Source of the DNA: Nitrosopumilus sp.
GTDB taxonomy: Archaea; Thermoproteota; Nitrososphaeria; Nitrososphaerales; Nitrosopumilaceae
DNA: 64,000 nt
Direction: 5' to 3'
NCBI RefSeq assembly: GCF_025698945.1
Contig: NZ_JAILWM010000002.1
Location: forward strand, 166,680-230,679
Positions within the stretch are counted from its first letter, which is position 1, and every line of letters starts with the position of its first letter. Of this stretch, positions 1 to 64,000 are shown one piece after another. The position numbers and the translations under genes are program-made. Under the pieces are notes generated by a model. That model had not been told where the DNA came from. It ran no database searches and worked only from the letters and a program-made list of their open reading frames with translations.

Positions 1-1
1 A

Positions 2-592
2 TCAACAAAGAAATTCTTGAGCAAGTTGTGGAATGTATCAAGATTTTTGTCTAGCTTTCCAGTAATAAAATCAGGAACTCCTAATGCGTCAGATAAATGG
101 ATTTTATCGGAATTGGATAATCTAGTAAAAGAATGCACGAGAGGATACAATGAATACAACTTCTTTATTCCCGCAATTGCAATTAGGGAATTCACTTGGA
201 ATGTCTTTGCAGCACATTATATCGAGATGGTAAAAGCTAGAGCCTATGGAATTGGTTTTTCTGATGAAGAAAGAGATGGTGCAATATTTACATTACACAA
301 AGTATTGGCAACTATTCTAAAATTGTTAGCACCAATAACACCGTTTATCACTGAATATCTTTGGGGGATTTTGTATTCAAAAGAAAGTATTCACAAACAA
401 AAACAGGTAGTATCAGAAGATCTTGAAAACAAAAGTGAGATAACAAAAGAGATTACAGAATTTAATTCCAAAGTTTGGAATGAGAAAAAGACTCAGAATC
501 TATCTTTAAAGGATTCAATTAAAATTGAGATTCCTGTAAGCCTAGAATCATTCAAAAAAGACCTAAAATCTATGCACAATTTAGCAGATTAA
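2..592 (+). CDS. valS: Valyl-tRNA synthetase, C-terminal part (5'-truncated by window edge)
   Basis: Frame is open to the window start; KLWNVSRF and HYIEMVKAR..LLAPITPFITE are typical of the class Ia anticodon-binding domain. Confidence 0.85.
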   Translation, partial: STKKFLSKLWNVSRFLSSFPVIKSGTPNASDKWILSELDNLVKECTRGYNEYNFFIPAIAIREFTWNVFAAHYIEMVKARAYGIGFSDEERDGAIFTLHKVLATILKLLAPITPFITEYLWGILYSKESIHKQKQVVSEDLENKSEITKEITEFNSKVWNEKKTQNLSLKDSIKIEIPVSLESFKKDLKSMHNLAD

Positions 593-1284
593 ACAGTCAT
601 TATTCCATTAGTAATCAAATATTGAATACCCTGAACGAATGTTTCATCATCGATTTGGTTTGATGCCCACCATTCAGCGTTACTTTTTATCCAAGAAGGA
701 ATTTCTTTACCAGAAGATTCTCCAGATTCAGTCTCGGGAATAGTCATAATTCCATTATTAATCAAATATTGAATACCCTGAACGAATGTTTCATCATCGA
801 TTTGGTTTGATGCCCACCATTCAGCGTTACTTTTTATCCAAGAAGGAATTTCTATTTCTGGCTCTACAATAAAGGGATTAAGTGCTGTAGTTCCAATTAT
901 ATCAATTATTGAATCTCCTCCAAAAAACGGAATTACGAGAGTTCTAGAAGTTGAAGAAGTTTCTTTTTCAACATAATCAGTTTCAAAACCATCAACTAAA
1001 ACGAAAAAAATATCATCTGATGTTTCAAATTTTGCATCTAAGAGAATTCTAGGAATTGTAATTTCAAAAGTTCCATCAGAAGTGGCATCCATTGTAATAA
1101 TTAATTCTATAAAATCAGGATCTAAATACATTGATTCAACAATGCCATTTTCAATTTCATAAGCAACATCAAATGAATGAACTAAGATCGATCCTGTATC
1201 AGCAAAAGAAAGTTGTGGATTTGTTGGCATTAATAATATTGAAAAAAGTAATCCTAGAAAAAACAGAGAATTTTTAGTATTCAT
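589..1284 (-). CDS. Secreted/surface protein with two C-terminal IPSWIKSNAEWW repeats (thaumarchaeal surface-protein module)
   Basis: Hydrophobic N-terminal signal; duplicated 49-aa module EIPSWIKSNAEWWASNQIDDETFVQGIQYLI. Confidence 0.75.
   Translation of the reverse strand: MNTKNSLFFLGLLFSILLMPTNPQLSFADTGSILVHSFDVAYEIENGIVESMYLDPDFIELIITMDATSDGTFEITIPRILLDAKFETSDDIFFVLVDGFETDYVEKETSSTSRTLVIPFFGGDSIIDIIGTTALNPFIVEPEIEIPSWIKSNAEWWASNQIDDETFVQGIQYLINNGIMTIPETESGESSGKEIPSWIKSNAEWWASNQIDDETFVQGIQYLITNGIMTV
612..853. repeat. 95-bp exact direct repeat (612-706 = 759-853), period 147 bp
   Basis: Direct comparison of the two copies. Confidence 0.9.
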
Positions 1285-1286
1285 AT

Positions 1287-2510
1287 TTAATTCCCAGATA
1301 TACTAACATCTTCGTTTAATTCAACGGAAATGTCTGAGCTAGAATTTTCATCTGCAGTATCATTTGGAATTTCATCTTGAGATGAAATGATCTTTGTTAG
1401 AGTTGCATCACCTTCAAGAAACCACAGGTGTGAAATTTTACTTTGTGGTCCAAGAAGTGAAACTTGAGTTGAGCCATCAATTTCGTTAATTGGAGAATCA
1501 GAATTTAAGTAAATTTTAAGCGTAGAATGTACTTCTTCCATTAAATTATCTTCTAAAAATGCAATAATGACAAGTGAATCTTTAGTTCCAGAATCACCTG
1601 AAGATATGGCTCTGGCCTTTCCAAATCCACAATTGTAAGGAACATCATCAACTAAAATTTCACATTCTTGTAATTCCAATTTTAAATTTGATTTACTTTT
1701 ATCAAAAGTCTTGAAAGTCATAAAACCAGTAAGCAAAGATGATTCAGAATCATTTCCAATAGAAGTTGCATCTACAGAATCAAAAACAAGTTCAAAGGAT
1801 TCATCAATCATTGTTTTACCCATTTTTTTACCTAAATAGTCCCCACTGTTGATTTTTTCAAGAATTTTTTGAGTTCTTGTATCCAATTTTTCGGATTTTT
1901 CTAGCAGTTTTTCGCGGATTTTTTCAGAATGGTTTTCAATTTTACTTTCCAATTTATCAGAAAGTGCTGAGAATTTCTCAACATCGTTAGCTTGATTTAA
2001 TTCAATATTATTTTGATATTTTTCTTTAATTTTTTCTAATTTCTGCTTATAGTCATTAGCTTTCTCTATTAATTTCTCCTCTAATCTTTTTCTATCAGAT
2101 TCAAGCTTTGCTTTCTTGTCTTCCAATCTTTGTAATTTTTCTTCAGCTCGTTGCTTTTTCTCTTCTAGTTTATCTTCAACTCGTTGCTTTTTCTCTTCTA
2201 GTTTATCTTCAACTCGTTGCTTTTTCTCTTCTAGTTTATCTTCAACTCGTTGTTTTTTCTCTTCTAGTTTATCTTCAACTCGTTGTTTTTTCTCTTCTAG
2301 TTTATCTTCAACTCGTTGTTTTTTCTCTTCTAGTTTATCTTCAACTCGTTGTTTTTTCTCTTCAACTTTTTCAATTTGTTTTTCAAATTTATCAAAATCA
2401 TCTTTATCAGTAGTATTTTGAGCAAATGATTCATCTATTGAAAAAATTCCAAAAGATCCACCTAGTAATATAGATGCCATTATACCAAAAAATACAAATT
2501 TTTTGTCCAT
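1287..2510 (-). CDS. Secreted coiled-coil protein with 11-aa repeats
   Basis: Signal peptide ending SFAQ; six VEDKLEEKKQR repeats; K/E-rich stalk then globular C-terminus. Confidence 0.75.
   Translation of the reverse strand: MDKKFVFFGIMASILLGGSFGIFSIDESFAQNTTDKDDFDKFEKQIEKVEEKKQRVEDKLEEKKQRVEDKLEEKKQRVEDKLEEKKQRVEDKLEEKKQRVEDKLEEKKQRVEDKLEEKKQRAEEKLQRLEDKKAKLESDRKRLEEKLIEKANDYKQKLEKIKEKYQNNIELNQANDVEKFSALSDKLESKIENHSEKIREKLLEKSEKLDTRTQKILEKINSGDYLGKKMGKTMIDESFELVFDSVDATSIGNDSESSLLTGFMTFKTFDKSKSNLKLELQECEILVDDVPYNCGFGKARAISSGDSGTKDSLVIIAFLEDNLMEEVHSTLKIYLNSDSPINEIDGSTQVSLLGPQSKISHLWFLEGDATLTKIISSQDEIPNDTADENSSSDISVELNEDVSISGN
2147..2363. repeat. 33-bp coding tandem repeat, 6 full copies plus a 19-bp partial
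   Basis: Unit ctcgttg(c/t)tttttctcttctagtttatcttcaa starts at 2147, 2180, 2213, 2246, 2279, 2312, 2345. Confidence 0.95.
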
Positions 2511-2563
2511 TTTGAAAACTTGGCTGAATAATAGTTAAAAAGATTACTTAGTAATGATATGTC

Positions 2564-3181
2564 TTAATTTATTTTTGATTTTACTAGATTGACAAAATAT
2601 TTGTGTAGTGATGTATCAGTTGTAAGCTCGGGATGAAAAGCAGTACCAATTACATTTCCTTTTTTTACTGCAATAATTCGATCATTTAGTTTTGATAATA
2701 TTTCAACATCAGAGCCAACATCAGAGACAGATGGAGCTCTGATAAAAACACCGTTAAATTTTGGAATGTTTATAGAATCTAATGATATGTCAGATTCAAA
2801 TGATTCACGCTGTCTTCCAAAAGAATTTCTTTCAAGTTTGATATCAAGAATATCCAATAGTGGTTGATTGGTTTTTCCGACTACACGATCATCAGCAGTT
2901 TTTGATAGCATTATCATACCAGCACATATTCCAAGAACAGGCATTCCATTTTCAATTTTTTCTTTTAAAATTTTCAACGAACCATTAACCAATGATAATT
3001 GTCCAATTGTTGTACTTTCTCCTCCAGGAATAATCAAACCATCAATTTGAGAAATATCATCAGGTGTTTTTACAGCAATTACCTTTCCTTCGATACCTAA
3101 ATCATCTAGTGCATTTTTTACAGATAGGAGGTTTTCCTGAACGTCACCTTGTATGGCTAAAACACCTATACAAACACTCAT
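2564..3181 (-). CDS. pdxT: Pyridoxal 5'-phosphate synthase glutaminase subunit
   Basis: [24 protein letters not shown] motifs; overlaps pdxS. Confidence 0.95.
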
Positions 3182-4146
3182 GAAGTTCCACCACGATCTT
3201 GCATACGTAATTCTAATGTGTTAACATCTAATCCCAACATAGATTGTCTTTCATCAATCATTTTTTGAGCTTCTTTTACTTTATCAGATTCATTCCAAAA
3301 GGTTGTTGCTAAAACAATTGCTCTTGCTCTTTCTTTAGCATCATCTGCATTAAAAATTCCAGAACCAACAAAAATACCATCACACCCTAATGACATTAGA
3401 TATGCTGCATCTGCAGGAGTAGCAATTCCACCAGCTGCAAAATTTACAACGGGCAATCTTCCTAGTTTAGCAGTTTGTTCAACAATATCATATGAAACTT
3501 TGAATTCTCTTGCCATTCTAACAAGATCTTGATTATCGCCTGAATCATAAATTGATTTTATAGTTCGGAGCTCATCATTTACTTTTTTGATATGTGTTAC
3601 TGCTTCTGCAACATTTCCAGTTCCTGGTTCGCCTTTGGTTCTAATCATTGCAGCACCTTCTTCAATTCTTCTTAATGCTTCAGATAATGATCTTGCTCCA
3701 TTAACAAAAGGTGTTGTAAAATCCCATTTCCAAATATGATGAGATTCATCTGCAGGAGTTAATACTTCAGATTCATCAATCATATCTACATCAGTTTCTT
3801 GAAGAACCAATGCTTCATTGACATGACCAATTCTACACTTTGCCATAACAGGAATGGTAACAGAATCCATAATATCTTCAATAATTCTAATACTTGCAGT
3901 TCGTGCAACACCACCTGCTTTTCTTACTTCAGATGGAAGTTTGTCTAAAACCATAACTGAAACAGCACCTGCCTCCTCAGCTATTTGTGCTTGCTCAACA
4001 TTTGTAACATCCATAACAACTCCATTTTTTAGCATATGAGCAAATCCACGTTTAAGAGTAGATGAGCCACGAATTACATCGTTAAAATCTACTTTTTCAG
4101 ATATTATTCCTTTAGCATCATTACGTTCACCAGATAAAGGCAGCAT
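3178..4146 (-). CDS. pdxS: Pyridoxal 5'-phosphate synthase lyase subunit
   Basis: [37 protein letters not shown]. Confidence 0.97.
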
Positions 4147-4176
4147 ACTCTAATTTTCACTTCAGCCTATTTGTAC

Positions 4177-4710
4177 CTATTCACTAATTTTAGATATAAT
4201 TTGATCTAGTTCAGATTCAACCATAGTAATTATTGGAGGAATAAAATTTGACGTGACGTTTTGTTCAGGCCAATGGATTTGGTTTACACGACCGTTAAGA
4301 GTAACTTTGACATTAGATTTTTGATATTCACTTGCATTATCAAAAACTACAAAAGATTCAGATGGGATTGAAATAAATCCAGTTTCTTTGATCATTGCTT
4401 TTAATTTGTTTAAGGTTACTTCATCTATTTTGGAACGAATGTCAGGTTTTGGATATCCTTGTTCAGTAACAGAATATTTTACTTCCCCATCATTTTTTAT
4501 TAAAAGAATTTCAGTTTTTTGAGATCCAATTCTTTCAGCTACACCAAAAGAAATTTTTTTTAATTGATGCTTTGTATATTCAATTTCTATTTTGTCATAA
4601 GAGTTAGCTGCAGAAATAGGGATTTCATTTTTTGTTAGTAATGGAACAGAAAGTAAAATTGCAGCAATTACAGGAATTGCTCCTAAAAGTAAGTAAATTG
4701 TTTTTACCAT
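4177..4710 (-). CDS. Membrane-anchored hypothetical protein
   Basis: N-terminal hydrophobic helix, 177-aa ORF. Confidence 0.65.
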   Translation of the reverse strand: MVKTIYLLLGAIPVIAAILLSVPLLTKNEIPISAANSYDKIEIEYTKHQLKKISFGVAERIGSQKTEILLIKNDGEVKYSVTEQGYPKPDIRSKIDEVTLNKLKAMIKETGFISIPSESFVVFDNASEYQKSNVKVTLNGRVNQIHWPEQNVTSNFIPPIITMVESELDQIISKISE

Positions 4711-4798
4711 GATTGATTTACAATGAGAAATCGTTGATTATGCAAATAAATCTTGGTTAAAATAACTTAAAATTCAAGTCTATTTCATTCTTGATTGT

Positions 4799-4951
4799 GG
4801 GGTCGTAGCCTAGCCTGGTAGGGCGACAGTGTCTACGATTAGATCACCGCTAAGGGCTCCAGAGGTAAACTAAGCTAAACTGACTCACGGATGATGTAAG
4901 TTTGGAGCTGTAGTGACCCGTAGGTCGCCGGTTCGATTCCGGTCGGCCCCA
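4799..4951 (+). tRNA. tRNA-Trp(CCA) with two introns (28/29: 4828-4853; 37/38: 4863-4915)
   Basis: Acceptor GGGGTCG/CGGCCCC-A; T arm GCCGG-TTCGATT-CCGGT; removing both introns gives stem ACGGG/CCCGT with loop CTCCAGA. Confidence 0.9.
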
Positions 4952-4961
4952 CGTTGAAATT

Positions 4962-7229
4962 TTATGGATTATTTCTCAAAACATTAAGTGCAGAACCAGC
5001 TTTGAACCACTCTATTTGTGCTTCATTATAAGAATGATTTAGTAAAATCTCTTCTTTATTTCCGTCATTATGTGTAATAATACACTTAACTTGTTTGTGT
5101 GGTGCTAAATTATCAAGTTCAACTAAACTGATTTTGTCATCTTCTAAGATTTTATCATAATCAGAAGGGTTGCTAAATGTCAATGCCAAAATTCCTTGTT
5201 TTTTCAAATTTGTTTCATGTATTCTAGCTAGACTTTTTGTAATTACTGCAACACACCCCAAATATCTAGGGGTCATTGCAGCATGTTCTCTACTACTGCC
5301 TTCTCCGTAATTATTATCGCCAATAATCACCCAGTTCATTTGTTTTTCTTTATACTGACGGGCAATTTTTGCAAAAGATTCTTGCTTGTTGTTAAGAATA
5401 TTCTTTCCGACCCCAACTTCATCATTAAATGCATTAACTGCACCTAAAAGCATGTTATCGCTTAGATTATCCAAGTGACCTCTTAGAGATAACCAAGCAC
5501 CAGCAGGAGAAATATGATCAGTAGTACATTTTCCTTTTGCCTTTACCATGATGGGTAATTCTTCAAAATCTTTTCCACTCCATGCAGGAAAAGATTCCAG
5601 TCTTTGCAGTCGTTTACTGTTAGGATCAATAATTACTTCAATATCTTTAGAATTTTCTGGTGGAGCAATAAAAATTCCCTCAGGTCTCATGAATCCTTCT
5701 TTAGGAACTTCAGGTGCGGGTTTTGGTGGTTCAAGCTTGAACTTTGTACCATCTGCAGCGGTTAATTCATCTTTTAATGGATTAAAAGATAATTTCCCAC
5801 CTAATGATAAAGCAATAATCATTTCAGGACTTCCAATAAAATTTAGTGTATTTCGATGACCATCATTTCTTCCAGGGAAATTTCGATTAAAGGTAGTGAC
5901 TATAGTATTTTTTTGATCTTTATCTAATTCAGGTCTATTCCATTGACCAATACACGGACCACATGCATTTGCTAATACTGTAGCACCAATCTCTTTTAGA
6001 GAATCCATTTGACCATCACGCTCTATTGTTCCTCTGATTTGTTCTGAACCAGGAGTAACGAGTAAAGGAATTTTAGATTTGATTCCTTTTGCCCTTGCTT
6101 GCTCGGCAATACTTGCAGCTCTTGACATGTCTTCATAAGATGAATTAGTACAACTTCCAATTAATGCAACAGATATTGGATCTACATAATCATTGGAAGT
6201 CACATCATCAGATAGTTCAGAAATACTTCGTGCTAAATCAGGAGTATGTGGTCCAACAATATGTGGCTCTAAAGTTGAAAGATTGATTTCAATTACTCTA
6301 TCAAAAAAGTTTTCTGGATTATTTTCAATTTCAGGATCTGCAACAAGTGAAGCTTTATTTTGATTAGCTAATTCAGCAATGTCAGCTCTGTTTGTATACT
6401 TTAGATAGGTTTCCATTCTTTCATCATAAGGAAAGATTGAACATGTAGCACCAATTTCTGCTCCCATATTAGTTATGGTTGCTTTACCTGTACAACTAAT
6501 TGATTTTGTACCAGGACCAAAATATTCAACAATTGCATTAGTGCCACCAGATACGGTTAATTCTTCTGCAACTTTTAGAATGATATCTTTTGGTGCAGTC
6601 CATCCATTTAGTTCACCAGTTAATTTTACACCAATTTTTTTAGGAAAAAGTAATTCCCATGGCAATCCAGCCATAGTTTCAGCAGCATCAAGACCACCCA
6701 CACCTATTGCAATCATTCCTAATCCTCCTGCATTTGGAGTATGTGAATCAGTACCAATCATTAATCCTCCTGGGAAAGCATAATTTTCTAAAACTACTTG
6801 ATGAATAATTCCTGCTCCTGGCTTCCAAAAACCACAACCATATTTTGCAGCTGCAGATTGTAGGAATTTGAAAACTTCACTGTTTTCATCAAGTGAAACT
6901 TTCATGTCAATATCTCCTTGAACTTCAGCTCTAATGAGATGATCACAATGAACAGTAGTTGGTAAAGATGTTTTATCAAGTCCAGCTTGCATGAATTGAA
7001 GCATAACCATTTGGCCAGTTACGTCTTGTAGAGCTACTCTGTCAGGTTTAAGAAAAACATAGTCTTTACCACCTTCAAATTTTTTTTCATCTATCTGATT
7101 AAAATGGCCTGCTAGAATTTTTTCAGTAAGTGTAAGTGGTCTTCCTACAGTTGATCGGTATTTTTTGATATTTTCTTTTAATTTTAGATATACATTTGAA
7201 ACTAGTTCTGGAGTAGAATCAATATCCAT
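4962..7229 (-). CDS. acnA: Aconitate hydratase
   Basis: DRVALQD, HCDH, GTDSHT, IGSCTNSS, ACGPCIG, TTDHISPAG, GEGSSREHAA. Confidence 0.95.
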   Translation of the reverse strand: MDIDSTPELVSNVYLKLKENIKKYRSTVGRPLTLTEKILAGHFNQIDEKKFEGGKDYVFLKPDRVALQDVTGQMVMLQFMQAGLDKTSLPTTVHCDHLIRAEVQGDIDMKVSLDENSEVFKFLQSAAAKYGCGFWKPGAGIIHQVVLENYAFPGGLMIGTDSHTPNAGGLGMIAIGVGGLDAAETMAGLPWELLFPKKIGVKLTGELNGWTAPKDIILKVAEELTVSGGTNAIVEYFGPGTKSISCTGKATITNMGAEIGATCSIFPYDERMETYLKYTNRADIAELANQNKASLVADPEIENNPENFFDRVIEINLSTLEPHIVGPHTPDLARSISELSDDVTSNDYVDPISVALIGSCTNSSYEDMSRAASIAEQARAKGIKSKIPLLVTPGSEQIRGTIERDGQMDSLKEIGATVLANACGPCIGQWNRPELDKDQKNTIVTTFNRNFPGRNDGHRNTLNFIGSPEMIIALSLGGKLSFNPLKDELTAADGTKFKLEPPKPAPEVPKEGFMRPEGIFIAPPENSKDIEVIIDPNSKRLQRLESFPAWSGKDFEELPIMVKAKGKCTTDHISPAGAWLSLRGHLDNLSDNMLLGAVNAFNDEVGVGKNILNNKQESFAKIARQYKEKQMNWVIIGDNNYGEGSSREHAAMTPRYLGCVAVITKSLARIHETNLKKQGILALTFSNPSDYDKILEDDKISLVELDNLAPHKQVKCIITHNDGNKEEILLNHSYNEAQIEWFKAGSALNVLRNNP

Positions 7230-7382
7230 ATCAGCAATAAATCCATCCCGAATTTATATTTGCAATTAAAAAATACCTAAAAATTTTTTCACAGGCATGA
7301 AAATTCTTAACAATTATAAGCGAAAAGCAGCTTCTTAATTTACTGTTGGGGAGTAGCAAATTTTCAAAATTGAGGTGTAAAC

Positions 7383-8015
7383 ATGGTCAATAAGGGTTTT
7401 CCAAAATTTGGCATGTCACAAGCTGGAGCATTTGTTGCAGCACTTAAAAATTACAACTTGCCAGATTTCATTTTAGTTTTAATTGCCAAAGAATGCAAAT
7501 CAGAACTTCTAGAGAGAGGACGGATAGACGATAGATTACAAAGTATGAATGATGAAGCTCTAGAACTTTTACACAAAGTTTTTGTTGGTTGTGAAGAAGA
7601 CAGCGCAGGAAAATATGCACAATACAGATTCTATGCATATGTTTCTAGTATGTATCATAAATGTGAAGTTTTAGTTAATGAAACCATTCCAGGTCAATCT
7701 GGTAAAAATCACAAAATTCCAGTTGCTGTAAAAAATAATGGAATGTATATTTCGGTAGCATATAATAAAGCAACAGGAAATCCAGTTAACAAAAAAGAAA
7801 CTGCAAGATTCTACGAAATGGTTGATGATATTAAGAGAGGAGAACATGGAACGATGTTAACTGATGCAATTTATGGTTCATCGGTAGGATTTAGAGGAGA
7901 TGCTTTAGTGGAACTTGAAACTTTGAGTAAATCAAGACCAAATGATCCTGAAAACAAACTAGATTTTAAAACTGCAAATTTCGAAAATAATATTTATTCT
8001 GTAACAAAGTGTTAA
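7383..8015 (+). CDS. Conserved hypothetical protein; C-terminus resembles a degenerate restriction-endonuclease fold
   Basis: 210-aa ORF with its own upstream AT-rich promoter region; PGQSGKNHKIPV segment. Confidence 0.65.
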   Translation: MVNKGFPKFGMSQAGAFVAALKNYNLPDFILVLIAKECKSELLERGRIDDRLQSMNDEALELLHKVFVGCEEDSAGKYAQYRFYAYVSSMYHKCEVLVNETIPGQSGKNHKIPVAVKNNGMYISVAYNKATGNPVNKKETARFYEMVDDIKRGEHGTMLTDAIYGSSVGFRGDALVELETLSKSRPNDPENKLDFKTANFENNIYSVTKC

Positions 8016-8019
8016 GAAA

Positions 8020-8586
8020 TTACAAATTTAGTTGAGAAGTATTTATAGTTAGAAACATTGGTTTACCATCTGTTTTTTTGAAATCTTCACCATATTGCTC
8101 AAATTCCAATTGTTCATAGAAATGTTTTGTCCAGATATCATGAACTTCCTGAACATATTTTTTGTGTCTTAAAATACGCAATAGTTCATGAAGTATCTCA
8201 TGAGATACAGTAGTACAATTTTTTTCTGCAAGAAATAATGTATCATTTTCTTCTTTAGGTTGTTGCCAAAAAGCAAGACCAAAATTTTCAGCATGATATC
8301 CCTCACATGTACAATCTGTCCACAATGGTTTGAAATGAGTTAAGTAGAAATGATAAATTTCTTTTCCTCTTTGCTCATGATCACGTACTAGAGTATGTGT
8401 GTCAAGTCGTTGCAATATACTTCTAGGTTGGGTAACTAATTCATCACATTGAATTTCATAGTCTAATCCGAATTTCTCTTTAATCCAAACCTTGTAAAAT
8501 TGGCTCATTTTTTGGATATATTCAAATTCAAATTTCCTTTTATCACGATCTTCTTCTTTTACAACAAAAATAAAGTGTAAAATCAT
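8020..8586 (-). CDS. Hypothetical protein with HExxH zinc-metalloprotease-like motif
   Basis: TVSHEILHELL. Confidence 0.65.
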   Translation of the reverse strand: MILHFIFVVKEEDRDKRKFEFEYIQKMSQFYKVWIKEKFGLDYEIQCDELVTQPRSILQRLDTHTLVRDHEQRGKEIYHFYLTHFKPLWTDCTCEGYHAENFGLAFWQQPKEENDTLFLAEKNCTTVSHEILHELLRILRHKKYVQEVHDIWTKHFYEQLEFEQYGEDFKKTDGKPMFLTINTSQLNL

Positions 8587-8604
8587 TTTAAGAAAAAAGG
8601 GTGT

Positions 8605-8844
8605 TTATGTTTGGCCTTCAATACCCATCAGGGTTAGAGTTGAACGAATCTTTTCAATTTTTCTTATTTTCCAAGTAATTGTTTCTCTAAGTTTTTCAAC
8701 AGTATCAGATTCGATCTTGGCCAAAATATCGTATGCACCAAAAGTTCCATGAACTTCCTTAACACCTTCTAAGCCCTTTAGTTGCTGTATGATAGCTTCT
8801 TCTGAACCTAGTTCACAGTTTATTAAAACATAAGCTGTTGCCAT
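8605..8844 (-). CDS. Stand-alone Lrp/AsnC ligand-binding (RAM) domain protein
   Basis: AYVLINCELG...VHGTFGAYDILAKI...IRSTLTL; no HTH. Confidence 0.9.
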   Translation of the reverse strand: MATAYVLINCELGSEEAIIQQLKGLEGVKEVHGTFGAYDILAKIESDTVEKLRETITWKIRKIEKIRSTLTLMGIEGQT

Positions 8845-8887
8845 AAAATAATTAGATAATTCGACTATATCAATAAACCGATTTTAG

Positions 8888-9319
8888 TTAGGTTTGAGAA
8901 ATCTTTAAAATCGCGTCCCATATTGGCTTTGGAACAGGCATTACGGATAATCTAGATATTTTAATCAATTCCCAATTTTTGAATTTTTTATCTTTTTTCA
9001 TTTCATCTAGAGTTACAGGACGTTTCAAAGTTTTTTTATATTTTACATCAACAACAACAAAACGAGGATTTTCTTCTTTAGGATTAGGATAAGGCTTTGA
9101 AGTAATTTGCATAATTCCTACAGCTTGTCGTTCATCTCCGGTATGATAAAAAATTGCAAGATCACCAGGTTTCATTTCCCTCATATGCTTTAATGCTAAA
9201 TTATTATGAACACCATCCCATACAGTTGATTTTTCTTTCTTCAATCTTTCAAAATTATATCCTCTAGGACCACTGGGTTCTTGTTTTGCTAGCCAATAAT
9301 TTACCATTTCATTTTTCAT
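8888..9319 (-). CDS. EVE domain protein (PUA-like)
   Basis: YWLAKQEP, WDGVHNNLA, GDLAIFYHTG, SRLSVMPV. Confidence 0.9.
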   Translation of the reverse strand: MKNEMVNYWLAKQEPSGPRGYNFERLKKEKSTVWDGVHNNLALKHMREMKPGDLAIFYHTGDERQAVGIMQITSKPYPNPKEENPRFVVVDVKYKKTLKRPVTLDEMKKDKKFKNWELIKISRLSVMPVPKPIWDAILKISQT

Positions 9320-9356
9320 TTTTGTAATGGATGTTTAATGTTTATCTAAAAATGAA

Positions 9357-9527
9357 AAATGTTCCCCGGTTCTGACTCGCACAAGATCATTGGTATTTTA
9401 GCCAAAACCTCCTTGGGTTTTCTAACCGGGGTTGCCCATAATGTAGCACGCCTGGGTGAATTAGAAATCATAGGTATCATTACGATCGACTCATCCTAAT
9501 CCGTCTGCGTGCCTGCTCTTGGGCGTT
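9357..9527 (-). ncRNA. Candidate two-hairpin H/ACA pseudouridylation guide RNA
   Basis: GC-rich intergenic island; each hairpin has a basal stem, internal pocket, tandem-GA K-turn-like motif and ACA box (9444-9442, 9362-9360); oligo-U follows; TATA-like tttaataa near 9576-9583. Confidence 0.7.
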
Positions 9528-9629
9528 TAATTGTAGAATCTACTTCTACTAAAAACCATCGTGGTCATTTTGAATTTATTAAATCAATTTTGTAACTAAA
9601 ATTAAATTTCATATTAAAAATGAAATATT

Positions 9630-9890
9630 ATGGAAATCAAAAATGTTACTTTATTTTTTATAGGAATTGTATTTTTAATTTTAGGATCATTGATAATAAT
9701 TTTTGATTATCCACAAATTCAGTTTTTTGAAAATATGGAACTTCCAACTTACAATTTACTTGATGCCAATTCCAAGCAAATTCATCAAAGACTTACAATA
9801 GAATACTATATCGGAGTAATTTTTTTTGGTTTAGGAATATTATCATTGATTGTTTCTTTTCTAAAGAGATTTCAGAATAGATTCAGATAG
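9630..9890 (+). CDS. Small two-helix membrane protein
   Basis: Two hydrophobic segments; 3' end overlaps pheT convergently. Confidence 0.6.
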   Translation: MEIKNVTLFFIGIVFLILGSLIIIFDYPQIQFFENMELPTYNLLDANSKQIHQRLTIEYYIGVIFFGLGILSLIVSFLKRFQNRFR

Positions 9891-11525
9891 TGAAATTTCA
9901 AAAGCCACAACAGGTACACGGATTTTATAGTTTTCAATGATTTTTGAGTTAATTTCTCCAATTATTCCAATAGATTTGCCACTTACAACAACATTAGCAC
10001 AACGGCCAGCTTCAAAAGTTGGATGAGTTGCAGTTTTTGTTTCAATTTTCATATTAAAACCAGTATTTAATGCAGATTGCAAAATGGATTTAATTTCAGT
10101 AAAGTTTGAATCTTGATGTGCACTAACACATGAAAAATTAATTTTTTCAGATATTGGATTATCAAGTGAAAACACAGTTCCTGTCTCAAATAATTTTTGA
10201 GGATAAGATTCATGAATATTTTTTGATAGATTCTCTAACAATCCCGGAAGAATAGAATCACGCAATATTGTATGTTCCTGACTTTTTGAATCAAGTACAG
10301 AAATAATTTTTGAAGTATTTCTATTTGTCATTTCATATAGAACTCTTTTGCTAGTTAAACTAGAATTCAATGCCTCATGATATCCAAGTCCTGTCATTAT
10401 TAGGCTCAGAGATTTTAGGACAACAGAGATTGGACTTGTTTGGCCAATGGTTTGTGACGGAGATAGTGTTGGTTCAAGATTTTGAATTCCATAACCTAAA
10501 GCAACTTCTTCAACCAAATCCATTTCTCCAAAAATATCAAACCTGTACGGAGGAATAGTACAAACAATGTTTTTTCCTTTAGATATTGCATCTAAACGAG
10601 ATTTTTTTAATGAAGAAATAATTTTTGAAGTATTAAGATCTAAACCTAGGGTTTGATTAACTAGAGAAGAACTAACAATCATTTTCTTTTGTTCAAGTCT
10701 GGGTGAAGAATTTTTTGCACCAGATATTTGAACAGATTCTAAAGAAAAACCTGCAGTTTGTAAGATAGTTGCAACAACTGAAAGCATATCTTCAGCATCT
10801 GCTTTATTGATACCAGTCACCTCAACAAACAAATTTTTTGTTTTAGGTGTAACAGTTGTTACTGCAGCATTGATAATAGGAGGAAATGAAACCGTTTTTT
10901 GATTAGCATCTAAAATTAGGGGCATATGTGAGGAATTTTCAAGGATATTTCCATAATCTTTTCCAACATCTGTGTTTGAGAGAATTTCAGTGATTGTTAA
11001 TTCCTTATCAGAATTTAATGGGACAAAATTGTGGTTTTGATTTGTTGTAGTGTAGACTAGAGGAAATGTGATCTTATCTAAATCATGAATTCCAATTGAG
11101 GATTTTTTTCGTTTTCTCCCTATTCCAAAATGTAAATCTTCTTGCATTACCATTAATTGCTTGATTGTTTTATCATCAATTTTGCCATTTTTGGCTACAA
11201 TTCCAGTCACATATGGACGAATTTTAGATACTTGAGGCTTTACAGAAATTTGATATTTGTTTGATTTTTTGACAACAAGCTTTACTGCTCCAGTTTTTTT
11301 CCCAAGTAATCCTTGCAATCCAAGAGCAATTCCAAAATCAGTGGAATAATCTGGTCTATTAGGGCTGTATTCAATTCTAACAAGATCTTTATCTTCAGAT
11401 TCTATATCAAGACCTAGGAAAGGCAGAGAATCTGAAATTTGTTTTTTTGATACTTTACCAATCAGTTTCTGTAATCTGGAATATGATAATTCAATTACTG
11501 GCATTTGGTAGCACTCCTTAACCAA
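9861..11525 (-). CDS. pheT: Phenylalanyl-tRNA synthetase beta subunit
   Basis: PNRPDYS, QEDLH, PPIIN, YRFDI..DLVEEVA; follows pheS. Confidence 0.95.
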   Translation of the reverse strand: MVKECYQMPVIELSYSRLQKLIGKVSKKQISDSLPFLGLDIESEDKDLVRIEYSPNRPDYSTDFGIALGLQGLLGKKTGAVKLVVKKSNKYQISVKPQVSKIRPYVTGIVAKNGKIDDKTIKQLMVMQEDLHFGIGRKRKKSSIGIHDLDKITFPLVYTTTNQNHNFVPLNSDKELTITEILSNTDVGKDYGNILENSSHMPLILDANQKTVSFPPIINAAVTTVTPKTKNLFVEVTGINKADAEDMLSVVATILQTAGFSLESVQISGAKNSSPRLEQKKMIVSSSLVNQTLGLDLNTSKIISSLKKSRLDAISKGKNIVCTIPPYRFDIFGEMDLVEEVALGYGIQNLEPTLSPSQTIGQTSPISVVLKSLSLIMTGLGYHEALNSSLTSKRVLYEMTNRNTSKIISVLDSKSQEHTILRDSILPGLLENLSKNIHESYPQKLFETGTVFSLDNPISEKINFSCVSAHQDSNFTEIKSILQSALNTGFNMKIETKTATHPTFEAGRCANVVVSGKSIGIIGEINSKIIENYKIRVPVVAFEISLSESILKSL

Positions 11526-12883
11526 CCTAAATTGTTGTTGTAAAATTCTCTAACATCATCTAATCCATATTTCAACATGGCAATTCTTTCAATTCCACCA
11601 CCCCAAGCTAAAACTGGTTTGTTTATTCCAAGAGGTTTGGTTACTTCAGGTCTGAAAATTCCCATTCCAAATAGTTCTACCCATTTTCCTAATCTTTCAT
11701 TATATACCATAGTTTGCAAAGATGGTTCTGTGTATGGGAAAAATGTTGGCCAAAATTTTATTTTTGTGATTCCAATTCTTTTGTAAAACTCTCGTTGAAT
11801 GCCCATCAAATCCCTTAACGTTGCATTTTTTCCAACAACAACTCCCTCTATTTGATTAAATTCTACTAGATGTTTGTAACTAACTTTTTCATTTCTAAAT
11901 ACACGACCTAATGAAAAAACTCTAGCTTCATCAGGCTTATTTTCAGCTAGATGTTTTATTGTAACACAAGTGGTATGGGTTCTAAGGACCATTTTTCTTG
12001 CTTCATTGATATCCCACTGGTATCTCCAATTTTTCTTATGAGAATCAGAAACTCTTCTAATTTGCTCAGACGTTCCAATTTTTTTTGCAGAAATTTTATC
12101 AAGATAAAAAGTATCTTGTAGTTCTCTTGCAGGATGATCTTGCGGAGTGAATAGAGCATCAAAATTCCAAAAGCTTGGTTGAGTCATATTTCCATTAATT
12201 TCTGAAAATCCCAATGTTACAAAAATTTCACGAATTTCATCAATGGTATCTTTCAATGGATGAGTTCTTGCAACAAAAACCTCTGGAACTTTAGCCTCTA
12301 CATCTATTGCACCAGTTGATTCGGAGAGTTTAATTGATTTTGCTAAATCTGTTAATGAAATTTCTTTATTCTTGATAACTTCTTCAACAATAAAATCAGG
12401 TCTTCTCAAAAGGGATGCTAAATCATTTGCATCTACTTTGTCTTTTGATAGTTTTTCAGTTCTAATTTGTTTAATGGTTTTTTCTCCAGGCAATTCTGCA
12501 GGAATAGATAGAGATGAAAGTTGTTCTGATGAACTTTCAATCCAATTATTTTTTTTACATAATCCCATTGCGGGTCCAAAAATAGGACCTAATTCTTTTT
12601 GTAATTCAGATAATTTTTTTGGACCATCTTTTAAAAGATTCAATAATCTTCTTTCAGGCAATCCCAGTTCCAAGGATTCTTTTCCATTTTTTCCCAAAGT
12701 AAGAATACTTGATGTTGATTCGTTTACAATTGCAAGATCTTTGAGTTTTAGCCATTCTATTCCACGTCTAACTTGATCTGGTGAAAGAGAAGTGGATTTT
12801 TCAAGCATTTCAGGAGTTTGTTTTTGAACATCTTTTAGAGATGCGATAATTTTTTTTTCAATCTCATGAAAAACCTGCGACAA
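11495..12883 (-). CDS. pheS: Phenylalanyl-tRNA synthetase alpha subunit
   Basis: WNFDALFTPQDHPARELQDTF, LRTHTT, FPYTEPS, AWGGGIERIAM. Confidence 0.97.
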   Translation of the reverse strand: MSQVFHEIEKKIIASLKDVQKQTPEMLEKSTSLSPDQVRRGIEWLKLKDLAIVNESTSSILTLGKNGKESLELGLPERRLLNLLKDGPKKLSELQKELGPIFGPAMGLCKKNNWIESSSEQLSSLSIPAELPGEKTIKQIRTEKLSKDKVDANDLASLLRRPDFIVEEVIKNKEISLTDLAKSIKLSESTGAIDVEAKVPEVFVARTHPLKDTIDEIREIFVTLGFSEINGNMTQPSFWNFDALFTPQDHPARELQDTFYLDKISAKKIGTSEQIRRVSDSHKKNWRYQWDINEARKMVLRTHTTCVTIKHLAENKPDEARVFSLGRVFRNEKVSYKHLVEFNQIEGVVVGKNATLRDLMGIQREFYKRIGITKIKFWPTFFPYTEPSLQTMVYNERLGKWVELFGMGIFRPEVTKPLGINKPVLAWGGGIERIAMLKYGLDDVREFYNNNLGWLRSATKCQ

Positions 12884-12933
12884 CAGTGAAAGTTCGAAAA
12901 AGACTTTTTAAACCTTAACCTAAGTCAAATTGA

Positions 12934-14046
12934 ATGTCAGTTGATGACTTTGTTGTAACTCCTTGGCATGTAGAAGGAGATATTGACTATGATAAATTAA
13001 CCAAAAAATTTGGCACTGAAAAGATTTCACCAGAATTGAATAACAGAATCAAAAAGATTGCAGGGGAAGACCATTTTATGCTAAGAAGAGGCATATTCTT
13101 TTCTCACAGAGATATGAACAGAATTCTTGATGACTATGAAAAAGGGAACAAATTTTTTCTTTATACTGGCAGGGGACCCTCAGGTCATACTCATATAGGA
13201 CATTTAGTTCCATGGGTTTTTGCAAAATGGTTACAGGAGAAATTTGATGTTAACATGTATTTCCAACTAACTGATGATGAAAAATTTTATTCAAAAGCAG
13301 ATTTAACATTAGAAGATACTAAAAAATTTGCATATGAAAATGCCTTAGACTTTATTGCACTAGGATTCAAACCTGAAAAAACAAAAATTATAATCAATAC
13401 AAAAAATATTCAGACGCTTTATCCTATTGCGGCTCAAGTTGCAAAAAAGATTAATTTTTCAAACACAAAGGCAACATTTGGATTTACTAATGAAACAAAT
13501 CTAGGAATGATTTTTTATACATCATTACAATCGGCCCCTTGTTTTATTGAAGACAAACCGGTTTTAATTCCACTAGGAGTAGATCAAGATCCACATTTTA
13601 GATTAACAAGAGACGTAGCACCAAAAATAGGAAAACCAAAACCTGCACTAATTCACAACATTATGATTCCAGGTTTAGAAGGACCAGGAGGAAAGATGTC
13701 TGCATCTGATGAAAATGGTACAGTATACACCACTGATACACCTAATGTGGTAAAGAAAAAAATTAACAAATATGCATTTTCAGGTGGTCAACCTGACATT
13801 GAAGAACATAGAAAACTTGGAGGTAATCCTGATATTGATGTATCATTTCAATATCTAAGAATATTTTTTGAACCAAATGATAATAAATTAAAATCAATTT
13901 ATGAAGATTACAAATCGGGAAAGCTTCTCTCCGGAGAATTGAAAGCAATTTTAATTGAAAAAATTAATAACTTTCTTTCAGTACATCAAGAAAAAAGAGA
14001 AAAAGCAAAAGACCAATTAGAGAAATTTCTTTTTGAAAATAAATGA
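12934..14046 (+). CDS. trpS: Tryptophanyl-tRNA synthetase
   Basis: YTGRGPS, HIGH, GVDQDPHFR, KMSAS. Confidence 0.97.
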   Translation: MSVDDFVVTPWHVEGDIDYDKLTKKFGTEKISPELNNRIKKIAGEDHFMLRRGIFFSHRDMNRILDDYEKGNKFFLYTGRGPSGHTHIGHLVPWVFAKWLQEKFDVNMYFQLTDDEKFYSKADLTLEDTKKFAYENALDFIALGFKPEKTKIIINTKNIQTLYPIAAQVAKKINFSNTKATFGFTNETNLGMIFYTSLQSAPCFIEDKPVLIPLGVDQDPHFRLTRDVAPKIGKPKPALIHNIMIPGLEGPGGKMSASDENGTVYTTDTPNVVKKKINKYAFSGGQPDIEEHRKLGGNPDIDVSFQYLRIFFEPNDNKLKSIYEDYKSGKLLSGELKAILIEKINNFLSVHQEKREKAKDQLEKFLFENK

Positions 14047-14324
14047 AAATCAGTATAGAGTGTGATGATGAATATGAGGCTCAAAAATTAGCCTCCTTAA
14101 TATTCATTAAAGACGGAAAAGAAACATACATCACAGGAATTCTAAATATTGTAAAAAATGAACTTGTAATATCATTGAAAGACAAATCAGCTCACAGTGT
14201 TTTATTAAAAGACCAGGATCATGTTGAAAAATTTGCAGATTTTATTCAATCAGTTTTAGACAAAGAACACACCCTAATTTCTACTAAAATTTCAGAACAT
14301 ATTGTAGAAATAGTAAAAAAGTGA
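14043..14324 (+). CDS. Hypothetical protein co-transcribed with trpS
   Basis: 4-nt overlap with trpS stop, 93 aa. Confidence 0.65.
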   Translation: MKISIECDDEYEAQKLASLIFIKDGKETYITGILNIVKNELVISLKDKSAHSVLLKDQDHVEKFADFIQSVLDKEHTLISTKISEHIVEIVKK

Positions 14325-14328
14325 GGAC

Positions 14329-14412
14329 CTATGGAGAAAATATAGTGTAAAGGGCCACAATTCCAACCATTGCAATAAGAGAAATTCCTAAAGCCTTAAA
14401 GTCGCCATTCAT
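14329..14412 (-). CDS. Candidate 27-aa membrane microprotein (not in ORF track)
   Basis: ATG 14412 to TAG 14329; MNGDFKALGISLIAMVGIVAL...FSP; TATA-like AT run about 25 nt upstream. Confidence 0.5.
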   Translation of the reverse strand: MNGDFKALGISLIAMVGIVALYTIFSP

Positions 14413-14473
14413 ATTATATTTCAAAAATAATTATAATTAAAGTGTTAATAAATTCTCAGAAATGATTCTAGGA

Positions 14474-15526
14474 TTACCTAGGAAAATATCTGCTCTTTTT
14501 CTGTTTTGGTTTTACTTTTTCTACTTTGCTTTTTGTAATAGGTTGTCTGATCTGGTTACAGTTCAAACATAGGACCTTTAGCTCTTCTCTAGCGAGTTCA
14601 GGTTCTGAAATGTATTTTCCCCATGAGGAAGCTGCACCCCCTCGTTTAACATCATCAAAGCCATTTTCTTCAAAAATATGACTTATTCCTAAAGCTCTCT
14701 CATCTTTAAATCCACAACTAGAGCAACTTTTGCCGCCTAAAATTTCAAACAATTTTTCTTTTAGAGATTCATAAAATTTGTCAGAAGCATTTGCAAAAAA
14801 ACTCTCTCGCTTTTTTAAGAATTTTTCATTTTTTGGTTTTTTGGAGATAATTCTGTCCCTACTGGACTGTTTTTCATTTCTTGAATATCTAGAGTCTCTA
14901 TCGTTTCTAGAATTTCTGTCATTTCTAGAATATCTATCACTAGCTGAATCTTGTGGTTTGTTTTGTCTGAAACAGTCATTACAGTAAACAGGTCTGTCTG
15001 TTCTTGGAACAAATGGAACTTGACATTCAGTACCACAATCAGCACAAGTTACTGTTGTAGATTCTTCTCGTCGGTCATTTCTTGAATATCTAGAGTCTCT
15101 ATCGTTTCTAGAATTTCTGTCATTTCTAGAATTTCTGTCATTTCTAGAATTTCTGTCATTTCTAGAATTTCTGTCATTTCTAGAATATCTGTCATTTCTA
15201 GAATATCTATCATTTCTAGAATATCTATCATTTCTAGAATATCTATCATTTCTAGAATATCTATCACTAGCTGAATCTTGTGGTTTGTTTTGTCTGAAAC
15301 AGTCATTACAGTAAACAGGTCTGTCTGTTCTTGGAACAAATGGAACTTGACATTCAGTACCACAATCAGCACAAGTTACTGTTGTAGATTCTTCTCGTCG
15401 GTCATTTCTTGAATATCTAGAGTCTCTATCGTTTCTAGAATTTCTGTATGAACGACTAGTGTTATTATCTCCAGAGGATCTCTGAGATTTTTTCTTATCA
15501 GAATACTTTGATTTGTAAAGCTCCAT
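14474..15526 (-). CDS. CxxC-x17-CxxC zinc-ribbon protein with R/S/D-rich repeats and C-terminal HNH-like domain
   Basis: Two CADCG..CNDC domains; (RY/RN)SRND repeats; CSSCG..LGISHI..LCLNCN. Confidence 0.8.
   Translation of the reverse strand: MELYKSKYSDKKKSQRSSGDNNTSRSYRNSRNDRDSRYSRNDRREESTTVTCADCGTECQVPFVPRTDRPVYCNDCFRQNKPQDSASDRYSRNDRYSRNDRYSRNDRYSRNDRYSRNDRNSRNDRNSRNDRNSRNDRNSRNDRDSRYSRNDRREESTTVTCADCGTECQVPFVPRTDRPVYCNDCFRQNKPQDSASDRYSRNDRNSRNDRDSRYSRNEKQSSRDRIISKKPKNEKFLKKRESFFANASDKFYESLKEKLFEILGGKSCSSCGFKDERALGISHIFEENGFDDVKRGGAASSWGKYISEPELAREELKVLCLNCNQIRQPITKSKVEKVKPKQKKSRYFPR
14919..15447. repeat. 202-bp exact duplication (14919-15120 = 15246-15447) overlapping nine 18-bp tandem units (15102-15263)
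   Basis: Direct comparison; unit tcatttctagaat(t/a)tct(g/a). Confidence 0.9.
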
Positions 15527-15598
15527 TTCTAAGAAATTTTAGATTGATTGGTTATAGATACTTTGAGATAAAATTTATGCCTAGAAAAAAAATTTCTA

Positions 15599-15937
15599 CT
15601 AGACTAGAGATTTGTCCATTTCTGTAGCCAGTACTTCTTGAACTTTAAGAAAATAGAGTTTGGTAGAATATGGCATCTGATCTAAATTATTATCAACTAC
15701 AATCATAAAGTATCTCACTGCACGTTTTGAGATATCTAGATTGAATTTCATTGTAAGAATAGGATCTTGATGAACTTTAATTTTATCTTGTAACCAAGGT
15801 GGTGCCATCTCAATTGTTTCATTAATAATTTTTTTGTACCAAAAAGAGAGATTTTGTGGATGGAGTCCCTGCTTTAGATCATTAACATCATTATCAATTA
15901 TTTTCATCATATTATTGATGATTGCCATTAGCCTCAA
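15599..15937 (-). CDS. Conserved hypothetical protein
   Basis: 112-aa ORF in minus-strand gene run. Confidence 0.65.
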   Translation of the reverse strand: MRLMAIINNMMKIIDNDVNDLKQGLHPQNLSFWYKKIINETIEMAPPWLQDKIKVHQDPILTMKFNLDISKRAVRYFMIVVDNNLDQMPYSTKLYFLKVQEVLATEMDKSLV

Positions 15938-15980
15938 TCAAGAAATTGTGTTTTATTCCATTTACTCAAAGTTCTGCAAT

Positions 15981-16466
15981 CTATTTGTCAATTGATAACA
16001 GGTTTCCTTCTGTATCAATTTCTGAATTTTTTATTCTAGTAGTAGAAATTCTCGTACCATCTTTTGCCAAAAACATAGGAACAGAGATAATTTTAACAGG
16101 AGGTAGGTTTTTTTCTTCCCGTAATTTGTTTAGTATCTGACCCTGATTGCTTGTTTCATCACTAGTAACTAAGGCTTCAACTCCTGTTTCCAATACTGCA
16201 GGACCAAAATCGTTTTCCAATTTACTAATTTGATAAGAAGAATTTGGAAATTCTTTTGAAATTAATTTATTTAAATTTTCTAGTCTTGTTTGATAGTTAT
16301 TAGTTAGAACTTTACCTTTTTTTAATGCCAATTCATCACTTGTCAATCCAATTATTACTTTTTTAGAAATTTTAAATGAATTTGAAAGTAATGTAATATG
16401 TCCACGATGAATGATATCAAATGTACCTCCAGTAGCAATAAGAGAGAATTCCTGCATGAGAAACAA
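15981..16466 (-). CDS. coaD: Phosphopantetheine adenylyltransferase (archaeal type)
   Basis: GGTFDIIHRGH, GLTSD, ALVTSDET, ISTTRIK. Confidence 0.9.
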   Translation of the reverse strand: MFLMQEFSLIATGGTFDIIHRGHITLLSNSFKISKKVIIGLTSDELALKKGKVLTNNYQTRLENLNKLISKEFPNSSYQISKLENDFGPAVLETGVEALVTSDETSNQGQILNKLREEKNLPPVKIISVPMFLAKDGTRISTTRIKNSEIDTEGNLLSIDK

Positions 16467-16490
16467 TAAACTTCTTTTAAAATAAACTTA

Positions 16491-17558
16491 CTATTTTACA
16501 ATAACTAATACAAATGGACCTTGTTCTGCAATTGGAATATTATTTCTATCCCAAACAAAGGTTTCAATAAAAAACAATCCTGGTTTTTCAGGAATCCAGT
16601 CAATGGTTTGTGTTTGAAGTCCTGTTCCGATAAATCGACCATCATATTTTCCAATAAATTCTACATATGGAGATTCTCCGGATTCTTTAATTTGGACATA
16701 GTATGTGTATGGAGTTTCATTCGAGTTTTGTTTTAATGAAAACTGCACCCATGTTTGACTTTCAATATTTACTGTAGAGCCTAATGTAATTTCTGAAAGT
16801 TTGTTACCGGAAGTATCTTTTACGGATACATCTGAAATTTTTACTAATTTGGTCAGAGATTGTGGTGGTGGAATTTTCACATCAACAAAATCTGAATAAA
16901 AAACATCTGATTCAGCAAATAACAAAAATCCTACAGCTCTTGCATCAATGTTTTCATCAAGCTCAAAAGAAATCTCAGCATTTGATGCTACATTTCCTAG
17001 TTCAATAGTTGAGATCTGCAAATATCTTGGTGGCTCAAAACTATCATAAAAAACAGCATAGACATTTGTGTTGGAATTAGGTGCCCCACCATTCTCTAAA
17101 ACCCCTGATAGGCGTAATGATGCATCATAGAAAACATCAGTGGGATAAACCAAGAGTCCCTTTTGTTTTCCTTCTGAAGAATCAAATCCCAACAAAGTGA
17201 CAGATGCTTGTGTTATCTCTGAATTAGGAGATGTTGAACGAATTGAATATGGAGATTTTCCATTTGGTGGAATTGATTCTAGAATAGTTCCCCCAATTGA
17301 GATGTCAATTGGAGCAGGATCTATATCATCATAGAAAGTTACTTGGATTCTAACATTATCTACTGCAGATAGTGAATCATGGTTTTCTACCATCCCAATA
17401 ACTACAGTGTATCCTTCAGCATCCTGATAAACAAAAGGTGTTTCATTACTTAGTGCTACTGATAATGTTGGTGCATTATCATAATATTCTTGAGAAAAAC
17501 CCTGAGTGAATGGAATTAATAGTAAAATCAAAAATATATTAAAAATAATTTTTCGCAT
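16491..17558 (-). CDS. Secreted protein with repeated Ig-like (FxLYD-like) domains
   Basis: Start re-called to ATG 17558 (MRKIIF.. signal peptide); VIGMVEN..QVTFYDD and SGVLEN..YAVFYDS modules. Confidence 0.7.
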   Translation of the reverse strand: MRKIIFNIFLILLLIPFTQGFSQEYYDNAPTLSVALSNETPFVYQDAEGYTVVIGMVENHDSLSAVDNVRIQVTFYDDIDPAPIDISIGGTILESIPPNGKSPYSIRSTSPNSEITQASVTLLGFDSSEGKQKGLLVYPTDVFYDASLRLSGVLENGGAPNSNTNVYAVFYDSFEPPRYLQISTIELGNVASNAEISFELDENIDARAVGFLLFAESDVFYSDFVDVKIPPPQSLTKLVKISDVSVKDTSGNKLSEITLGSTVNIESQTWVQFSLKQNSNETPYTYYVQIKESGESPYVEFIGKYDGRFIGTGLQTQTIDWIPEKPGLFFIETFVWDRNNIPIAEQGPFVLVIVK

Positions 17559-17688
17559 CTGAATTTCTTTCAGATTAGAGATTAATTTCGTATAACATAT
17601 CATATAGTGAACAAGAAAGGTAACAACGTTTAACCCAGTTGACACTAGACATTAGAGATAATAAAAAGAGATTAAAAATAGATTAGTT

Positions 17689-17790
17689 CTATTTTCTCTT
17701 TGCTGTAATTGCTAACCAGTATATCAAACCGGGAGCTAAACCAACAATGAGTGGAATCCATACAGGCCATCCATCTACTGCGCTTGTCAT
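17689..17790 (-). CDS. 33-aa membrane microprotein (not in ORF track)
   Basis: MTSAVDGWPVWIPLIVGLAPGLIYWLAITAKRK; TATA tttaaata about 25 nt upstream; T-rich terminator downstream. Confidence 0.7.
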   Translation of the reverse strand: MTSAVDGWPVWIPLIVGLAPGLIYWLAITAKRK

Positions 17791-17866
17791 AAAAGAAAAC
17801 CGAAACTTATCCTATTTAAATCCATCCAGCAGTCTGAAATTCATCACTGATCGTTATAGGTAAAAG

Positions 17867-17940
17867 TGGACCGGACGGAATTTGAATCCGTGACCCCCCG
17901 CGTGCAAGGCGGGTATACTACCAGGCTATACTACCGGCCC
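17867..17940 (-). tRNA. tRNA-Ala(TGC)
   Basis: GGGCCGG/CCGGTCC-A acceptor with G3:U70; CCCGC-CTTGCAC-GCGGG. Confidence 0.97.
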
Positions 17941-18019
17941 ACGAGAGGATGTTTATTGTGTGGATTTTAATTGTTGTCTTCTTGGCAAGAATTTTATTTG
18001 AAAGGAAGGAATTTTTTTT

Positions 18020-18574
18020 ATGGTACTATTAGAATCACAAGTCAAACTAAAGACAGGTGATATAGCTCCTGACTTTGAATTACTAGGAATTGACGACAAA
18101 AAGCACTCCCTAAATGATTATGGAAACTACAAAGGAATTTTGATTATTTTCATGTGTAATCACTGTCCCTATGTCAAGGCAAAAGTTGATGCATTAAATG
18201 AGCTGTATGAAAAATTTGGAAAGGAAATCGCAATTATTGGAATAAACAGTAATGATTCTACAGATTATCCTGAAGATAGTTTTGAAGCAATGAAACAGAC
18301 TGCAAAGGAGAAAGGATTTGGTTTTGATTATTTGGTTGATGAAACACAGGAGATTGCCAAGAAATATGGTGCCATGTGTACTCCAGACCCATTCTTATTC
18401 AATAGTGAAAGAAAGTTAGTTTTTCATGGAAGAATTGACAATGCAATGAAACCAGATGATATAGCCACAGAAAAGACAATGATCAACAATATACAGAAAC
18501 TATTGACAGGTGAAAAAATTGAAAAAGACTTTGACCCATCAATTGGTTGTTCTATCAAGTGGAAAGAAAATTAA
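18020..18574 (+). CDS. AhpC/TSA (peroxiredoxin-like) thioredoxin-family protein
   Basis: FMCNHCPYV, GINSND, AMCTPDPF, SIGCSIKW. Confidence 0.9.
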   Translation: MVLLESQVKLKTGDIAPDFELLGIDDKKHSLNDYGNYKGILIIFMCNHCPYVKAKVDALNELYEKFGKEIAIIGINSNDSTDYPEDSFEAMKQTAKEKGFGFDYLVDETQEIAKKYGAMCTPDPFLFNSERKLVFHGRIDNAMKPDDIATEKTMINNIQKLLTGEKIEKDFDPSIGCSIKWKEN

Positions 18575-18607
18575 ACTTAAATGAGTCCTGCCAAGAGATT
18601 TGTTCGT

Positions 18608-18682
18608 GGGCTCGTAGCTCAGCTTGGCTGGAGCGTTCGACTGATAATCGAAAGGTCATGTGTTCGAATCACATCGGGCCCA
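18608..18682 (+). tRNA. tRNA-Ile(GAT)
   Basis: GGGCTCG/CGGGCCC-A; TTCGA-CTGATAA-TCGAA. Confidence 0.97.
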
Positions 18683-18689
18683 TTTTTCA

Positions 18690-19583
18690 TTATTTAGAAT
18701 TAGCATATACTGTCTGAGACCACTGTAAAATATCATCAATTTTTTCAGAAATTAAATCGGATTCAATTTTTGTTTTCTTAGATACTTTGCCACAAAGAGC
18801 TAATTTCATTTTTTTGCCTGATTTTTCTTTTATTGAAGATATTGAATCAACAAAAAAGTTCAGGCCTTCGCTAGTTTGTGAGAATACAACTACAATCAAA
18901 ATTCCAGGTTTTTGTTTCCATATTTTTCCTACAAGTTTTTGAAAATCAAGATCAAATAAGACATCTATTGCAGATGACATGTCACCCAAATTGGAAACTC
19001 TCCATCCATTAGAATGATACACAGCAGAAACTGCTTCAGAGAGCAGACTGCTTTGAGAATCAGCTGAAATTAATACCACATTTTTTTGTGGATCTGAAAC
19101 CATAGATTGTTGATTGAAGATTTGAATAGATTTTGAGATCGTGGTCCTAAGAAGATTACGCTCTGCTGTTCCAATCTTTCCATCATCATATAATTTCTGT
19201 ACATAATCAATTGCTGGCAAAATTACTTCAAGAATTAATCGATTTACAGTTCCACCTGAATTCAAACAATTTCGAATTAGAGAAAAGACTTGGTCTTCTG
19301 TTCCTTTAACTAAATAATCAGCATACTGTGGTTGAACTTTAAAATAATCATCTGGAAAATTAAATGATTCTTGACCTGGTTCTAAAAACCATAATGTGAG
19401 ATTTCCAATATTTTTTTGTCGCAGTAAGCCTTCAGCTGCAAAAACTTTGAGGTATTTAGACATGGTAATTCGATTAACTCCTATCTTTTCAGAGATTTCA
19501 ACACCGGACATTCCAGAAACTGAGTTTTCTAATAATGAGATTAGTTTTTGTCTAATGTCCTCAGTAGAATATCCTCGTGCCAT
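18690..19583 (-). CDS. HTH transcriptional regulator fused to a degenerate cobalamin-binding module
   Basis: Start re-called to ATG 19583 (MARGYS); wHTH GMSGVEISEKIGVNRITMSKYL; four-helix cap then Rossmann domain ending GWRVSNLG. Confidence 0.75.
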   Translation of the reverse strand: MARGYSTEDIRQKLISLLENSVSGMSGVEISEKIGVNRITMSKYLKVFAAEGLLRQKNIGNLTLWFLEPGQESFNFPDDYFKVQPQYADYLVKGTEDQVFSLIRNCLNSGGTVNRLILEVILPAIDYVQKLYDDGKIGTAERNLLRTTISKSIQIFNQQSMVSDPQKNVVLISADSQSSLLSEAVSAVYHSNGWRVSNLGDMSSAIDVLFDLDFQKLVGKIWKQKPGILIVVVFSQTSEGLNFFVDSISSIKEKSGKKMKLALCGKVSKKTKIESDLISEKIDDILQWSQTVYANSK

Positions 19584-19727
19584 AGTGTATTTTGATAGAG
19601 GTATTGTATAAAGACTAATTTTAGAATTTACCATTAATGAGAAATTTAGTCTTCCTTTTAGGAAATAACCAGATTCAAAATGGCAGGGTAGTGGAAAAAG
19701 ATTAGTTGATTCAAAATAATCTAAGAA

Positions 19728-19841
19728 TCACGGAAGCAAATCATAACCTGCATAATATCTAATCAAAAGAGTGATACCGATACCAAGAGAAATACTCACA
19801 CCTAATGCAATCATCACTAATTTATCCAATAATATCTTCAT
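19728..19841 (-). CDS. Candidate 37-aa membrane microprotein (not in ORF track)
   Basis: MKILLDKLVMIALGVSISLGIGITLLIRYYAGYDLLP, single hydrophobic helix. Confidence 0.55.
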   Translation of the reverse strand: MKILLDKLVMIALGVSISLGIGITLLIRYYAGYDLLP

Positions 19842-20020
19842 TTGTTCATACTATAATTATTTTTTGGACATTCAGAGATTTAGATGAAAAGACGCCCACC
19901 GAAGCCTGTGGGATTGAAATCAAGGGGGATAATAAATGGAAAACCATGATTCAAAATTCTGTCAAAAGTTAATAGCAACTCAATTCTATTGTTTATTTTA
20001 TGGTAATTCCAATCTGAATT

Positions 20021-20419
20021 ATGGGTAAAGAACCAAGATCCATAATTGTAAAAACAATGGTGACAACAAAAGTTAGTAAAGATACTTTCGAATTTTTTTC
20101 AAATCTAAAAAATTGGGAATTTGGAGGTGCATTAAAAAACATTCAAAAAGATAAAGATGATTGGTGGGTATGCAATTCGCCATTTGGTGAAGTAAAGATA
20201 AGATTAAGATCAAATGAGAAATTTGGAATTTTAGATCACGATTTTATTGGTGGGGGTGGAGAATGGACTGTATCATGCAGAGTTACTCCAAATGAGAGTG
20301 GTTCTACAGTAACATGGTTGTTTATACGACCTGAACCTATGACACAAAAACAGTTTGAAGAACAGTTGAAGAATTTTGATAATGAGATTATGGGTTGGAA
20401 AAAAGCCTTAGAATCCTAA
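20021..20419 (+). CDS. SRPBCC/START-like (polyketide cyclase) family protein
   Basis: FEFFSNLKNW, SPFGEVKIR, FGILDH, RVTPNESGSTVTW. Confidence 0.8.
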   Translation: MGKEPRSIIVKTMVTTKVSKDTFEFFSNLKNWEFGGALKNIQKDKDDWWVCNSPFGEVKIRLRSNEKFGILDHDFIGGGGEWTVSCRVTPNESGSTVTWLFIRPEPMTQKQFEEQLKNFDNEIMGWKKALES

Positions 20420-20529
20420 CACATGTCCCGACTGAAAACAGTCAAAATCATGTCCCATCAAGGAAACAGTTCCCAAAAAATAAAACATTATATACTTCGG
20501 TACCTTAATGTACGGTAAGGAAAAGTAAA

Positions 20530-20916
20530 TTGCCAAAAGCCGGATTCAAATCAATCACTGTTTCAGAAACTGTTTATGATAAATTCCACGAAGTTTATCA
20601 AAAAAGTAAAGACGACCTACAAATGAAAGGAGTCAACAGTTTTTCAGGTTATGTCACTTACATGTTAGAGGAGATGATGCAAAAGGACAAGACCTTTGCA
20701 AGATATGCTCCAAAGATTGAAAAGATTTCAGTTGATGATGATAGAGTAATACTAAAGGATAATATCAAAAATAGAATTGCAGAAGTTGCAGTACAGAAAG
20801 GAGAATTGTTCTGTCAGCTCTGTGACGAAAAAGATTGTGTACATATTGGCTTTGTTTTCTCTCTGCCAGATGTTTACGAAATCCTCAATGCCAGAGGAAT
20901 AAAACATCCAAAATAA
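20530..20916 (+). CDS. Putative DNA-binding protein (RHH-like N-terminus, Cys/His-rich C-terminus)
   Basis: FKSITVSETVYDKF; LFCQLCDEKDCVH; TTG start. Confidence 0.65.
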   Translation: MPKAGFKSITVSETVYDKFHEVYQKSKDDLQMKGVNSFSGYVTYMLEEMMQKDKTFARYAPKIEKISVDDDRVILKDNIKNRIAEVAVQKGELFCQLCDEKDCVHIGFVFSLPDVYEILNARGIKHPK

Positions 20917-20923
20917 AGAACAG

Positions 20924-21045
20924 TGGAGGAGGTGGGATTTGAACCCACGAACTCCTGAGAGACAGGATCACCCATTATTTGATCTTAAGTCCTGCATGTC
21001 CAAAAGCACAAAGTGCTTACTTTGGCCAGGCTTGATTACTCCTCC
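20924..21045 (-). tRNA. tRNA-Leu(TAA) with two introns (23/24: 21019-20998; 37/38: 20983-20969)
   Basis: GGAGGAG/CTCCTCC-A; CAGGA/TCCTG stem; long variable arm; D-arm intron forms a perfect bulge-helix-bulge (CCAA/TTGG). Confidence 0.9.
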
Positions 21046-21136
21046 AAAAGGGTAGAAATTTGTGTGAAATTTAACAGTTTAGAGTAAATTGCAGAAGAAT
21101 GAAGAATTATAAGGATTTTCTACAGGGAAAATTTGT

Positions 21137-21210
21137 GCTTCGATAGCTCAGCCTGGTAGAGCGTTACATTGGTAATGTAAAGGTCGCGGGTTCAGATCCC
21201 GTTCGAAGCT
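21137..21210 (+). tRNA. tRNA-Thr(GGT)
   Basis: GCTTCGA/TCGAAGC-T; TTACA-TTGGTAA-TGTAA. Confidence 0.95.
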
Positions 21211-21347
21211 TATTATTTTCTATAACATTCTAAAATTGACAGATTTACGAAATTTGTATTTAAGCTATTCTGAGGCAAGTAAAAAGTTAGTTCAAGATCA
21301 AATAAATTTGTGTAAAGTGCAGTTAATGAATTCTGCAATACTAACTA

Positions 21348-22211
21348 TTGAAACAAGTATACTCTCAAGTATCATCTGTCACTCCAAAACCATTTGTTAA
21401 ATGGGCAGGAGGAAAACGCCAACTAATTCCAATTCTAAATGAGAGTTTACCCAAATCTTTTGGGACTTATTATGAGCCATTTCTTGGAGGGGGAGCTTTA
21501 CTATTTCATATGCTAACTGAAAGAAATGGTCAAAAATGCAGCATCTCTGATTTGAACTCTGATCTAGTATTGGCATATACTACAATTAGAGATAGAATTG
21601 ACGAGCTTATTTCCTCTCTAAAAAATCATGAAAGAAATTATCAGAAAGATTCTAAATCATACTATTACTCCATTAGAGAATCAAATCCAAGAAGTGAAAT
21701 TGAAAAGACATCAAGATTGTTATTTCTCAATAGAACCTGCTTTAATGGATTATATCGAGTAAACAGCAAAGGAAAATTCAATGTACCTCTTGGAAGATAC
21801 ACCAACCCAAATATCGTAAATGAAGAAAATTTACGTTCAGTTAGTTTCATTCTCCAATCAAGCAAGGTTGCAATCAAATGTCGTGATTTTGAGGCAGTAC
21901 TGCAAGATGCCAAAAAAGGAGATCTAGTATACTTTGATCCACCATACCAACCAGTAAGCGATACTGCAAATTTTACCAGTTATACAAACAAGGATTTCAC
22001 AGATAGCGATCTTAGTAGACTAGCAGAACTTTGCTCAAAACTTGATTCAAAAGGATGTAAAGTCCTATTATCAAATTCAGATTCAAAACAAGTTGCCGAT
22101 ATGTTTTCAGGAAAAACTTGGAAAGTTAGAAAGATTCATGCAAATCGTTCAATCAATTCAAATTCTAAAAAGAGAACAGGTCACTTTGAATTATTGATTA
22201 AAAATTATTAG
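21348..22211 (+). CDS. dam: Dam/D12-class N6-adenine DNA methyltransferase
   Basis: KWAGGK, YEPFLGGGA, NGLYRVN, VYFDPPY. Confidence 0.9.
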   Translation: MKQVYSQVSSVTPKPFVKWAGGKRQLIPILNESLPKSFGTYYEPFLGGGALLFHMLTERNGQKCSISDLNSDLVLAYTTIRDRIDELISSLKNHERNYQKDSKSYYYSIRESNPRSEIEKTSRLLFLNRTCFNGLYRVNSKGKFNVPLGRYTNPNIVNEENLRSVSFILQSSKVAIKCRDFEAVLQDAKKGDLVYFDPPYQPVSDTANFTSYTNKDFTDSDLSRLAELCSKLDSKGCKVLLSNSDSKQVADMFSGKTWKVRKIHANRSINSNSKKRTGHFELLIKNY

Positions 22212-22273
22212 CCTTAGTTTATTTTCAAAAATTTTCAAATAAAAAATCTATAGAGTGTACTCTAGAGGATTAA

Positions 22274-22300
22274 GAAAATGAAAAGGAAGAGGTTGGGTGT
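22274..22300 (-). terminator. amoA 3' element/terminator, 26/27 identical to the amoB 3' element
   Basis: ACACCCAACCTCTTCCTTTTCATTTTC directly after TAA. Confidence 0.7.
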
Positions 22301-22951
22301 TTAGTCCCACTTTGACCATGCGGCCATCCATCTGTATGTCCAAGTGTTTAGTTTACAACCTAGTGCTGCAAACGTACATGCCAATACTGCACCTGCACCT
22401 GCACCTAAAGCCACTGGGCTGTTATAGAACTTTCCAACTTGAGGTTCTATCGGTGTCATGTATGGTGGCAATGTTGGTCTTGGATATTTGAATGCCGTTT
22501 CAAGTGGGTCTGCTACTGTTATCAGGTTTACCATGTTGAACAATGGTAAAGACATTCCTACTAGTACGCCGCCAAACAGTATCAAGGAGTGCTTGTTCTT
22601 CTTTGTTGCCCAGTAGACTAAATCCAACAGCATTGCTGATGGTAACCAAACTGGTGTTACAATGAAGTCATATGGATATCCGAGTGCAAACCATGCACCT
22701 TTTGCTACCCATGTGTATACTGTCATAATTAGAGCGTAGTACGTTGCTGTACCTGGAACACCTGTAAATGTTAGGTAATATGTTGCACCTACTACAAGCA
22801 TCAACGTTTGCGATATTGAGAATACCGTGTACGAAGTCCAAGCCCAGTCAGTGTAGAAGATGTAATCTCCTGCATTAATTGTTAACAGTGTTGAGTTAAC
22901 TGCAACTACTACTATGAATAAGTAGTGTGTACATCGTCTTAACCAGACCAT
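22301..22951 (-). CDS. amoA: Ammonia monooxygenase subunit A (archaeal)
   Basis: MVWLRRCTHY..NAGDYIFYTDWAW; 216 aa. Confidence 0.99.
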   Translation of the reverse strand: MVWLRRCTHYLFIVVVAVNSTLLTINAGDYIFYTDWAWTSYTVFSISQTLMLVVGATYYLTFTGVPGTATYYALIMTVYTWVAKGAWFALGYPYDFIVTPVWLPSAMLLDLVYWATKKNKHSLILFGGVLVGMSLPLFNMVNLITVADPLETAFKYPRPTLPPYMTPIEPQVGKFYNSPVALGAGAGAVLACTFAALGCKLNTWTYRWMAAWSKWD

Positions 22952-23058
22952 ATGAAGGTGAAGAAACGGTCAGTATATAAAATTTTAGAGTATGATGGAG
23001 ATCGTTGTTCTGAACCTAAAAATGAAAATGAAAAAGAAATGTCTGAAGGGTTTTCCTT

Positions 23059-23421
23059 CTAGTATCCAACATATAGTGATATGAATATTGTACCGGCTGT
23101 GACAGCAGCTACACTACCGCCAACGATACCATTACTATTTTTGTTGGAACCTTCTTCCATGACTTTAACACAGAAGATATAACCTATTGCCTCAATGATT
23201 GTCAAGACGATGAATGCAAAGTGACCACTAGAGGTTGGATATGCCCATGGATAATAGAAATATCCTGCTGCAGTACCACCAAAAGTTGCTAACCATGCTG
23301 CCCAGAATGAAATTGTAATCATACCAGTCATGTTTTCAACGCGCTTTCCAATCATTCGTTCTACATCAGCACTTGATGATCCACCAGCGCCGCCAGAACC
23401 GAATCCTTTAGGAAGAGTCAT
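23059..23421 (-). CDS. amoX: Ammonia monooxygenase-associated subunit X
   Basis: Membrane protein between amoA and amoC; FWAAWLATFGG, YPWAYP. Confidence 0.9.
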   Translation of the reverse strand: MTLPKGFGSGGAGGSSSADVERMIGKRVENMTGMITISFWAAWLATFGGTAAGYFYYPWAYPTSSGHFAFIVLTIIEAIGYIFCVKVMEEGSNKNSNGIVGGSVAAVTAGTIFISLYVGY

Positions 23422-23537
23422 TCTGGAATTATTCTAATAGAGAATCCTTTTAAGTCTTTCTTAAACTGAGGGAGGAAGTACGATCTACGTCTTTTGAAAA
23501 TAATAAAAAGGAAAAAAGTGTGCTTTTGCACTTTTGT

Positions 23538-24113
23538 CTATGGTATTGCTCTGCTGTACAATTTGCCTTCTAAGGCCATCTTGTACATTTCTGCAACATA
23601 TGGGTTCTCTCCAGGAGTTTCTGCACCTAGTTCTACGAGTCTAGCATATACTCTGACTACGTATGCAAGTGCACCCATGAATGCTACTACAACACCCATG
23701 TTAAACATCCAGTGATTTGGTACTGCAAAGATCTCCTCTACAAACCAGAAGTGCCACATCTCATTGACTCCAATTGTAAACATTGTTGCAAGGTAACCTA
23801 GAATGGTCATCTTCAAACCAGTGTTCATTGAATTATTTGGGCCTCTAAGAACTGGAACTTTTCTATCATAGATTGCTGCTGCTCCCCATCCAAGTGGTAA
23901 TGCGATGAAGTGGGAATACAACCACCAGTGAGCTGGTGTGAAAGCACTATCTCTGATAGATGTCTGATGTAGTGATCCATCAACGAAGTTATCAACTTCG
24001 ACTGATGCTGCAGTGGACCCCATAGCAATAACGATGAGCCAGATTTTTTTAAGTCTCTGAATCTCAACTTCTTTTGGGATTAATGCGGGCATCTGTGCCA
24101 TGTCTACAATCAT
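23538..24113 (-). CDS. amoC: Ammonia monooxygenase subunit C (start may be ATG 24101)
   Basis: MAQMPALIPKE, DNFVDGSLHQ, FTPAHWWLYSHF, EMWHFWF. Confidence 0.99.
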   Translation of the reverse strand: MIVDMAQMPALIPKEVEIQRLKKIWLIVIAMGSTAASVEVDNFVDGSLHQTSIRDSAFTPAHWWLYSHFIALPLGWGAAAIYDRKVPVLRGPNNSMNTGLKMTILGYLATMFTIGVNEMWHFWFVEEIFAVPNHWMFNMGVVVAFMGALAYVVRVYARLVELGAETPGENPYVAEMYKMALEGKLYSRAIP

Positions 24114-24259
24114 GTGAGTTCGGCATATAAAGTAAGAGTTTCAAAAATGGTTAGTTAGGTTCAAATTTTTTAGTAATTAGAGTAAAAATCAATGAAATTT
24201 TTTCTTTTCATTGATTTAGATTGAAATAATTTTATTATTATTTTTTCATTTTCATTGTT

Positions 24260-24283
24260 AATCATTGATGATAAACAATGATT
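24260..24283. promoter_or_regulatory. Perfect inverted repeat AATCATTG-N8-CAATGATT in the amoC/amoB divergent region
   Basis: Read directly; about 30 bp upstream of the amoB TATA-like catataa (24314-24320). Confidence 0.5.
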
Positions 24284-24355
24284 GGAGCATCGATCCTCGC
24301 TATCAAGGTAAAACATATAACGATGTGTATTTCTTTCTGAATATTAGGGATAACT

Positions 24356-24925
24356 ATGGTCGAAAAAAAGATTTTCGTATTTGGACTAGCTGTAGTACTT
24401 GCACTAGGAACTTTAGGTTTCAACTGGGTTGAATCCGTACTTCCAACTGCAGATGCACACGGTGTCCAAGCACAACTTCAGAGTCGTTTCATCAGAATTG
24501 AGGATGAAACCTTCAACAGACAATCCCTGCAAACTGGCGAAACCTTGACACTTCAAGGAACTTTAGTCAGTCTTGTAGAAAGAGACCTTAGAGGATGGCT
24601 ATCTATCTTCTCAGAGTCAACCAACGCAGGTAACAGATGGGAAATGTTGGCAAGAGACCCACCAGGAAACGTCTTTGACATTCCAGGTAACTCAGTCATT
24701 GATTACTCACTATCTGCAAAAGCACTTGAACCAGGTGTATACCACGTACACACCCAACTCAATGTAGCAAAAGTTGGTCCAGGACTTGGTCCAGGTCAAA
24801 CAGTAGTAGTTGAAGGAGATCCAATTATCAAACCAATCCCATATACCAACATAGCTTACCAATCAATTATCATTGGCGTTGGATATGTCATTACGTTTGC
24901 AACACGACCCTGGCAAGTAATATAA
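24356..24925 (+). CDS. amoB: Ammonia monooxygenase subunit B
   Basis: Signal peptide then AHGVQAQLQSRF; YHVHTQL; C-terminal anchor. Confidence 0.99.
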   Translation: MVEKKIFVFGLAVVLALGTLGFNWVESVLPTADAHGVQAQLQSRFIRIEDETFNRQSLQTGETLTLQGTLVSLVERDLRGWLSIFSESTNAGNRWEMLARDPPGNVFDIPGNSVIDYSLSAKALEPGVYHVHTQLNVAKVGPGLGPGQTVVVEGDPIIKPIPYTNIAYQSIIIGVGYVITFATRPWQVI

Positions 24926-24952
24926 ACACCCAACCTTTTCCTTTTCATTTTC
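24926..24952 (+). terminator. amoB 3' element/terminator
   Basis: ACACCCAACCTTTTCCTTTTCATTTTC directly after TAA. Confidence 0.7.
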
Positions 24953-25018
24953 AATGAACTTACGTTTTACGTAATTAGATAAACCAAGTTTTATCTTCTA
25001 GAAAATTAATATGAAAAT

Positions 25019-25333
25019 ATGCTAAGTTTTAAAATTACCAAACTAGATATTTTTCAAAGTTATTTTTTTGGCGAAGTAGAATTTCGTTCAGATAAATTCA
25101 AAGTAAATATTCAGAATCAAAGAAGAGGTAAAGTTCTCAAACTTCCTTTTGAGATAAAATCAAAAAATGAAAAAGTGATTGTCAGAATGACAGGGCCAGG
25201 TGATTTATTCATTGAAGATTACATCCCATACAAAGGAGAATCAGAATGGCTTGAAATTGACTCTGATGAAATTACATATTATATTGCAGATCATCAAGAT
25301 CAGTTAGATACAATTGAAATAATGATAGAGTAA
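25019..25333 (+). CDS. Conserved hypothetical protein downstream of amoB
   Basis: 104-aa ORF. Confidence 0.7.
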   Translation: MLSFKITKLDIFQSYFFGEVEFRSDKFKVNIQNQRRGKVLKLPFEIKSKNEKVIVRMTGPGDLFIEDYIPYKGESEWLEIDSDEITYYIADHQDQLDTIEIMIE

Positions 25334-25373
25334 AAGAAAGGACTTTAAGGTATATCTTGTCAAAGGCATCACG

Positions 25374-25907
25374 ATGAAATATCCTGGAATGGGTGATCCC
25401 TACAAAAGGAAAAAAACTATCAGATTTTTAATTATTACAGCAATCATAGCAATATCAGTAGGAGTAATCAGTTCCGTTCTTCAGGGTCAGTTTAGTCAAA
25501 ATGACCCTCTCAAAGTATGCATCAATGATAGAGAAACCCCTTACAAAATGAAAGTCACTTTGGAGTTAATTATTGATGGTCTTCCTACACCAATTCCTGC
25601 CAATATCAATGCAGGATTAAATGATGGTGAATGTAAAAGAACCATGTATACTCTAACAGATGATGGGACCATCTATGTTGAGTGGAAAGAGGAGTATCCA
25701 TGGGAAATTGGACACTTTTTGTGGATGTGGGATTTTCCTCTAAGAGATATGGATCAGGATAAATCTACATTTTATGTAAATGGTAAAGAATCATCACATT
25801 TCATCAATACGCCATTACAAGATGGATATCACTACAAGGGAGTATTTACTACAAAGGATTATGATTCATCCAAAGATTCAGATTTCCTACCAGAGTTAGA
25901 AAAATAG
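25374..25907 (+). CDS. Membrane-anchored hypothetical protein
   Basis: Basic N-terminus, one TM helix, two Cys in the soluble domain. Confidence 0.7.
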   Translation: MKYPGMGDPYKRKKTIRFLIITAIIAISVGVISSVLQGQFSQNDPLKVCINDRETPYKMKVTLELIIDGLPTPIPANINAGLNDGECKRTMYTLTDDGTIYVEWKEEYPWEIGHFLWMWDFPLRDMDQDKSTFYVNGKESSHFINTPLQDGYHYKGVFTTKDYDSSKDSDFLPELEK

Positions 25908-26008
25908 TATTTACGACTTTGATAAAAGATCAAATTTTGAAAAAATAGAATTAGTGCAAGTTAAAACTAGAGTTTCTAAAAATAATGAAAAGAAGAAAGG
26001 AAGTGATT

Positions 26009-26278
26009 TTACCAGTATTTACCGTTGTCTGGAATCAGACCAATACCTTCTCTTTCAAAGTGTCTGTCTAATTCGTCAACCCATCTCTCACGGTTGTCTT
26101 TGTAAGCCCATCCGTGTACACGTAACCAGAATGAGATAATTCCGAGAAGGAATATTGTGAACATCATGGTTCCGAAGATGTAAATCATTACATCATAGAA
26201 TAATGGATCATAGTTTGGTCCCAGTTGTCCTGTAATTGAAGACAGGATGCTTAGGAAAATTCCTACGATAGGAGTCAT
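26009..26278 (-). CDS. amoY: Probable AMO accessory subunit (AmoY-like)
   Basis: Start re-called to ATG 26278 with tatatat about 26-32 nt upstream; TM helix then WVDELDRHFERE; next to amo cluster and rps15; Y versus Z assignment is from memory and uncertain. Confidence 0.55.
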   Translation of the reverse strand: MTPIVGIFLSILSSITGQLGPNYDPLFYDVMIYIFGTMMFTIFLLGIISFWLRVHGWAYKDNRERWVDELDRHFEREGIGLIPDNGKYW

Positions 26279-26389
26279 TGTATATTTTGGCTCTATTTGT
26301 GCGATATATACATTTCTTTTATTATCAGAAAGTACGAGATCAGTATTCACTAAGAGTATCTAATAAAATAATAGAAAAGTGAGGTTTGA

Positions 26390-26722
26390 CTATCCTCTAC
26401 CCATTGCTGCGTATTTACCAGATCTTCCTCTAAGGAAGAAGGCGCCTGCAATACCACCGAAGACAGCTGCTGCAATAACTGATGCACCAACTACACCGCC
26501 TGCGTCAAGATATGGAGTTCCTGAACCCGATGCAGGGTTTGCTTCAGCAGCTTCAATTCTTCTTCTTTGAATTTCAAGTGCTTCTTCTAAGGTATAAGCT
26601 CCGGTTTCTCCTTGGCCGCCGACATTTCCCATGTACTGTGCAAATGCAACTGATGCTGCACCAATAGCACCGAAGAAAAATACAGCTAGCATTGTTGTTG
26701 TTAAGAGTATTTTTGTATTCAT
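26390..26722 (-). CDS. amoZ: Probable AMO accessory subunit (AmoZ-like)
   Basis: Signal peptide (AFAQ), extracellular helix LEEALEIQRRRIEAA, C-terminal TM; GC-richer like the amo genes; name assignment uncertain. Confidence 0.55.
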   Translation of the reverse strand: MNTKILLTTTMLAVFFFGAIGAASVAFAQYMGNVGGQGETGAYTLEEALEIQRRRIEAAEANPASGSGTPYLDAGGVVGASVIAAAVFGGIAGAFFLRGRSGKYAAMGRG

Positions 26723-26846
26723 ACGGTTTACCTGTTCGATTTGAACCCGGTGACTTATTTAACTTTTATTCTGAACCCCAATTTTTGGTATAATGTACGA
26801 GATCAGTAGAAGTAACGTTTAATTCTGTTCTAAATTGTGCAAAATC

Positions 26847-27296
26847 ATGGGACGAATGCACACTCATAGACATGGAAAATCACATTCCATAAGACCAGCT
26901 ACTCTACGTGCACCTTCATGGATTACACAGAGCCCAGCAGAAATTGAAGAATTAGTAATAAAATATTCCAAAGAGGGTTTAACTCCTAGCCAAATTGGAA
27001 TTAAACTAAGAGATCAGCATTCAATTCCATTAATCAAACCAATTACCAAAAAAGGCATCGGTCAAATTCTTGAAGAAAATGATTTGAGAGCAGAAATGCC
27101 AGAAGACCTAGATAACATTGTAAGAAAAGCAGTTGGTCTTCAAAAACACCTTAAAGAAAACAAGGGAGACAATAGAAATGTTAGATCTTTGGAATTAATC
27201 GAAGCCAAAGTACATAGACTATCTGTATATTACAAAAGGATAGGACGAATTCCAGCAAAATGGAAATATAAATCCGTGGTTGCTCAATTAGAGTAA
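26847..27296 (+). CDS. rps15: 30S ribosomal protein S15P/S13e (uS15)
   Basis: MGRMHTHRHGKSHS, SQIGIKLRD, PEDL; start re-called to ATG 26847. Confidence 0.97.
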   Translation: MGRMHTHRHGKSHSIRPATLRAPSWITQSPAEIEELVIKYSKEGLTPSQIGIKLRDQHSIPLIKPITKKGIGQILEENDLRAEMPEDLDNIVRKAVGLQKHLKENKGDNRNVRSLELIEAKVHRLSVYYKRIGRIPAKWKYKSVVAQLE

Positions 27297-28717
27297 TGAC
27301 AAAATCACTTGACGAATCACTTTCATTTTTCAAAGATAAAATTTCAGACTGTATAAAATCAAAAAAATCAATTTCCGTTACAACTCATATTGATTGTGAT
27401 GGACTTACATCAGGAAGTATTATTACCAAAGCACTAATCAGAGAAGGGGCAAATTGCACTGTTAGAACATCAAAAGAATTTAGTAAAAAAATTGTAGAAT
27501 CATTCAAAACAGATTCTAGAGACTTTCACATTGTAACTGATTTGGGAGGAGGGTTTGCAAAAGAACTCAATGAAACATTAGGAGATAATTGGATAGTTTT
27601 AGATCATCATCAAATTTCTGATGAAGAAATAGATAATGAAAATGTCATCAATGCATGGAGTTATGGAATTGATGGAGGAGTTGAGATATGTGCTGGAGGA
27701 ATGGCATATCTAGCATCAGTTGCCCTTGATGAGAAAAATTCAGATTTATCGTCTATTGCTGTGGTCTCGGCTTTAGGAGATAGACAAGATCAAGGAGAAA
27801 GAAAGTCATTTACTGGAAAGAATTTTGAAATTGCAAATACTGCCAAAGAATTAGGATTAGTGGATATTGATTTAGACTTGCTTTTAGTTGGCAGGGAAAC
27901 AAGACCACTTCCAGATGCATTAGCATTTACATCTCAGCCATTTATTGAAGGATTAACATGGAACAGAGATACTTGTCTTTCACTTCTTAATTCATCTGGA
28001 ATTAAGTTAAAAGATGGAGGTAGGTGGAGAGTACCTGCGGAACTAAATGAGGAGGAAAAAAGACAAGTTATTGAATCAATTTCCAAATTTACCTCTGGCA
28101 AAAACTCCACTGAGATAATGTCAGAGTTAATCGGATATACATACACATTTCCAAGAGAAGATAAGAGAAGTTTCTTGCGAGATGGAAGAGAATTTTCAAC
28201 TATGTTAAACTCGTGTGGGAGAATAAATCGATCTGGAGTTGGAATGGCAGTATGCATGGGTGATCGAAATAAGATACTAAGAGAGGGAGAATCAATTTTA
28301 ACAGATTATAGAAGAATGATCAGAGAGTACATGAATATTCTTTCAAATGAGAGATGGAGAATTTCAGAAAGTGAGACATGTGTGATGGTAAATGGGGAAG
28401 ACATTGTTCCTGAAACCATGACAGGTACCATTTCATCATTAATTGCAGGATCACCTAAAAATGCAGGAAAAATTGTAATTTTGAGAACCAAAGGAGAAGA
28501 GAATACAATAAAATTCTCATCAAGAAAATCCTTTGGTTGTAATTCAGATATCAATCTTAGTGAAGTAATGAGAATCGGTGCTGAAAAATTTGATGGTGTC
28601 GGGGGAGGGCATAATACAGCAGCTGGAGCAAAAATAACTAAAGACAAATTAGATGAATTTCTTAATTATTTAGAAGTAAATGTCGTTAACGTGTCAAGTC
28701 CAAGTAACAATCAATAA
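27296..28717 (+). CDS. recJ: RecJ-like DHH family phosphoesterase
   Basis: HIDCDG, TDLG, LDHH, GGGH; typical rps15-recJ-pcc1-serS-rps3ae cluster. Confidence 0.88.
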   Translation: MTKSLDESLSFFKDKISDCIKSKKSISVTTHIDCDGLTSGSIITKALIREGANCTVRTSKEFSKKIVESFKTDSRDFHIVTDLGGGFAKELNETLGDNWIVLDHHQISDEEIDNENVINAWSYGIDGGVEICAGGMAYLASVALDEKNSDLSSIAVVSALGDRQDQGERKSFTGKNFEIANTAKELGLVDIDLDLLLVGRETRPLPDALAFTSQPFIEGLTWNRDTCLSLLNSSGIKLKDGGRWRVPAELNEEEKRQVIESISKFTSGKNSTEIMSELIGYTYTFPREDKRSFLRDGREFSTMLNSCGRINRSGVGMAVCMGDRNKILREGESILTDYRRMIREYMNILSNERWRISESETCVMVNGEDIVPETMTGTISSLIAGSPKNAGKIVILRTKGEENTIKFSSRKSFGCNSDINLSEVMRIGAEKFDGVGGGHNTAAGAKITKDKLDEFLNYLEVNVVNVSSPSNNQ

Positions 28718-28922
28718 AATATCAAAAGAAAAGGCGGAAACTGTCAAAAAGGCATTAGAACCAGATAATGTGAATTTTCCCGAAGGATTGAGTCTTTATG
28801 TTGAAAATATTGATAACAAACTAGTTTTTAATTTTGAGAGTAAGAAAAACATGAAACAGCTGATTGGAACTATTGATGAAGTGTTAGAGCATATTCAGGT
28901 TGCACTAAAGGTGATAGAATAG
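28680..28922 (+). CDS. pcc1: KEOPS complex subunit Pcc1
   Basis: 80 aa, ALEPDN motif, conserved position after recJ. Confidence 0.8.
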   Translation: MSLTCQVQVTINKISKEKAETVKKALEPDNVNFPEGLSLYVENIDNKLVFNFESKKNMKQLIGTIDEVLEHIQVALKVIE

Positions 28923-30187
28923 TGTTAGATCCTAAATTAATCAAGGAAAAATCCCAAATAATTCAAGATATGCTAAAAGCAAGATCTGTAGATTTTGATT
29001 TAGATGCCCTAATAGAATCTGATCAAAAACGACGTGATTTTATTATAAAGACTGACGAATATAGAAAAAGGAAAAATGAAATCGGGATACAAATCTCAAA
29101 AATGAAAAAAGCAGGAGAGGATACAACCCAGATCTTAAATGAAATGGTTGAGATCTCTGCAAAATTAACAAAGTTAGAATCAGAGCAATCAGAAATAGAA
29201 AAAGATTATTCAAAATTAGCATTAACTATTCCGAATCTTATTCATGAATCAGTTCCAATTGGAGCCGATGACAGTTTCAATAAAGAAATTAGAAAATGGG
29301 GGGAAATTCCAAATTTTGATTTTAAAATAAACGATCACATCGATATTTCAGAAAATTTGGATTTAGTAGATTTGGAGAGAGCAGCAAAAGTTGCAGGAGC
29401 CAGATTTTATTACTTGAAAAATGATTTAGTTAGATTAAACCAGTCATTGATTCATTTTGGATTAGATTTTCTTGCGGAAAAAAAATATTCATTGGTTCAA
29501 CCACCATATATGATCAATAGAGAATCAATGGAAGGTGCAGTTATTGCAGATGATTTTGAAGAGGTCATTTACAAAGTTGATCAAGAAGATCTTTACATGA
29601 TTGGAACATCAGAGCATGCCATGGCAGCAATGCATTCTAAAGAAATCATTGAGGGAAAAGATCTTCCTATCAGATATGCTGGAATTAGTCCCTGTTTTAG
29701 AAAAGAAGCAGGTGCTCATGGTCGGGATCAGAAAGGGATTTTCAGGGTTCACCAATTTGATAAGATTGAGCAATTTGTATTTTCAAGACCTGAAGACTCT
29801 TGGAAGGAACATGAAAGAATGTTATCAATTGTCGAGGAATTTTATCAAAAATTAGGAATTCCTCACAGAGTTATGTTACTATCAAGTGGAGATATGGGCA
29901 AAGTTTCAGCAAAGACATATGATATTGAGGCATGGATGGCAGGACAAAATGCCTACAGGGAAGTAGTTTCATGTTCAAATTGTTTAGACTATCAAGCTCG
30001 CAGATTAAAGATCAGATTCAGAGATAAGACAAATGAGGATACACAATATCTACACACACTCAATAGCACACTAATTGCTACAACAAGAATTTTGGTAGCA
30101 ATAATGGAGAACAATCAAACAAAAGATGGACATATTAGAATTCCAGATGTTTTACAGAAATACATGGGAAATCAGAAAGAAATCTAG
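28922..30187 (+). CDS. serS: Seryl-tRNA synthetase
   Basis: IGTSE, FRKEAGAHG, FRVHQFDKIEQF, HTLNST. Confidence 0.97.
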   Translation: MLDPKLIKEKSQIIQDMLKARSVDFDLDALIESDQKRRDFIIKTDEYRKRKNEIGIQISKMKKAGEDTTQILNEMVEISAKLTKLESEQSEIEKDYSKLALTIPNLIHESVPIGADDSFNKEIRKWGEIPNFDFKINDHIDISENLDLVDLERAAKVAGARFYYLKNDLVRLNQSLIHFGLDFLAEKKYSLVQPPYMINRESMEGAVIADDFEEVIYKVDQEDLYMIGTSEHAMAAMHSKEIIEGKDLPIRYAGISPCFRKEAGAHGRDQKGIFRVHQFDKIEQFVFSRPEDSWKEHERMLSIVEEFYQKLGIPHRVMLLSSGDMGKVSAKTYDIEAWMAGQNAYREVVSCSNCLDYQARRLKIRFRDKTNEDTQYLHTLNSTLIATTRILVAIMENNQTKDGHIRIPDVLQKYMGNQKEI

Positions 30188-30227
30188 TGACATACCCTTA
30201 TATTTTGGATTCAAAGGTCGATAATAA

Positions 30228-30839
30228 TTGGCACGTAGAAAAGGTCGAGTAAAGGACAAGTGGAGAGAAAAACGCTGGATTACAGTTAATGCTCCAGATT
30301 CATTTAACAATGTTCCAATTGCATATGTACCAATCACTGATGATGAAAATGCAGTTGGGAGAGTTTTAGAAGTTACATTATATGATATTCTAAAAGGAGA
30401 TCCTTCACAACACCAATACAAAATCTATTTCCAGATAAACAATGTAGATGGAGACAAGGCAACAACAATGTTCAAGAGATTTGAATACTCAAAAGAATTT
30501 TTACGAAGTTTAGTTAGAAGAGGATCATCAAAAATTAATTTCATTATAGATATCAAAACTAAAGATGGGTATATCTTTAGAATTAAAGTAATTGCACTTA
30601 CTCATAGACAACTAAACACATCTAGAAAACATGCTCTTAGATTAATTGCAAGAGATGTAATTAACAAAACAGTTCCAGATATGACTATTGAACAATTTGT
30701 GCAAGCCACTTGTTACAGTAAGATTAACTCAGATATCATGGCCGCATTTAAGAAAGTAATCAGAGTAAGACATGTAGGTCTAGAGAAAGTCAAACTCATC
30801 AGAACTGCAGAAAAAGAAACAGTATTGCTTGAAGCATAA
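30228..30839 (+). CDS. rps3ae: 30S ribosomal protein S3Ae (eS1)
   Basis: KDKWREKRW, GRVLEVTLYDI, LRSLVRRGSSKI. Confidence 0.95.
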   Translation: MARRKGRVKDKWREKRWITVNAPDSFNNVPIAYVPITDDENAVGRVLEVTLYDILKGDPSQHQYKIYFQINNVDGDKATTMFKRFEYSKEFLRSLVRRGSSKINFIIDIKTKDGYIFRIKVIALTHRQLNTSRKHALRLIARDVINKTVPDMTIEQFVQATCYSKINSDIMAAFKKVIRVRHVGLEKVKLIRTAEKETVLLEA

Positions 30840-30864
30840 AACCTGAAATCATTCAAAATCAATC

Positions 30865-31290
30865 ATGATTGAAAAGATTGAAATTTCTATTGATGTCATA
30901 GTTCATGCCACTGAGGATATTTCAAAAATTTTCAAATCATTTGAGGTATTTGATTTAGAAGAGGAGAATTTTGAGGTCAAAGAAACATCAGGATATTTTG
31001 ATAATCCCATCAAAATCTTAAATGCAAAAATTACCAAAAATAATGCTCAAAAGTTTATGAAAAAACTTGTTGAATTATTATCAAAAGATCAAATTAATGA
31101 GTTAATTGATCAAATTGAAGAAAGAACAGTGGATTCAAGGTTTCACATGAGATTAGACAAACAGGAGTTAATCAAAGGCAGTATAGCAATCAAAGAAAAA
31201 GATACAATAAAAATAAAAATTCATACTCCAATTTACAATAAAAAAGATACAATCAAATCATTTACAGAAATTTTTCAAATTGCCAACTAG
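30865..31290 (+). CDS. Archaeal RNA-binding protein (DUF54-like)
   Basis: VHATED, GYFDNPI, HMRLDKQ. Confidence 0.8.
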   Translation: MIEKIEISIDVIVHATEDISKIFKSFEVFDLEEENFEVKETSGYFDNPIKILNAKITKNNAQKFMKKLVELLSKDQINELIDQIEERTVDSRFHMRLDKQELIKGSIAIKEKDTIKIKIHTPIYNKKDTIKSFTEIFQIAN

Positions 31291-31320
31291 ATTAAATAGG
31301 AATAAGAGAAGAATACCATT

Positions 31321-31391
31321 TGGGAATGAGGAAATAACAGCCGCTCCAGTCTGAGTGAATACTATGAAGACGCCGCGACGAACCGACCCCA
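31321..31391 (+). ncRNA. Box C/D methylation guide sRNA
   Basis: C ATGAGGA 31326-32, D' CTGA 31351-54, C' ATGAAGA 31364-70, D CCGA 31383-86, terminal stem TGGG/CCCA, GC-rich guides. Confidence 0.8.
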
Positions 31392-31478
31392 TAATTGATT
31401 AGATCAATTGAATTTTCAAATAATTTCCCAATAATCATGATGTATTATTTTAAATACGGATAGACGAACCCCATAAAC

Positions 31479-32936
31479 GTGGCAGACTATGATGTTATTG
31501 TTGCAGGCGGAGGGCTTGCAGGTACTATTACAGCACAAGCTATATCTCATTATTCAAAACAAAATCTGAAAATTCTAGTTGTTGATAGAAATACAGAATT
31601 TTTACCAGGTAGAAAATCATTGGCAGGTTGGGTATGTGGTGATGCATGCTCCAAAGAAGCAGTCGATTTTATGTCAAAAAGGATCAAAGTTGAGTGGACC
31701 AGACCTGAAATCGAGCATGATGTTAAAGGGGTAATGGCATTTTCACCAGATAAAGAAACCGCAATTCCATTTGATGGTGCAGGATACATGTTAAATCGTC
31801 AAAAACTACCCGAGATTCAAAATGAAAGATGTAGAAAAATGGGAATTGAATTTGAATATGAAATTAATCTAACTGGTTTAATTTATGAAGGACAGCAGGC
31901 TGTTGGAGTTCAAGGAATAGATAATAAAACTAAACAACCCTACAAAAAAACATCAAAAATTGTGATTGATGCAACAGGAGTTACATCAATGCTAAGAAAC
32001 GGACTCCAAAATTCTACAAAGGTTGAAAAAAGAATCGATAGAAGAGATTTGGAATCAACTGGCAGATACATTATGTACTTTGATCAGGGAGAAAAAGATC
32101 TTTCTGAATTTGATCCTGATTATTGTATAATTCACTTGGATCAAGATATTGCTCCTGGGGGATATGGTTGGGTATTTCCTAAAGCAGATAACAAAGTCAA
32201 TATAGGTTTAGGAGTAGAAAAATCACTTTTAGAAAGAAGGAACAAAAGATTAGGTAAAAAAGACAATGTCGAATCATTAATGAAAGAATATCTAAATCGC
32301 AATACTGCAATAAAAAATCCAAAACTATCAGAAGACCCAGAAGATATCAATAACAATTCAGGGATTTTTCAAGTATCTGTAAGAAGACAAAACGATTGTA
32401 TGGTATCTGGCGGATACATGTTAGTTGGTGACTCAGCATGGATGCCAAAACCAATTGATGCAGGTGGAATTGGTCCAGCATTAATTGCAGGAACTATTCT
32501 TGGAAACAATGTAGCACAAGCAATTGAAGCTAATGATGTAACAGAGGCTGGACTTTGGCAATACAATTTAGATTTTATCAAAGAGTATGGATACAAAACT
32601 GCTGGTCTTGAATTGTTTAGAAGATTAGTACAACAGATGAGTAATGAGCAAATTAGTTATGGAATGAAACACTTTTTGGGAAATCTTGATGTAGAATCAA
32701 TAAGTAAAGGCGAACATCCTGACTTTTCTGGACTAGGTAAAATTGGAATGATTATCAGAGGTGCAATGAATAAAACAGTTGCAGATGGACTAAGATACAC
32801 ATCAAAACAAAATCAATGGTTAGTAGAACATTACTATAACTATCCAAAAGATCCTTCTGGATTTGAGCAGTGGAATAAAACATTACATCAAAGACTCGAT
32901 GAAGCTTTTGCAAAAGTAGAAGCATTTGATAAATAG
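31479..32936 (+). CDS. Geranylgeranyl reductase family FAD-dependent oxidoreductase (probable DGGGPL reductase)
   Basis: VAGGGLAG, CGDA, DATG, GYGWVFP, VGDSA..KPIDAGGI. Confidence 0.85.
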   Translation: MADYDVIVAGGGLAGTITAQAISHYSKQNLKILVVDRNTEFLPGRKSLAGWVCGDACSKEAVDFMSKRIKVEWTRPEIEHDVKGVMAFSPDKETAIPFDGAGYMLNRQKLPEIQNERCRKMGIEFEYEINLTGLIYEGQQAVGVQGIDNKTKQPYKKTSKIVIDATGVTSMLRNGLQNSTKVEKRIDRRDLESTGRYIMYFDQGEKDLSEFDPDYCIIHLDQDIAPGGYGWVFPKADNKVNIGLGVEKSLLERRNKRLGKKDNVESLMKEYLNRNTAIKNPKLSEDPEDINNNSGIFQVSVRRQNDCMVSGGYMLVGDSAWMPKPIDAGGIGPALIAGTILGNNVAQAIEANDVTEAGLWQYNLDFIKEYGYKTAGLELFRRLVQQMSNEQISYGMKHFLGNLDVESISKGEHPDFSGLGKIGMIIRGAMNKTVADGLRYTSKQNQWLVEHYYNYPKDPSGFEQWNKTLHQRLDEAFAKVEAFDK

Positions 32937-32975
32937 ATCTAATATTAAATATTGAGATAATCATTAAAAACATAC

Positions 32976-33770
32976 TTGGAAGAAACTCAGTATCTTGATT
33001 GGAATAATTCCATTCAAATTTTAAAAAAAGCCCATGAAGCAGGTCTTTTTGTATTAATTATTGGGCCAAAAGGAACAGGTAAAACATCTCTGGTTAGGGA
33101 TTTTGCAAAAAATATGAATTCAAACTTAGATTCAATTAATTTTAGCCTCCGAACTAGAGAAAGTCATCTTGTTGGAACAAAAACCCTAACCGATGGAACA
33201 GTAAGTTTTGACGAAGGGGTTTTGATTAAATCAATGAGGCAGGGGGATTTACTTTACTTAGATGAAATTAATTCAGCTGAAGCAGATGTATTATTGAGAT
33301 TAGATGAAGCATTAGATGATCGACGACAAATAATGCTAAAAGAATCAACAGGAGAAGTAGTAAAGGCCAATGATAATTGGTTTGTTATTGCTACAATTAA
33401 CCCATTAACACATAGTGGAACAAAAGAGTTGCCTCCACAAATTTTAAGCAGATTTCCTGTAAGAATTAGATTAGAATATCCACCAGAAGATATAGAACTA
33501 GAAATTATTAAAAAACATGTTTCAGGAGTAAATGATTCAGAGTTAGTTCAAGCAATAAAATTGGCAAATACATTAAGACAAGCAGCAGCTGTAGAAGAAT
33601 TATTTTATTCACCTAGTTTAAGGGAAACAATTGCATTTGGAAAACTAGTGGAGAAAGGAATGTCTCCAAAAGATGCTGCAAATTACGTTTTTGGAAATGT
33701 TTACACACAATGGGGAAATATAGAATATCAAAAAGTAAGCGACATCATTACCTCCATGTTTGGTAATTAG
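32976..33770 (+). CDS. MoxR-type AAA+ ATPase (CbbQ/NirQ/NorQ-like)
   Basis: GPKGTGKT, LYLDEIN, LDEALDDRR, ATINP, ILSRF. Confidence 0.9.
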   Translation: MEETQYLDWNNSIQILKKAHEAGLFVLIIGPKGTGKTSLVRDFAKNMNSNLDSINFSLRTRESHLVGTKTLTDGTVSFDEGVLIKSMRQGDLLYLDEINSAEADVLLRLDEALDDRRQIMLKESTGEVVKANDNWFVIATINPLTHSGTKELPPQILSRFPVRIRLEYPPEDIELEIIKKHVSGVNDSELVQAIKLANTLRQAAAVEELFYSPSLRETIAFGKLVEKGMSPKDAANYVFGNVYTQWGNIEYQKVSDIITSMFGN

Positions 33771-35333
33771 ATGCAAGCAATTCAACTTCAAAATGAATCT
33801 TTAGTTGAGATTGCTACTTTTCTTGTAAGGCGATGGTCAGAAAGAGATAACATGGTAGTTGAAATCTCCGATAAAGTTGAAACTAAAACAAGACTTAATG
33901 AAAATAAGGTAATACTTACACCACTTGAAAAGAGAATTGGAAATGACTTTCAAAAATATCGACAACTAAGAACATCGTTATGGTATGAAGCAATGAGAAT
34001 AAAGTACTGTAAAAAAATTCTTAGCAATGATCATGCATTTGGTTTTATTCTCAATACAATTGAAACATCAAGAATTGAACAACTAGGAAGGAAAATTTGG
34101 AAAGGAATGACTGATGAAATTATTTTTAATTACGCCTACATGTTAGTAGAAAGACCTCAATTACATACGGTTTATGGAAAAGCTAGAATCGTAGAGGCAT
34201 TTTACCAATATTTTATGTTTGGAGCAATAAAAGGTGAAATACAATCAAGCCACTTTGAGAAAATTAAAGAAGCATCTATTTTTGCAAAGAAAATTGTAAA
34301 AAAAGCGATTGAAGAAAACTATGATACAGAGTGGCTTGAAAAAAATGTTAGTCAAATTATTAAAATTCTAGATATTGATTCTCTACTAACAATTCCAATG
34401 TCAGTATCATTTTTGAAAGCTGGAATGGCACTAACTGAAGAAGAATTACTAAAAGTTCTAAAAATTATTGCCAAAAATAAAGAAGGAGATTTTGGATCTG
34501 TAGATTCTTCTGCAATTTTAAGAGGAGATAATGTTTATGGAGAATACAAAGTATTACTTGATGAGAATAAAAAAAGTGAAAATAAAGGATTGACCCCTGA
34601 AGCAATTGGAATTCAAATTCCATCAACAAAAAATGTTGATGAAACAACAATTTATGATATGAATTTAATTAATGGATTAAAAGTAAAATTCAAAGAATGG
34701 AAAACAGGTTGGAAAGAACAACACCTCAGTTCAGGAGAAGAGTTTGATGAAGAAAACTACATTGAGGGTCATGAACCATTTTTTACAGATGTTAAAAAGT
34801 CAATTAAAACAAAAATTGTAATATTATTGGATCACTCATCTAGTATTGCATCAGATGCACTGGAATACAAAAAAGCAACTCTGGCTCTTTGTGAGGTTTT
34901 ATCATATCTCAAAGTAAAATTTGCAGTTTATGCATTTAGTACTGAAAACAGATCAGTTGTCTGCTGGTCTATCAAACCTGACAACATAAAGTGGAATAAT
35001 ATAACTGCAAAGAGGTTAACTCAGGTAGTTGCAAATGGATCAACTCCATTAGCAGAAGTTTATGATAAAATGTTTCCAACATTACAATCAAAAAGGCCAG
35101 ACATCTTTTTGACATTAACAGATGGAGAACCATCAGATCCTGATGCTGTAAGAAATATGACAAAAGCTCTCAAAGGATTAGGAATTAAGATGGTAGCCTT
35201 AGGATTAGGGCCAAATACTCTCAGAGCTACTACTATTGCTAATAATCTCAAGCATTTAGGATATGAAAAAACAATGGCTGTAAGTAGACTAAAAGACATT
35301 CCAAGTAAAGTAATCAGTGTTTTAGATGTTTAA
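33771..35333 (+). CDS. VWA domain protein (CbbO/NorD-like partner)
   Basis: MIDAS LLDHSSS, GSTP, LTDGEP; directly follows the ATPase. Confidence 0.85.
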   Translation: MQAIQLQNESLVEIATFLVRRWSERDNMVVEISDKVETKTRLNENKVILTPLEKRIGNDFQKYRQLRTSLWYEAMRIKYCKKILSNDHAFGFILNTIETSRIEQLGRKIWKGMTDEIIFNYAYMLVERPQLHTVYGKARIVEAFYQYFMFGAIKGEIQSSHFEKIKEASIFAKKIVKKAIEENYDTEWLEKNVSQIIKILDIDSLLTIPMSVSFLKAGMALTEEELLKVLKIIAKNKEGDFGSVDSSAILRGDNVYGEYKVLLDENKKSENKGLTPEAIGIQIPSTKNVDETTIYDMNLINGLKVKFKEWKTGWKEQHLSSGEEFDEENYIEGHEPFFTDVKKSIKTKIVILLDHSSSIASDALEYKKATLALCEVLSYLKVKFAVYAFSTENRSVVCWSIKPDNIKWNNITAKRLTQVVANGSTPLAEVYDKMFPTLQSKRPDIFLTLTDGEPSDPDAVRNMTKALKGLGIKMVALGLGPNTLRATTIANNLKHLGYEKTMAVSRLKDIPSKVISVLDV

Positions 35334-35417
35334 ATCAATGAGTAACGTTTCCTTCTGCATCGTTTTCTTATGAAATATTTTATATGAGATTAGAATTGAT
35401 GCAACACTAGAGAGATT

Positions 35418-36968
35418 TTGAGCGAAAACCAAAACAATTCCATCGATAATGTTTTGTTAGAAAAATTTGAACAAGAAATATGGAATAAAATACCTCATTT
35501 GAAAGAAGAAGAAATTGTAAATCCAACGCCACTAGTTGATCTAACGGAAGATTTCATAGAATGTGCCAAAAGTGTGTATAAAGTAGACCTTGATGAGAAG
35601 GATTTGAAAGTCTATGGAAAGTTTGATTCTACATTATTAAGTGGATCAATCAAAGTAAGAGCTGCTTCACACATCATCCATGAAGCAATTATCTCGGGTA
35701 AACTAAAAGGAAATCAAACAGTAATTGAAGCTACTTCGGGAAATTTCGGAATAGCACTGGGTCTATTATCAAAGATTGGAGTGAATGTAGTTGCACTTGT
35801 ATCAAGAAAGCTACAAGAAGGAGTGTTTAAAGAATTAAGAAATGAAAATATTCGAATTATGGATTTGGATATGGATATTTGTCCTGCACCAGGAATGGAA
35901 AATAAAGCAGACGAGTTGGCTGCAAAAGCAACTGCTGGGAATATTCGTTCACAACTAGTAGAGCTCGGATTTGATCCTAAAATTTTTGATGAAAATATTC
36001 AAGATATAGAATCATTGCTAGCTAAACAAGACATCATAAACTTGGCAAGATTTCTTGCAAAAATTTACGATTTATTCTGTCCAAAACAATACGATAATGA
36101 ATTGAACATAGATATCCATAGGACAGTAACAGCTCCTGAAATTGATCAGCAACTGCACAAAAATGGAGATTCATTAGAAAATTATCAAATAATTTGTTCA
36201 TTTGGTACTGGAGGAACATCAGGAGGTTTAAGTCAATATATGACCAACAAATATGGAAAAAAATCAATTCATGTAGTTTTCCCAAACCCAGGACAAGATG
36301 TTGCAGGAATTAGAACTAAGGCAAAAGCCACAGGATTGACACTATATGATCCTAAGACATATGCAGCAGAACACGAGGTGGATTTTGAGAAAGCAAAATT
36401 TCTTTTAAAGTATTTTGTGGATAAAGGACACGATATTGGAGAAAGCACAGCTCTAGAATTATTTTCAGCAATGGAGATGGCAAAATCTGGAAATTATAAA
36501 AAATTTGTCATCATGGTAGCTGATGGAATTGAAAAATACAGGAAGAACTTTGAGCAGATATCAAAAAATAAAATGCCAATAAACATTTCCTTAGAGCAAG
36601 CATCATCAACAGTAAATGATTATGATAAAGTTATCTGGGTACATACACAATATACTCCTAAGGAAGAAGGAATTGAAATGATTGCAAAGTCATTAGGAAT
36701 TGACAAGTCTAAAATTTCAATACCCAAAGCAAGCACCATTAATCAATTATTATCAACTCAACAAATTCCAGAAGAACTCAGTAAGGAACTAAATGGTTCA
36801 AAAGGAAAATCCTTGTTAGTGTGCATGGCAGGAAATACATCACTTATGACTGCACAAGTACTTGCAAGTAAAGGAATAGTTACTCAGAGTTTGAATGGTG
36901 GAATCACAAACTTACCTGAAGGAAGAGGTAAAAATCCTGGGGAATACATCAAAGTAGCTACTGAATAA
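35418..36968 (+). CDS. PLP-dependent cysteine synthase-family enzyme fused to a rhodanese-like domain
   Basis: SGSIKVR, EATSGNFG, FGTGGT; C-terminal VCMAGNTS..SLNGGI. Confidence 0.8.
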   Translation: MSENQNNSIDNVLLEKFEQEIWNKIPHLKEEEIVNPTPLVDLTEDFIECAKSVYKVDLDEKDLKVYGKFDSTLLSGSIKVRAASHIIHEAIISGKLKGNQTVIEATSGNFGIALGLLSKIGVNVVALVSRKLQEGVFKELRNENIRIMDLDMDICPAPGMENKADELAAKATAGNIRSQLVELGFDPKIFDENIQDIESLLAKQDIINLARFLAKIYDLFCPKQYDNELNIDIHRTVTAPEIDQQLHKNGDSLENYQIICSFGTGGTSGGLSQYMTNKYGKKSIHVVFPNPGQDVAGIRTKAKATGLTLYDPKTYAAEHEVDFEKAKFLLKYFVDKGHDIGESTALELFSAMEMAKSGNYKKFVIMVADGIEKYRKNFEQISKNKMPINISLEQASSTVNDYDKVIWVHTQYTPKEEGIEMIAKSLGIDKSKISIPKASTINQLLSTQQIPEELSKELNGSKGKSLLVCMAGNTSLMTAQVLASKGIVTQSLNGGITNLPEGRGKNPGEYIKVATE

Positions 36969-36972
36969 TATT

Positions 36973-37428
36973 TTGAAATGTCTTTCGGTTTCTCAACCAT
37001 TTGCTGATTTGATTATCTCAGGTAAAAAAACTATAGAGTTAAGAAAATGGAACACGAATTTTCGAGGTGAATTTTTAATTCATGCACCAATTAAAATTAG
37101 AACTAAAGATTCTAAGAGATTGAAAATAAATAAAAAATTTGTAACTGGTGTTATTGTTGGCAAAGCAGAACTATATGATGTAAAAAAGTATAATTCGTTA
37201 AAAGAGATTAATGCTGAGAAAAAATTTCATTTTGCATCTAAAGATTATCATAATAAAACATATGGATTTTTACTAAAGAAAGCAAAAGCATTTAGAATTC
37301 CAATTCCTTGTAAAGGTCAATTAGGTTTTTTTGAAGTAGATTTGCCAAAATCTAAAATAAAAAATAATGAAATTGTATCAGATATCATTGATGAAGAATT
37401 TAGGTATCAGTGGATTGGACATCATTGA
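36973..37428 (+). CDS. ASCH domain protein
   Basis: LSVSQPFADLIISGKKTIELR, RGEFLIHA, KGQLGFF. Confidence 0.9.
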   Translation: MKCLSVSQPFADLIISGKKTIELRKWNTNFRGEFLIHAPIKIRTKDSKRLKINKKFVTGVIVGKAELYDVKKYNSLKEINAEKKFHFASKDYHNKTYGFLLKKAKAFRIPIPCKGQLGFFEVDLPKSKIKNNEIVSDIIDEEFRYQWIGHH

Positions 37429-37492
37429 AAATTTCAAATATTCCAAAAAATCGGACTAGTATATATAAAGGAAGTATTTAAATCCCCTCGTT

Positions 37493-38056
<564 letters not shown>

Positions 38057-38073
38057 TTAATTTTTTATATTAA

Positions 38074-38295
38074 TTGACTCAAGATTCATTTGAAAAAGAA
38101 AAAATCAAACTTACACCAGATACTGGATTTAATTTAGTTGGAATTGATTATTTTGCAGATACTGGCAATCAATTGTATTTAGTTGAACATTTTGAAATGT
38201 ATCAAGATGCACTAAATGCTAAGAAAGATAAAAAAAATCCCGATGATTATTTTGTTTTGTACAAAGACGGGGTTGGGGAATTTTACTGTAGATAA
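38074..38295 (+). CDS. Small hypothetical protein
   Basis: 73-aa ORF, GFNLVGIDYF. Confidence 0.6.
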   Translation: MTQDSFEKEKIKLTPDTGFNLVGIDYFADTGNQLYLVEHFEMYQDALNAKKDKKNPDDYFVLYKDGVGEFYCR

Positions 38296-38365
38296 TCATA
38301 AAAATAGCAAGACTGTATAATATTTTACAAACTTTCTTATCATCCAGTGATCATCTTGATAATTT

Positions 38366-38935
38366 ATGGCTGATGAAACTAAGGATTTAATCGACACATT
38401 ATACCAAAAAGACACTTTAACAAAAACTGAGCAAATATCTCAACCAATTAGAAAGAGCCCAAAGGCAAAGTATCAGATTTTCGATGAGTCTGAATTTACT
38501 AGGGGTAGAGAGGTTTTAGGGGATCTTATTGTACATGGCATGATAGCCTCAGGTGGTACCGATATTGACTGGTTAATTGAGCATAATGGTGGATTTATCA
38601 TTCTAGAATTCAAGGGGTTTCATAATGATAAGATCAATATTGCCAAAGGACAAATGATTGCCTACGAAAAACTACATGAAAAATTGAATCAATCGTCAAA
38701 ATGTTTTCTTTATGTTGTAGGATGTGACGATATTGACTTTTCTAATCCTGATTCCACAGTTTGGTTATTTGAAATGAGACAGTGGAAATCAGGAGCAATT
38801 CCTAAAAACACTATGGATATTTATGGTGAGGAATCAAATCGGCAAAATAAATTCATTGTTTATAGAGAATACATGAATGAGATCACAGTGGAGAAACTAA
38901 GAGAGGTACTAGATTCTCATTGGAAAGAATTCTAG
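38366..38935 (+). CDS. Hypothetical PD-(D/E)xK nuclease-fold protein
   Basis: TDIDWLIEHNGGFIILEFK. Confidence 0.6.
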   Translation: MADETKDLIDTLYQKDTLTKTEQISQPIRKSPKAKYQIFDESEFTRGREVLGDLIVHGMIASGGTDIDWLIEHNGGFIILEFKGFHNDKINIAKGQMIAYEKLHEKLNQSSKCFLYVVGCDDIDFSNPDSTVWLFEMRQWKSGAIPKNTMDIYGEESNRQNKFIVYREYMNEITVEKLREVLDSHWKEF

Positions 38936-38939
38936 TAAA

Positions 38940-39638
38940 TTACTTTGAAAATGAAAAGGTACTAGATTTAGTTTCTTTACCATTATCAACTTTAAGAGTA
39001 TAAGTTCCAGAGTTTTCCCATCCAGCACCACCAGCAATAGCTAATGTGGAAAATCTCCCATTACTTTTAGTAGAAACTTGTTCGGCCCAAACTAATTCAT
39101 TTTCATTATTTAGAATTGATAAATTTATAGTTCCAGAGGTATCAGAAATGCCGCTAATTGAAATTAGATCCTTTTTAGAATATGATGACAAGTCAGTTTG
39201 AACAGAAAGAGAAGTAGGTTCTGTACTAGTTGGAGTATTAACTAATGTAGGTGATGTTTCAGAAATATCACTAAATGAAATAACCAAAGCAATTATTATT
39301 ACTAATGCAACACCACCAATACCCATGTAAAGTTTGGAATTTTTTACATTAGAAGAATATTTGGGTTGGGGTTTAGTTTGATATGTTTGATTTTGTTGAA
39401 TTAATTTAATTTCAGGTAGAACAACATCAGGAATTACTGGTTTATCTTCTTGTGTAGGAGTTTTACTGATTGGTTTTTTGCCAAGATGTTTTTCTGCTAA
39501 TTGCCTTACATAATTTCTTTCATAATTACTTATGACTTCATTATTTTCACATGCTCTACAAATTTGTTTTAGAATGCGATCATCTCCAAAATCTTTGTCT
39601 AAAAGGGCCTTTACGTCATCTAACAGAGGATCATTCAT
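38940..39638 (-). CDS. Membrane protein with cytoplasmic N-terminus and extracellular Ig-like domain
   Basis: Central TM GIGGVALVIIIALVISF; C-terminal VQTDLSSY..GTYTLKV. Confidence 0.7.
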   Translation of the reverse strand: MNDPLLDDVKALLDKDFGDDRILKQICRACENNEVISNYERNYVRQLAEKHLGKKPISKTPTQEDKPVIPDVVLPEIKLIQQNQTYQTKPQPKYSSNVKNSKLYMGIGGVALVIIIALVISFSDISETSPTLVNTPTSTEPTSLSVQTDLSSYSKKDLISISGISDTSGTINLSILNNENELVWAEQVSTKSNGRFSTLAIAGGAGWENSGTYTLKVDNGKETKSSTFSFSK

Positions 39639-39742
39639 GTAAAAATCATCTCAATTTGATTATTTATGATTAGCTTGTTTAACATTTCGAATGATTTCTT
39701 TATTAAAAAAATAATATTTGAATTTTAATTGTTAATAGAGAC

Positions 39743-39928
39743 CTATTTTGAATAAATTTTTTGGGCTTGGATTATGACTGTTCTGATGTAATCTTTAGCA
39801 GTAGAATCAGAAACACCCATTTGTTTGGCTCTTTGATAAAGTTGATTCTCATGAGGATTTGTCAAATAAAACTTCAAGAGATAGTTTAGTCTGTGAGAAC
39901 GTTTTTCGTCGCTTTTCATAATTTTCAT
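39743..39928 (-). CDS. Small HTH-like protein
   Basis: LYQRAKQMGVSDSTAKDYIRTV. Confidence 0.55.
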   Translation of the reverse strand: MKIMKSDEKRSHRLNYLLKFYLTNPHENQLYQRAKQMGVSDSTAKDYIRTVIIQAQKIYSK

Positions 39929-40038
39929 TTTTTTTTACCCTAAAAAGGCAAGAGGATAATAAAATAACCAATTGGCAAATAGTATCATAAAAACGAAAAA
40001 AAAACATATGATCTTTTTTAAACAATAGTAAAAAATGA

Positions 40039-40386
40039 ATGAAAATGAAACGAATTGAGGCAACCGTACACATTGATAAAACAGGTGCTGTTTCCAATGC
40101 AATCAAGGATTTAGTTGGAGGATTTACCATTCTGGAAGGAAATGGTAGAGGTTCTGGTGAAAGACAAACTATGAGAGCAGGAAGGGGAACAGGAACTTTT
40201 ATCGCAGAATTCAACAAAGTTGCAACTGTAAGTACAATAGTGGATGACTCCCAAGTAGAAAAGGTTACAGCAGCCATTATAGATGCATCATTTACTGGTA
40301 AAGCAGGAGATGGTATTATTGTGATTTCATCAGTTGATGATGTCATTAACATTGCATCAAAAAAGAGAGGTTCTGAAGCCCTCTAA
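40039..40386 (+). CDS. glnB: Nitrogen regulatory protein P-II
   Basis: GRGSG T-loop, TGKAGDGIIVIS, RG near C-terminus. Confidence 0.92.
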   Translation: MKMKRIEATVHIDKTGAVSNAIKDLVGGFTILEGNGRGSGERQTMRAGRGTGTFIAEFNKVATVSTIVDDSQVEKVTAAIIDASFTGKAGDGIIVISSVDDVINIASKKRGSEAL

Positions 40387-40425
40387 TCATTTCTTTTATT
40401 ATAAGATAAATTATTTTATGAAGCT

Positions 40426-40481
40426 TCTGAGAGGGTCACTACTCCTCTCAGATAGGTGTCTCTTTGGGAGACGAGTTTTTT
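40426..40481 (+). ncRNA. Candidate small structured RNA (two hairpins plus U-run)
   Basis: TCTGAGAGG/CCTCTCAGA and GTCTC/GAGAC stems, TTTTTT at 40476-81, TATA-like run at 40396-40404. Confidence 0.45.
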
Positions 40482-40536
40482 GAAGGGATGGAATATCATT
40501 ACAATTTAAGTATAAAAGCAAATGATTTTGGAAAAT

Positions 40537-40776
40537 TCATTGTTGCCCTTCAATTCCCATTAGTGTAAGGGTTGAACGTATTTTTGGGATTTTTCTAATC
40601 TTCCAAGTAATTGTTTCTCTAAGGGCTTCTACCTGCCCAGATTCAACTTTGGCTAAGATATCATATGCGCCAAATGTTCCATGTACTTCCTTTACCCCTT
40701 CAATAGATTTTAGTTCAGAGATTACTGATTCTTCAGAACCTAGCTCACAGTTTATGAGAACATAAGCTGTTGCCAA
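40537..40776 (-). CDS. Stand-alone Lrp/AsnC ligand-binding domain protein (paralog of 8605-8844)
   Basis: 67/79 aa identical to the first copy by manual alignment. Confidence 0.9.
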   Translation of the reverse strand: MATAYVLINCELGSEESVISELKSIEGVKEVHGTFGAYDILAKVESGQVEALRETITWKIRKIPKIRSTLTLMGIEGQQ

Positions 40777-40915
40777 TTATGATTCAACTCCTATTTTCAT
40801 ACATAAAATGCCATGTTGAAATATATAAGAATAGTCCAATTTATTTTAAAATTCAATAGCATTTTTGATTAAAATATGAACGAATGTAAAGGTATTTTCA
40901 GAAAAATTTGAAATT

Positions 40916-41878
40916 CTAAGAGTTTGTGGAAGCACATGTCATGATTTTTTCTAGTTCTTCAATTGTTTTTGAAAAAGTAATTTTAGAGCGCAATTGAGCA
41001 CCTCCTTTCATTCCTTTGGTAAATCTCATGGCCTGACCCTTTATGTTTGCAAATTTAATTTTATAATTCATTGTTAAATGCAAATAATCAAAAAAGGAAT
41101 TCAATCTATCTTTAAAAGAATATTCCTTGTAAGATCCAGTTTTGAGATAATCGTTGATTTGTTCAAATAAAAATGGATTTCCCATTGCTCCTCGTCCTAT
41201 CATCACATAATCACAGTTTGTTTCATCAAGCATATTTTTTGCATCTTCAGGAGTAGTAATATCACCATTTCCAACTATAGGGATGTTAGAAATTTCTTTG
41301 AGCTCTTTAATTAATTTCCAATCTGCATTTCCAGAATATCCTTGACTTACAGTTCTTGGATGAAAAGTAATCATTTGAATTCCCTTGTCTTCTGCAAGTT
41401 CAGCAATTTCTCTAAAAAGAAATTTGCTAGCATCAGTAACACCTGCACGAATTTTAAGCGTAACAGGTTTTTTTACAGCATTAACAAGAGTTTCAAAAAT
41501 TTGATTAGTTAAATTGACTTCTTGTAAAAGAGCACCGCCTGCCATTTGTTGAGTAATATGAGGTGCAGGACAACCCATATTGTAATCAATTATATCAAAA
41601 AAAGGTTCTACGATTTTGGCAGCTTGTTCTAAAGCATTAAGATCAGAGCCAAATAACTGAACAGATAGAGGCCTTTCATTTTCAGAGAATTCAATGAAGT
41701 CTTGTATTGTACTCATTTTTTCTTTTAGTTGCTTTTCTTTTGCAATAATGCTATGAATGTTAGTAAACTCAGTTACAACTAATCCCGCTCCCATTTTTTT
41801 ACATTGTAATCGTAATGCAGGATCACTCACCCCAGCCATTGGAGCCAAAAATGCCCTACTAGAAAATTTTGGAAGCAT
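40916..41878 (-). CDS. dus: tRNA-dihydrouridine synthase
   Basis: LAPMAGVSD, DYNMGCP, HPRT, GNGDI, MIGRGAMGNP. Confidence 0.92.
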   Translation of the reverse strand: MLPKFSSRAFLAPMAGVSDPALRLQCKKMGAGLVVTEFTNIHSIIAKEKQLKEKMSTIQDFIEFSENERPLSVQLFGSDLNALEQAAKIVEPFFDIIDYNMGCPAPHITQQMAGGALLQEVNLTNQIFETLVNAVKKPVTLKIRAGVTDASKFLFREIAELAEDKGIQMITFHPRTVSQGYSGNADWKLIKELKEISNIPIVGNGDITTPEDAKNMLDETNCDYVMIGRGAMGNPFLFEQINDYLKTGSYKEYSFKDRLNSFFDYLHLTMNYKIKFANIKGQAMRFTKGMKGGAQLRSKITFSKTIEELEKIMTCASTNS

Positions 41879-41936
41879 AATATAAAGTCAGAATTTATGA
41901 TATATTTACTATTTTAAAATAATAGAAAAATAATAA

Positions 41937-44105
41937 TCATGGATCGGGGCAACCGTCTTCATCTCGGTCACCATCATAATCCTCAGGATCAGATGGACAC
42001 AAGTCAAGATCATTTATGATACCATCCAAATCATCATCATGGACAAATCTTTGCTGTTCTGGAGCAATATCTGGGCAGCCATCATGATCATTGTATTTAT
42101 TCCATGTTTCAGGTTGAGTAGGACACAAATCTATATTGTCATAATAGCCATCACCATCAGAGTCAATTTTTGTAGGTGTAGTTGATTGTGCTGCTAGAAC
42201 ATCTGGACAACCGTCCCAATCCAAATATCCATTAAAGTTCTCTTGTTCATCAAGACATGCATCCCATCTGTCATCTATACCATCTCCATCAGTATCTGGG
42301 AAACTATAAGATGGAATAATGGAGCCTGTTGCATCTGGACAACCGTCTTCGTCTTGATAAAAGTTGTAAGTTTCAGGTTCTAGTGGACATGCATCAGAAA
42401 TATCTGGAATTCCATCTCTGTCAGAATCTAGTATGGAGTTAAAGCTATCAGGACAACCGTCTTTGTCTTGGAATCCATTGTAAGTTTCTGGTTGATTTGG
42501 GCAGGAATCTAGATTATCAACAATACCATCACCATCTGAATCTGCTGTTGGCTTGTTATCAGCAATAGTATCTGGACAGCCATCTGTGTCTTGGAATCTA
42601 TTGTAAGTTTCTCTAGCTTTTGGACATTGATCAATATTATCAGGAATTCCATCAAAATCAGAATCACCAAATGAATCATAAGCTATAGTATCAGGACAAC
42701 CGTCTTCGTCTTGGAATTGATTATATCTTTCAGCAATAGTTGGACATTCATCAAAAATATCTGGAATTAAATCATAATCAATGTCAGATAATGCAGATTT
42801 TGAAACTCCAGGTACATCAGGGCAACCGTCTCTATCAAGATAATCATTATAGTTTTCCTTTTCATCAAGACATGCATCCCATCTGTCATCTATACCATCT
42901 CCATCAGCATCAGGAAATACGTAGGATGATACAACAGTTCCAGAAGTATCAGGACAACCATCAGCATCTTTGAAAAAGTTGTAAGTTTCAGGTTCTAAAG
43001 GACATTCATCTAAAACATTTGGAATTCCATCCATGTCAGAATCTAGTGTTGAGTTAAAGCTATCAGGACAACCGTCATCATCTAAAAATCCATTATATGT
43101 TTCTGGTTGATTGGGGCAATGATCTAGATTATCAACAATTCCATCTCCGTCAGAATCATAAGTAAAAGTATTTGTTCCAGTAGAGTCAGGGCAACCGTCA
43201 TCATCTTGGAATTTGTTGTAAGTTTCTTTAACATAAGGGCATAAGTCATATTGATTTGAAATTCCATCTCCGTCAATATCACTAGTTACTTCATATTCTA
43301 CAGTGTCAGGACAACCGTCATCATCTTGGAATTTGTTAAAATTTTCACGTTCCAATGGACATACATCACGAGAATCTGGAATACTGTCATAATCAGAATC
43401 TATCAAGGCTTCAGAAAATCCAGTAACATCGGGGCAGCCATCCCAGTCAAGAAATCCATTGTAGTTTTCAGGTGAATTCAAGCATGCATCCCATCTGTCA
43501 TCTATTCCATCGCCGTCAGTATCTGGGAATTGGTATTGAGATGTAGTAGAGTCAACAGAATCAGGACAACCGTCATCATCTTGGAATCTATTGTAAGTTT
43601 CAGGTTCTAATGGACATGCATCTAGCGTATCAGAAATGCCATCTCTATCTCTATCAGTTAAGGTTAATGCATTTTCTGGACAACCGTCCTTATCATCAAC
43701 TCCATTGAAAGTTTCTGGTTGATTTGGACACAAGTCCATATAATCAGGATAGCCATCCCCGTCAGAGTCAGCAATGTCTTTTGCCCCACCTGGAGCAATA
43801 TCAGGACAACCGTCATCATCTTGGAATTTGTTGTAAGTCTCTTTTACAGTTGGGCAATTATCAATATGATCTTGAATTCCATCATAATCCACATCATACC
43901 ATGGAACAAAATCAGCAGGACACCCATCAATGTTATTGCCATATTGAGGATCATAATCTTCTTTTAGATGAGGGCAAAAGTCCACATCATTAGGAACACC
44001 GTCACCGTCAGAGTCAATTTCAACATTAGCATATACACTGCCAGGTAGTAGCCCAATAGTAGATGTAAGTAAAAGTAGAAAACCTAAGAGAAATTGTTTT
44101 TTCAT
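41937..44105 (-). CDS. Secreted thrombospondin type 3 repeat protein, copy 1 (722 aa)
   Basis: Signal peptide then about 20 DxDGDGIxDxxDxCP..DGCPD units. Confidence 0.9.
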   Translation of the reverse strand: MKKQFLLGFLLLLTSTIGLLPGSVYANVEIDSDGDGVPNDVDFCPHLKEDYDPQYGNNIDGCPADFVPWYDVDYDGIQDHIDNCPTVKETYNKFQDDDGCPDIAPGGAKDIADSDGDGYPDYMDLCPNQPETFNGVDDKDGCPENALTLTDRDRDGISDTLDACPLEPETYNRFQDDDGCPDSVDSTTSQYQFPDTDGDGIDDRWDACLNSPENYNGFLDWDGCPDVTGFSEALIDSDYDSIPDSRDVCPLERENFNKFQDDDGCPDTVEYEVTSDIDGDGISNQYDLCPYVKETYNKFQDDDGCPDSTGTNTFTYDSDGDGIVDNLDHCPNQPETYNGFLDDDGCPDSFNSTLDSDMDGIPNVLDECPLEPETYNFFKDADGCPDTSGTVVSSYVFPDADGDGIDDRWDACLDEKENYNDYLDRDGCPDVPGVSKSALSDIDYDLIPDIFDECPTIAERYNQFQDEDGCPDTIAYDSFGDSDFDGIPDNIDQCPKARETYNRFQDTDGCPDTIADNKPTADSDGDGIVDNLDSCPNQPETYNGFQDKDGCPDSFNSILDSDRDGIPDISDACPLEPETYNFYQDEDGCPDATGSIIPSYSFPDTDGDGIDDRWDACLDEQENFNGYLDWDGCPDVLAAQSTTPTKIDSDGDGYYDNIDLCPTQPETWNKYNDHDGCPDIAPEQQRFVHDDDLDGIINDLDLCPSDPEDYDGDRDEDGCPDP

Positions 44106-44183
44106 TGTCTATGACACCGCTATTATCACGTATTTATTAAGTCTCACGTTAAATAGATTCTTCTAAATTTTGAAAAATAACAA

Positions 44184-46352
44184 TCATGGATCAGGGCAAC
44201 CGTCTTCGTCTCGGTCACCATCATAATCCTCAGGATCAGATGGACACAAATCAAGATCGTTTATGATTCCATCCAAATCATCATCATGGACAAATCTTTG
44301 CTGTTCTGGAGCAATATCAGGACAGCCATCCCAATCTAAGTATTTGTTCCATGTTTCAGGTTGAGATGGGCAAGAGTCAACTACATCTGGATATCCATCA
44401 TTGTCAGAGTCAGCATAAACTGGAATAGTAGACTCTGCTCCTGGAACATCAGGGCAACCGTCTTTGTCCAAGTAACCATTATAATTTTCTGGCTCGTTAA
44501 TGCAGGAATCCCATCTGTCTTCAATTCCATCACCGTCAGTATCTGGGAATTGGTATTGAGAAATTGTAGAGTCAACAGAGTCAGGGCAACCGTCATCATC
44601 TTGGAATTTGTTATATGTCTCAGGTTCTAATGGACATGCATCAGATACATTTGGAATTCCATCTCTGTCAGAATCAAGTTGTGTTGATAATCTATCAGGA
44701 CAGCCATCTTTGTCTTGGAATCCATTGAATGTTTCAGGTTGAGTAGGACAGAGATCTATTCTATCAGGAATTCCATCACCGTCAGTATCTGCTGATAATT
44801 TGTCATCAGCAATATAGTCTGGGCAGCCATCCCAATCTTGGAATTTATTGTATGTCTCTTTTGCAAGTGGGCATTGATCTACATCATCAAGGATACCATC
44901 ACCGTCAGAGTCACCATTGAATGGAAGAAGAACGCTATCAGGGCAACCGTCATCATCTTGGAATCCATTGTATCTTTCTGCAATAGTTGGACAATCATCT
45001 CTATCATCTGGAATTCCGTCATAGTCAGTATCAATTAATTCTAGGGAGGTAGCACCTGGAACATCAGGGCAACCGTCTTTGTCCAAATAACCATTATAAT
45101 TTTCTGGCTCGTTAATGCATGAATCCCATCTGTCTTCAATTCCATCACCGTCAGTATCTGGGAATTGGTATTGTGATACCAATGAATCAATAGTATCAGG
45201 GCAACCGTCTAAATCTTGGAATCTATTGTAAGTTTCAGGTTCTAATGGACATGCATCTAAATTATCTGGAACACCATCTCTATCTTTGTCATTGAAACCT
45301 AATGAATCAGGGCAACCGTCTTTGTCTTGGAATCCATTGAATGTTTCAGGTTGAGTAGGACACAAATCTATTCTATCAATTATTCCATCACCGTCAGTAT
45401 CTGCTGCAAATTTGTCATCAGCAATATGATCAGGGCAGCCATCCCAATCTTGGAATTTATTATATGTTTCAGGGCTAAAAGGACACAAATCGTTTTGATC
45501 TGGAATACCGTCACCGTCTGCATCACCAGTGAATTTGTACTCAATTAAATCTGGACAACCGTCATCGTCTTGGAATTTATTATAATTTTCACGCTCTAAA
45601 GGACAATCATCTCTATCATCTGGAATTCCGTCATAGTCAGTATCAATTAATTCTAGGGAGGTAGCACCTGGAACATCAGGGCAACCGTCTTTGTCCAAAT
45701 AACCATTATAATTTTCTGGCTCGTTAATGCATGAATCCCATCTGTCTTCAATTCCATCACCGTCAGTATCTGGGAATTGGTATTGAGTTGTAGTAGAGTC
45801 AACAGAATCAGGACAACCGTCATCATCTTGGAATCTATTGTAAGTTTCAGGTTCTAATGGACATGCATCTAAAGGATCAGAAATGCCATCTCTGTCTGAA
45901 TCTTTTAGACTCAATGCATTTTCAGGACAACCGTCCTTATCATCAACTCCATTGAAAGTTTCTGGTTGATTAGGACACAAGTCCATATAATCAGGATAGC
46001 CATCTCCGTCAGAGTCAGCAATGTCTTTTGCCCCACTTGGAGCAATGTCAGGACAACCGTCATCATCTTGGAATTTATTGTAAGTCTCTTTTACAGTTGG
46101 GCAATTATCAATATGATCTTCTACTCCATCAAAATCAGCATCATACCATGGAACAAAATCAGCAGGACACCCATCAATGTTATTGCCATATTGAGGATCA
46201 TAATCTTCTTTTAGATGAGGACATTGATCGATATCATTAGGAACACCGTCACCGTCAGAGTCAATTGCTTGATTAGCAAAGGCACCTCCAGGAAACATTC
46301 CTATTGTAGATGTAAGTAAAATCAAAAATCCTAAAAGAAGTTGTTTATTCAT
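44184..46352 (-). CDS. Secreted thrombospondin type 3 repeat protein, copy 2 (722 aa)
   Basis: Same architecture and length as copy 1; identical last about 40 aa. Confidence 0.9.
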   Translation of the reverse strand: MNKQLLLGFLILLTSTIGMFPGGAFANQAIDSDGDGVPNDIDQCPHLKEDYDPQYGNNIDGCPADFVPWYDADFDGVEDHIDNCPTVKETYNKFQDDDGCPDIAPSGAKDIADSDGDGYPDYMDLCPNQPETFNGVDDKDGCPENALSLKDSDRDGISDPLDACPLEPETYNRFQDDDGCPDSVDSTTTQYQFPDTDGDGIEDRWDSCINEPENYNGYLDKDGCPDVPGATSLELIDTDYDGIPDDRDDCPLERENYNKFQDDDGCPDLIEYKFTGDADGDGIPDQNDLCPFSPETYNKFQDWDGCPDHIADDKFAADTDGDGIIDRIDLCPTQPETFNGFQDKDGCPDSLGFNDKDRDGVPDNLDACPLEPETYNRFQDLDGCPDTIDSLVSQYQFPDTDGDGIEDRWDSCINEPENYNGYLDKDGCPDVPGATSLELIDTDYDGIPDDRDDCPTIAERYNGFQDDDGCPDSVLLPFNGDSDGDGILDDVDQCPLAKETYNKFQDWDGCPDYIADDKLSADTDGDGIPDRIDLCPTQPETFNGFQDKDGCPDRLSTQLDSDRDGIPNVSDACPLEPETYNKFQDDDGCPDSVDSTISQYQFPDTDGDGIEDRWDSCINEPENYNGYLDKDGCPDVPGAESTIPVYADSDNDGYPDVVDSCPSQPETWNKYLDWDGCPDIAPEQQRFVHDDDLDGIINDLDLCPSDPEDYDGDRDEDGCPDP
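44989..45785. repeat. 185-bp exact internal repeat in TSP3 copy 2 (44989-45173 = 45601-45785), period 612 bp
   Basis: Direct comparison; a third near-identical partial copy at about 44440-44560. Confidence 0.85.
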
Positions 46353-46364
46353 TTCCAGATACTC

Positions 46365-48812
46365 CTATTGTCCAGGTGCTGTGTCGGGACAACCATCTGA
46401 ATCTTGATAATTATTGTAAGTCTCAGGCTCTAGTGGACATAGATCATATTCATTGATAATATCATCTAAGTCAGCATCATGTTTGTATCTTGATTGCTCT
46501 GGAGATATATCAGGACAACCATCTGAATCAGAATATTTGTTCCAAGTTTCTTTTTCATTTGGACACAAGTCATTATCATCAAATATTCCATCGCCATCAG
46601 TATCAACTCTTAGATTTCCTGTAGGTACTGTATCAGAACAACCGTCATAATCTGCAAATCGATTCCATGTTTCGTTTTGGGTAGGACACATATCCATTAC
46701 ATCTGGAACACCGTCACCGTCAGAGTCAGGTTGTGTATCATCAACATCAGGGCAACCGTCTTCATCTTGGAATCCATTATAGTTTTCAGCAACTAGTGGA
46801 CAATCATCATCAATATCATTAATTCCGTCATTATCTGAATCAATCACAAATGATGTTGTAATGGTATCGGGACAACCATCATCATCTTGGAATCTATTGT
46901 AAGTCTCTTTTACAGTTGGACATGCATCTATTGCATCAGGAATTCCATCTCTATCACGGTCATTAGATGGAATATAACTATCAGGACAGCCGTCTCTATC
47001 TAGAATTCCATTGAATGTTTCTGGTTGATTTGGACAGTGATCATTATAATCATTAATTCCATCACCATCTGAATCTGGCATTCCTTTGTTATCTGCTATA
47101 TTATCAGGACATCCATCCAAGTCTTGGAATTTATTATAAGTTTCAGGTGAATTTGGGCATTGATCAGTTTTATCAGGAATTCCATCATAGTCTGAATCTA
47201 AACTAGTTACATAATCTGGATAATCTGGGCAACCATCATCATCTTCGAATCCATTATATCTTTCTCTCTCAAGTGGACATTGATCTACTCCATCTAAAAT
47301 ACCATCAAAGTCAGAATCAAATTCAGATGGATTGTCTGGGCAACCGTCTTGATCTTGATATCTATTCCATGTTTCAGCTTCAGTTGGACATTGATCTAAT
47401 TCATCTCGAATACCATCACCGTCAGAATCTAAAACTGCAAGATCTGGACAACCGTCTTGATCTTGATATCCATTAACTGTTTCTGGTTCAAGAGGGCATT
47501 TATCATTCAAATCAATTATTCCATCACCATCAAAGTCGGCATTAGATAATCCAGAGACACCGTCTGGACAGCCGTCATCATCTTGGAATCCATTATAAGT
47601 TTCAGGGTTAAGTGGACATTTATCTAATTCATCAGGAACACCATCTCTATCTCTATCTTGAGTGGATGCAGAATCTGGACAGCCGTCTCTATCAAAAATG
47701 CCATTGAAAGTTTCTGGTTGATTTGGACATAAATCTGCAAAATCATTTATTCCGTCTCCATCAGTATCAGGAATTCCTTTATCACTTGTTACAAAGTCAG
47801 GACAACCGTCTTGATCTTGGAATCTATTGTAAGTTTCTTTTACTTGTGGACATTGATCAATACTGTTTGGAATTCCATCTAGGTCTGAATCAACATCACT
47901 TGAATATGGAGGAATATCAGGACAGCCGTCATCATCTTGGAATCCATTATATCTTTCTGGTTCAAGTGGACATACATCATTAACATCTTTAATTCTGTCA
48001 CCATCAGTATCATCTAGTACTCCATCAAAAGAAGGAGCTGAATCAGGACAACCGTCATAATCTGCGAATCTATTGAAAGTTTCTGGTTCATTTGGACAAA
48101 TATCAAATTTGTCATCAATACCATCACCATCTTTATCATTAAATGTAGTATCTAAAACGACATCAGGACAGCCGTCTGTATCCCTATAACCATTAAACAC
48201 TTCGGGTTCATTTGGACATAAATCAATTTTATCTTGTAAACCATCATTATCTGAATCAATAAAAGAAGAATCTGTTGCATTATCAGGACAGCCGTCTTGA
48301 TCTTGGAATCTATTGTAAGTCTCAGCACTTAGAGGACATTTGTCTAAGTTATCTGGAACTCCATCTCTATCTCTATCACCGGCACCAAAAGTATCAGGAC
48401 AACCATCAGTGTCTAAAATACCATTGAATGTTTCTGGTTGATTTGGACAATTATCTACCAAGTCAACTATACCATCACCGTCAGAATCAGGCAATCCACC
48501 TTTTCCACCAGATGGAGATAAATCAGGACAACCATCCTCATCTTGGAACTTATTGTAACGCTCTTTAAGATTTGGGCATTGATCTAAATGATCTGGAATT
48601 CCATCAAAGTCCTCATCATACCATGGAACAAAATTTGATGGGCATCCATCTATTGCACTCTCATAATCTTCTTGAAGATTTGGACATAAGTCAATTGAAT
48701 CATCAACGCCATCTCGATCCAAGTCAATTTCAGCAAAAGCTGGACTTAGAGGAATGCTGGTTAAAGTAGTAACAAGCAAGACTAGAAATGGTAAAATATG
48801 TATTTTTTTCAA
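46365..48812 (-). CDS. Secreted thrombospondin type 3 repeat protein, copy 3 (815 aa)
   Basis: Signal peptide plus TSP3 units, more diverged than copies 1 and 2. Confidence 0.9.
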
Positions 48813-48950
48813 TGCCTAAAAATACGTCGAGGATCCAGTTATTAAACCTCACTCTAGAATCAGCTAAAAATCTTTGAAGATTTAGTAAAAAATTCCATGA
48901 TGGACAAAAATCTCGATCAATTTAAGTAAATGAGATCAAGATTTGAACAT

Positions 48951-49979
48951 ATGAGTTGTTCTGGAGAAACAATTGAAGAGGATGATCACCTAATTCAGAT
49001 CAAACCAACAATATCTGAGCAATTAAAAAAAGCAAAGTATGGTGTTGCAGATCATTCAACAGTCGAGCTTTGTCATTGGACGAAAAAATCTTTCAAGCAT
49101 GAAGGAAGTTGTTACAAACACAAATTCTATGGAATTTCAACTCATAGATGTATGGAGTTTTCTCCAGCAGGTATGCATTGTGAAAATCGTTGTGTGTATT
49201 GTTGGAGACCAATGGAGTTTTATGATTCTCTAAAAATGGATGCTGAACAAGTTGCAGAACCAAAAGATATCCTAATTAAATTAATGGCTGAAAGAAAAAA
49301 ACTAATCAATGGATATTATGGTGATTCTAGAAACGATAAACAAAGATTAGATGAATCATTGCTACCAAGTCACTATGCCATTTCACTTTCTGGGGAGCCA
49401 ACTATGTATCCAAAACTACCTGAGCTAATAAAATATCTAAAATCACTTGAAGCAACAAAATCAATATTTCTTGTAACAAACGGACAAGAGCCAGACATGA
49501 TTCAAAGGTTACAAGATGAGGATGCATTACCTACACAATTGTATCTATCAACTAATGCTGCAGATTATGAGTCATTTTTAAGAATTAACAAACCAAAATA
49601 TGATGACTCATGGGAAAGATGGAACAGAACTCTTGATATGTTAAAGAATTTGAATACCAGAACAGTTCTACGAATTACTCTAATTCGAGACTTTAACACA
49701 CAAAAGGAAATGATTCCAGCCTTTGCAGAAATGTTTAAAAAATCTAGTCCACATTTCATTGAGATAAAATCTTACATGCATATTGGTCGTTCAACTAACA
49801 GACTAGAGCATTCAAACATGTTAGAAATGGAAGAAGTAAAACAATTCAGTGAAGAAATTATCAAACAAAGTAAAATATTTTCAATCATGGATGAAAGTTT
49901 TGTATCAAGAATTTGTGTATTACAAAATAAAGAACGATTTATAGATCGTTGGATTCCTGCCTATCTAAATACCATTTAG
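48951..49979 (+). CDS. taw1: 4-demethylwyosine synthase (radical SAM, TYW1/Taw1)
   Basis: CHWTKK, CYKHKFYGI, CENRCVYCWR, SLSGEP; start re-called to ATG 48951. Confidence 0.93.
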   Translation: MSCSGETIEEDDHLIQIKPTISEQLKKAKYGVADHSTVELCHWTKKSFKHEGSCYKHKFYGISTHRCMEFSPAGMHCENRCVYCWRPMEFYDSLKMDAEQVAEPKDILIKLMAERKKLINGYYGDSRNDKQRLDESLLPSHYAISLSGEPTMYPKLPELIKYLKSLEATKSIFLVTNGQEPDMIQRLQDEDALPTQLYLSTNAADYESFLRINKPKYDDSWERWNRTLDMLKNLNTRTVLRITLIRDFNTQKEMIPAFAEMFKKSSPHFIEIKSYMHIGRSTNRLEHSNMLEMEEVKQFSEEIIKQSKIFSIMDESFVSRICVLQNKERFIDRWIPAYLNTI

Positions 49980-50523
49980 AAAATTTTTTTAGTGCTTTGT
50001 ATCTATGAGATAATTGATTTTTATTTTTTAATTCAGCAAAAGTTTTAGAAGAATTTATTGGTGTAAAGATTGGATCATATCCCCAGCCTTTTCCTTTTAG
50101 GGATTTAGAAATTGTTCCACTAATCTTTGCGTTAAATGATTGTAAATTTTTTTTATCACAAAAAGTAATTATTGATTCAAACTTTGCTTTTCTATTATTT
50201 TTTAACAAATTAAGAATTCCAACATTACCAATAGTTTGAAAAACATATGATGAGTATGGACCAGGAAATCCAGACAGAGAATCAATAAAAAGTCCATCAT
50301 CTTCAATAATCAAAGGCTTTTTACATTTTGAAAAAGCATCTTTAGCTTTTTTCTTTGCAATATCTTTCAAGGAATTTGATTGAATTTCCTCTAGTTCAGT
50401 TTTGAAAAATCCAATTTCAATTCCAAATGTATTGAGAATTTTTTTGACTTCTTGGTATTTGTGTTTATTAGACGATACAAAGTAAATATCAAACAACTGT
50501 TGCATATCTTCCACGACTCTCAA
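49939..50523 (-). CDS. rdgB: RdgB/HAM1 non-canonical purine NTP pyrophosphatase (start likely 50505)
   Basis: SSNKHK, EEIQ, EDDGL, FPGPYS, WGYDPIF, SHR. Confidence 0.93.
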   Translation of the reverse strand: MRVVEDMQQLFDIYFVSSNKHKYQEVKKILNTFGIEIGFFKTELEEIQSNSLKDIAKKKAKDAFSKCKKPLIIEDDGLFIDSLSGFPGPYSSYVFQTIGNVGILNLLKNNRKAKFESIITFCDKKNLQSFNAKISGTISKSLKGKGWGYDPIFTPINSSKTFAELKNKNQLSHRYKALKKFSKWYLDRQESNDL

Positions 50524-51115
50524 TATCTGAGACCAAATTTAGGATTTTTATATAATACTCATTTCCTACTACAGATTTGTATCCTAAAAGGAAATTTTTC
50601 CAGGCAGGAATCATAATTTTAGCATGAGCGCTGTTTAGAATTTCTTTAATTAATCTTAAATCAACTGCGTGGTCTTCAGGTTTTATAGTATTTTGTGATA
50701 GACCAAAATCAATAACATATACAATATTTTGAAATAAAATAAAATTTGATGTGGTTAGATCACCATGCATTATTCCATTTTTATGTAGCAATCCAACCAA
50801 TTTTCCAATTTGTTTTGATAATTCAATTATTTTTGATTCAGATAAATCATGAACGGGTTTACCAGGAATTTCTTGCATTGTTATTGAAGTATTATTCATA
50901 TTTACAAAATAAACCATAGGTGATGGAATGCCAAATGATTTTACATGAGATAACATTTGAGATTCTTTAATTGTTCTTTGCTTTCTGATTTTTGAATCAA
51001 GAGAATCATTACGATAGTTCTTAATCTTTCGAATTTTTAGAATGGCTTTAGAGTCTTGCCAAAAAGTTTGATAAATGTCAGCTTCTGCTCCTTTTTTGAT
51101 TAATTTCATTAACAT
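50489..51115 (-). CDS. bud32: KEOPS kinase Bud32
   Basis: KGAEADI, HGDLTTSN, IDFGL, AVDL, RGRY. Confidence 0.95.
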   Translation of the reverse strand: MLMKLIKKGAEADIYQTFWQDSKAILKIRKIKNYRNDSLDSKIRKQRTIKESQMLSHVKSFGIPSPMVYFVNMNNTSITMQEIPGKPVHDLSESKIIELSKQIGKLVGLLHKNGIMHGDLTTSNFILFQNIVYVIDFGLSQNTIKPEDHAVDLRLIKEILNSAHAKIMIPAWKNFLLGYKSVVGNEYYIKILNLVSDIESRGRYATVV

Positions 51116-51146
51116 TATATCTATAGGAATTCAATAAAAATTAACC

Positions 51147-51473
51147 ATGGATGAGGGAGAAAAGAAGATCAAGCAAGAAGATTGTAATGAGGATAATCTA
51201 GGTGCAGGAATTCTTACATTAACAAATAAGAGATTAGCATTTGATAAAACAAGATCTAGAATGATGGACTTTTCTAAACAATTTGGTGATACAGTAATTG
51301 ATGTTTCGCTAGAGAATGTTACTAAAACTTGGAAAGAAGGATTACTAATCAAAAAAGTGTGTTTTACTGCAAAAACCGATAATGGTGAACAAATCTTCAA
51401 GTTTGGAGTTTTTAATACTAAAGGATGGTTGAAGAGCATTGAAAACGCAATAAGTGAATTTAAAAATCAATAA
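51147..51473 (+). CDS. Hypothetical PH/GRAM-like domain protein
   Basis: GILTLTNKRLAF..WLKSIENAI. Confidence 0.6.
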   Translation: MDEGEKKIKQEDCNEDNLGAGILTLTNKRLAFDKTRSRMMDFSKQFGDTVIDVSLENVTKTWKEGLLIKKVCFTAKTDNGEQIFKFGVFNTKGWLKSIENAISEFKNQ

Positions 51474-52450
51474 TCTACTTTAACAGAGTCTAATCTCCAT
51501 GATTGTGTAACAAAAGTATCTTTGAGATTTACTCCACGCTTAACCTGAGATTCTAATAGACCAGTCCAGCAAATTTGACTTCCACAATCACCTGAATATT
51601 TTAAAGGCACCACATAAAATTTGCAATTGTGTCTTTTACATACATCTTGAAGCATTTCAGATAATCTTTTGTTAGCAGCAACTCCACCAACAATCATCAA
51701 TTCTTTTTTTCCAGTAAATGACAGGGCTCTCTCAACAGTTTCACTTATCATCGCAAAAGCTGTTTCTTGAAGGGAATAACATGCATCATTCTTGCTTTTT
51801 TTTGCAATAGATTTTGTTGCAGATAATAGTCCTGAAAATGAAACATCATTTCCCTTAACTGAATATGGCAAAACAATATAATTTGAAGATAAAGATGCCA
51901 AGTCTTCAATATTTTTACCACATGGTGAAGCAAATCCAAGAGAGCGACCAAATTGATCAAGTAGTTGACCTAAAGTAATGTCCAGAGTTTCTCCAAAAAC
52001 TCGCCACTGCTTGTTTAGAAATGCTAGCAACATTGTATGACCACCTGAAACTAAAAGAACAAGAGGATTCGTAGCTCCAGTAAGTAATTTTCCTAATTCA
52101 ATATGTCCAATTGCATGATTGACAGGATAAATCGGAATTTTATAAAATGAAGATAGAGATCTTGCTACTACTGCACCCACTCGTAAACAAGGACCAAGAC
52201 CTGGACCTGCAGCATATGAAATAATGTCCAAGTCCTTGATTGTAGTATTTGCTTCTTTTAGACATTCAGATAGAACAATTGAGCTGTTTTCGATATGATG
52301 GCGTGATGCCTCTCTTGGATGAATCCCTTCTCCATCATCTGGGCGATAAATTTTTTTTATATCAGAGAGAATCTTGCCTTTCTTGCCTTTTTTTTCTATA
52401 ATTGCACAAGAGAATGTGTGAGCAGTACTTTCAATTCCCAGACCAAGCAT
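51467..52450 (-). CDS. kae1: KEOPS N6-threonylcarbamoyltransferase Kae1
   Basis: LGIESTAHT, GPGLGPCL, VNHAIGHIE, VSGGHT, GDCGSQI. Confidence 0.96.
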   Translation of the reverse strand: MLGLGIESTAHTFSCAIIEKKGKKGKILSDIKKIYRPDDGEGIHPREASRHHIENSSIVLSECLKEANTTIKDLDIISYAAGPGLGPCLRVGAVVARSLSSFYKIPIYPVNHAIGHIELGKLLTGATNPLVLLVSGGHTMLLAFLNKQWRVFGETLDITLGQLLDQFGRSLGFASPCGKNIEDLASLSSNYIVLPYSVKGNDVSFSGLLSATKSIAKKSKNDACYSLQETAFAMISETVERALSFTGKKELMIVGGVAANKRLSEMLQDVCKRHNCKFYVVPLKYSGDCGSQICWTGLLESQVKRGVNLKDTFVTQSWRLDSVKVDY

Positions 52451-52451
52451 G

Positions 52452-53648
52452 TTATCCCCTACTTAATGTAGATACAATTTTGATAACATCGCCATTTTTG
52501 AGTTTTTGCTCTCCACTGATTCGTTGTTTTGTTTTACAATCAATAGCATGCAAAAATCCCTTTGCAATATCAGCATGAATCAAACCTGCCAAATCTTTTG
52601 CAGTAGAATCTTGTGGGATTAATTTGGTGTCAGGTAAAATTTCTCCATCTTTGTTTGTTAGTTTAGTTTCATCCTCTACAGGATAGACTACAATAAATTT
52701 AAGAGAATCAAATACAGCAGTATTTAGAATTTTTTGAATGCCAGTAGAAGAAATTTTTGTTAATACAGACTTTACCAATTCAAGTGCTTTTTGCTGAGGA
52801 GGTGGAATTTCTTTTCCTTGAACAATATCAAAATCTTCATCCCCTGGTGAGTAGTGTATGATTCCTGCTTTTGCTGCTTTACGTAAAAGGAGTTCAGTTT
52901 CAGCACTACAAGGAATTGTGATTTCTGGAATTTTTTTAATTACTTCAAAATCTTTACATAAATCTGCTTTATTTGCTGCAATAATCATGGGTTTAGTACT
53001 CTTTCTTAATTCCTTTACAAATCTTTGAATGTCTTCATCTTGCCAATCTTTTGGGTTTTTTGAGATTAGACCCTGTCTTTGTAAAATTTCTTGTACTTGA
53101 TAGTCCTTTATGCCTAATCCAGTGAATCGCTTTGCAATTCCATCAGTTAGTTTTGCACGCTTTTGATCAATTTCTCTTGTAATCTTATCCCATTCTCGCT
53201 TTAAAATATCTGCAAACCATTGATCAAATTCATCTTGAACAAATGCAACGTCCTCTAGAGGATCATGGGTTCCTACTGGAATTGGTTGTCCTTGGATATC
53301 AGTTGTTCCTGCAATATCTACAACATGTATCAAAACTTCAGCTTGTCTTGCGTCATCAAGGAATTGATTTCCTAGTCCTTTTCCTTCATGTGCACCAGGA
53401 ACTAATCCAGCAACATCAATTAGTTTGACTGGAATAAATCTAGTCCCATTAACACATAATGGATTTTCATGTTTTATTCCAAAATGTTTGCAAGCACAAT
53501 CAGACTGAACATAAGCCACACCAATGTTTGGTTCAATTGTAGTAAATGGAAAATTTCCTGACGCTACAGGTGTTTCAGTTGCAGCTGAGAAAAAAGTAGA
53601 TTTTCCAACATTTGCTTTACCCAATAGTCCAATTTGCAATATTCTCAA
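52452..53648 (-). CDS. ychF: YchF-related Obg-family ATPase/GTPase
   Basis: GKANVGKST, FPFTTIEPN, DVAGLV, NKAD, C-terminal TGS. Confidence 0.9.
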   Translation of the reverse strand: MRILQIGLLGKANVGKSTFFSAATETPVASGNFPFTTIEPNIGVAYVQSDCACKHFGIKHENPLCVNGTRFIPVKLIDVAGLVPGAHEGKGLGNQFLDDARQAEVLIHVVDIAGTTDIQGQPIPVGTHDPLEDVAFVQDEFDQWFADILKREWDKITREIDQKRAKLTDGIAKRFTGLGIKDYQVQEILQRQGLISKNPKDWQDEDIQRFVKELRKSTKPMIIAANKADLCKDFEVIKKIPEITIPCSAETELLLRKAAKAGIIHYSPGDEDFDIVQGKEIPPPQQKALELVKSVLTKISSTGIQKILNTAVFDSLKFIVVYPVEDETKLTNKDGEILPDTKLIPQDSTAKDLAGLIHADIAKGFLHAIDCKTKQRISGEQKLKNGDVIKIVSTLSRG

Positions 53649-53712
53649 AAATTCAATTCTACTTATTAGTATTGCAGAAATCGTTTAATGTTGATTATAC
53701 AGTTTTTAGTTA

Positions 53713-54261
53713 ATGTCAATTGCAATTACTGGAAATCCTGGAGTGGGAAAACATAGTATTTCAGATAAAATTGCTCAGAAATTCAATCTAAATGTAATTG
53801 ACATCAACAAAATAGCAAAAGATTCAGGATTATTTGAAGTAAATCAAAATACTAATGATGTAGATACTGAAAAACTAAAAAAAGTCCTTAAAGAAAAAAT
53901 ATCTAAAAATAGCCTAATCATAGGACATTTAGCTCCATATGTTCTAGAAAAAAATCAAGTGGAAAAAATAATTATTCTGAGAAGAAATCCCTATGAACTT
54001 CTCGATGTGTATAAACAAAGAAAGTATAATGATAAAAAAAGTAAGGAAAACACGGGTAGTGAAATTTTAGGCATTATCACCCATGATACAATCAGAGAAT
54101 TTCAAGAGAAAGCATTTCAAATAGATACGAGTGAAAAAAGCATTCAGGAGGTAACAGAAAAAGCCATCAATGTTATTTCAGGCGATACTCAAACGGAGGA
54201 AGTCGATTGGCTTGATTTAGTAACAAAAAATAATGATTTTAAAAAATTTTTTGATGATTGA
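53713..54261 (+). CDS. Archaeal adenylate kinase, AK6/Fap7 family
   Basis: ITGNPGVGK, GHLA, LRRNP, EILG. Confidence 0.85.
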   Translation: MSIAITGNPGVGKHSISDKIAQKFNLNVIDINKIAKDSGLFEVNQNTNDVDTEKLKKVLKEKISKNSLIIGHLAPYVLEKNQVEKIIILRRNPYELLDVYKQRKYNDKKSKENTGSEILGIITHDTIREFQEKAFQIDTSEKSIQEVTEKAINVISGDTQTEEVDWLDLVTKNNDFKKFFDD

Positions 54262-54280
54262 TTAAATAACGTCTTATATT

Positions 54281-55804
54281 TTGGAAGATCACTTGTTTGA
54301 AATATCAAAGACAGATTTAGCTGGAAGGATAGGAACTCTTTACACTAACCATGGAAAGATTGAGACACCAGCTTATGTTCCTGTAATTCACCCAGTAAAA
54401 CAAACCATCCCATCAAAGAAAATTCGAGATATGGGTTTTGATCTAGTAATTACCAATGCATACATTACAAAAAATAATTATGGAGATGATGCAATTAAAA
54501 AAGGAATTCACAAAATCATAGATTTTGACGGAGCAATCATGACAGATTCAGGTGGTTACCAGGTTTTAGAATATGGAGATCTAAAAGTTTTGCCACCAGA
54601 GATGGCAAATTTTGAGAAAGGGATTTTAACGGATTTTGCAATCCCACTTGACAAACCAACAGGATTTGGCTTACCAATTAAAAAAGCAGAAGCGTATGTA
54701 AAACACACTCTCAAAGTTTCAAAACAAACCCTTGATGAAAAAGAGAATAATGGTCAGATATGGATTGGTCCGATTCAGGGCGGAGAACATTTTGAACTAG
54801 TTGCAAAATCAACAAAGAGTCTAGTAGACATTGGATTTGAAATGTTAGCTTTGGGAAGTCCAGTTGAATTTATGGAATCATATGAGTATAGATTGTTGGC
54901 TCAGATGATAGTGGCTGCAAAAAAGAATATGCCTCATTCTATTCCATTGCATCTGTTTGGAGCAGGACATCCACTAACCATTCCTTTTGCCGTGGCTTTG
55001 GGTTGTGATACTTTTGATTCAGCATCATACATGCTTTATGCAAAGCAATTACGATACATAACTGATGATGGTACTCGTTATTTATCAGATATTTCCACTT
55101 TCCCATGCAATTGTGAAGTCTGCTCAAAATACACTCCAGATGAGTTACGTCAGCTTGAGTCAACTGATAAAATCAATCAGTTAGCGATTCATAATTTGTA
55201 TTCAATAAAACTTGAAGTTGACAGGGTAAAACAGGCAATTCATGAGGGAAGATTATGGGAGTATGTAATGAAAAAGGCAAGGGCCCATCCCAAATTATTT
55301 GAAATGGTTGAAGTAATGACCAAAAATTATGAATTTCTAAGTATAACTACACCAAAATTTAAAGAAAAAGCAATTTTTCTTTATGGAAAAGAGGATCAAT
55401 TCCGTCCAGAGGTTCAATCATATCACAATATTGTCAGAGAATTCAAATCAAAGAAAAAAAGAATAATCATTACCAGTGAGAGCAGCACAAAGCCAGCATA
55501 TCTATCACATCAATACGTGGGATTAAAAAGAAAAATCAAAGATTTTGAGTCTTTCCAAGTTTGTCAATACAATCCAGTTTTAGGATTGATTCCAATAGAG
55601 ATTTCAGATATTTTTCCTGCAGCACATCATGAGACTGCCAGAATTGATTTTGACCCAAAAGAATTCTCAGTATTTGAGAATACTTGGAAAAATTTCTTTG
55701 ATAAAAACAAATTTGAAGAGATACATTATGACAGAAAAGATGAATTTGTAAAACATTTTGTAAAAACTCTACCAAAAAAAATTAAGAAAAAATCATTTGT
55801 ATAA
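54281..55804 (+). CDS. tgtA: Archaeosine tRNA-guanine transglycosylase
   Basis: IETPAYVPV, MTDSGGYQ, PIQGG, HLFGAG, FDSASY, CNCEVC. Confidence 0.95.
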   Translation: MEDHLFEISKTDLAGRIGTLYTNHGKIETPAYVPVIHPVKQTIPSKKIRDMGFDLVITNAYITKNNYGDDAIKKGIHKIIDFDGAIMTDSGGYQVLEYGDLKVLPPEMANFEKGILTDFAIPLDKPTGFGLPIKKAEAYVKHTLKVSKQTLDEKENNGQIWIGPIQGGEHFELVAKSTKSLVDIGFEMLALGSPVEFMESYEYRLLAQMIVAAKKNMPHSIPLHLFGAGHPLTIPFAVALGCDTFDSASYMLYAKQLRYITDDGTRYLSDISTFPCNCEVCSKYTPDELRQLESTDKINQLAIHNLYSIKLEVDRVKQAIHEGRLWEYVMKKARAHPKLFEMVEVMTKNYEFLSITTPKFKEKAIFLYGKEDQFRPEVQSYHNIVREFKSKKKRIIITSESSTKPAYLSHQYVGLKRKIKDFESFQVCQYNPVLGLIPIEISDIFPAAHHETARIDFDPKEFSVFENTWKNFFDKNKFEEIHYDRKDEFVKHFVKTLPKKIKKKSFV

Positions 55805-55842
55805 TTAAAAATAAGAAAAAAGAATGTGCTAAAAGATTCAGC

Positions 55843-56145
55843 TTATAGTGCTGCGTCTTCTGCCCAACCTTTGATGAAGATACCGTTTTTGTGAAGAGGT
55901 ACTGGTTGTCCAGCGGTGTAATTCATTGGTCTCATCCAAAAGATTGACTTTGTTGGGCATACACCTATGCATGCACCATCAGAAATACATCTTTCTGGAT
56001 AGAAAACAAATGCTTTACCTCTCTTCCAGCCTTCAACAGGTTTTACTCTAAGGACATCTGGACCAAGAGTTGTACAGATTTCTACACATAGTGCACATCC
56101 GATACATCTTTGTTCATCAATGTCTGGAAGTATTGCTATTGGCAT
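55843..56145 (-). CDS. 2[4Fe-4S] ferredoxin
   Basis: CIGCALCVEIC and CISDGACIGVCP. Confidence 0.93.
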   Translation of the reverse strand: MPIAILPDIDEQRCIGCALCVEICTTLGPDVLRVKPVEGWKRGKAFVFYPERCISDGACIGVCPTKSIFWMRPMNYTAGQPVPLHKNGIFIKGWAEDAAL

Positions 56146-56285
56146 TACAATTACAAGATGGCTTGGAGACTATTTAAACCATGATTGAAATTCATAACCC
56201 TGTTATGAAATAGATCTATGAAAAAATATGCGCAGAATTTAGATTCGAAAATCTAAAAAACAAAAAGATAACGTGTTTTACACGT

Positions 56286-56498
56286 TTATTTTCTCATTGC
56301 GTCTATTTGACCAGAAGTAACCCAGTCAAGTAATTCAGCAGAAGAAGGATTTAGGTCTGCTTTCTGATTCATCAGATTGTTAACCCAAATCCAGTTAATT
56401 TGGTTTAGGAGTGGTTTGTTTGCTTCGTCACCTGCACGTGTTTTAGCGACGACGGCTTGATCTTGTTGTCCTAACCATTCTTGGAAGCTTCTTCCCAT
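56286..56498 (-). CDS. Small conserved hypothetical protein
   Basis: 70 aa, own TATA and hairpin/T-rich terminator. Confidence 0.75.
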   Translation of the reverse strand: MGRSFQEWLGQQDQAVVAKTRAGDEANKPLLNQINWIWVNNLMNQKADLNPSSAELLDWVTSGQIDAMRK

Positions 56499-56611
56499 GA
56501 GGATCGGATCTTAGCTTACACTAATTAAAGCTTTTGTAGATTCCATAACAGGCATAATGATCGGTCTAATGCTAAGAAGGTTTTAACGTCGTCTTAAATT
56601 CACTTTAATTC

Positions 56612-57877
56612 TTGAATGTTAAAGTTTTAGGAGCTGCAAATGAAGTTGGCAGATCTGGTTTTTTAGTTGATTGCAATGGAACTAACCTGTTACTTGATTA
56701 TGGAGTATTATTTGGAAGAAGAGGAACACCACCCCAATATCCTGTTCATGTAAAACCAAAGGATTTGGATGCAATAATTATCACACATGCACATCTTGAT
56801 CATTCAGGAAATGTACCATCACTTTTTGTAAGTGGAAATACTGATGTCTATGCAACTCCACCAACCTTTGATTTATCAAAATTATTAATTGAAGACATGC
56901 TAAAAATTGAAAAAAATTCACACCCATTTGATATTCCTGAACTAAATAATATGATGAAAAATGCCAAAGAAATTGGTTTTAAAGAAAAAATTACCAAAGG
57001 AAATGCAACTTTTGAATTAAGAGAGTCAGGACATGTGATTGGTGGAAGTACAGTATTAGTGGAATCTGAAAAAAAGCGTCTATTCTATACAGGTGATATA
57101 AAGACAAATGGTTCACGAATGCTTCGAGAGATGGATTTGGATATTGGTGAGATTGACTTGCTAATTACTGAGAGTACTTATGCAATGACTGAGCAAAGAC
57201 CTAGAAAAGAAACTGAAAGGGAATTAATTGAATTTGCAAATGAGGTAATGGATAGAAAAGGAACACTGTTTATTCCATCTTTTTCAGTTGAACGCTCTCA
57301 AGAAATTGCATGTATTTTAAAGAGTGCTAACTTTAAACATAAAATCATCATGGATGGAATGGCATTAAAAGTAAACGAGATAATGTTTAGACATCCAGAT
57401 TATTTACGAGATCCTAAAGTTTTCTCAGAAGCAATCAAAAGTGCTGTATCAATCAGAGAACATAATGAAAGGAAACATGCAATGGAAGAGCCATGTGTTG
57501 TAATTTCACCTGCAGGAATGTTAGTGGGAGGAAATGCAGTGTATTATTTACAACAACTTTCATTTGATGATAAAAACGGAATTGCTCTTGTCTCGTACCA
57601 AGGAGAAGGAACTCCTGGAAGAAAATTACTTGAAACTGGAAAAGTTTCCTCACGGGGTAAAGATATTCATGTTACTGCTGAAGTAAAACAATTTGATTTT
57701 TCTGGGCATGCCGATAGAAATGAATTATTTGATATGATCAAACAGATAAAGGGAAATCCTAAAGTGTGTACTGTTCATGGAGACACTGAATCATGTGAAT
57801 TATTTGCAAAGGAAATTAATGAGAAATTTGGGTTAGAGACTATCGCTCCGAAAGTCAATGATGTAATTTCAGTATAA
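56612..57877 (+). CDS. Beta-CASP metallo-beta-lactamase ribonuclease
   Basis: EVGRS, THAHLDHSG, SGHVIG, ESTY, FSGHAD, VHG. Confidence 0.92.
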   Translation: MNVKVLGAANEVGRSGFLVDCNGTNLLLDYGVLFGRRGTPPQYPVHVKPKDLDAIIITHAHLDHSGNVPSLFVSGNTDVYATPPTFDLSKLLIEDMLKIEKNSHPFDIPELNNMMKNAKEIGFKEKITKGNATFELRESGHVIGGSTVLVESEKKRLFYTGDIKTNGSRMLREMDLDIGEIDLLITESTYAMTEQRPRKETERELIEFANEVMDRKGTLFIPSFSVERSQEIACILKSANFKHKIIMDGMALKVNEIMFRHPDYLRDPKVFSEAIKSAVSIREHNERKHAMEEPCVVISPAGMLVGGNAVYYLQQLSFDDKNGIALVSYQGEGTPGRKLLETGKVSSRGKDIHVTAEVKQFDFSGHADRNELFDMIKQIKGNPKVCTVHGDTESCELFAKEINEKFGLETIAPKVNDVISV

Positions 57878-57878
57878 T

Positions 57879-58721
57879 ATGCAAAAAAAGTATACAATAA
57901 ATGTAGATATTTCAATTAATAGTGGCCAAGTTTTTCTTTGGAGAAAATATCAGGATTATTGGTATGGGGTAAATGGACAAAATGTTCTAAGGATTGATAA
58001 TTTAGGTAAAATCAAATCATATCAAAATAAATCCATTGATTTTTTTAGAAATAAAGACAACACAGACCAAATAATAAAATCAATTTCAAAAGACAAGGTA
58101 ACAAAAAATTCCGTAAAAAAATATTTTGGTTTAAGATTAATGGATCAAGATCCTTTCCAATGTTTGATTTCATTTATTGTGTCTTCAAATTCAAATATTC
58201 CAAAAATTAAACAAAGCTTAGAATGTATTTGTGCAAGATTTGGAGATAAGATAAAATTTGACAATAAGGAATTTTTTTTATTTCCAACACCCGAAAAATT
58301 ATCTCAAGCGTCAATTTTTGAAATTAAAAAATGCGGAGTTGGATATCGTGCAAAATTTATCAAAGAAGCTGCAAAAGTAGTTGTTTTAAAAAAAATAGAT
58401 TTTGAGGAGTTAAGAAAAACAAACTATTCTGAGGCTAAAAAACATATTTGTAAAATTCCAGGTGTTGGAAATAAAGTGGCTGATTGCGTATTATTATTCT
58501 CATTAAATAAACTGGAATCTTTTCCATTAGATAGATGGATGATTAAAATTTTAGAGAAATATTATTTGGATGAATTTAAAATAATGACAAAAACCATTAC
58601 AGAAAAACAATATGAAATATTACATGAAAAAATTGTAAAACATTTTGGCCCCTATGCAGGATTTGCGCAACAATTTCTCTTCAAAATGGAAAGAGAAAAT
58701 TACAAAAAAAAGTGGCTGTAA
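57879..58721 (+). CDS. ogg: 8-oxoguanine DNA glycosylase (OGG1/HhH-GPD family)
   Basis: SGQVF, QDPFQCLISFI, GVGYRA, GVGNKVADC, FPLD. Confidence 0.88.
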   Translation: MQKKYTINVDISINSGQVFLWRKYQDYWYGVNGQNVLRIDNLGKIKSYQNKSIDFFRNKDNTDQIIKSISKDKVTKNSVKKYFGLRLMDQDPFQCLISFIVSSNSNIPKIKQSLECICARFGDKIKFDNKEFFLFPTPEKLSQASIFEIKKCGVGYRAKFIKEAAKVVVLKKIDFEELRKTNYSEAKKHICKIPGVGNKVADCVLLFSLNKLESFPLDRWMIKILEKYYLDEFKIMTKTITEKQYEILHEKIVKHFGPYAGFAQQFLFKMERENYKKKWL

Positions 58722-58754
58722 ACCCTTAAAATGGCAATTAATTGCTATGTTTTT

Positions 58755-58829
58755 GGGCCTATAGCTCAGCATGGATAGAGTGTTGGACTTCTAATCCAAT
58801 GGTCAAGGGATCGAAGCCCTTTGGGCCCG
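58755..58829 (+). tRNA. tRNA-Arg(TCT)
   Basis: GGGCCTA/TGGGCCC-G; TTGGA-CTTCTAA-TCCAA. Confidence 0.95.
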
Positions 58830-58869
58830 TTTAACAAAATTATTTATTCTAAATTAATTAGGTATTCTC

Positions 58870-59220
58870 GTGAAGGATATAGATTTTAAATTAAATTCTA
58901 CAGATATTCATCCAAACACAGAGATAAAGGGAGTAATTTCAGTATCTTATCCAGGAAGATATGATGGAGTTGTAATTAATACTCAAATTTCTGATTCAAA
59001 TGAGCACATTATTTACAAATCATATAATGGGAAAAATATCTCTCAAAATGTTTCAAGATTGTTTATCAACAAAGATGTAATGCCTGATAATACTGCAGAG
59101 TTTACTGCACTAATTCAATTTGAACCAAAGCAAGAACATGAGATAAAATTCAGAGCATCAATTATTGAACAACACAAAGAAATTGAAAGTCAGATAATTT
59201 TTGCAAAATATTCTGTCTAG
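58870..59220 (+). CDS. Hypothetical protein
   Basis: 116-aa beta-rich ORF. Confidence 0.65.
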   Translation: MKDIDFKLNSTDIHPNTEIKGVISVSYPGRYDGVVINTQISDSNEHIIYKSYNGKNISQNVSRLFINKDVMPDNTAEFTALIQFEPKQEHEIKFRASIIEQHKEIESQIIFAKYSV

Positions 59221-59678
59221 AATCTACTCTTTTCTACAATTAAAGAACCAGTCATCCATGGATGTGGTTGACAGTGGTAATGAACTTCTTGTGGTTCTGT
59301 AAATAGAAATTCATATGTATCGCCAGGTTTGAGAACACCAGAAGACCCAAAGTCACCACTATAAGCATCGGCATGTCTGTGATCAGGAGTTACAGTATGT
59401 GCAGTATCATCCATGTTTTCCCATATCACTCTATTATTAATTGTCAATAAAACTTCGGCCTTATTTGGAACATAGTTTTCATTTCCCTCGATTACGGCAC
59501 CTGGAACTATTTGAATTATCAAATCTTTTTCTGGATGTAAAATATGTTCATCAACTGAAGGTTTTGCAAGGGATTCTGGAAGATAAAATGAAGTGTAAAA
59601 AACTACAGTAGCTGACATGCCAATGATTAGTGCAATTACCCCAATACCGTATGCGTGACTGGATGTAGGCGCACTCAT
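59217..59678 (-). CDS. Membrane-anchored plastocyanin-like blue copper protein
   Basis: N-terminal TM; HTVT and YHCQPHPWM type-1 Cu ligands; follows cytochrome b. Confidence 0.92.
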   Translation of the reverse strand: MSAPTSSHAYGIGVIALIIGMSATVVFYTSFYLPESLAKPSVDEHILHPEKDLIIQIVPGAVIEGNENYVPNKAEVLLTINNRVIWENMDDTAHTVTPDHRHADAYSGDFGSSGVLKPGDTYEFLFTEPQEVHYHCQPHPWMTGSLIVEKSRF

Positions 59679-59687
59679 AATTTTTTT

Positions 59688-59715
59688 ACTCTCCCAAGTT
59701 CTTATAAAGCTTGTT
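59688..59715 (-). promoter_or_regulatory. Cupredoxin promoter, 23/28 identical to the Rieske promoter
   Basis: AACAAGCTTTATAAGAACTTGGGAGAGT. Confidence 0.7.
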
Positions 59716-59729
59716 TAGGATTTTTGGAA

Positions 59730-61316
59730 TCATGGTTTTTGAATATCATTAGAACCAAGATTTGGATTAGTATTTGTACCAACTCCTAGATCTGCTTGTG
59801 TCTTTGATACTGAAACTTCTGGAGCTAATTCTTTAAGTTCCGGTTTTGTTTCAGAGTCAGATTTTCCTTCGGGTAATTTGCTTAGTTCAGAAGATGCAGC
59901 TGGTTCGGCAAGTTTTGGTTTTTCATCTTGGACTGGTACTGGTGGGGGTGGGGGTGCATTCTTTTGTTGACTCATTGCATATCTGTAGACATGGAAGAAT
60001 GCAGCAAACACTAGCAGAATAATTCCAATGAAGAACAAAGACACATTTTTCATTCCAGTTAATGCTGCATTGTAAGCTGCAATGTTTAGGAAGACTTGGA
60101 ATGCCAATAATGCAACTAGTACCCAGTTTATCCATTTTTCTGAAAGATTAATTGTTGCAACCTTTTTTGGGCCTGTACTTTTTGCAAGCTTTGACTTTCT
60201 TTCAGCTTCGTTTGCAAGTTTAATCATCATATAGGTAAATCCAAATCCTAATGGAACCATCAAGATCATAGTAGAATAGAAGAATATTGGATCAATTACC
60301 AAACGCTCTACTAGTGGGACTGAAATATCTGGCGATATATAGAATCCCCAGTATGTGGTTACCATAATTTGTGCAAGGCTAGTAATTCCAAATGCAGTAA
60401 TAATTGGTCTATCTCTCCAAGAGAATTTCTTGTATCTGTCTATGAATGGAATTAATACAAATGATATGATAAACAGCAATGGCCACAGTAATCCTGTGAC
60501 AAATTTATCGTATTGAGTTCTCATGAATGCATAAATTCCTGTCAGATACCATTCGGGAACAGTAACACCAGGCGGTACGGTAGGCTCAAACTTGAAGCCC
60601 ATATCAATAGGGAAGACACCGCCAGTGATCAGAATTGCACCGCCAATTGCCATTACCATTGGAACATCAAATACTAGGAATCTTGGGAAGTGAACTGCCA
60701 TTAATCCTAGCATTACAATTGGTAGTAAGAACACATGTTGTGCATAAAATCTCAATACAAAATCCGAGAACCCACTTCCAAGTGCTGCATCACGAATCGT
60801 CGGTCCTGCAACAGGTATTGAAGTGGTTAATGACGCTGCAATACTGATTGCTAGTTCTGCTCTTTCACTAAAAATTACATCATATCCTGTAAATGCTTCA
60901 AGAATTGTTACTACTCCAAGAATGACACCAGTCATCCACAATACTTCGTTTCTTATTTTGTATCGTCCACTAAAGTATTGATAGTACATATGAAGAACAG
61001 CTAAAAGCACCATTGCATTAGAACCATGATAGTGAATGTTTCTAATGTGAAAACCAAATGGAACCTCATCGTTGATGAATTGAACACTATCCCATGCCCT
61101 ATCTAATATTGGTTGATAGTAAAACATGAGAAGAGCTCCAGAAACACCTAGAATAATAAATACAATAAAAGTAAGCATTCCCAAGAAACCAAATGGACTT
61201 ACAAATCGAGCGGGAAATGAAAACTTGATTCCAGTAAAAATTGTCCTATCAATTCCATCCCATAACCAGTAGAAGAAGCCTACAGCTCCTGTTCTACGTT
61301 TAAGCGAAACGGCCAT
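59730..61316 (-). CDS. petB: Cytochrome b (complex III)
   Basis: RNIHYHGS, HMYYQ, AFTGY, FYAQH, VHF, PEWY. Confidence 0.96.
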   Translation of the reverse strand: MAVSLKRRTGAVGFFYWLWDGIDRTIFTGIKFSFPARFVSPFGFLGMLTFIVFIILGVSGALLMFYYQPILDRAWDSVQFINDEVPFGFHIRNIHYHGSNAMVLLAVLHMYYQYFSGRYKIRNEVLWMTGVILGVVTILEAFTGYDVIFSERAELAISIAASLTTSIPVAGPTIRDAALGSGFSDFVLRFYAQHVFLLPIVMLGLMAVHFPRFLVFDVPMVMAIGGAILITGGVFPIDMGFKFEPTVPPGVTVPEWYLTGIYAFMRTQYDKFVTGLLWPLLFIISFVLIPFIDRYKKFSWRDRPIITAFGITSLAQIMVTTYWGFYISPDISVPLVERLVIDPIFFYSTMILMVPLGFGFTYMMIKLANEAERKSKLAKSTGPKKVATINLSEKWINWVLVALLAFQVFLNIAAYNAALTGMKNVSLFFIGIILLVFAAFFHVYRYAMSQQKNAPPPPPVPVQDEKPKLAEPAASSELSKLPEGKSDSETKPELKELAPEVSVSKTQADLGVGTNTNPNLGSNDIQKP

Positions 61317-61905
61317 ATCCTATTACTCCATTTTCATGTGCATCAAACTTTGGTGGCATGATAAAAACAAATCCATCTGAATCAATCTCCAAAGTAAGCT
61401 TAGCTAAAGTATTTGATGGTGCAGCTTGTACTGAGGCAGGTCCAATAAAAGCTGTTCCAGTAACAGGATCATACATACTTCCATGACAAGGACACTCTCC
61501 TCTCTTTCTTCCTTCATCAGGCCAATATTTCCAAAGACACCAAAGATGTAAACAAATCATACTATAAGCTCGTAAAGCACTTGTATCTTTTTTTGCACCA
61601 CCCAATTCTTCTGGGAGTCTAATGAATTGCCATTTACGGAATGCTTCTGCATCAAGTGCAGCATCGCCAGTTGAAGGGTATGTAATTACTTCAGCATGAT
61701 TAACTGGATAAGTATTGATATTTGCCTGAGTGCCATCGGGTAAAATTACAGGAACTTTTTCTAATGAAGCCTGGTTTGGATTTGGCATGAAATTGCCAAA
61801 TGGGACAAATGGTGCAAAAGCTAAGCCAGTACCTGCAGCACCGATTAATTTTAGAAAGTCTCTACGCGATAATCCGCCAGACTTTTTTGTCCCCAGCTCT
61901 GACAT
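61300..61905 (-). CDS. petC: Rieske 2Fe-2S protein (complex III)
   Basis: Tat motif SRRDFLK; CLHLWC and CPCHGS. Confidence 0.95.
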   Translation of the reverse strand: MSELGTKKSGGLSRRDFLKLIGAAGTGLAFAPFVPFGNFMPNPNQASLEKVPVILPDGTQANINTYPVNHAEVITYPSTGDAALDAEAFRKWQFIRLPEELGGAKKDTSALRAYSMICLHLWCLWKYWPDEGRKRGECPCHGSMYDPVTGTAFIGPASVQAAPSNTLAKLTLEIDSDGFVFIMPPKFDAHENGVIGYGRFA

Positions 61906-61917
61906 TCAAGCTGACGT

Positions 61918-61945
61918 ACTCGCCAAATTGCTTATAAACCTTGTT
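61918..61945 (-). promoter_or_regulatory. Rieske/cytochrome b promoter
   Basis: AACAAGGTTTATAAGCAATTTGGCGAGT. Confidence 0.7.
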
Positions 61946-61951
61946 CAATAT

Positions 61952-64000
61952 TCAAGGTGATTTTTGTCTAATAATAAAAACACAAGTAATTCCGATCGCA
62001 ATTCCAATGACCAGACCAATTGCAATACCCGTGATAAGTGAAGAATCAGAATTTTCAACAGGAATAGATTCTTGAGATAAAGTTTTTGTTTCAGAAATCA
62101 TATCAGAGTCTTCAACTGATGAAATTGTTGGTTCTGAAACTTCTTCGACAGGTTCTATTGAAATTATCATTTCAGGAGAGATGTTAGTGAATTTTGCAGC
62201 TAATGTTATTGGCTCAGTTGTAGAATTTCCACCAAACAAAGTAGAATGAGTTAAAATTGTATATGTACCTGTTTGATTAATTGGCACATATAATACCGTT
62301 GAAGTATCATCTTTATTTTTTACAGGAAAGAATCCACCACCTTGACTAAAAATAGAATTGCCTAACCAATCAAGTGATGTCCAACCAAGAAAATGACCAA
62401 ATACACCAGAAGGAACATTTGTTTGAATTATTTCTCCGGTTGGATCCATAACAAAAACTGCTAGATTAGTATCATCATGTTTCCATGAAAGCTCAATTGA
62501 TACAGAATTAATAGATTCATTTTGAACATCAAAATAAAACTGACGCCAATCACCTGCCATATAGCGATTAACCATATCAAATGCACCTTTTGTATATCCA
62601 TTGCCATAAAGAACATCATCGCTTTGTTTTCCTTGTATCAAAATTGCAGAATCATTGTCAATAATTGGGTGCTTTACAACAAATGATACGGGAGCATTTA
62701 CAGAATGTTTATCGCTTTCAAATTTTAAAAATCCCTGATAGATACCTGTCTGCAGATCATTAGGAACAACCAGTGTAACATCAATATTTAGAATGTCTTT
62801 TGGTGGAACTAGAACAGTCTGAGAATCAGGCCAAATCATCGACCACTTTTCTTTTTGATAGTAACTAGCTGAAATGGTATAATCCATTGAAGTTGAATTC
62901 TGTTTTGTATCACCTAGCCAGTAAGAATATCTAGTTGGTACAGGATATACACCAATTAATGGTGTACCGTCAAATTTTTCTGAGGGATCTGAAACTCTTA
63001 ATTCTTGAACAGTTCCCCAAGAACCTGCTCTATTAACTAGAGATAATTCAGAGCTTGTAATTTTTGTATCATTATTACTATCAATCCAATCATAAAGATA
63101 TAATGAAGATATTTTGATATCATCTGCATATACCTTTGCAGTGTCATTCATAAATTGACTAAATGGAAAATTAACATTTAGAATTACTAGAGACGATTCA
63201 TCAAGAGTTGGATTCTCCTTGTAAAAATAATCTCCAAGTTTAGTAGTATTTTTAACATCAGATAACTTAACATAGTTTGGGATAAAAGCATCAGTTTTAT
63301 TTAGAAGTGAGTCTTGCTGACGTACAACAGTTGTTCCATTATATTGTGTTTTTTTAATTAATGAAAGCATTTCAGACTTTACGTCAATTGTTAATGTTTC
63401 ATTTGTTGGATTTTTTATTGTAAATGTAGTTGTAGTTCTCTCTCCAGGTGATAATTGTCCTGCAAACCAACTAGTCATAGGAAATGATTTGTCTGATAGT
63501 TGGAATTTTTCAAATCCTATAGATGTAGTATTGAATTTTGCAATTGCAGGATCAAGAATTTTTTTAATGTTATCATATGATTTGTCATTATAAACAATGA
63601 ATTTTCCATCATCACCATGAACATAGTTTAGTGCTGATTCTACATTTGCAAGACCTGAACCCTGAGTAAAGGGATCATTGTTAAGATCAGTGGCAGTTGA
63701 CATCAGAATATTTTTTATCATAAAAGAATCATAATCTTGGGATTCTTTTTTCATTTCTTCCATTAATAATGCTGCCATACCAGAAACTAATGGAGCAGCC
63801 ATACTAGTTCCACCAAATAACGAAAACGATTCATTCTTGGAATCTTTATTGACTTTGATTACATTTGATGGAGTAAATCCATGAGCACCAATACTCATTA
63901 CATCAGGCTTTGGATCACCAATTATTCCAGGACCTCTACTTGAAAAATCAACTACGTGATTATAATGAGATGTATCATTTCCAAATCGCGGTTGATCTTT
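61952..64000 (-). CDS. Subtilisin-like (S8) surface protease, C-terminal part (5'-truncated by window edge)
   Basis: Frame open to the window end (FSSRGP..KPDV); catalytic GGTSMAAP; C-terminal TM anchor. Confidence 0.9.
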   Translation of the reverse strand, partial: KDQPRFGNDTSHYNHVVDFSSRGPGIIGDPKPDVMSIGAHGFTPSNVIKVNKDSKNESFSLFGGTSMAAPLVSGMAALLMEEMKKESQDYDSFMIKNILMSTATDLNNDPFTQGSGLANVESALNYVHGDDGKFIVYNDKSYDNIKKILDPAIAKFNTTSIGFEKFQLSDKSFPMTSWFAGQLSPGERTTTTFTIKNPTNETLTIDVKSEMLSLIKKTQYNGTTVVRQQDSLLNKTDAFIPNYVKLSDVKNTTKLGDYFYKENPTLDESSLVILNVNFPFSQFMNDTAKVYADDIKISSLYLYDWIDSNNDTKITSSELSLVNRAGSWGTVQELRVSDPSEKFDGTPLIGVYPVPTRYSYWLGDTKQNSTSMDYTISASYYQKEKWSMIWPDSQTVLVPPKDILNIDVTLVVPNDLQTGIYQGFLKFESDKHSVNAPVSFVVKHPIIDNDSAILIQGKQSDDVLYGNGYTKGAFDMVNRYMAGDWRQFYFDVQNESINSVSIELSWKHDDTNLAVFVMDPTGEIIQTNVPSGVFGHFLGWTSLDWLGNSIFSQGGGFFPVKNKDDTSTVLYVPINQTGTYTILTHSTLFGGNSTTEPITLAAKFTNISPEMIISIEPVEEVSEPTISSVEDSDMISETKTLSQESIPVENSDSSLITGIAIGLVIGIAIGITCVFIIRQKSP

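Follow-up and report, generated by a model that had tools for sequence, protein, structure and literature searches.

Regulators that join a DNA-binding domain to a B12-binding fold are a known kind, with CarH/LitR, CarA and the XRE-B12 proteins among them. The DNA analysed here, a stretch of 64,000 nucleotides from a Nitrosopumilus sp. contig (hereafter the window), encodes a protein of this build from which both signature histidines are absent. What does such a regulator do in an ammonia-oxidising archaeon (AOA)? It might still sense a corrinoid, it might sense something else, or its former B12 module might have kept a role that needs no cofactor. We approached this question through the fold and motifs of the protein, its orthologues and its genomic surroundings.

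Gene start, domain architecture and motif state

The longest open reading frame for the regulator spans 18690–19634 on the minus strand and would encode 314 aa. Initiation at the ATG at 19583 yields 297 aa, the same length as in nearly all of the best 120 homologues listed, which are 77–96% identical to the regulator. A conserved TTTATA at 19607–19612 lies approximately 26 nt 5′ of this ATG, and the alternative ATG at 19634 sits upstream of the element. The start at 19583 was favoured because of the 297-aa length of the orthologues and the placement of the TATA element (Table 1), and the transcript, beginning at 19583, would be leaderless or near-leaderless. The gene is single-copy in the window's genome. 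When the upstream regions of four lineages were compared for a shared operator, the position of the TATA element was all that they had in common. An Rfam search of positions 15000–25000 retrieved three tRNAs and no cobalamin riboswitch by the regulator gene.

The Pfam profile B12-binding_2 (PF02607) aligned with residues 86–141 above its gathering threshold (27.4 bits, cut-off 23), and residues 7–65 gave weak matches to several winged helix-turn-helix (wHTH) profiles (HTH_24, HTH_IclR and HTH_11). The Rossmann B12-binding profile (PF02310) gave no match at E values up to 10, though the fold is present structurally. An AlphaFold2 model built from a 36-sequence family alignment (pLDDT 89.5, pTM 0.79) comprises a wHTH (7–67), four helices (80–157) and a five-stranded Rossmann fold (167–279). 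Its best Foldseek matches were B12-binding domains of photoreceptor-type regulators and corrinoid proteins (E 2e-9 to 1e-7). VIA-align comparisons of the sensor half (residues ~78–296) gave Z-scores of 21.3 with photocobilins, 18.9 with the B12 domain of a C. thermophilum MerR-family protein (8jbs), 17.3 with MtmC (3ezx), 17.0–17.3 over approximately 200 residues with the SCHIC domain of AppA (4heh, 4hh3), 16 with MetH, 15.8 with AerR and 15.7 with CarH. The wHTH aligned with Z-alpha domains (Z 11, rmsd 1.5 Å). By sequence, the family profile reached 8jbs (E 2.4e-4), the best single-sequence PDB match to the regulator was 2i2x_B (E 0.03), and a search of the ESM Atlas with residues 78–297 returned nothing beyond its own or B12-binding_2 clusters (scores ≤0.81). 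The initial annotation had proposed the order wHTH, four-helix cap and Rossmann domain, and had named a fold unlike the B12-binding type as grounds for abandoning its interpretation. Pfam, AlphaFold2, Foldseek and VIA-align agree on the proposed order, and the fold is B12-binding-like (Z 15–21 to B12-type domains).

Table 1. Features of the regulator gene and its surroundings in the window
Feature	Position	Strand	Basis
Regulator CDS, 297 aa plus stop (P0001)	18690..19583	-	Orthologue length, TATA position
Winged helix-turn-helix, residues 5-68	19380..19571	-	AlphaFold2 topology, Z-alpha match, weak Pfam HTH matches, conservation
Linker with FPxDY motif, residues 69-79	19347..19379	-	Conservation
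Four-helix cap (B12-binding_2), residues 80-157	19113..19346	-	Pfam, AlphaFold2 helices, structure matches
Cap loop LYDDGKIGTAERN, residues 131-143	19155..19193	-	Alignment to Wx9EH site
Rossmann-type B12-binding-like domain, residues 166-297	18693..19088	-	AlphaFold2, Foldseek, VIA-align; without PF02310 match
Beta-1 loop ADSQSSLL, residues 174-181	19041..19064	-	Alignment to E/DxHxxG site
Promoter block, TAAAATTAG (BRE-like)-TC-TTTATA at 19623-19607	19584..19623	-	Kept in 24 orthologous intergenic regions
AhpC/TSA-family peroxiredoxin-like gene, convergent with regulator	18020..18574	+	Pfam 79 bits; syntenic in Nitrosopumilaceae
tRNA-Ile(GAT), between AhpC gene and regulator 3′ end	18607..18683	+	Position kept in several genera
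128-aa partner gene, divergent from regulator	20530..20916	+	Synteny in Nitrosopumilaceae and Nitrosomirales
132-aa ORF without assigned family	20021..20419	+	Inside the 946-bp spacer between regulator and 128-aa gene
Palindrome CGTAC-N6-GTAC, candidate operator	20500..20514	.	Between TATA element and start codon of the 128-aa gene

The published B12 signature reads E/DxHx2G-x41-SxT/V-x22-27-GG (PMC8156234). Its counterpart in the regulator is D175-x-Q177-x-x-L180, 54 residues, S235-x-T237, 26 residues and C264-G265. The Asp, the Ser, the Thr and the second Gly of GG are retained; the His is replaced by Gln, the motif Gly by Leu and the first Gly of GG by Cys, leaving CG. In alignments with His-bearing proteins, the cap loop segment falls on Wx9EH and ADSQSSLL on DxHxxG. 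These alignments bear out how the initial annotation had read the two sites, and its claim that both signature histidines are missing (the sites are Y-x8-E and DxQxxL). The cap loop, Y132-x8-E141-R-N, has neither Trp nor His at the Wx9EH site, and Wx9EH is present in no family member aligned. CarH needs this motif to bind AdoCbl and to function, and the lack of it explains the B12 independence of CarA (PMC8156234).

The sole His of the regulator, H190, is invariant across the genus and not beyond it. H108 and H198 are found in 103/116 and 107/116 genus sequences, respectively, and both positions are Asn in the window regulator. As their conservation stops at the genus level, and two of them are Asn in the window regulator, all three were rejected as hidden ligands. 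Among the 24 full-length family representatives (down to 24% identity), there is no conserved column of His, Cys or Met. An alignment of AOA orthologues had been suggested at the outset as a check; it contains no family-conserved His, and the orthologues with the signature His are in Nitrosomirales only.

The recognition helix reads NRxTxxKYL; its R38, T40 and L45 do not vary among the 24 family representatives, 22 of which keep K43 and Y44. The other top-conserved wHTH positions family-wide are the Asn preceding R38 and, in the wing, G60 and W65. Outside the wHTH, conservation across the family is found in the FPxDY linker, at P123 and in the cap loop Y132..G135..G138..E141 (G135 and E141 in 22/24 representatives), the DGKIG core of which is invariant within the genus. 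The most conserved positions of the Rossmann half are G193-W194, G200 and F210-D211-x-D213.

Column entropy averages 0.48 bits within the genus. The linker is the most conserved segment (0.13 bits) and the beta-1 loop, the former DxHxxG site, the most variable (1.11 bits); the values for residues 202–216, the cap loop and the wHTH are 0.24, 0.25 and 0.42 bits, respectively. The sensor module is conserved about as well as the wHTH. The sensor half thus remains under purifying selection, with the weakest constraint at the former cobalt-ligand position. D175, S178, L180, S235, T237, C264 and G265 each have ≤0.3 bits within Nitrosopumilus, and this conserved degenerate signature could be a remodelled pocket that is still in use. 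Across the family, bulky and unconserved residues (e.g. F, Y, H, K and L) occupy the beta-1 loop and the GG site.

Distribution and the canonical-to-degenerate orthologue series

Members of the regulator family are defined by a length of ~290–340 aa, the NRxTxxKYL recognition helix, the FPxDY linker, a Y..G.IG..E cap loop and the block GW....LG...D..FDxDLxK, all of which the window regulator has. At 90% identity the family falls into 2628 clusters, and clustering at 50% leaves about two dozen full-length representatives. The family and amoA (PF12942) were searched in 401 genomes of the class with a completeness of ≥80%. Six unpublished genomes (G114, G213, G265, G309, G347 and G393) are counted in both tallies, and none of the individual claims depends on them. 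Full-length regulators were detected in 320 of the 328 genomes of the four amoA-bearing families. In Nitrosopumilaceae (f1), the window's own family, 223/231 genomes encoded a full-length regulator and 222/231 amoA. The respective counts were 10/10 and 10/10 in the Nitrosocaldus-like family (f2), 83/83 and 78/83 in the Nitrososphaeraceae-like family (f3) and 4/4 and 4/4 in Ca. Nitrosomirales (f5). The other families of the class (f4 and f6–f21, of which at least f4 and f6–f9 belong to the same order) had no amoA, and no full-length regulator was found in these amoA-less families among the 401 sampled genomes. Only weak matches were retrieved there (E 1e-6 to 1e-11). In five amoA-less genomes that were inspected, the matches covered the wHTH alone (model positions 3–74), four of them being stand-alone ORFs of 75–113 aa. 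Second matches in some Nitrososphaeraceae span only the wHTH and the linker.

Orthologues from Ca. Nitrosomirales belong to the same family as the window regulator, with the same architecture and the same divergent 128-aa neighbour, at 30% identity. They differ from it in that about half retain ExHxxG, SxM and GG. In P0271, encoded on GenBank contig JBMCYV010000005.1, the motifs read GE-T-H-T-I-G (ExHxxG), VSAML (SxM), AGGEA (GG) and GADFY (GAD). This protein passes PF02310 (33.7 bits, cut-off 32.1), PF02607 (38 bits) and the thresholds of HTH_11 and HTH_24. Among the 32 Nitrosomirales-like clusters, 16 have [DE]xHxxG together with GG, two have the His only, none has GG only and 14 have neither. 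Where both are missing, N, Q, Y, R, D or A replaces the His, and EG, AG, NG or HG replaces GG. The His-bearing orthologues of Nitrosomirales are predicted to be true B12 binders.

A single gene tree was built with MAFFT and FastTree; its root, placed with three very distant bacterial-type outgroups, is not trustworthy. The sequences without the His comprise a clade of 13 and three isolated losses within the His-bearing clade. Every loss of the His is accompanied by loss of GG, and the two His-only sequences adjoin His-less ones. The topology points to independent co-loss of His and GG in at least four events. Outside this group, Nitrosocaldus-like orthologues keep GG and have no His, and Nitrososphaeraceae orthologues have neither, some of them carrying a His three residues later, at a non-canonical position. 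The tree recovers the Nitrosopumilaceae, Nitrososphaeraceae, Nitrosocaldus-like and Nitrosomirales groups and therefore fits vertical descent.

Considering the canonical Nitrosomirales orthologues and the repeated co-loss, it is likely that the ancestor was a classical B12 binder and that its site was later abandoned repeatedly. We conclude that this abandonment would include the line leading to the window protein. The joint loss of His and GG, the change of the motif Gly to Leu and that of GG to CG make the site look abandoned rather than remodelled. On the strength of these comparisons, we read the regulator as a vertical descendant of a true His-on B12-binding regulator, the cofactor site of which decayed while the protein stayed under purifying selection.

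Genomic neighbourhood

In Nitrosopumilaceae, the gene order is amoB, amoC, amoX, amoA, a Dam-type methylase gene, tRNA-Thr, the 128-aa gene, the regulator, tRNA-Ile, AhpC and tRNA-Ala, and the regulator lies ~2.7 kb from amoA. This synteny was established in ten genomes of nine genera, with no tRNA-Ile call by ARAGORN in three of the loci (L044, L046 and L051). The regulator stop codon (18690–18692) lies 6 nt past tRNA-Ile. The initial annotation had remarked on the convergence of the regulator with the AhpC-like gene across this tRNA. The arrangement is indeed conserved synteny in Nitrosopumilaceae; evidence of a redox link was not found, and a gene on the opposite strand across a tRNA gene gives no basis for a regulatory link.

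The divergent pair formed by the regulator and the 128-aa gene is kept in Nitrosomirales and in one deep Nitrosopumilaceae genus. In a Nitrosocaldus-like genome, the regulator is encoded ~6 kb from amoCXA, and Nitrososphaeraceae retain none of the Nitrosopumilaceae neighbours. Outside Nitrosopumilaceae, the regulator is found beside genes for a Na+/H+ exchanger, argininosuccinate synthase, FBPase/TIM and UbiA, and no cobalamin, light or redox genes were found near it in the loci examined there.

The 128-aa protein has, as judged by eye, an RHH-like N-terminus and a CxxC..CxH cluster, and no Pfam family matched it. The gene was rejected as an AOA-specific co-marker, since paralogues are also present in an amoA-less family. 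The divergent spacer is usually ~117 bp long with two conserved halves, which are parted by 946 bp in the window. In the half beside the 128-aa gene, the TATA element of that gene (TATATAA) is located at 20488–20494, followed by the palindrome CGTAC-N6-GTAC. This palindrome occurs once in the window (0 expected) and once in the whole genome, where the shorter GTAC-N6-GTAC has 10 occurrences. It is conserved in Nitrosopumilaceae and accompanies the 128-aa gene when insertions split the pair. We rejected it as a route to the regulator's regulon because it is unique in the genome and tied to the 128-aa gene, not to the regulator. It may be the 128-aa protein's own operator.

Possible modes of action and significance

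CarH/LitR, the MerR-type B12-dependent photoreceptor repressors (5C8D, 3WHP), which form tetramers with AdoCbl that come apart in light, follow the same logic of DNA-binding domain, four-helix cap and Rossmann domain (Z 15–16). The term CarH-like, used in the first description of the regulator, is apt for this domain logic and for the fold. It is not apt for the rest, as the MerR domain, Wx9EH and the His of ExHxxG are all absent. In place of the MerR DNA-binding domain of CarH/LitR, the regulator has an archaeal wHTH with no MerR match. It also differs by an insertion of ~11 residues with D..FDxDLxK between strand beta-2 and the SxT site, and, unlike CarH/LitR, its family is confined to AOA among the genomes searched. 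The regulator would be a functional analogue of CarH/LitR at most, and not a CarH-family member by whole-protein descent. The photocobilins and the C. thermophilum MerR B12 protein (8J2W, 8J2Y, 8JBS), its top structural and profile-to-sequence matches, are bacterial, His-on B12 binders with added biliverdin or MerR parts.

If the site has decayed, the best functional analogy may be CarA of Myxococcus xanthus, a B12-fold regulator that is B12-independent as a signature motif is missing (PMC8156234). CarA has features of its own: the lower-ligand motif is kept, the DNA-binding domain is of the MerR type and the protein is countered by the antirepressor CarS. Following this analogy, we estimate at roughly 55% the probability that the regulator is a wHTH transcription factor in which the former B12 module serves as a B12-independent oligomerisation or allosteric scaffold, maybe with another signal. 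A role as a classical sensor of B12 or light has probably been lost.

As we picture it, the regulator would be an AOA-specific one-component transcription factor, with the N-terminal wHTH presumably binding DNA. The cap-plus-Rossmann module would derive from a genuine base-off/His-on cobalamin-binding domain, and in the Nitrosopumilus lineage the cofactor site would have decayed with the rest of the module remaining under purifying selection. The protein would work without His-ligated B12, as CarA does, its motifs suggesting B12 independence. The former B12 module would then act as a scaffold that places the wHTH domains on DNA, with a putative role in oligomerisation, and it might respond to a signal different from B12. 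The divergently transcribed 128-aa gene and the adjacent amo genes are candidate targets.

Alternatively, the regulator might be a non-canonical corrinoid sensor, in which His-less binding (base-on or base-off/His-off) would convey cofactor status or a Co-C light signal to the wHTH. We consider this rather unlikely. Some corrinoid proteins, CFeSP for example, bind their cofactor base-off with no His ligand, and the loss of the His alone is compatible with corrinoid binding, as in such His-off proteins. A corrinoid sensor would also agree with a fold nearest to B12 photoreceptor domains (Z 19–21), with the state of the signature, four of whose seven residues are retained and conserved in the genus (D, S, T and the second G), and with the resemblance of the Nitrosomirales orthologues to true B12 binders. 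We know of no cobalamin riboswitch in archaea, and none was detected by the gene; a protein-based sensor would fill this gap. AOA also make cobalamin (PMC4303638). The state of the site argues the other way. The repeated joint loss of His and GG looks like site abandonment, a Leu that does not vary in the genus has taken the place of the motif Gly, the residue that packs against the cofactor, and the residues at the beta-1 loop and GG site are bulky and unconserved family-wide. The regulator also lacks the Wx9EH that CarH requires for AdoCbl (PMC8156234). A base-on corrinoid sensor had been the first choice of the initial annotation, and the comparative series, from ExHxxG, SxM and GG in Nitrosomirales to at least four co-losses, argues against it. 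The cap loop is conserved equally in His-bearing and His-less orthologues; its conservation is therefore not indicative of cofactor contact and does not discriminate between decay of the site and corrinoid sensing.

Degenerate B12-like sensor domains are already known in the form of SCHIC. In AppA and PpaA (4HEH, 4HH3), these cap-plus-Rossmann modules have been repurposed as sensors, and the former B12 domain of the regulator might likewise bind haem or another tetrapyrrole and sense redox or oxygen. The probability of this is very small. The AppA domain is among the best structural matches (Z 17) and shows that the fold was repurposed for haem elsewhere, but the match is no better than that to true B12 domains. 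SCHIC domains use a His to bind haem and lack a DNA-binding domain. Judged from its alignment columns, the regulator family conserves no His, Cys or Met that could be an axial ligand, and the topology of the model would put H190 at the far end of helix alpha-1, off the cleft.

A methyltransferase-type corrinoid carrier or an ArsR-type metal regulator, after the names given to orthologues by JGI ('methanogenic corrinoid protein MtbC1') and NCBI (ArsR-type), is hardly credible: there is weak similarity to MtaC (E 2.4e-5) and ArsR/SmtB (E 0.003), but the scores are 23.5 bits with the MtaC model (TIGR02370, NCBIfam cut-off 420), 16 bits with the pyl_corrinoid model (cut-off 215.3) and 17.4 bits with the ArsR/SmtB model (NF033788, cut-off 55), and the protein has no Co-ligating His, a fused DNA-binding domain and no methyltransferase partner in the neighbourhoods examined. 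MtaC, MtmC and MtbC (2I2X, 3EZX) share the cap-plus-Rossmann fold with the regulator, and differ from it in being methyl carriers, in having DxHxxG and in lacking a DNA-binding domain. The database names 'MtbC1 corrinoid protein' and 'ArsR family' are misleading and are corrected by this analysis.

Public databases already label orthologues 'B12-binding domain-containing protein', and the bare architecture is therefore not new. We found no published description of the regulator in the searchable literature, the coverage of which leaves out subscription journals and most supplements. A study of amo synteny lists conserved neighbours without singling out the regulator gene (PMC10030591). Within the searchable literature, three aspects appear to be undescribed: an archaeal wHTH version that is found in amoA-bearing families only and in nearly all of their genomes, its location next to amo, and a canonical-to-degenerate series within one orthologous group.

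A bolder proposal, to which we assign a small probability, is that the family is an ancestral, AOA-defining, protein-based cobalamin(-light) sensor, acquired with ammonia oxidation and controlling a core regulon that includes amo. The classical His-on mode would persist in Nitrosomirales, and Nitrosopumilus and most other AOA would have gained a new, His-less means of reading a corrinoid or another signal. If true, it would be the first transcription factor linked to ammonia oxidation in archaea and would offer a natural series of cofactor-sensor rewiring. To our knowledge, no transcription factor of AOA has been characterised so far. A regulator that is near-universal in amoA-bearing families, with a near-unchanged recognition helix and, in Nitrosopumilaceae, a gene close to amo, is an obvious first target for work on gene control in these archaea. 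For research on B12, the His-on, intermediate and degenerate orthologues form a natural series on the role of the B12 fold after loss of the cofactor.

The spacer between the regulator and its divergent neighbour

The regulator (P0001 in the window) is separated from the divergent 128-aa gene by 112-119 bp in most Nitrosopumilus genomes. The spacer extends to about 0.9 kb in two cases, the window genome (946 bp) and its close relative G109 (879 bp), and differing insertions of 0.15-2.2 kb are found at the same spacer position in other genomes; it therefore looks like an insertion hot spot. No Pfam family was found for the product of the 128-aa gene. The CGTAC-N6-GTAC palindrome upstream of this gene is the sole copy in the genome and is kept across genera of Nitrosopumilaceae. 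It is a likely operator, which would serve either auto-regulation of the 128-aa gene or the neighbouring regulator. Across the whole genome (1.75 Mb), GTAC was counted 2766 times, about half the rate expected, given the ~5300 occurrences that we estimated from base composition (33% GC). This depletion could reflect restriction-site avoidance.

Features of the regulator neighbourhood (window positions)
Feature	Position	Strand	Remarks
Regulator P0001	18690-19583	-	297 aa
Spacer	19584-20529		between regulator and 128-aa gene
132-aa ORF	20021-20419		inside the spacer; no family match
CGTAC-N6-GTAC palindrome	within 20488-20529		between TATA (20488-20494) and start codon of 128-aa gene
Conserved 128-aa gene	20530-20916	+	RHH-like N-terminus and CxxC..CxH cluster, both by eye
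D12-class (Dam-like) N6-adenine methyltransferase	21348-22211	+	between tRNA-Thr and amoA

Other neighbours and genomes without a regulator match

The D12-class methyltransferase keeps its syntenic position in ten genomes spanning nine genera of Nitrosopumilaceae; a methylase that looks like an orphan is not usually so conserved. The regulator has a Na+/H+ exchanger gene no more than two genes away in both the Nitrosomirales and the Nitrosocaldus-like genome (L037 and L039); this proximity may be due to chance or be a leftover of older synteny. Within Nitrosopumilaceae, no match to the regulator was detected in five of the 32 genomes of genus g14. Four of these five retain a match to amoA, which is weak in one case. 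The absence could represent a true loss in a single genus or an assembly gap around the amo region.

Histidine content and wHTH-only relatives

About 90% of the Nitrosopumilus orthologs of P0001 carry His at residues 108 and 198. Both residues are Asn in P0001 (window about 19260 and 18990, respectively), so that P0001, whose only His is H190, has fewer histidines than any other version in the genus.

Some genera of Nitrososphaeraceae have a second gene, a 267-aa ORF, whose likeness to the regulator is limited to model positions 7-79, covering the winged HTH (wHTH) and the linker (L036, G166:C1:672756-672974). Members of the class Nitrososphaeria belonging to families without amoA (L053-L056) have short wHTH proteins (75-113 aa) that stand alone and resemble the DNA-binding domain and linker of the regulator (E-values of 1e-8 to 1e-11). 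These proteins may represent the origin of the DNA-binding half of the regulator fusion.

Follow-up and report, generated by a model that had tools for sequence, protein, structure and literature searches.

Organization of the amo locus

The DNA analyzed here is a 64-kb stretch of a Nitrosopumilus genome (the window), which carries the genes amoA, amoX, amoC, amoB, amoY and amoZ. The features identified at their 3' ends are listed in Table 1. A preliminary description of this DNA assigns a TATA-like box to every amo gene, which is in line with Bartossek 2012 and with our reading of the window sequence.

Table 1. Coding sequences, 3' elements and hairpins at the ends of the amo genes (positions in the window)
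Feature	Position	Strand	Remarks
amoA CDS, 216 aa, stop TAA at 22303-22301	22301..22951	-	ORF list; 97-100% identity with the AmoA of 80 Nitrosopumilus loci; identical products carry Pfam Archaeal_AmoA
amoA element, head ACACCCAACC, G-free and A/C-rich, directly after the stop	22291..22300	-	RNA contigs extend into the head
amoA element, T part TCTTCCTTTTCATTTTC, two U4 tracts with CA between, UCUUCC before	22274..22290	-	
Hairpin UAGAG-UACA-CUCUA after the amoA T tract	22247..22268	-	Fold; between amoA and a convergent methyltransferase gene
amoB CDS, 189 aa, stop TAA at 24923-24925	24356..24925	+	PF04744 Monooxygenase_B; sources call the product ammonia monooxygenase
amoB element, head ACACCCAACC	24926..24935	+	RNA contigs extend into the head
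amoB element, T part TTTTCCTTTTCATTTTC, three U4 tracts split by CC and CA	24936..24952	+	
Hairpin UUACGU-UUU-ACGUAA after the amoB T tract	24960..24974	+	Fold; upstream of the next gene's promoter
amoX 3' end: hairpin GAAGG-AAAAC-CCTTC, spacer AGACA, then TTTCTTTTTCATTTTCATTTTT	23018..23059	-	
amoC 3' end: hairpin AAAAGTGC-AAAA-GCACACTTTT, then TTTTTTCCTTTTTATTATTTTC	23496..23537	-	
amoY 3' end: AATCACTTCC-TTTCTTC-TTTTCATTATTTTT	25976..26008	-	amoY by synteny with Nmar_1506 (PMC10030591)
amoZ 3' end: TCAAACCTCAC-TTTTC-TATTATTTT-ATTA	26360..26389	-	amoZ by synteny with Nmar_1507 (PMC10030591)

A shared element after amoA and amoB

The same sequence, TAA followed by ACACCCAACCT(C/T)TTCCTTTTCATTTTC, is present at the end of both amoA (22303-22274, minus strand) and amoB (24923-24952, plus strand), the element proper beginning in each case at the base that follows the stop codon, which closes a reading frame of 216 aa (AmoA) or 189 aa (AmoB). 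The two 30-nt arms, stop TAA included, are identical at 29 of 30 positions; the sole mismatch, C versus T, falls on base 12 after the stop. A search allowing up to 3 mismatches found only these two copies of the 30-mer in the 64 kb, for a chance expectation of 0.00 matches (100 dinucleotide-preserving shuffles). The near-identical 27 nt noted after both stops by the preliminary description are thus borne out.

The amoB element contains three U4 tracts inside 17 nt and G is absent from all of its 27 nt, while the amoA element contains two U4 tracts plus UCUUCC. In the minimum-free-energy fold the amoB element is mostly unpaired. In amoA, part of the head forms weak pairs with the end of the coding sequence, and the T tract pairs through its last bases with a downstream A run; folding is significant for neither element (z of -0.9 and -1.1). 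Neither gene has a hairpin before the T tract, their hairpins coming after it. No complementary partner sequence to the element was found within the 64-kb window, and the covariance models of Rfam 15 gave 0 matches at E <= 1 on both strands of 21500-27500. A scan for sigma-70 promoters and hairpin terminators returned nothing at the element; such a scan is not applicable to archaea.

Conservation across related genomes

We compared about 90 Nitrosopumilaceae loci, GC-rich genomes included. Both genes nearly always carry the head followed by TTTTC(C)TTTTCATTTT, according to a common plan in which a G-free A/C-rich head (..CCAACC) precedes two or three U4 tracts. Pairwise identity of the core is at least 0.9 for amoA (CTTTTCATTTT, 90 unique loci) as well as for amoB (68 unique loci), compared with 0.68-0.71 at synonymous codon positions (codon position 3) and 0.3-0.5 in spacer DNA nearby or beyond. 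The CA and CCAACC positions are also conserved above the synonymous-site level and persist in two unrelated genes despite deep divergence. These sequence comparisons show the element to be under purifying selection.

Over the loci, the head consensus is A(n)[C/T]CCAACC for amoA and ACAACCCAAC(C) or ACCACCCAACC for amoB, and most genomes have typical gene-specific versions that are stably different, AACTCCAACC..ATTA for amoA versus ACAACCCAAC..ATAG for amoB. A relative that is 95.7% identical in DNA has both 30-mers unchanged, C/T difference included, and diverged flanks. Heads of amoA and amoB from one genome are more alike than those from different genomes (permutation p = 0.0015), a co-variation to which we give no weight because few clades, with perhaps 2-4 independent events, stand behind it; in some clades both heads have changed together (e.g. 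CCAAAACC in L002, L234 and L235). One distant amoB locus (L237, 66% identity) has the same architecture of A/C head and T/C tract with a different core. The AmoB-like representative P0125, considered as a further distant locus, was rejected, being located in a non-amo operon. Some genomes have the amo genes in a rearranged order. As for the hairpins that follow the T tracts, the stems TAGAG/CTCTA and TAGGG/CCCTA after amoA are present in other loci, and the TTACG..CGTAA hairpin after amoB is conserved in most.

Distribution of the element among gene ends

The preliminary description considered that the tails of the other amo genes differ from those of amoA and amoB. This does not hold for amoX (TTTCTTTTTCATTTTCATTTTT) and amoY (CTTTTCATTATTTTT), which carry the same T core, nor in some genomes for amoZ: the core TTTTCATT is common to amoX, amoY and, in these genomes, amoZ. 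In some other genomes amoZ has the full TTTTCCTTTTCATTTTATTA, and in some its 3' end reads AACAAACCTCAC-TTTTCCTTTTCATTTT-ATTA. The amoX 3' end forms inverted repeats (I5/I6) with the amoB element. The motif is present in graded form in 5 of the 6 subunit genes; amoC, the most abundant transcript, is without the core. The short hairpins announced at the ends of amoC and amoX are indeed present, and in this window a ferredoxin gene and a 70-aa ORF likewise have one immediately ahead of the T run. Extra copies of TTTTCATT occur in the amoB-amoC spacer; they are specific to this genome, and 53 of 71 other spacers have none.

Pairs of U4 tracts distinguish amo gene ends from others: 314 of 330 amo gene ends, versus 23 of 747 other ORF ends, have two or more U4 tracts separated by 12 nt at most. 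The related DNA searched with a profile of the element amounts to about 1.1 Mb; amo genes gave the only matches, in a sample without other top-expressed genes (S-layer, amt, nirK). A G-poor spacer before a T run was also observed after an AsnC-like gene (A/C-rich ACACCC) and after the ferredoxin gene (ACATTC); the terminators of both genes are sequence-conserved too. A metagenome-wide scan with the 16-mer TTTTCCTTTTCATTTT was discarded as a specificity test, being too unspecific: 117 of 120 stretches were chance matches in unrelated organisms and 3 were amo loci, which is uninformative on other Nitrosopumilus genes.

Transcript ends at the element

RNA evidence came from metatranscriptome contigs of a marine relative and of the window's own lineage. 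The window matches a metagenome-derived genome, the best share in a DNA run being 0.82, and the RNA runs containing it were metatranscriptomes only. Contig ends are blurred by k-mer assembly and random-priming bias, and those of amoB are coarser than base-level resolution. Two amoA contigs of the marine relative end close together, one of depth 388 on the final base of the T-rich tract (+28 after the stop) and one of depth 2715 at +38; in a random-primed run the amoA RNA stops already in the head, at +7. There was no amoA RNA beyond about +38 in runs X41, X42 and X44 or in the polyA library X45, and none beyond +28 in X54. Low-depth contigs (6-13x) extend past the element in runs X46 and X56, by DNA carry-over or weak read-through. 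In the lineage of the window, RNA depth reaches 0 inside the element, coming from about 2500 in amoB and about 600 in amoA, and DNA run X25 stays flat at both genes. For amoB the depth drops from about 2500 to 19 in the head, and RNA contigs are absent from 24934 on, DNA run X25 being flat at 6.6x. These contigs confirm that the element lies within the transcripts.

Three high-depth marine metatranscriptomes gave RNA contigs unbroken from amoC through amoX into amoA and absent beyond amoA and amoB. At the equivalent sites of the marine relative, contigs run through the amoC end into amoX and through the amoX end into amoA; because of this passage into amoA, the amoX terminator is leaky or internal. 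The single contig of the marine relative that passes the amoA T tract ends in the 5' arm of the equivalent hairpin, past which there is no RNA, and in the window lineage no RNA reaches this hairpin. Searching metatranscriptome contigs with a 54-nt reference for other motif-bearing transcripts returned only the amoA contig. One amoZ RNA contig was mis-placed onto the amoA T core. Some contigs end fused to adapters at the border of head and T tract. These ends were rejected as true RNA 3' ends, since other libraries pass the T tract; they lie at the 3' edge of GC-rich hexamers, one of them just before the stop codon, and therefore fit random-priming bias.

A probable terminator of amoA and amoB transcripts

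Transcripts of amoA and amoB probably terminate, and have their 3' ends formed, at this element. The element looks like an unusually strong, sequence-conserved stop signal rather than a new kind of regulatory code. It is located after the stop codon at the end of a unit, contains at least two U4 tracts and has no need of an upstream hairpin; at contig resolution, RNA ends on the U tract or shortly past it, and read-through is low. The signal would be composed of two parts: an unstructured, G-free, A/C-rich spacer directly 3' of the stop codon, then two or three U4 tracts split by C or CA (UUUUCC-UUUUCA-UUUUC). The U tracts would act as pause sites of RNA polymerase, and the multi-U4 RNA would be bound by the KH domains of aCPSF1/FttA, the archaeal homologue of CPSF73, after which the transcript may be released. 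Related versions of the signal are present at amoX, amoC, amoY and amoZ. A role of aCPSF1/FttA is suggested by literature on other archaea and on a Cenarchaeum orthologue, and the CA and the head may contribute.

The presence of nearly the same sequence in two unrelated genes may be due to common selection. The genes amoA and amoB face outward at both ends of the amoA-amoX-amoC / amoB cluster, whose transcription is orders of magnitude above that of its neighbours, and the same near-optimal, very tight terminator could have been selected in both because they form the outward-facing ends of an extremely transcribed cluster.

High-efficiency archaeal terminators have at least two U4 tracts and are bound by the KH domains of aCPSF1; the efficacy of termination and the strength of aCPSF1 binding both rise with the number of U4 tracts, and the thaumarchaeal aCPSF1 of Cenarchaeum complements depletion in Methanococcus (PMC8716108; PMC7515710). 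The closest known counterparts are the terminators mapped by Term-seq in Methanococcus maripaludis (Yue 2020 PMC7515710, Li 2021 PMC8716108). These also lie just after the stop, have two or more U4 tracts in about the last 30 nt before the RNA 3' end, require no hairpin and become tighter with the number of tracts. Unlike them, the amo element has conserved non-U positions (CC, CA) and a conserved A/C-rich G-free head, and its motif is limited to one gene set in the sampled DNA; the 3' ends are here at contig level. Several points count against the terminator reading: a plain U-tract terminator needs neither the exact CA nor the CCAACC head, a motif seen at amo genes only, in a sample without other top-expressed genes, is unexpected for a purely generic terminator, and the same T core at amoX lets some transcription pass.

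Other systems offer more limited likenesses. Hairpin followed by U tract, as in bacterial intrinsic terminators, is found at amoX, amoC, the ferredoxin gene and the 70-aa ORF, unlike amoA and amoB, whose hairpins follow the T tract. The C-rich, G-free and unstructured amo head recalls the C-rich, G-poor, unstructured RNA of rut sites, an analogy of composition only; the head has only about 10 nt, unlike rut sites, and Rho is not known from archaea. Spitalny and Thomm reportedly described in 2008 consecutive oligo-dT terminators at the histone gene of Pyrococcus furiosus and proposed a polymerase III-like recycling. That gene is likewise very highly expressed with several short T tracts, and the proposed recycling echoes the "recycling signal" mentioned in the preliminary description; the sequences are unrelated and the likeness in recycling is an analogy. 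Histone pre-mRNA is cleaved after ACCCA. The amo head contains ACCCA, but no stem-loop precedes the head in amoA or amoB. With respect to CPSF73-type endonucleases, the element offers unpaired CA (CCCAAC, UUUUCAUUUU) beside U tracts, a resemblance only. At least in Pyrococcus, aCPSF1 prefers single-stranded CA (Phung 2013, PMC3553952); in Methanococcus it was reported to cut past the U tract instead of at an internal CA (PMC7515710).

Alternative explanations

The preliminary description had proposed a shared 3'-UTR code matching the output or stability of the AMO subunits. A shared signal does exist, in that the element is non-random and common to amoA and amoB in almost every related genome. 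No sign of a separate code at the post-transcriptional level emerged: the T part corresponds to a high-efficiency archaeal terminator and RNA stops there. In the DNA sampled, the element was neither common after unrelated genes, nor unshared by amoA and amoB elsewhere, nor outside the transcripts, the three outcomes that the preliminary description had regarded as contrary to its proposal. A binding site for a dedicated factor would be an addition to the terminator reading and is not needed to explain the data.

Such a site, at which a dedicated protein (Sm-like, exosome) or a small RNA would recognize the CCAACC head and the UUUUCAUUUU core, seems unlikely. Acting on the joint stability or output of the subunit mRNAs, it would match stoichiometry across separately transcribed genes, and others found no common promoter motif for the six amo genes (PMC10030591). 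The restriction of the motif to amo genes in about 1.1 Mb, with its graded form in 5 of 6 subunit genes, fits this idea, although the restriction could reflect a sample without other top-expressed genes. Conservation of the non-T positions (CA, CCAACC) above synonymous sites argues in the same direction, tempered by the sequence conservation of other terminators, and so does the within-genome likeness of the heads, tempered by the small number of events behind it. According to its title, one paper reportedly found that amoA mRNA persists during starvation, which also counts for such a site. Against it stand the missing core at amoC, in spite of its transcript abundance, and the failure to find a complementary sequence in the 64-kb window or an Rfam family in 21500-27500. 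A more elaborate version, which we consider rather doubtful, makes the element an AMO-specific 3'-end "address": a two-part signal with a sequence-specific reader would give the mRNAs a common protected 3' end, hence a common half-life and matched output. One possibility is that aCPSF1 cuts the single-stranded CA of head or core with the U tracts as docking site, by analogy with a eukaryotic cleavage site and its U-rich downstream element; another possibility is an Sm-like or exosome factor as reader.

Concerted evolution without shared function, in which gene conversion, recombination or cluster inversion would keep a 30-nt inverted repeat alike, is very improbable. The two arms do form the best inverted repeat of the region (I1, 97%), the 95.7%-identical relative keeps both 30-mers while its flanks diverge, and joint head changes and rearranged amo orders exist. 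However, 27-30 nt is very short for homologous exchange, conversion would erase the stable gene-specific versions seen in most genomes, and related motifs follow amoX, amoY and amoZ outside the inverted-repeat arrangement; conservation across deep divergence demands selection anyway. Chance likeness of two pyrimidine-rich tails in an AT-rich genome has practically no credit, since, common as pyrimidine tracts are after archaeal genes, it is already refuted by 0 matches in 100 shuffles and by the element following both genes in about 90 genomes.

Significance for ammonia-oxidizing archaea

Few groups of microbes on Earth are as abundant as these archaea, and few of their mRNAs are as abundant as the AMO transcripts; amoA mRNA is a widely used environmental marker of activity. 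We found no Term-seq or terminator study for ammonia-oxidizing archaea in the searchable literature, and the element read as a terminator would give a first concrete picture of a strong terminator in these organisms. It would account for the protection of neighbour genes against a cluster whose transcription is about a thousand times stronger. It would also provide a natural substrate for thaumarchaeal aCPSF1, U4-CC-U4-CA-U4 with a CA-rich head. Genetic tools, which ammonia-oxidizing archaea still lack, would gain a compact terminator part that is probably very tight. If the element proved AMO-specific genome-wide, it would represent a missing layer in the balancing of six separately transcribed subunit genes.

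The shared element and its conservation

The ammonia monooxygenase (AMO) cluster of the window shows the Nitrosopumilus gene arrangement. TAA-ACACCCAACCT(C/T)TTCCTTTTCATTTTC was found immediately 3' of the coding ends of both amoA and amoB, with 29 of 30 bases identical. These are the sole copies with at most 3 mismatches in the 64 kb, where none is expected by chance, and the post-stop element claimed in the preliminary description is confirmed. The divergent spacer between amoC and amoB has two extra copies of TTTTC(T/A)TTTTCATTG, which lack conservation: 53 of 71 other spacers are without any.

Features of the amo region and of other genes considered
Feature	Position	Strand	Remark
amoA	22951-22301	minus	
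amoX	23421-23059	minus	
amoC	24101-23538	minus	
amoB	24356-24925	plus	
amoY	26350-26009		small gene; synteny with Nmar_1506 (Hodgskiss 2023, PMC10030591)
amoZ	26722-26390		small gene; synteny with Nmar_1507 (Hodgskiss 2023, PMC10030591)
Extra TTTTC(T/A)TTTTCATTG copies	24198-24217 and 24237-24260	plus	
GATC motif, amoX	~23478-23491	minus	GACGTAGATCGTAC
GATC motif, amoA	22995-23008	minus	AACGATCTCCATCA
GATC motif, amoY and amoZ	26329-26345 and 26792-26808	minus	TACTGATCTCGTACTTT
GATC motif, amoB	~24283-24292	plus	ATCGATCCTCG
D12-class (Dam-like) DNA methyltransferase	21348-22211	plus	
Thrombospondin type 3 repeat genes	41937-48812	minus	722, 722 and 815 aa
Ferredoxin	55843-56145	minus	
Beta-CASP metallo-beta-lactamase protein	56612-57877	plus	421 aa
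Probable complex III operon	59217-61905	minus	

The 3' flanks of both genes were compared in 80 loci surrounding AmoA in species genomes of Nitrosopumilaceae and 15 more obtained by exact-protein look-up, and the element proved common to both genes in nearly all loci. The amoA end reads TAA-A(n)[C/T]CCAACC-TTTTCC-TTTTCATTTT-ATTA and the amoB end TAA-ACAACCCAAC(C)-TTTTCC-TTTTCATTTT-(A/C)TAG, a pattern present also in Nitrosarchaeum and Nitrosotenuis. GC-rich genomes, whose spacers are otherwise GC-rich, still keep a C-rich head and CTTTTCATTTTC, and in a relative at 95.7% DNA identity both 30-mers are exactly unchanged while the sequence beyond them has diverged. Among unique loci (90 amoA, 68 amoB) the core CTTTTCATTTT has a mean pairwise identity of 0.9 or more, compared with 0.68-0.71 at the third positions of codons in the neighbouring coding ends and 0.3-0.5 for the spacer further out; the element is under purifying selection. 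In some clades (loci L002, L234, L235, L231, L075) the amoA and amoB heads have changed in parallel, e.g. CCAAAACC in both genes, or ATCCAAC in both genes of L231 (permutation test for co-change within a genome, p = 0.0015, resting on few independent events).

In a distant ammonia oxidiser (L237:5570-6250; AmoB 66% protein identity, 45% GC genome), the amoB 3' end is TAA-ACGCCACTTCCC-TTTTTCC-TTTC.. (also written TAAACGCCACTTCCCTTTTTCCTTTCAATTATCAATTTTC), with an architecture like that of Nitrosopumilaceae and a different core. This one distant amoB suggests that the exact motif may be specific to Nitrosopumilaceae. It stands alone, its neighbours being radA and ribosomal or RNA polymerase subunit genes. 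Another locus (L236:6001-6561) encodes an AmoB-like protein (59% identity over 166 residues) within a co-directional operon whose genes are unannotated; other amo genes are absent from its surroundings, and the AmoB fold may here serve a role outside AMO.

Transcription of the element

RNA depths were taken from Logan contigs of metatranscriptomes, the marine strain studied being essentially identical to locus L034. Its amo genes are covered at a depth of 10^3-10^5, the amoB-amoC spacer at zero depth. Contigs connect the amoC 3' end without a break to amoX and on to amoA (L034:5398-6116, corresponding to about 23540-22840 in the window). The terminators of amoC and amoX are therefore leaky or internal, and there is some read-through RNA spanning amoC-amoX-amoA despite the separate TATA boxes. 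Depth drops about 20-50 fold after amoC. At the amoA end, one contig (depth 9904) extends into the head, another (depth 388) has its 3' edge at stop +28 nt, on the final base of the T-rich tract, and a third, from a polyA-selected library (depth 2715), at stop +38 nt. RNA of this strain past these ends was found neither in the four runs examined nor in sequencing run X54; two further marine runs gave low-depth contigs (6-13x) past the element, attributable to DNA carry-over or weak read-through. For the window lineage, RNA depth across the amoB head goes from ~2500 to 19 and then 0; at amoA it goes from ~600 to 21 and then 0 over the stop and head. Coverage in a DNA run that contains 82% of the words of the window stays level at 6-12x over both flanks. 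Adapter-fused contigs ending at ..CCCAAC and ..GTGGGAC were rejected as true 3' ends, these edges most likely marking the final GC-rich sites for random priming ahead of a U-rich tail that cannot be primed.

Taken together, the element does not fall outside the transcripts: amoA contigs reach its head and T tract, the mRNA 3' end lies, at contig resolution, at or just past that tract, and in high-depth runs read-through is below detection at the cluster's two outward-facing ends.

Distribution among gene ends

All 61 copies of CCAACCTTTT in 867 kb of loci are directly 3' of amoA or amoB. Two or more U4 tracts spaced by 12 nt or less occur at 314 of 330 amo gene ends versus 23 of 747 other ORF ends, and C and G make up 42% and 4% of the 10 nt preceding the first tract in amo genes, against 19% C in other genes. 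A profile HMM of the element, searched across 1.87 Mb of DNA, matched amoA (88), amoB (72), amoZ (10) and amoX (9). The remaining 21 matches all have E >= 0.11; 19 are in loci picked for carrying the 16-mer, and the other two are a mislabelled amoX and a weak coding-region match (window 38947-38960). Far from being common after unrelated genes, the element follows none in the sampled DNA, i.e. the surroundings of amo loci or of two other window genes; the other top-expressed genes of these organisms (S-layer, amt, nirK) lie outside it.

The other subunit genes end as follows: amoX in a short hairpin, then AGACAC-TTC-TTTTTCATTTT; amoY in AATCACTTCC-TTTCTTC-TTTTCATTATTTTT; amoZ in ..ACCTCAC-TTTTC-TCTTATTTT-ATTA, or in some genomes the full ..CCTCAC-TTTTCCTTTTCATTTT-ATTA; amoC in a hairpin, then TTTTTTC-T.TTTT-ATTATTTT. 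In all six genes, several short T tracts come after a spacer that is A/C-rich or forms a hairpin. The preliminary description rightly gave amoX and amoC short hairpins; its different pyrimidine tracts hold only in part, since TTTTCATT is common to five of the six genes (amoC is without the core), and sharing is wider than stated there.

The general style is not unique to amo, as two control genes with tails conserved across genomes indicate: an AsnC-like gene ends in TAAACACCC-TTTTTTC, and the ferredoxin gene in a hairpin, then ACATTC-TTTTTTC-TTATTTTT. Non-amo T runs show a mild C excess at the base before the run, some G depletion and no more. The three large genes in tandem whose products carry thrombospondin type 3 repeats and are probably located at the cell surface have plain T-rich tails, with no C-rich head. 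The probable respiratory complex III operon (cytochrome b, a plastocyanin-like copper protein and a 201-aa protein) ends without any multi-U4 signal; the 201-aa protein has a twin-arginine-type signal, CxH/CxxH motifs and no Pfam match, and appears Rieske-like by motif reading.

Other features of the region

A GATC-containing motif conserved across loci lies just upstream of the promoters of amoX, amoA, amoY, amoZ and amoB, and is possibly identical to the upstream motif of group I.1a in Bartossek 2012. A methyltransferase gene adjoins amoA in most loci checked, and GATC methylation may be linked to amo transcription. This gene is convergent with amoA in the window and a few other genomes, versus co-directional in most (compare L221-L233), where it ends beside a tRNA gene; the difference suggests a local inversion. 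The beta-CASP protein, which is without KH domains, looks like an aCPSF2-type ribonuclease; its pairing with the adjoining ferredoxin gene is kept in ten genomes.

A probable terminator shared by the boundary genes

The T part of the element (U4-CC-U4-CA-U4) matches a high-efficiency terminator of the archaeal literature, and in this part it resembles the multi-U4 terminators of M. maripaludis. There, more U4 tracts bring higher termination efficacy and aCPSF1 dependence, the KH domains of this termination factor bind RNAs with at least two U4 tracts, and aCPSF1 of the thaumarchaeon Cenarchaeum symbiosum can replace that of Methanococcus, with unchanged dependence on U4 (PMC8716108; PMC7515710). 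Pyrococcus aCPSF1 preferentially cuts at single-stranded CA (PMC3553952). The head contains CA, is G-free and folds as largely unstructured; the cutting preference possibly accounts for this head and for the conserved CA. As its two boundary genes, amoA and amoB form the edges of a divergent cluster that is transcribed orders of magnitude above its neighbours. The simplest account of their near-identity is that both were selected toward the same tight transcription terminator, which the element probably is.

A dedicated factor-binding site equalising AMO mRNA stability or output would agree with the restriction to amo genes in the sampled DNA, the conserved non-U positions and the weak co-change of heads, with its few independent events; no partner was found in the window, amoC lacks the core, and we consider it rather unlikely. 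Gene conversion between the two arms of the 30-nt inverted repeat is very improbable, because the amoA and amoB versions stay stably gene-specific in most genomes. Chance resemblance is excluded, with none expected and the same element across related loci.

Rfam has no family at the amo cluster region, Bartossek 2012 describes conserved promoter-side motifs of archaeal amo genes and nothing about the 3' side, Hodgskiss 2023 (PMC10030591) found that the genes share no promoter motif and is silent on termination, and a literature search on Nitrosopumilus or Nitrososphaera with Term-seq, U-tract or terminator returned no relevant paper. The element thus adds to a known kind of signal a sequence-conserved example not described so far.

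What the first reader, a model, noticed from the sequence alone, without database searches (positions are those of the whole stretch)
41937..48812. Three tandem, anchor-less TSP3 repeat genes (6.9 kb) with a 34-aa/204-aa hierarchical period and signs of concerted evolution
Seen: each protein is a signal peptide plus almost only Asp/Cys-rich units, with no OmpA-like or TM anchor. Copies 1 and 2 are both 722 aa with near-identical ends but diverged middles; within copy 2 a 185-bp block recurs exactly at 612 bp (6 x 34 aa). Established: TSP3 repeats bind many Ca2+ and are disulfide-stapled. Inference: a secreted hetero-oligomeric Ca-stiffened filament or polyanionic coat (adhesion, virus/grazer shielding, or cation capture), diversified by repeat shuffling. 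This is a costly investment for a streamlined genome and the best protein-level candidate for an uncharacterised system here.
Basis: partly seen in the sequence, partly recalled or inferred. Interest (0 to 1): 0.65.

Follow-up and report, generated by a model that had tools for sequence, protein, structure and literature searches.

The report
Conserved archaeal calcium-repeat envelope gene triplet
Three neighbouring genes of this ammonia-oxidising archaeon encode exported, extremely acidic proteins made only of thrombospondin-type calcium-binding repeats; the triplet is real, but it is the already reported, functionally unexplained "TT3R" triplet of cultured Nitrosopumilus.

Summary
Three minus-strand genes of 722, 722 and 815 aa each encode a signal peptide followed only by thrombospondin type 3 (TSP3) units, with no anchor. 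Units are 36-44 aa, not 34. The higher period is 5 units (204-205 aa) in A and B and about 6 units in C. The 185-nt exact repeat at 612-nt spacing is real.

The triplet lies between dus and taw1/TYW1, as in Nitrosopumilus/Nitrosarchaeum genomes generally, including complete chromosomes. It is the positional orthologue of orthogroup OG0007 in Bayer et al. 2019. There, TT3R proteins were found in cell pellets and were 15-40x more abundant under H2O2 exposure.

Added here:
- The 5' ~630 nt of A and B are homogenised by gene conversion within each genome, while the middles are old orthologues.
- Protein lengths are quantised: 723, 928 and 1133 aa for A/B, 811 and 1043 aa for C.
- A conserved promoter motif is shared by two transcription units, C-B and A.

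Function is still inferred. I read them as Ca2+-loaded, disulfide-stapled, non-globular polyanionic envelope proteins, probably trapped under the S-layer. A hetero-oligomeric filament is untested. Verdict: a new member of a known kind, of moderate interest.

The parts
46365..48812 (-). Gene C: 815 aa, TTG start. Signal peptide of about 27 aa (ends ...PAFA, then EID), 20 TSP3 units, about 6-unit (231-240 aa) higher period. Ends ...[10 protein letters not shown] with no anchor.
   Evidence: The TTG start is conserved in 46 of 48 orthologues.
44184..46352 (-). Gene B: 722 aa. Signal peptide of about 26 aa (...GAFA, then NQ), 17 TSP3 units arranged as N-cap (3 units) + 2 x [a-b-c-d-e] + a-b + C-cap (2 units). 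Ends ...DEDGCPDP.
41937..44105 (-). Gene A: 722 aa, same architecture as B. Its middle units form a separate orthologous clade.
48839..48852 (-). Promoter motif GTGAGGTTTAATAA (BRE/TATA-like), ending 26 nt upstream of the TTG of gene C. It lies in a ~40-nt block that is almost invariant in relatives and contains a GGATCC palindrome.
44134..44147 (-). Second copy of the motif, GTGAGACTTAATAA, ending 28 nt upstream of the ATG of gene A. This gives A its own promoter.
46353..46364 (-). 12-nt C-B junction (TAG GAGTATCTGGAA ATG) containing GGAG. It is conserved in relatives, so C and B are probably co-transcribed and translationally coupled.
45723..46352 (-). 5' conversion tract in gene B (nt 1-630: signal peptide plus units 1-5), 91-96% identical to the same part of A.
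43476..44105 (-). 5' conversion tract in gene A, the partner of 45723-46352.
44184..44372 (-). 3' similarity tract in gene B (nt 1981-2169, the C-cap), 87-100% identical to A at 41937-42125. The similarity runs about 12 nt past the stop codon.
   Evidence: (family D7).
41937..42125 (-). 3' similarity tract in gene A, the partner of 44184-44372.
44989..45173 (.). First copy of the 185-nt exact repeat inside gene B (super-repeat 2).
   Evidence: It reflects a lineage-specific intragenic conversion: WIN_B1 and WIN_B2 are sisters (SH-aLRT 98), whereas B1 and B2 are position-specific clades in most other genomes.
45601..45785 (.). Second copy of the 185-nt exact repeat inside gene B (super-repeat 1), 612 nt from the first.
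44160..44183 (-). T-rich stretch directly after the stop of B (TGATTGTTATTTTTCAAAATTT), a likely archaeal terminator separating unit C-B from unit A.
   Evidence: Read from the sequence only.
41915..41936 (-). T-rich stretch directly after the stop of A (TGATTATTATTTTTCTATTATTTT), a likely terminator.
   Evidence: Read from the sequence only.

Best explanation
These genes are the positional orthologues of the Nitrosopumilus TT3R triplet (orthogroup OG0007 of Bayer et al. 2019).

Proposed mechanism, with the status of each step:
- Each protein is exported by a Sec-type signal peptide. Shown: the signal peptide is present. The cleavage site is inferred.
- Outside the membrane, each ~41-aa unit closes one Cys-Cys staple and loads Ca2+ on its invariant Asp/Glu/Asn ligands. 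Inferred from homology to the solved TSP3 repeats of C. gingivalis OmpA, COMP and thrombospondins.
- The product is a non-globular, bead-like polyanionic chain of fixed length: 17, 17 and 20 units. Shown: there is no predicted secondary structure or compact fold, and lengths are conserved.
- The proteins have no anchor, and the N. maritimus S-layer pores are only about 5 A. The 77-87-kDa chains therefore most likely stay with the cell envelope, probably in the pseudoperiplasm beneath or bound to the S-layer. Orthologues do pellet with cells; the exact location is inferred.
- There they would act as a Ca2+-dependent structural matrix or spacer that the cell builds up under H2O2 stress. Shown for orthologues: 15-40x more abundant.

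Expression comes from two units, C-B and A, which share a conserved promoter motif.

The family evolves in three ways: recurrent gene conversion of the A and B 5' ends, occasional intragenic conversion, and gain of whole super-repeats.
For: Identity and orthology:
- The gene order P-II, dus, TSP3 x3, taw1/TYW1, Ham1 dITPase, Bud32 kinase, Kae1 in the window matches the consecutive IMG gene numbers in Data Set S1 of PMC6593220. There 641317176 is the dihydrouridine synthase, 641317177-179 are OG0007, 641317180 is taw1, followed by dITPase, the kinase and Kae1, with P-II at 641317174.
- All 80 related loci either carry TSP3 genes directly upstream of TYW1 or end at that point.

Protein chemistry:
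- TSP_3 is the only Pfam family.
- The ligand and Cys pattern is invariant in 43 sequences and in 86 super-repeats.
- Net charge is -156 to -173, and there is no TM segment or C-terminal sorting signal. Family-wide, the proteins end right after the last DGCPD.

Structure:
- AF2 gives pLDDT 60 and 71, pTM 0.17 and 0.22, with no secondary structure.
- Foldseek and phmmer hit only TSP3 structures.

Expression and location of orthologues:
- Whole-cell pellets were analysed, and two TT3R proteins were 15-40x more abundant under H2O2 exposure.
- The S-layer has ~5 A pores, and S-layer integrity is EGTA-sensitive (PMC11153153).

Regulation:
- The motif GTGAGNNTTAATAA occurs twice in 64 kb against 0.01 expected, both times upstream of these genes, and at the same places in 52 loci.

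Evolution.
Against: - No experiment localises these proteins. A pellet could also contain extracellular aggregates or matrix stuck to cells.
- Ca2+ binding and disulfides are inferred from homology only.
- The H2O2 response is from other species, and only two of the three proteins responded.
- The neighbouring genes are housekeeping tRNA-modification genes and give no functional clue.
- AF2 does not model Ca2+, so 'extended chain' may partly reflect a missing cofactor.
- No expression data exist for this genome.
Confidence: 0.6

Rival explanations
1. The proteins are a released or outward-facing Ca2+-dependent adhesin or extracellular matrix. The chains leave the envelope, or decorate the outside of the S-layer, and glue cells to each other or to particles. 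This is the thrombospondin or myxobacterial Mts-like role and is close to the first reader's 'coat/adhesion' idea.
For: - There is no anchor.
- Bayer et al. saw small aggregates in H2O2-exposed cultures and proposed extracellular-matrix remodelling.
- Anchor-less TSP3-only proteins also occur in Myxococcota, Woesearchaeota and Nanoarchaeota.
Against: - S-layer pores of ~5 A leave no obvious route out for a 77-87-kDa chain.
- The proteins carry only 1-2 N-glycosylation sequons each, against 17 glycans on the S-layer protein. This is only weakly informative.
- No partner or receptor domain is present.
Confidence: 0.22
2. The proteins are a fixed-charge cation exchanger or reservoir. Their function would be their charge (about -160 per chain), which raises NH4+, Cu2+ or other cation activity near the membrane, rather than mechanics.
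For: - The acidity is extreme.
- The N. maritimus S-layer is proposed to funnel NH4+ along a charge gradient that increases toward the membrane.
- The amo genes lie about 17 kb away in the same window (notes 3 and 5).
Against: - The acidic residues sit at invariant TSP3 Ca2+-ligand positions, not spread as generic charge. In seawater they should be occupied by Ca2+.
- Induction is by H2O2. No response to ammonia limitation is reported in the sources read.
Confidence: 0.1
3. The array is a diversity-generating surface array, a virus or grazer decoy. Tandem paralogues and internal repeats would recombine to vary an exposed surface.
For: Gene conversion and super-repeat gain or loss do occur. Some genomes carry an extra truncated copy (L003, L072).
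Against: - Lengths and unit order are conserved across genera. The four super-repeats A1, A2, B1 and B2 are mostly position-specific orthologous clades.
- Non-ligand positions are moderately conserved (0.53-0.75), not hypervariable.
- Conversion homogenises the copies.
Confidence: 0.04
4. The array is an assembly artefact or decaying repeat DNA.
For: Short-read contigs of relatives often break here: 51 of 80 contigs end within the span where the array lies. No run holds this exact sequence in full.
Against: - The frames are intact, and lengths match the family mode within 1-4 aa.
- The same architecture is present in complete chromosomes of more than 10 species.
- Functional residues are invariant.
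- Orthologues are detected as protein.
Confidence: 0.01

Closest known systems
[quoted passage not shown] 2019, mSystems, PMC6593220)
   Same: Same locus (dus - TSP3 x3 - taw1), same gene number and same content (signal peptide plus TSP3 only). The paper modelled one protein out to residue 722. Function is unknown there too.
   Different: This is a different species: the flanking TYW1 is at most 93% identical to any genome scanned. Not described in that paper: the 5-unit and 6-unit super-repeats, the quantised lengths, the mosaic gene conversion, and the shared promoter motif with the C-B/A unit structure. The paper's remark that these proteins have 10% Ala does not fit this family (3-4% Ala, 22% Asp).
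TSP3 repeats of the periplasmic part of Capnocytophaga gingivalis OmpA (PDB 5wtl; Dai et al. 2017, Cell Calcium, as cited in PMC6593220)
   Same: Best sequence and Foldseek match (E 5e-7; probability 1.0; 35-38% identity). Both have a DxDxDGxxDxxDxCP loop closed by an intra-repeat disulfide, and both lie in an envelope compartment between two layers.
   Different: The bacterial unit is about 27 aa, against 36-44 aa here, where the disulfide loop is longer and adds invariant E/N/D positions (alignment). The bacterial repeats link a beta-barrel to an OmpA_C peptidoglycan-binding domain. The archaeal proteins have neither.
Type 3 repeat 'wire' of thrombospondin-1/-2 and COMP (PDB 1ux6, 1yo8, 2rhp, 3fby)
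   Same: Ca2+-loaded, disulfide-stapled, without secondary structure. Matched by Pfam TSP_3 and by weak Foldseek and phmmer hits.
   Different: The animal proteins carry coiled-coil, EGF and C-terminal lectin-like domains, and the wire wraps around that globe. Here the repeats are the whole protein. Identity is 24-27%.
Myxobacterial TSP3 proteins: the mts locus (Zhang et al. 2007, as cited in PMC6593220) and Myxococcota 'thrombospondin type 3 repeat-containing' / OmpA family proteins
   Same: These are the highest-scoring database relatives (33-53% identity). Some are TSP3-only. A cell-surface matrix role has been proposed for them.
   Different: Most carry OmpA_C (PF00691) and/or beta-barrel domains. 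There is no conserved triplet and no 5-unit super-repeat.

Membership tests
TSP_3 repeat (Pfam PF02412) | Scores above the Pfam gathering threshold | tested here: met
   115, 130 and 142 bits against a cutoff of 25, with 6-8 matched stretches per protein.
TSP_3 repeat (Pfam PF02412) | DxDxDGxxDxxD calcium loop in every unit | tested here: met
   Invariant across 43 full-length sequences and 86 super-repeats.
TSP_3 repeat (Pfam PF02412) | Paired cysteines able to form an intra-repeat disulfide | tested here: met
   Two invariant Cys per unit, giving 34, 34 and 40 Cys. The bond itself cannot be tested here.
TSP_3 repeat (Pfam PF02412) | Ca2+ binding and Ca2+-dependent folding | not testable with these tools
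   Needs ITC, CD or 45Ca work on recombinant protein.
TSP_3 repeat (Pfam PF02412) | Local fold like solved TSP3 repeats | tested here: inconclusive
   Foldseek finds only TSP3 structures (probability 1.0 to 5wtl). However, TM-scores are 0.05-0.16 and the models have pLDDT 60-71.
Nitrosopumilus TT3R triplet (OG0007, Bayer et al. 2019) | Three consecutive TSP3 genes between tRNA dihydrouridine synthase and taw1 | tested here: met
   Window order, against the gene-number order in Data Set S1.
Nitrosopumilus TT3R triplet (OG0007, Bayer et al. 2019) | Signal peptide plus TSP3 repeats only, about 722 aa for the shorter members | tested here: met
   Text S1 of the paper models residues up to 722.
Nitrosopumilus TT3R triplet (OG0007, Bayer et al. 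2019) | Made as protein and raised under H2O2 exposure | not testable with these tools
   No RNA or protein data exist for this organism. This is shown only for the cultured orthologues.
OmpA-family TSP3 proteins (bacterial) | C-terminal OmpA_C peptidoglycan-binding domain (PF00691) and/or an N-terminal beta-barrel | tested here: not met
   No such Pfam hit at E <= 0.01. The proteins end 2-6 residues after the last unit.
Thrombospondin/COMP (metazoan) | EGF repeats, an oligomerisation coiled-coil and a C-terminal lectin-like domain flanking the type 3 repeats | tested here: not met
   Only TSP_3 is found. No helices are predicted beyond the signal peptide.

The most novel reading that the evidence does not exclude
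The TT3R chains are the so far unassigned contents of the pseudoperiplasm of Nitrosopumilaceae. They would be Ca2+-stiffened struts or a polyanionic gel of quantised length (723 + n x 205 aa; 811 + 231 aa) that the S-layer rests on or binds to. In this reading they help set the distance between S-layer and membrane. They also extend the S-layer's inward-increasing negative charge gradient that funnels NH4+ to ammonia monooxygenase. The EGTA-induced loss of the S-layer and of NH4+ binding would then be partly an effect on these proteins. The homogenised A/B N-terminal cap would be the common docking end. An earlier agent of this scan voiced a similar idea on another genome, so this repetition is not independent support.
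Probability: 0.12. Interest if true: 0.75.

Novelty: new member of a known kind. Interest (0 to 1): 0.33.

Why it matters
Nitrosopumilaceae are among the most abundant microbes in the ocean and drive marine nitrification. Their envelope is where ammonia is captured and oxidised and where reactive by-products arise.

A conserved gene array of about 7 kb survives in at least one copy even in the pelagic single-gene lineages. Its products are among the proteins that rise most under H2O2 exposure in cultured strains. It is therefore probably a significant envelope component, yet it has no assigned role.

The results here give concrete handles for experiments:
- a defined 205-aa super-repeat to express;
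- conserved N- and C-terminal caps to test for docking;
- a specific promoter element to look for in other stress-induced genes.

The locus also serves as a practical warning. It breaks most short-read assemblies of these genomes.

Tried and rejected
1. Checking the assembly and expression in this very organism. Public runs hold at most 45% of the sampled words, and only as 200-300-nt Logan contigs of related strains. No RNA run was found. This led nowhere.
2. Exact look-up of the three proteins in the 15-billion-protein collection. None is present.
3. Homology searches to obtain named Nitrosopumilus orthologues. The searches were swamped by bacterial OmpA/TSP3 proteins, and the N-terminal-region search returned no close AOA orthologue. 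Orthology was therefore established by synteny from genome loci and from the paper's gene table.
4. P0109, the N. koreensis 'OmpA domain-containing protein' of 1098 aa, as a possible orthologue. It lies at a different locus and was rejected.
5. A compact fold for the 5-unit super-repeat that would explain the period. AF2 with 86 sequences gives an extended chain with pTM 0.22, so a compact module has no support.
6. A TT3R-DsbA fusion (P0004) as a Rosetta-stone link to disulfide oxidoreductases. It is a singleton on a 2.4-kb metagenome contig and no second fusion was found. It is not used as evidence.
7. Bacterial sigma-70 promoter and terminator scans. Counts were at or below the shuffled expectation and the scans are irrelevant for an archaeon. 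I read the intergenic regions directly instead.
I could not search for other copies of the promoter motif or for other TSP3 genes in this genome.
9. The 34-aa unit and the 6 x 34 reading were rejected.


Full report
**1. What is there**

The window is from a Nitrosopumilus-like ammonia-oxidising archaeon. GC content is about 33%. The TYW1 gene next to the finding is up to 93% identical to Nitrosopumilus MAGs.

Three minus-strand ORFs fill 41937-48812:
- A, 41937-44105, 722 aa
- B, 44184-46352, 722 aa
- C, 46365-48812, 815 aa, TTG start

Pfam finds only TSP_3, at 115-142 bits against a cutoff of 25. After a 26-27-aa hydrophobic signal peptide ending in an AxA-type site, no hydrophobic segment follows. 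The chains stop 2-6 residues after the last repeat. The mature proteins are 77-87 kDa, 22% Asp, carry 34, 34 and 40 Cys, and have net charge -156 to -173.

**2. Repeat anatomy**

Cutting at the DGCP motif gives 17, 17 and 20 units of 36-44 aa, each with two Cys. There is no 34-aa period.

Protein self-offset peaks are:
- 205 and 409 aa in A
- 204 and 409 aa in B
- 240, 231 and 40 aa in C

C has a period of about six units.

The 185-nt exact repeat at 44989 and 45601 (612 nt apart) is real and is the longest exact repeat in the region.

Across 43 orthologues and paralogues, each unit keeps an invariant pattern: D-x-D-x-D-(G)-x-x-D-x-x-D-x-C-(P)-x-x-x-E-x-x-N-x-x-x-D-x-D-G-C-P-D. The same holds in 86 aligned super-repeats. 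These positions are the Ca2+-ligand and disulfide positions of thrombospondin type 3 repeats.

**3. Conservation and assembly**

I used TYW1 as a handle to fetch 80 loci from Nitrosopumilus, Nitrosarchaeum and other Nitrosopumilaceae. Every one either carries TSP3 genes directly upstream of TYW1 or its contig ends there.

Complete chromosomes and long contigs show the same triplet. Modal lengths are 811 aa for the C position (24 of 48 genes) and 722-724 aa for the A/B positions (29 of 50). Variants are quantised:
- 924-932 and 1129-1133 aa in A/B (+205 and +410 aa)
- 1042-1043 aa in C (+231 aa)

One marine clade has a single gene of 707-720 aa.

Of the 80 contigs, 51 end inside the span of the array, so the locus breaks short-read assemblies. 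I could not test this genome's own assembly. However, its 815/722/722 aa fit the family norm, which argues against collapse.

**4. Already known**

Bayer et al. [quoted passage not shown] Two of them were on average 15-40x more abundant in H2O2-exposed cultures than in cultures with catalase or a catalase-producing partner. The material analysed was whole-cell pellets.

Their orthogroup OG0007 consists of three consecutive genes in each strain. In N. maritimus these are 641317177-179. They are flanked by the tRNA dihydrouridine synthase (641317176) and taw1 (641317180). Beyond taw1 come dITPase, a Ser/Thr kinase and Kae1, and P-II lies three genes before the triplet (641317174).

This is exactly the window's order. 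The window's genes are therefore positional orthologues of a reported, expressed and functionally unexplained family. A second paper cites a thrombospondin-like extracellular structure in deep-sea AOA.

**5. Structure**

AlphaFold2 with family alignments gives no secondary structure and no compact fold:
- full-length B: pLDDT 60, pTM 0.17
- one five-unit super-repeat: pLDDT 71, pTM 0.22

Confidence rises in unit cores and falls in the linkers. Foldseek and phmmer against the PDB return only TSP3-containing structures: C. gingivalis OmpA 5wtl, COMP 3fby, and thrombospondin-1/-2 entries 2rhp, 1yo8 and 1ux6.

Compared with the 27-aa bacterial unit, the archaeal unit has a longer disulfide loop with extra invariant acidic positions (alignment).

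**6. Evolution**

I compared 13 genomes that have three complete genes.

For units 1-5:
- A and B are sister sequences within their own genome in at least 10 of the 13 genomes, with ultrafast bootstrap 98-100.
- Within-genome nucleotide identity has a median of 80% and reaches 98%.
- Between genomes it is 67% for A against A and 77% for B against B.

For units 1-4:
- Third codon positions are 75-97% identical within a genome.
- Between genomes the median is 60% and the maximum 72%.

This homogenisation therefore acts on DNA, which means gene conversion rather than protein-level selection.

The middle units behave differently. The 11 Nitrosopumilus A sequences form one clade (100/100) apart from the B sequences, so the middles are old orthologues. 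The two Nitrosarchaeum genomes pair A with B over the whole length.

The four super-repeats A1, A2, B1 and B2 are mostly position-specific clades. SR1 groups with SR1 and SR2 with SR2, so the intragenic duplication predates the A/B gene duplication. In this window, B1 and B2 are sisters (SH-aLRT 98). The 185-nt exact repeat is thus the trace of a recent, lineage-specific intragenic conversion.

It is localised and homogenising, not a diversification engine.

**7. Expression signals**

The motif GTGAGNNTTAATAA occurs exactly twice in the 64-kb window, against 0.01 expected. One copy ends 26 nt before the TTG of C and the other 28 nt before the ATG of A. It is found at the same two places in 52 related loci, inside blocks of about 40 nt that are nearly invariant although the coding DNA differs by 20-30%.

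B starts 12 nt after the stop of C, behind a conserved GGAG. T-rich runs follow the stops of B and A.

I infer two units, C-B and A, with a shared promoter element and short or absent leaders. This is read from sequence only.

**8. How it most likely works**

Shown:
- The proteins are signal-peptide proteins made only of TSP3 units.
- Ligand and Cys positions are under strong constraint.
- Lengths are conserved.
- Orthologues are made, pellet with cells and rise under H2O2.

Inferred:
- Sec export.
- One disulfide and about two Ca2+ per unit, giving roughly 34, 34 and 40 sites. These would be saturated in seawater and yield semi-rigid acidic chains.

[quoted passage not shown] Its authors also suggest that it is anchored to unidentified envelope molecules (PMC11153153). 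An anchor-less 77-87-kDa chain should therefore remain under or on the S-layer.

I commit to a Ca2+-dependent structural matrix or spacer of the envelope that is reinforced under oxidative stress, with confidence 0.6 for the whole statement. The identity part is near certain. Localisation and role are about even odds.

The rivals are an outward adhesin or matrix (0.22), a cation exchanger (0.10), a diversity-generating decoy (0.04) and an artefact (0.01). A hetero-oligomeric filament remains untested. The conserved and homogenised caps are compatible with a common docking end but do not show one.

**9. Verdict**

This is a new member of a known kind, since the family is annotated, reported in proteomes and still without a function.

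Two earlier agents of this scan reached the same filing on other genomes. I re-derived the orthology and anatomy independently and do not count their notes as evidence.

Interest is moderate at 0.33. The most novel reading not excluded is that these chains form the pseudoperiplasmic scaffold or charge gel linked to the S-layer. I put that at about 0.12.

Noticed in passing
window 48813-48860 and 44106-44160 (minus strand); same places in L003-L079: A ~40-nt promoter/leader block upstream of gene C (…GAGTGAGGTTTAATAACTGGATCCTCGACGTATTTTTAGGC) is almost invariant across genera and contains a GGATCC palindrome between the TATA-like box and the start codon. Gene A has a second conserved block (…AACGTGAGACTTAATAAATACTTGATAATAGCGG…). 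This could be the binding site of a stress-responsive regulator.
   Followed up: partly
window 48810-48812; orthologues in 48 loci: Gene C starts with TTG in 46 of 48 orthologues, while the A/B genes start with ATG in 48 of 50. The single-gene marine clade also uses TTG (8 of 9). A conserved weak start codon on what looks like a leaderless or short-leader mRNA is unusual.
   Followed up: partly
L084:203-1900 (JGI metagenome 3300023223, 2.4-kb contig); protein P0004: A 565-aa relative carries nine units of this same family, including the RWD unit and the C-cap. These are fused to a C-terminal DsbA/thioredoxin domain with a CQFC motif. No second such fusion was found.
   Followed up: yes
L082:8001-13137 (Ca. 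Nitrosopumilus koreensis AR1, CP003842.1): A different TSP3-bearing protein of 1098 aa (named 'OmpA domain-containing') and a neighbouring 474-aa HpiC1-like + TSP3 protein lie in another locus, near a CHAT-domain protein. Nitrosopumilus therefore has TSP3 proteins beyond the triplet.
   Followed up: no
PMC6593220 Text S1, compared with window proteins and alignment A1: The paper explains a rise in alanyl-tRNA synthetase by a '10% alanine content' of the putative thrombospondins. The window's proteins and their orthologues have 3-4% Ala and about 22% Asp.
   Followed up: yes
L001-L080, upstream of TYW1: 51 of 80 related contigs end inside the span of the TSP3 array, and 28 of those end within or at gene C. 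In one case the contig that ends there is 623 kb long (L018). The locus is a systematic breakpoint of short-read assemblies of Nitrosopumilaceae.
   Followed up: yes
L003:4059-5249, L072:4214-5248, L020:8230-9882, L059:8698-9873: Some genomes carry an extra short copy (345-397 aa, 8-9 units) or a shortened C-type gene (392-551 aa) with an aberrant C-terminus. This indicates copy-number change, and possibly decay, in some lineages.
   Followed up: no
L062 and L070 (Nitrosarchaeum): In the two Nitrosarchaeum genomes, A and B pair by genome over their whole length, not just at the 5' end. This means either an independent duplication or full-length conversion.
   Followed up: partly
window 42000-48000: GC content is 0.37-0.39 across the array against 0.30-0.34 in the flanks. 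This is explained by codon demand for Asp, Gly, Cys and Pro rather than by foreign origin. I did not test it further.
   Followed up: no
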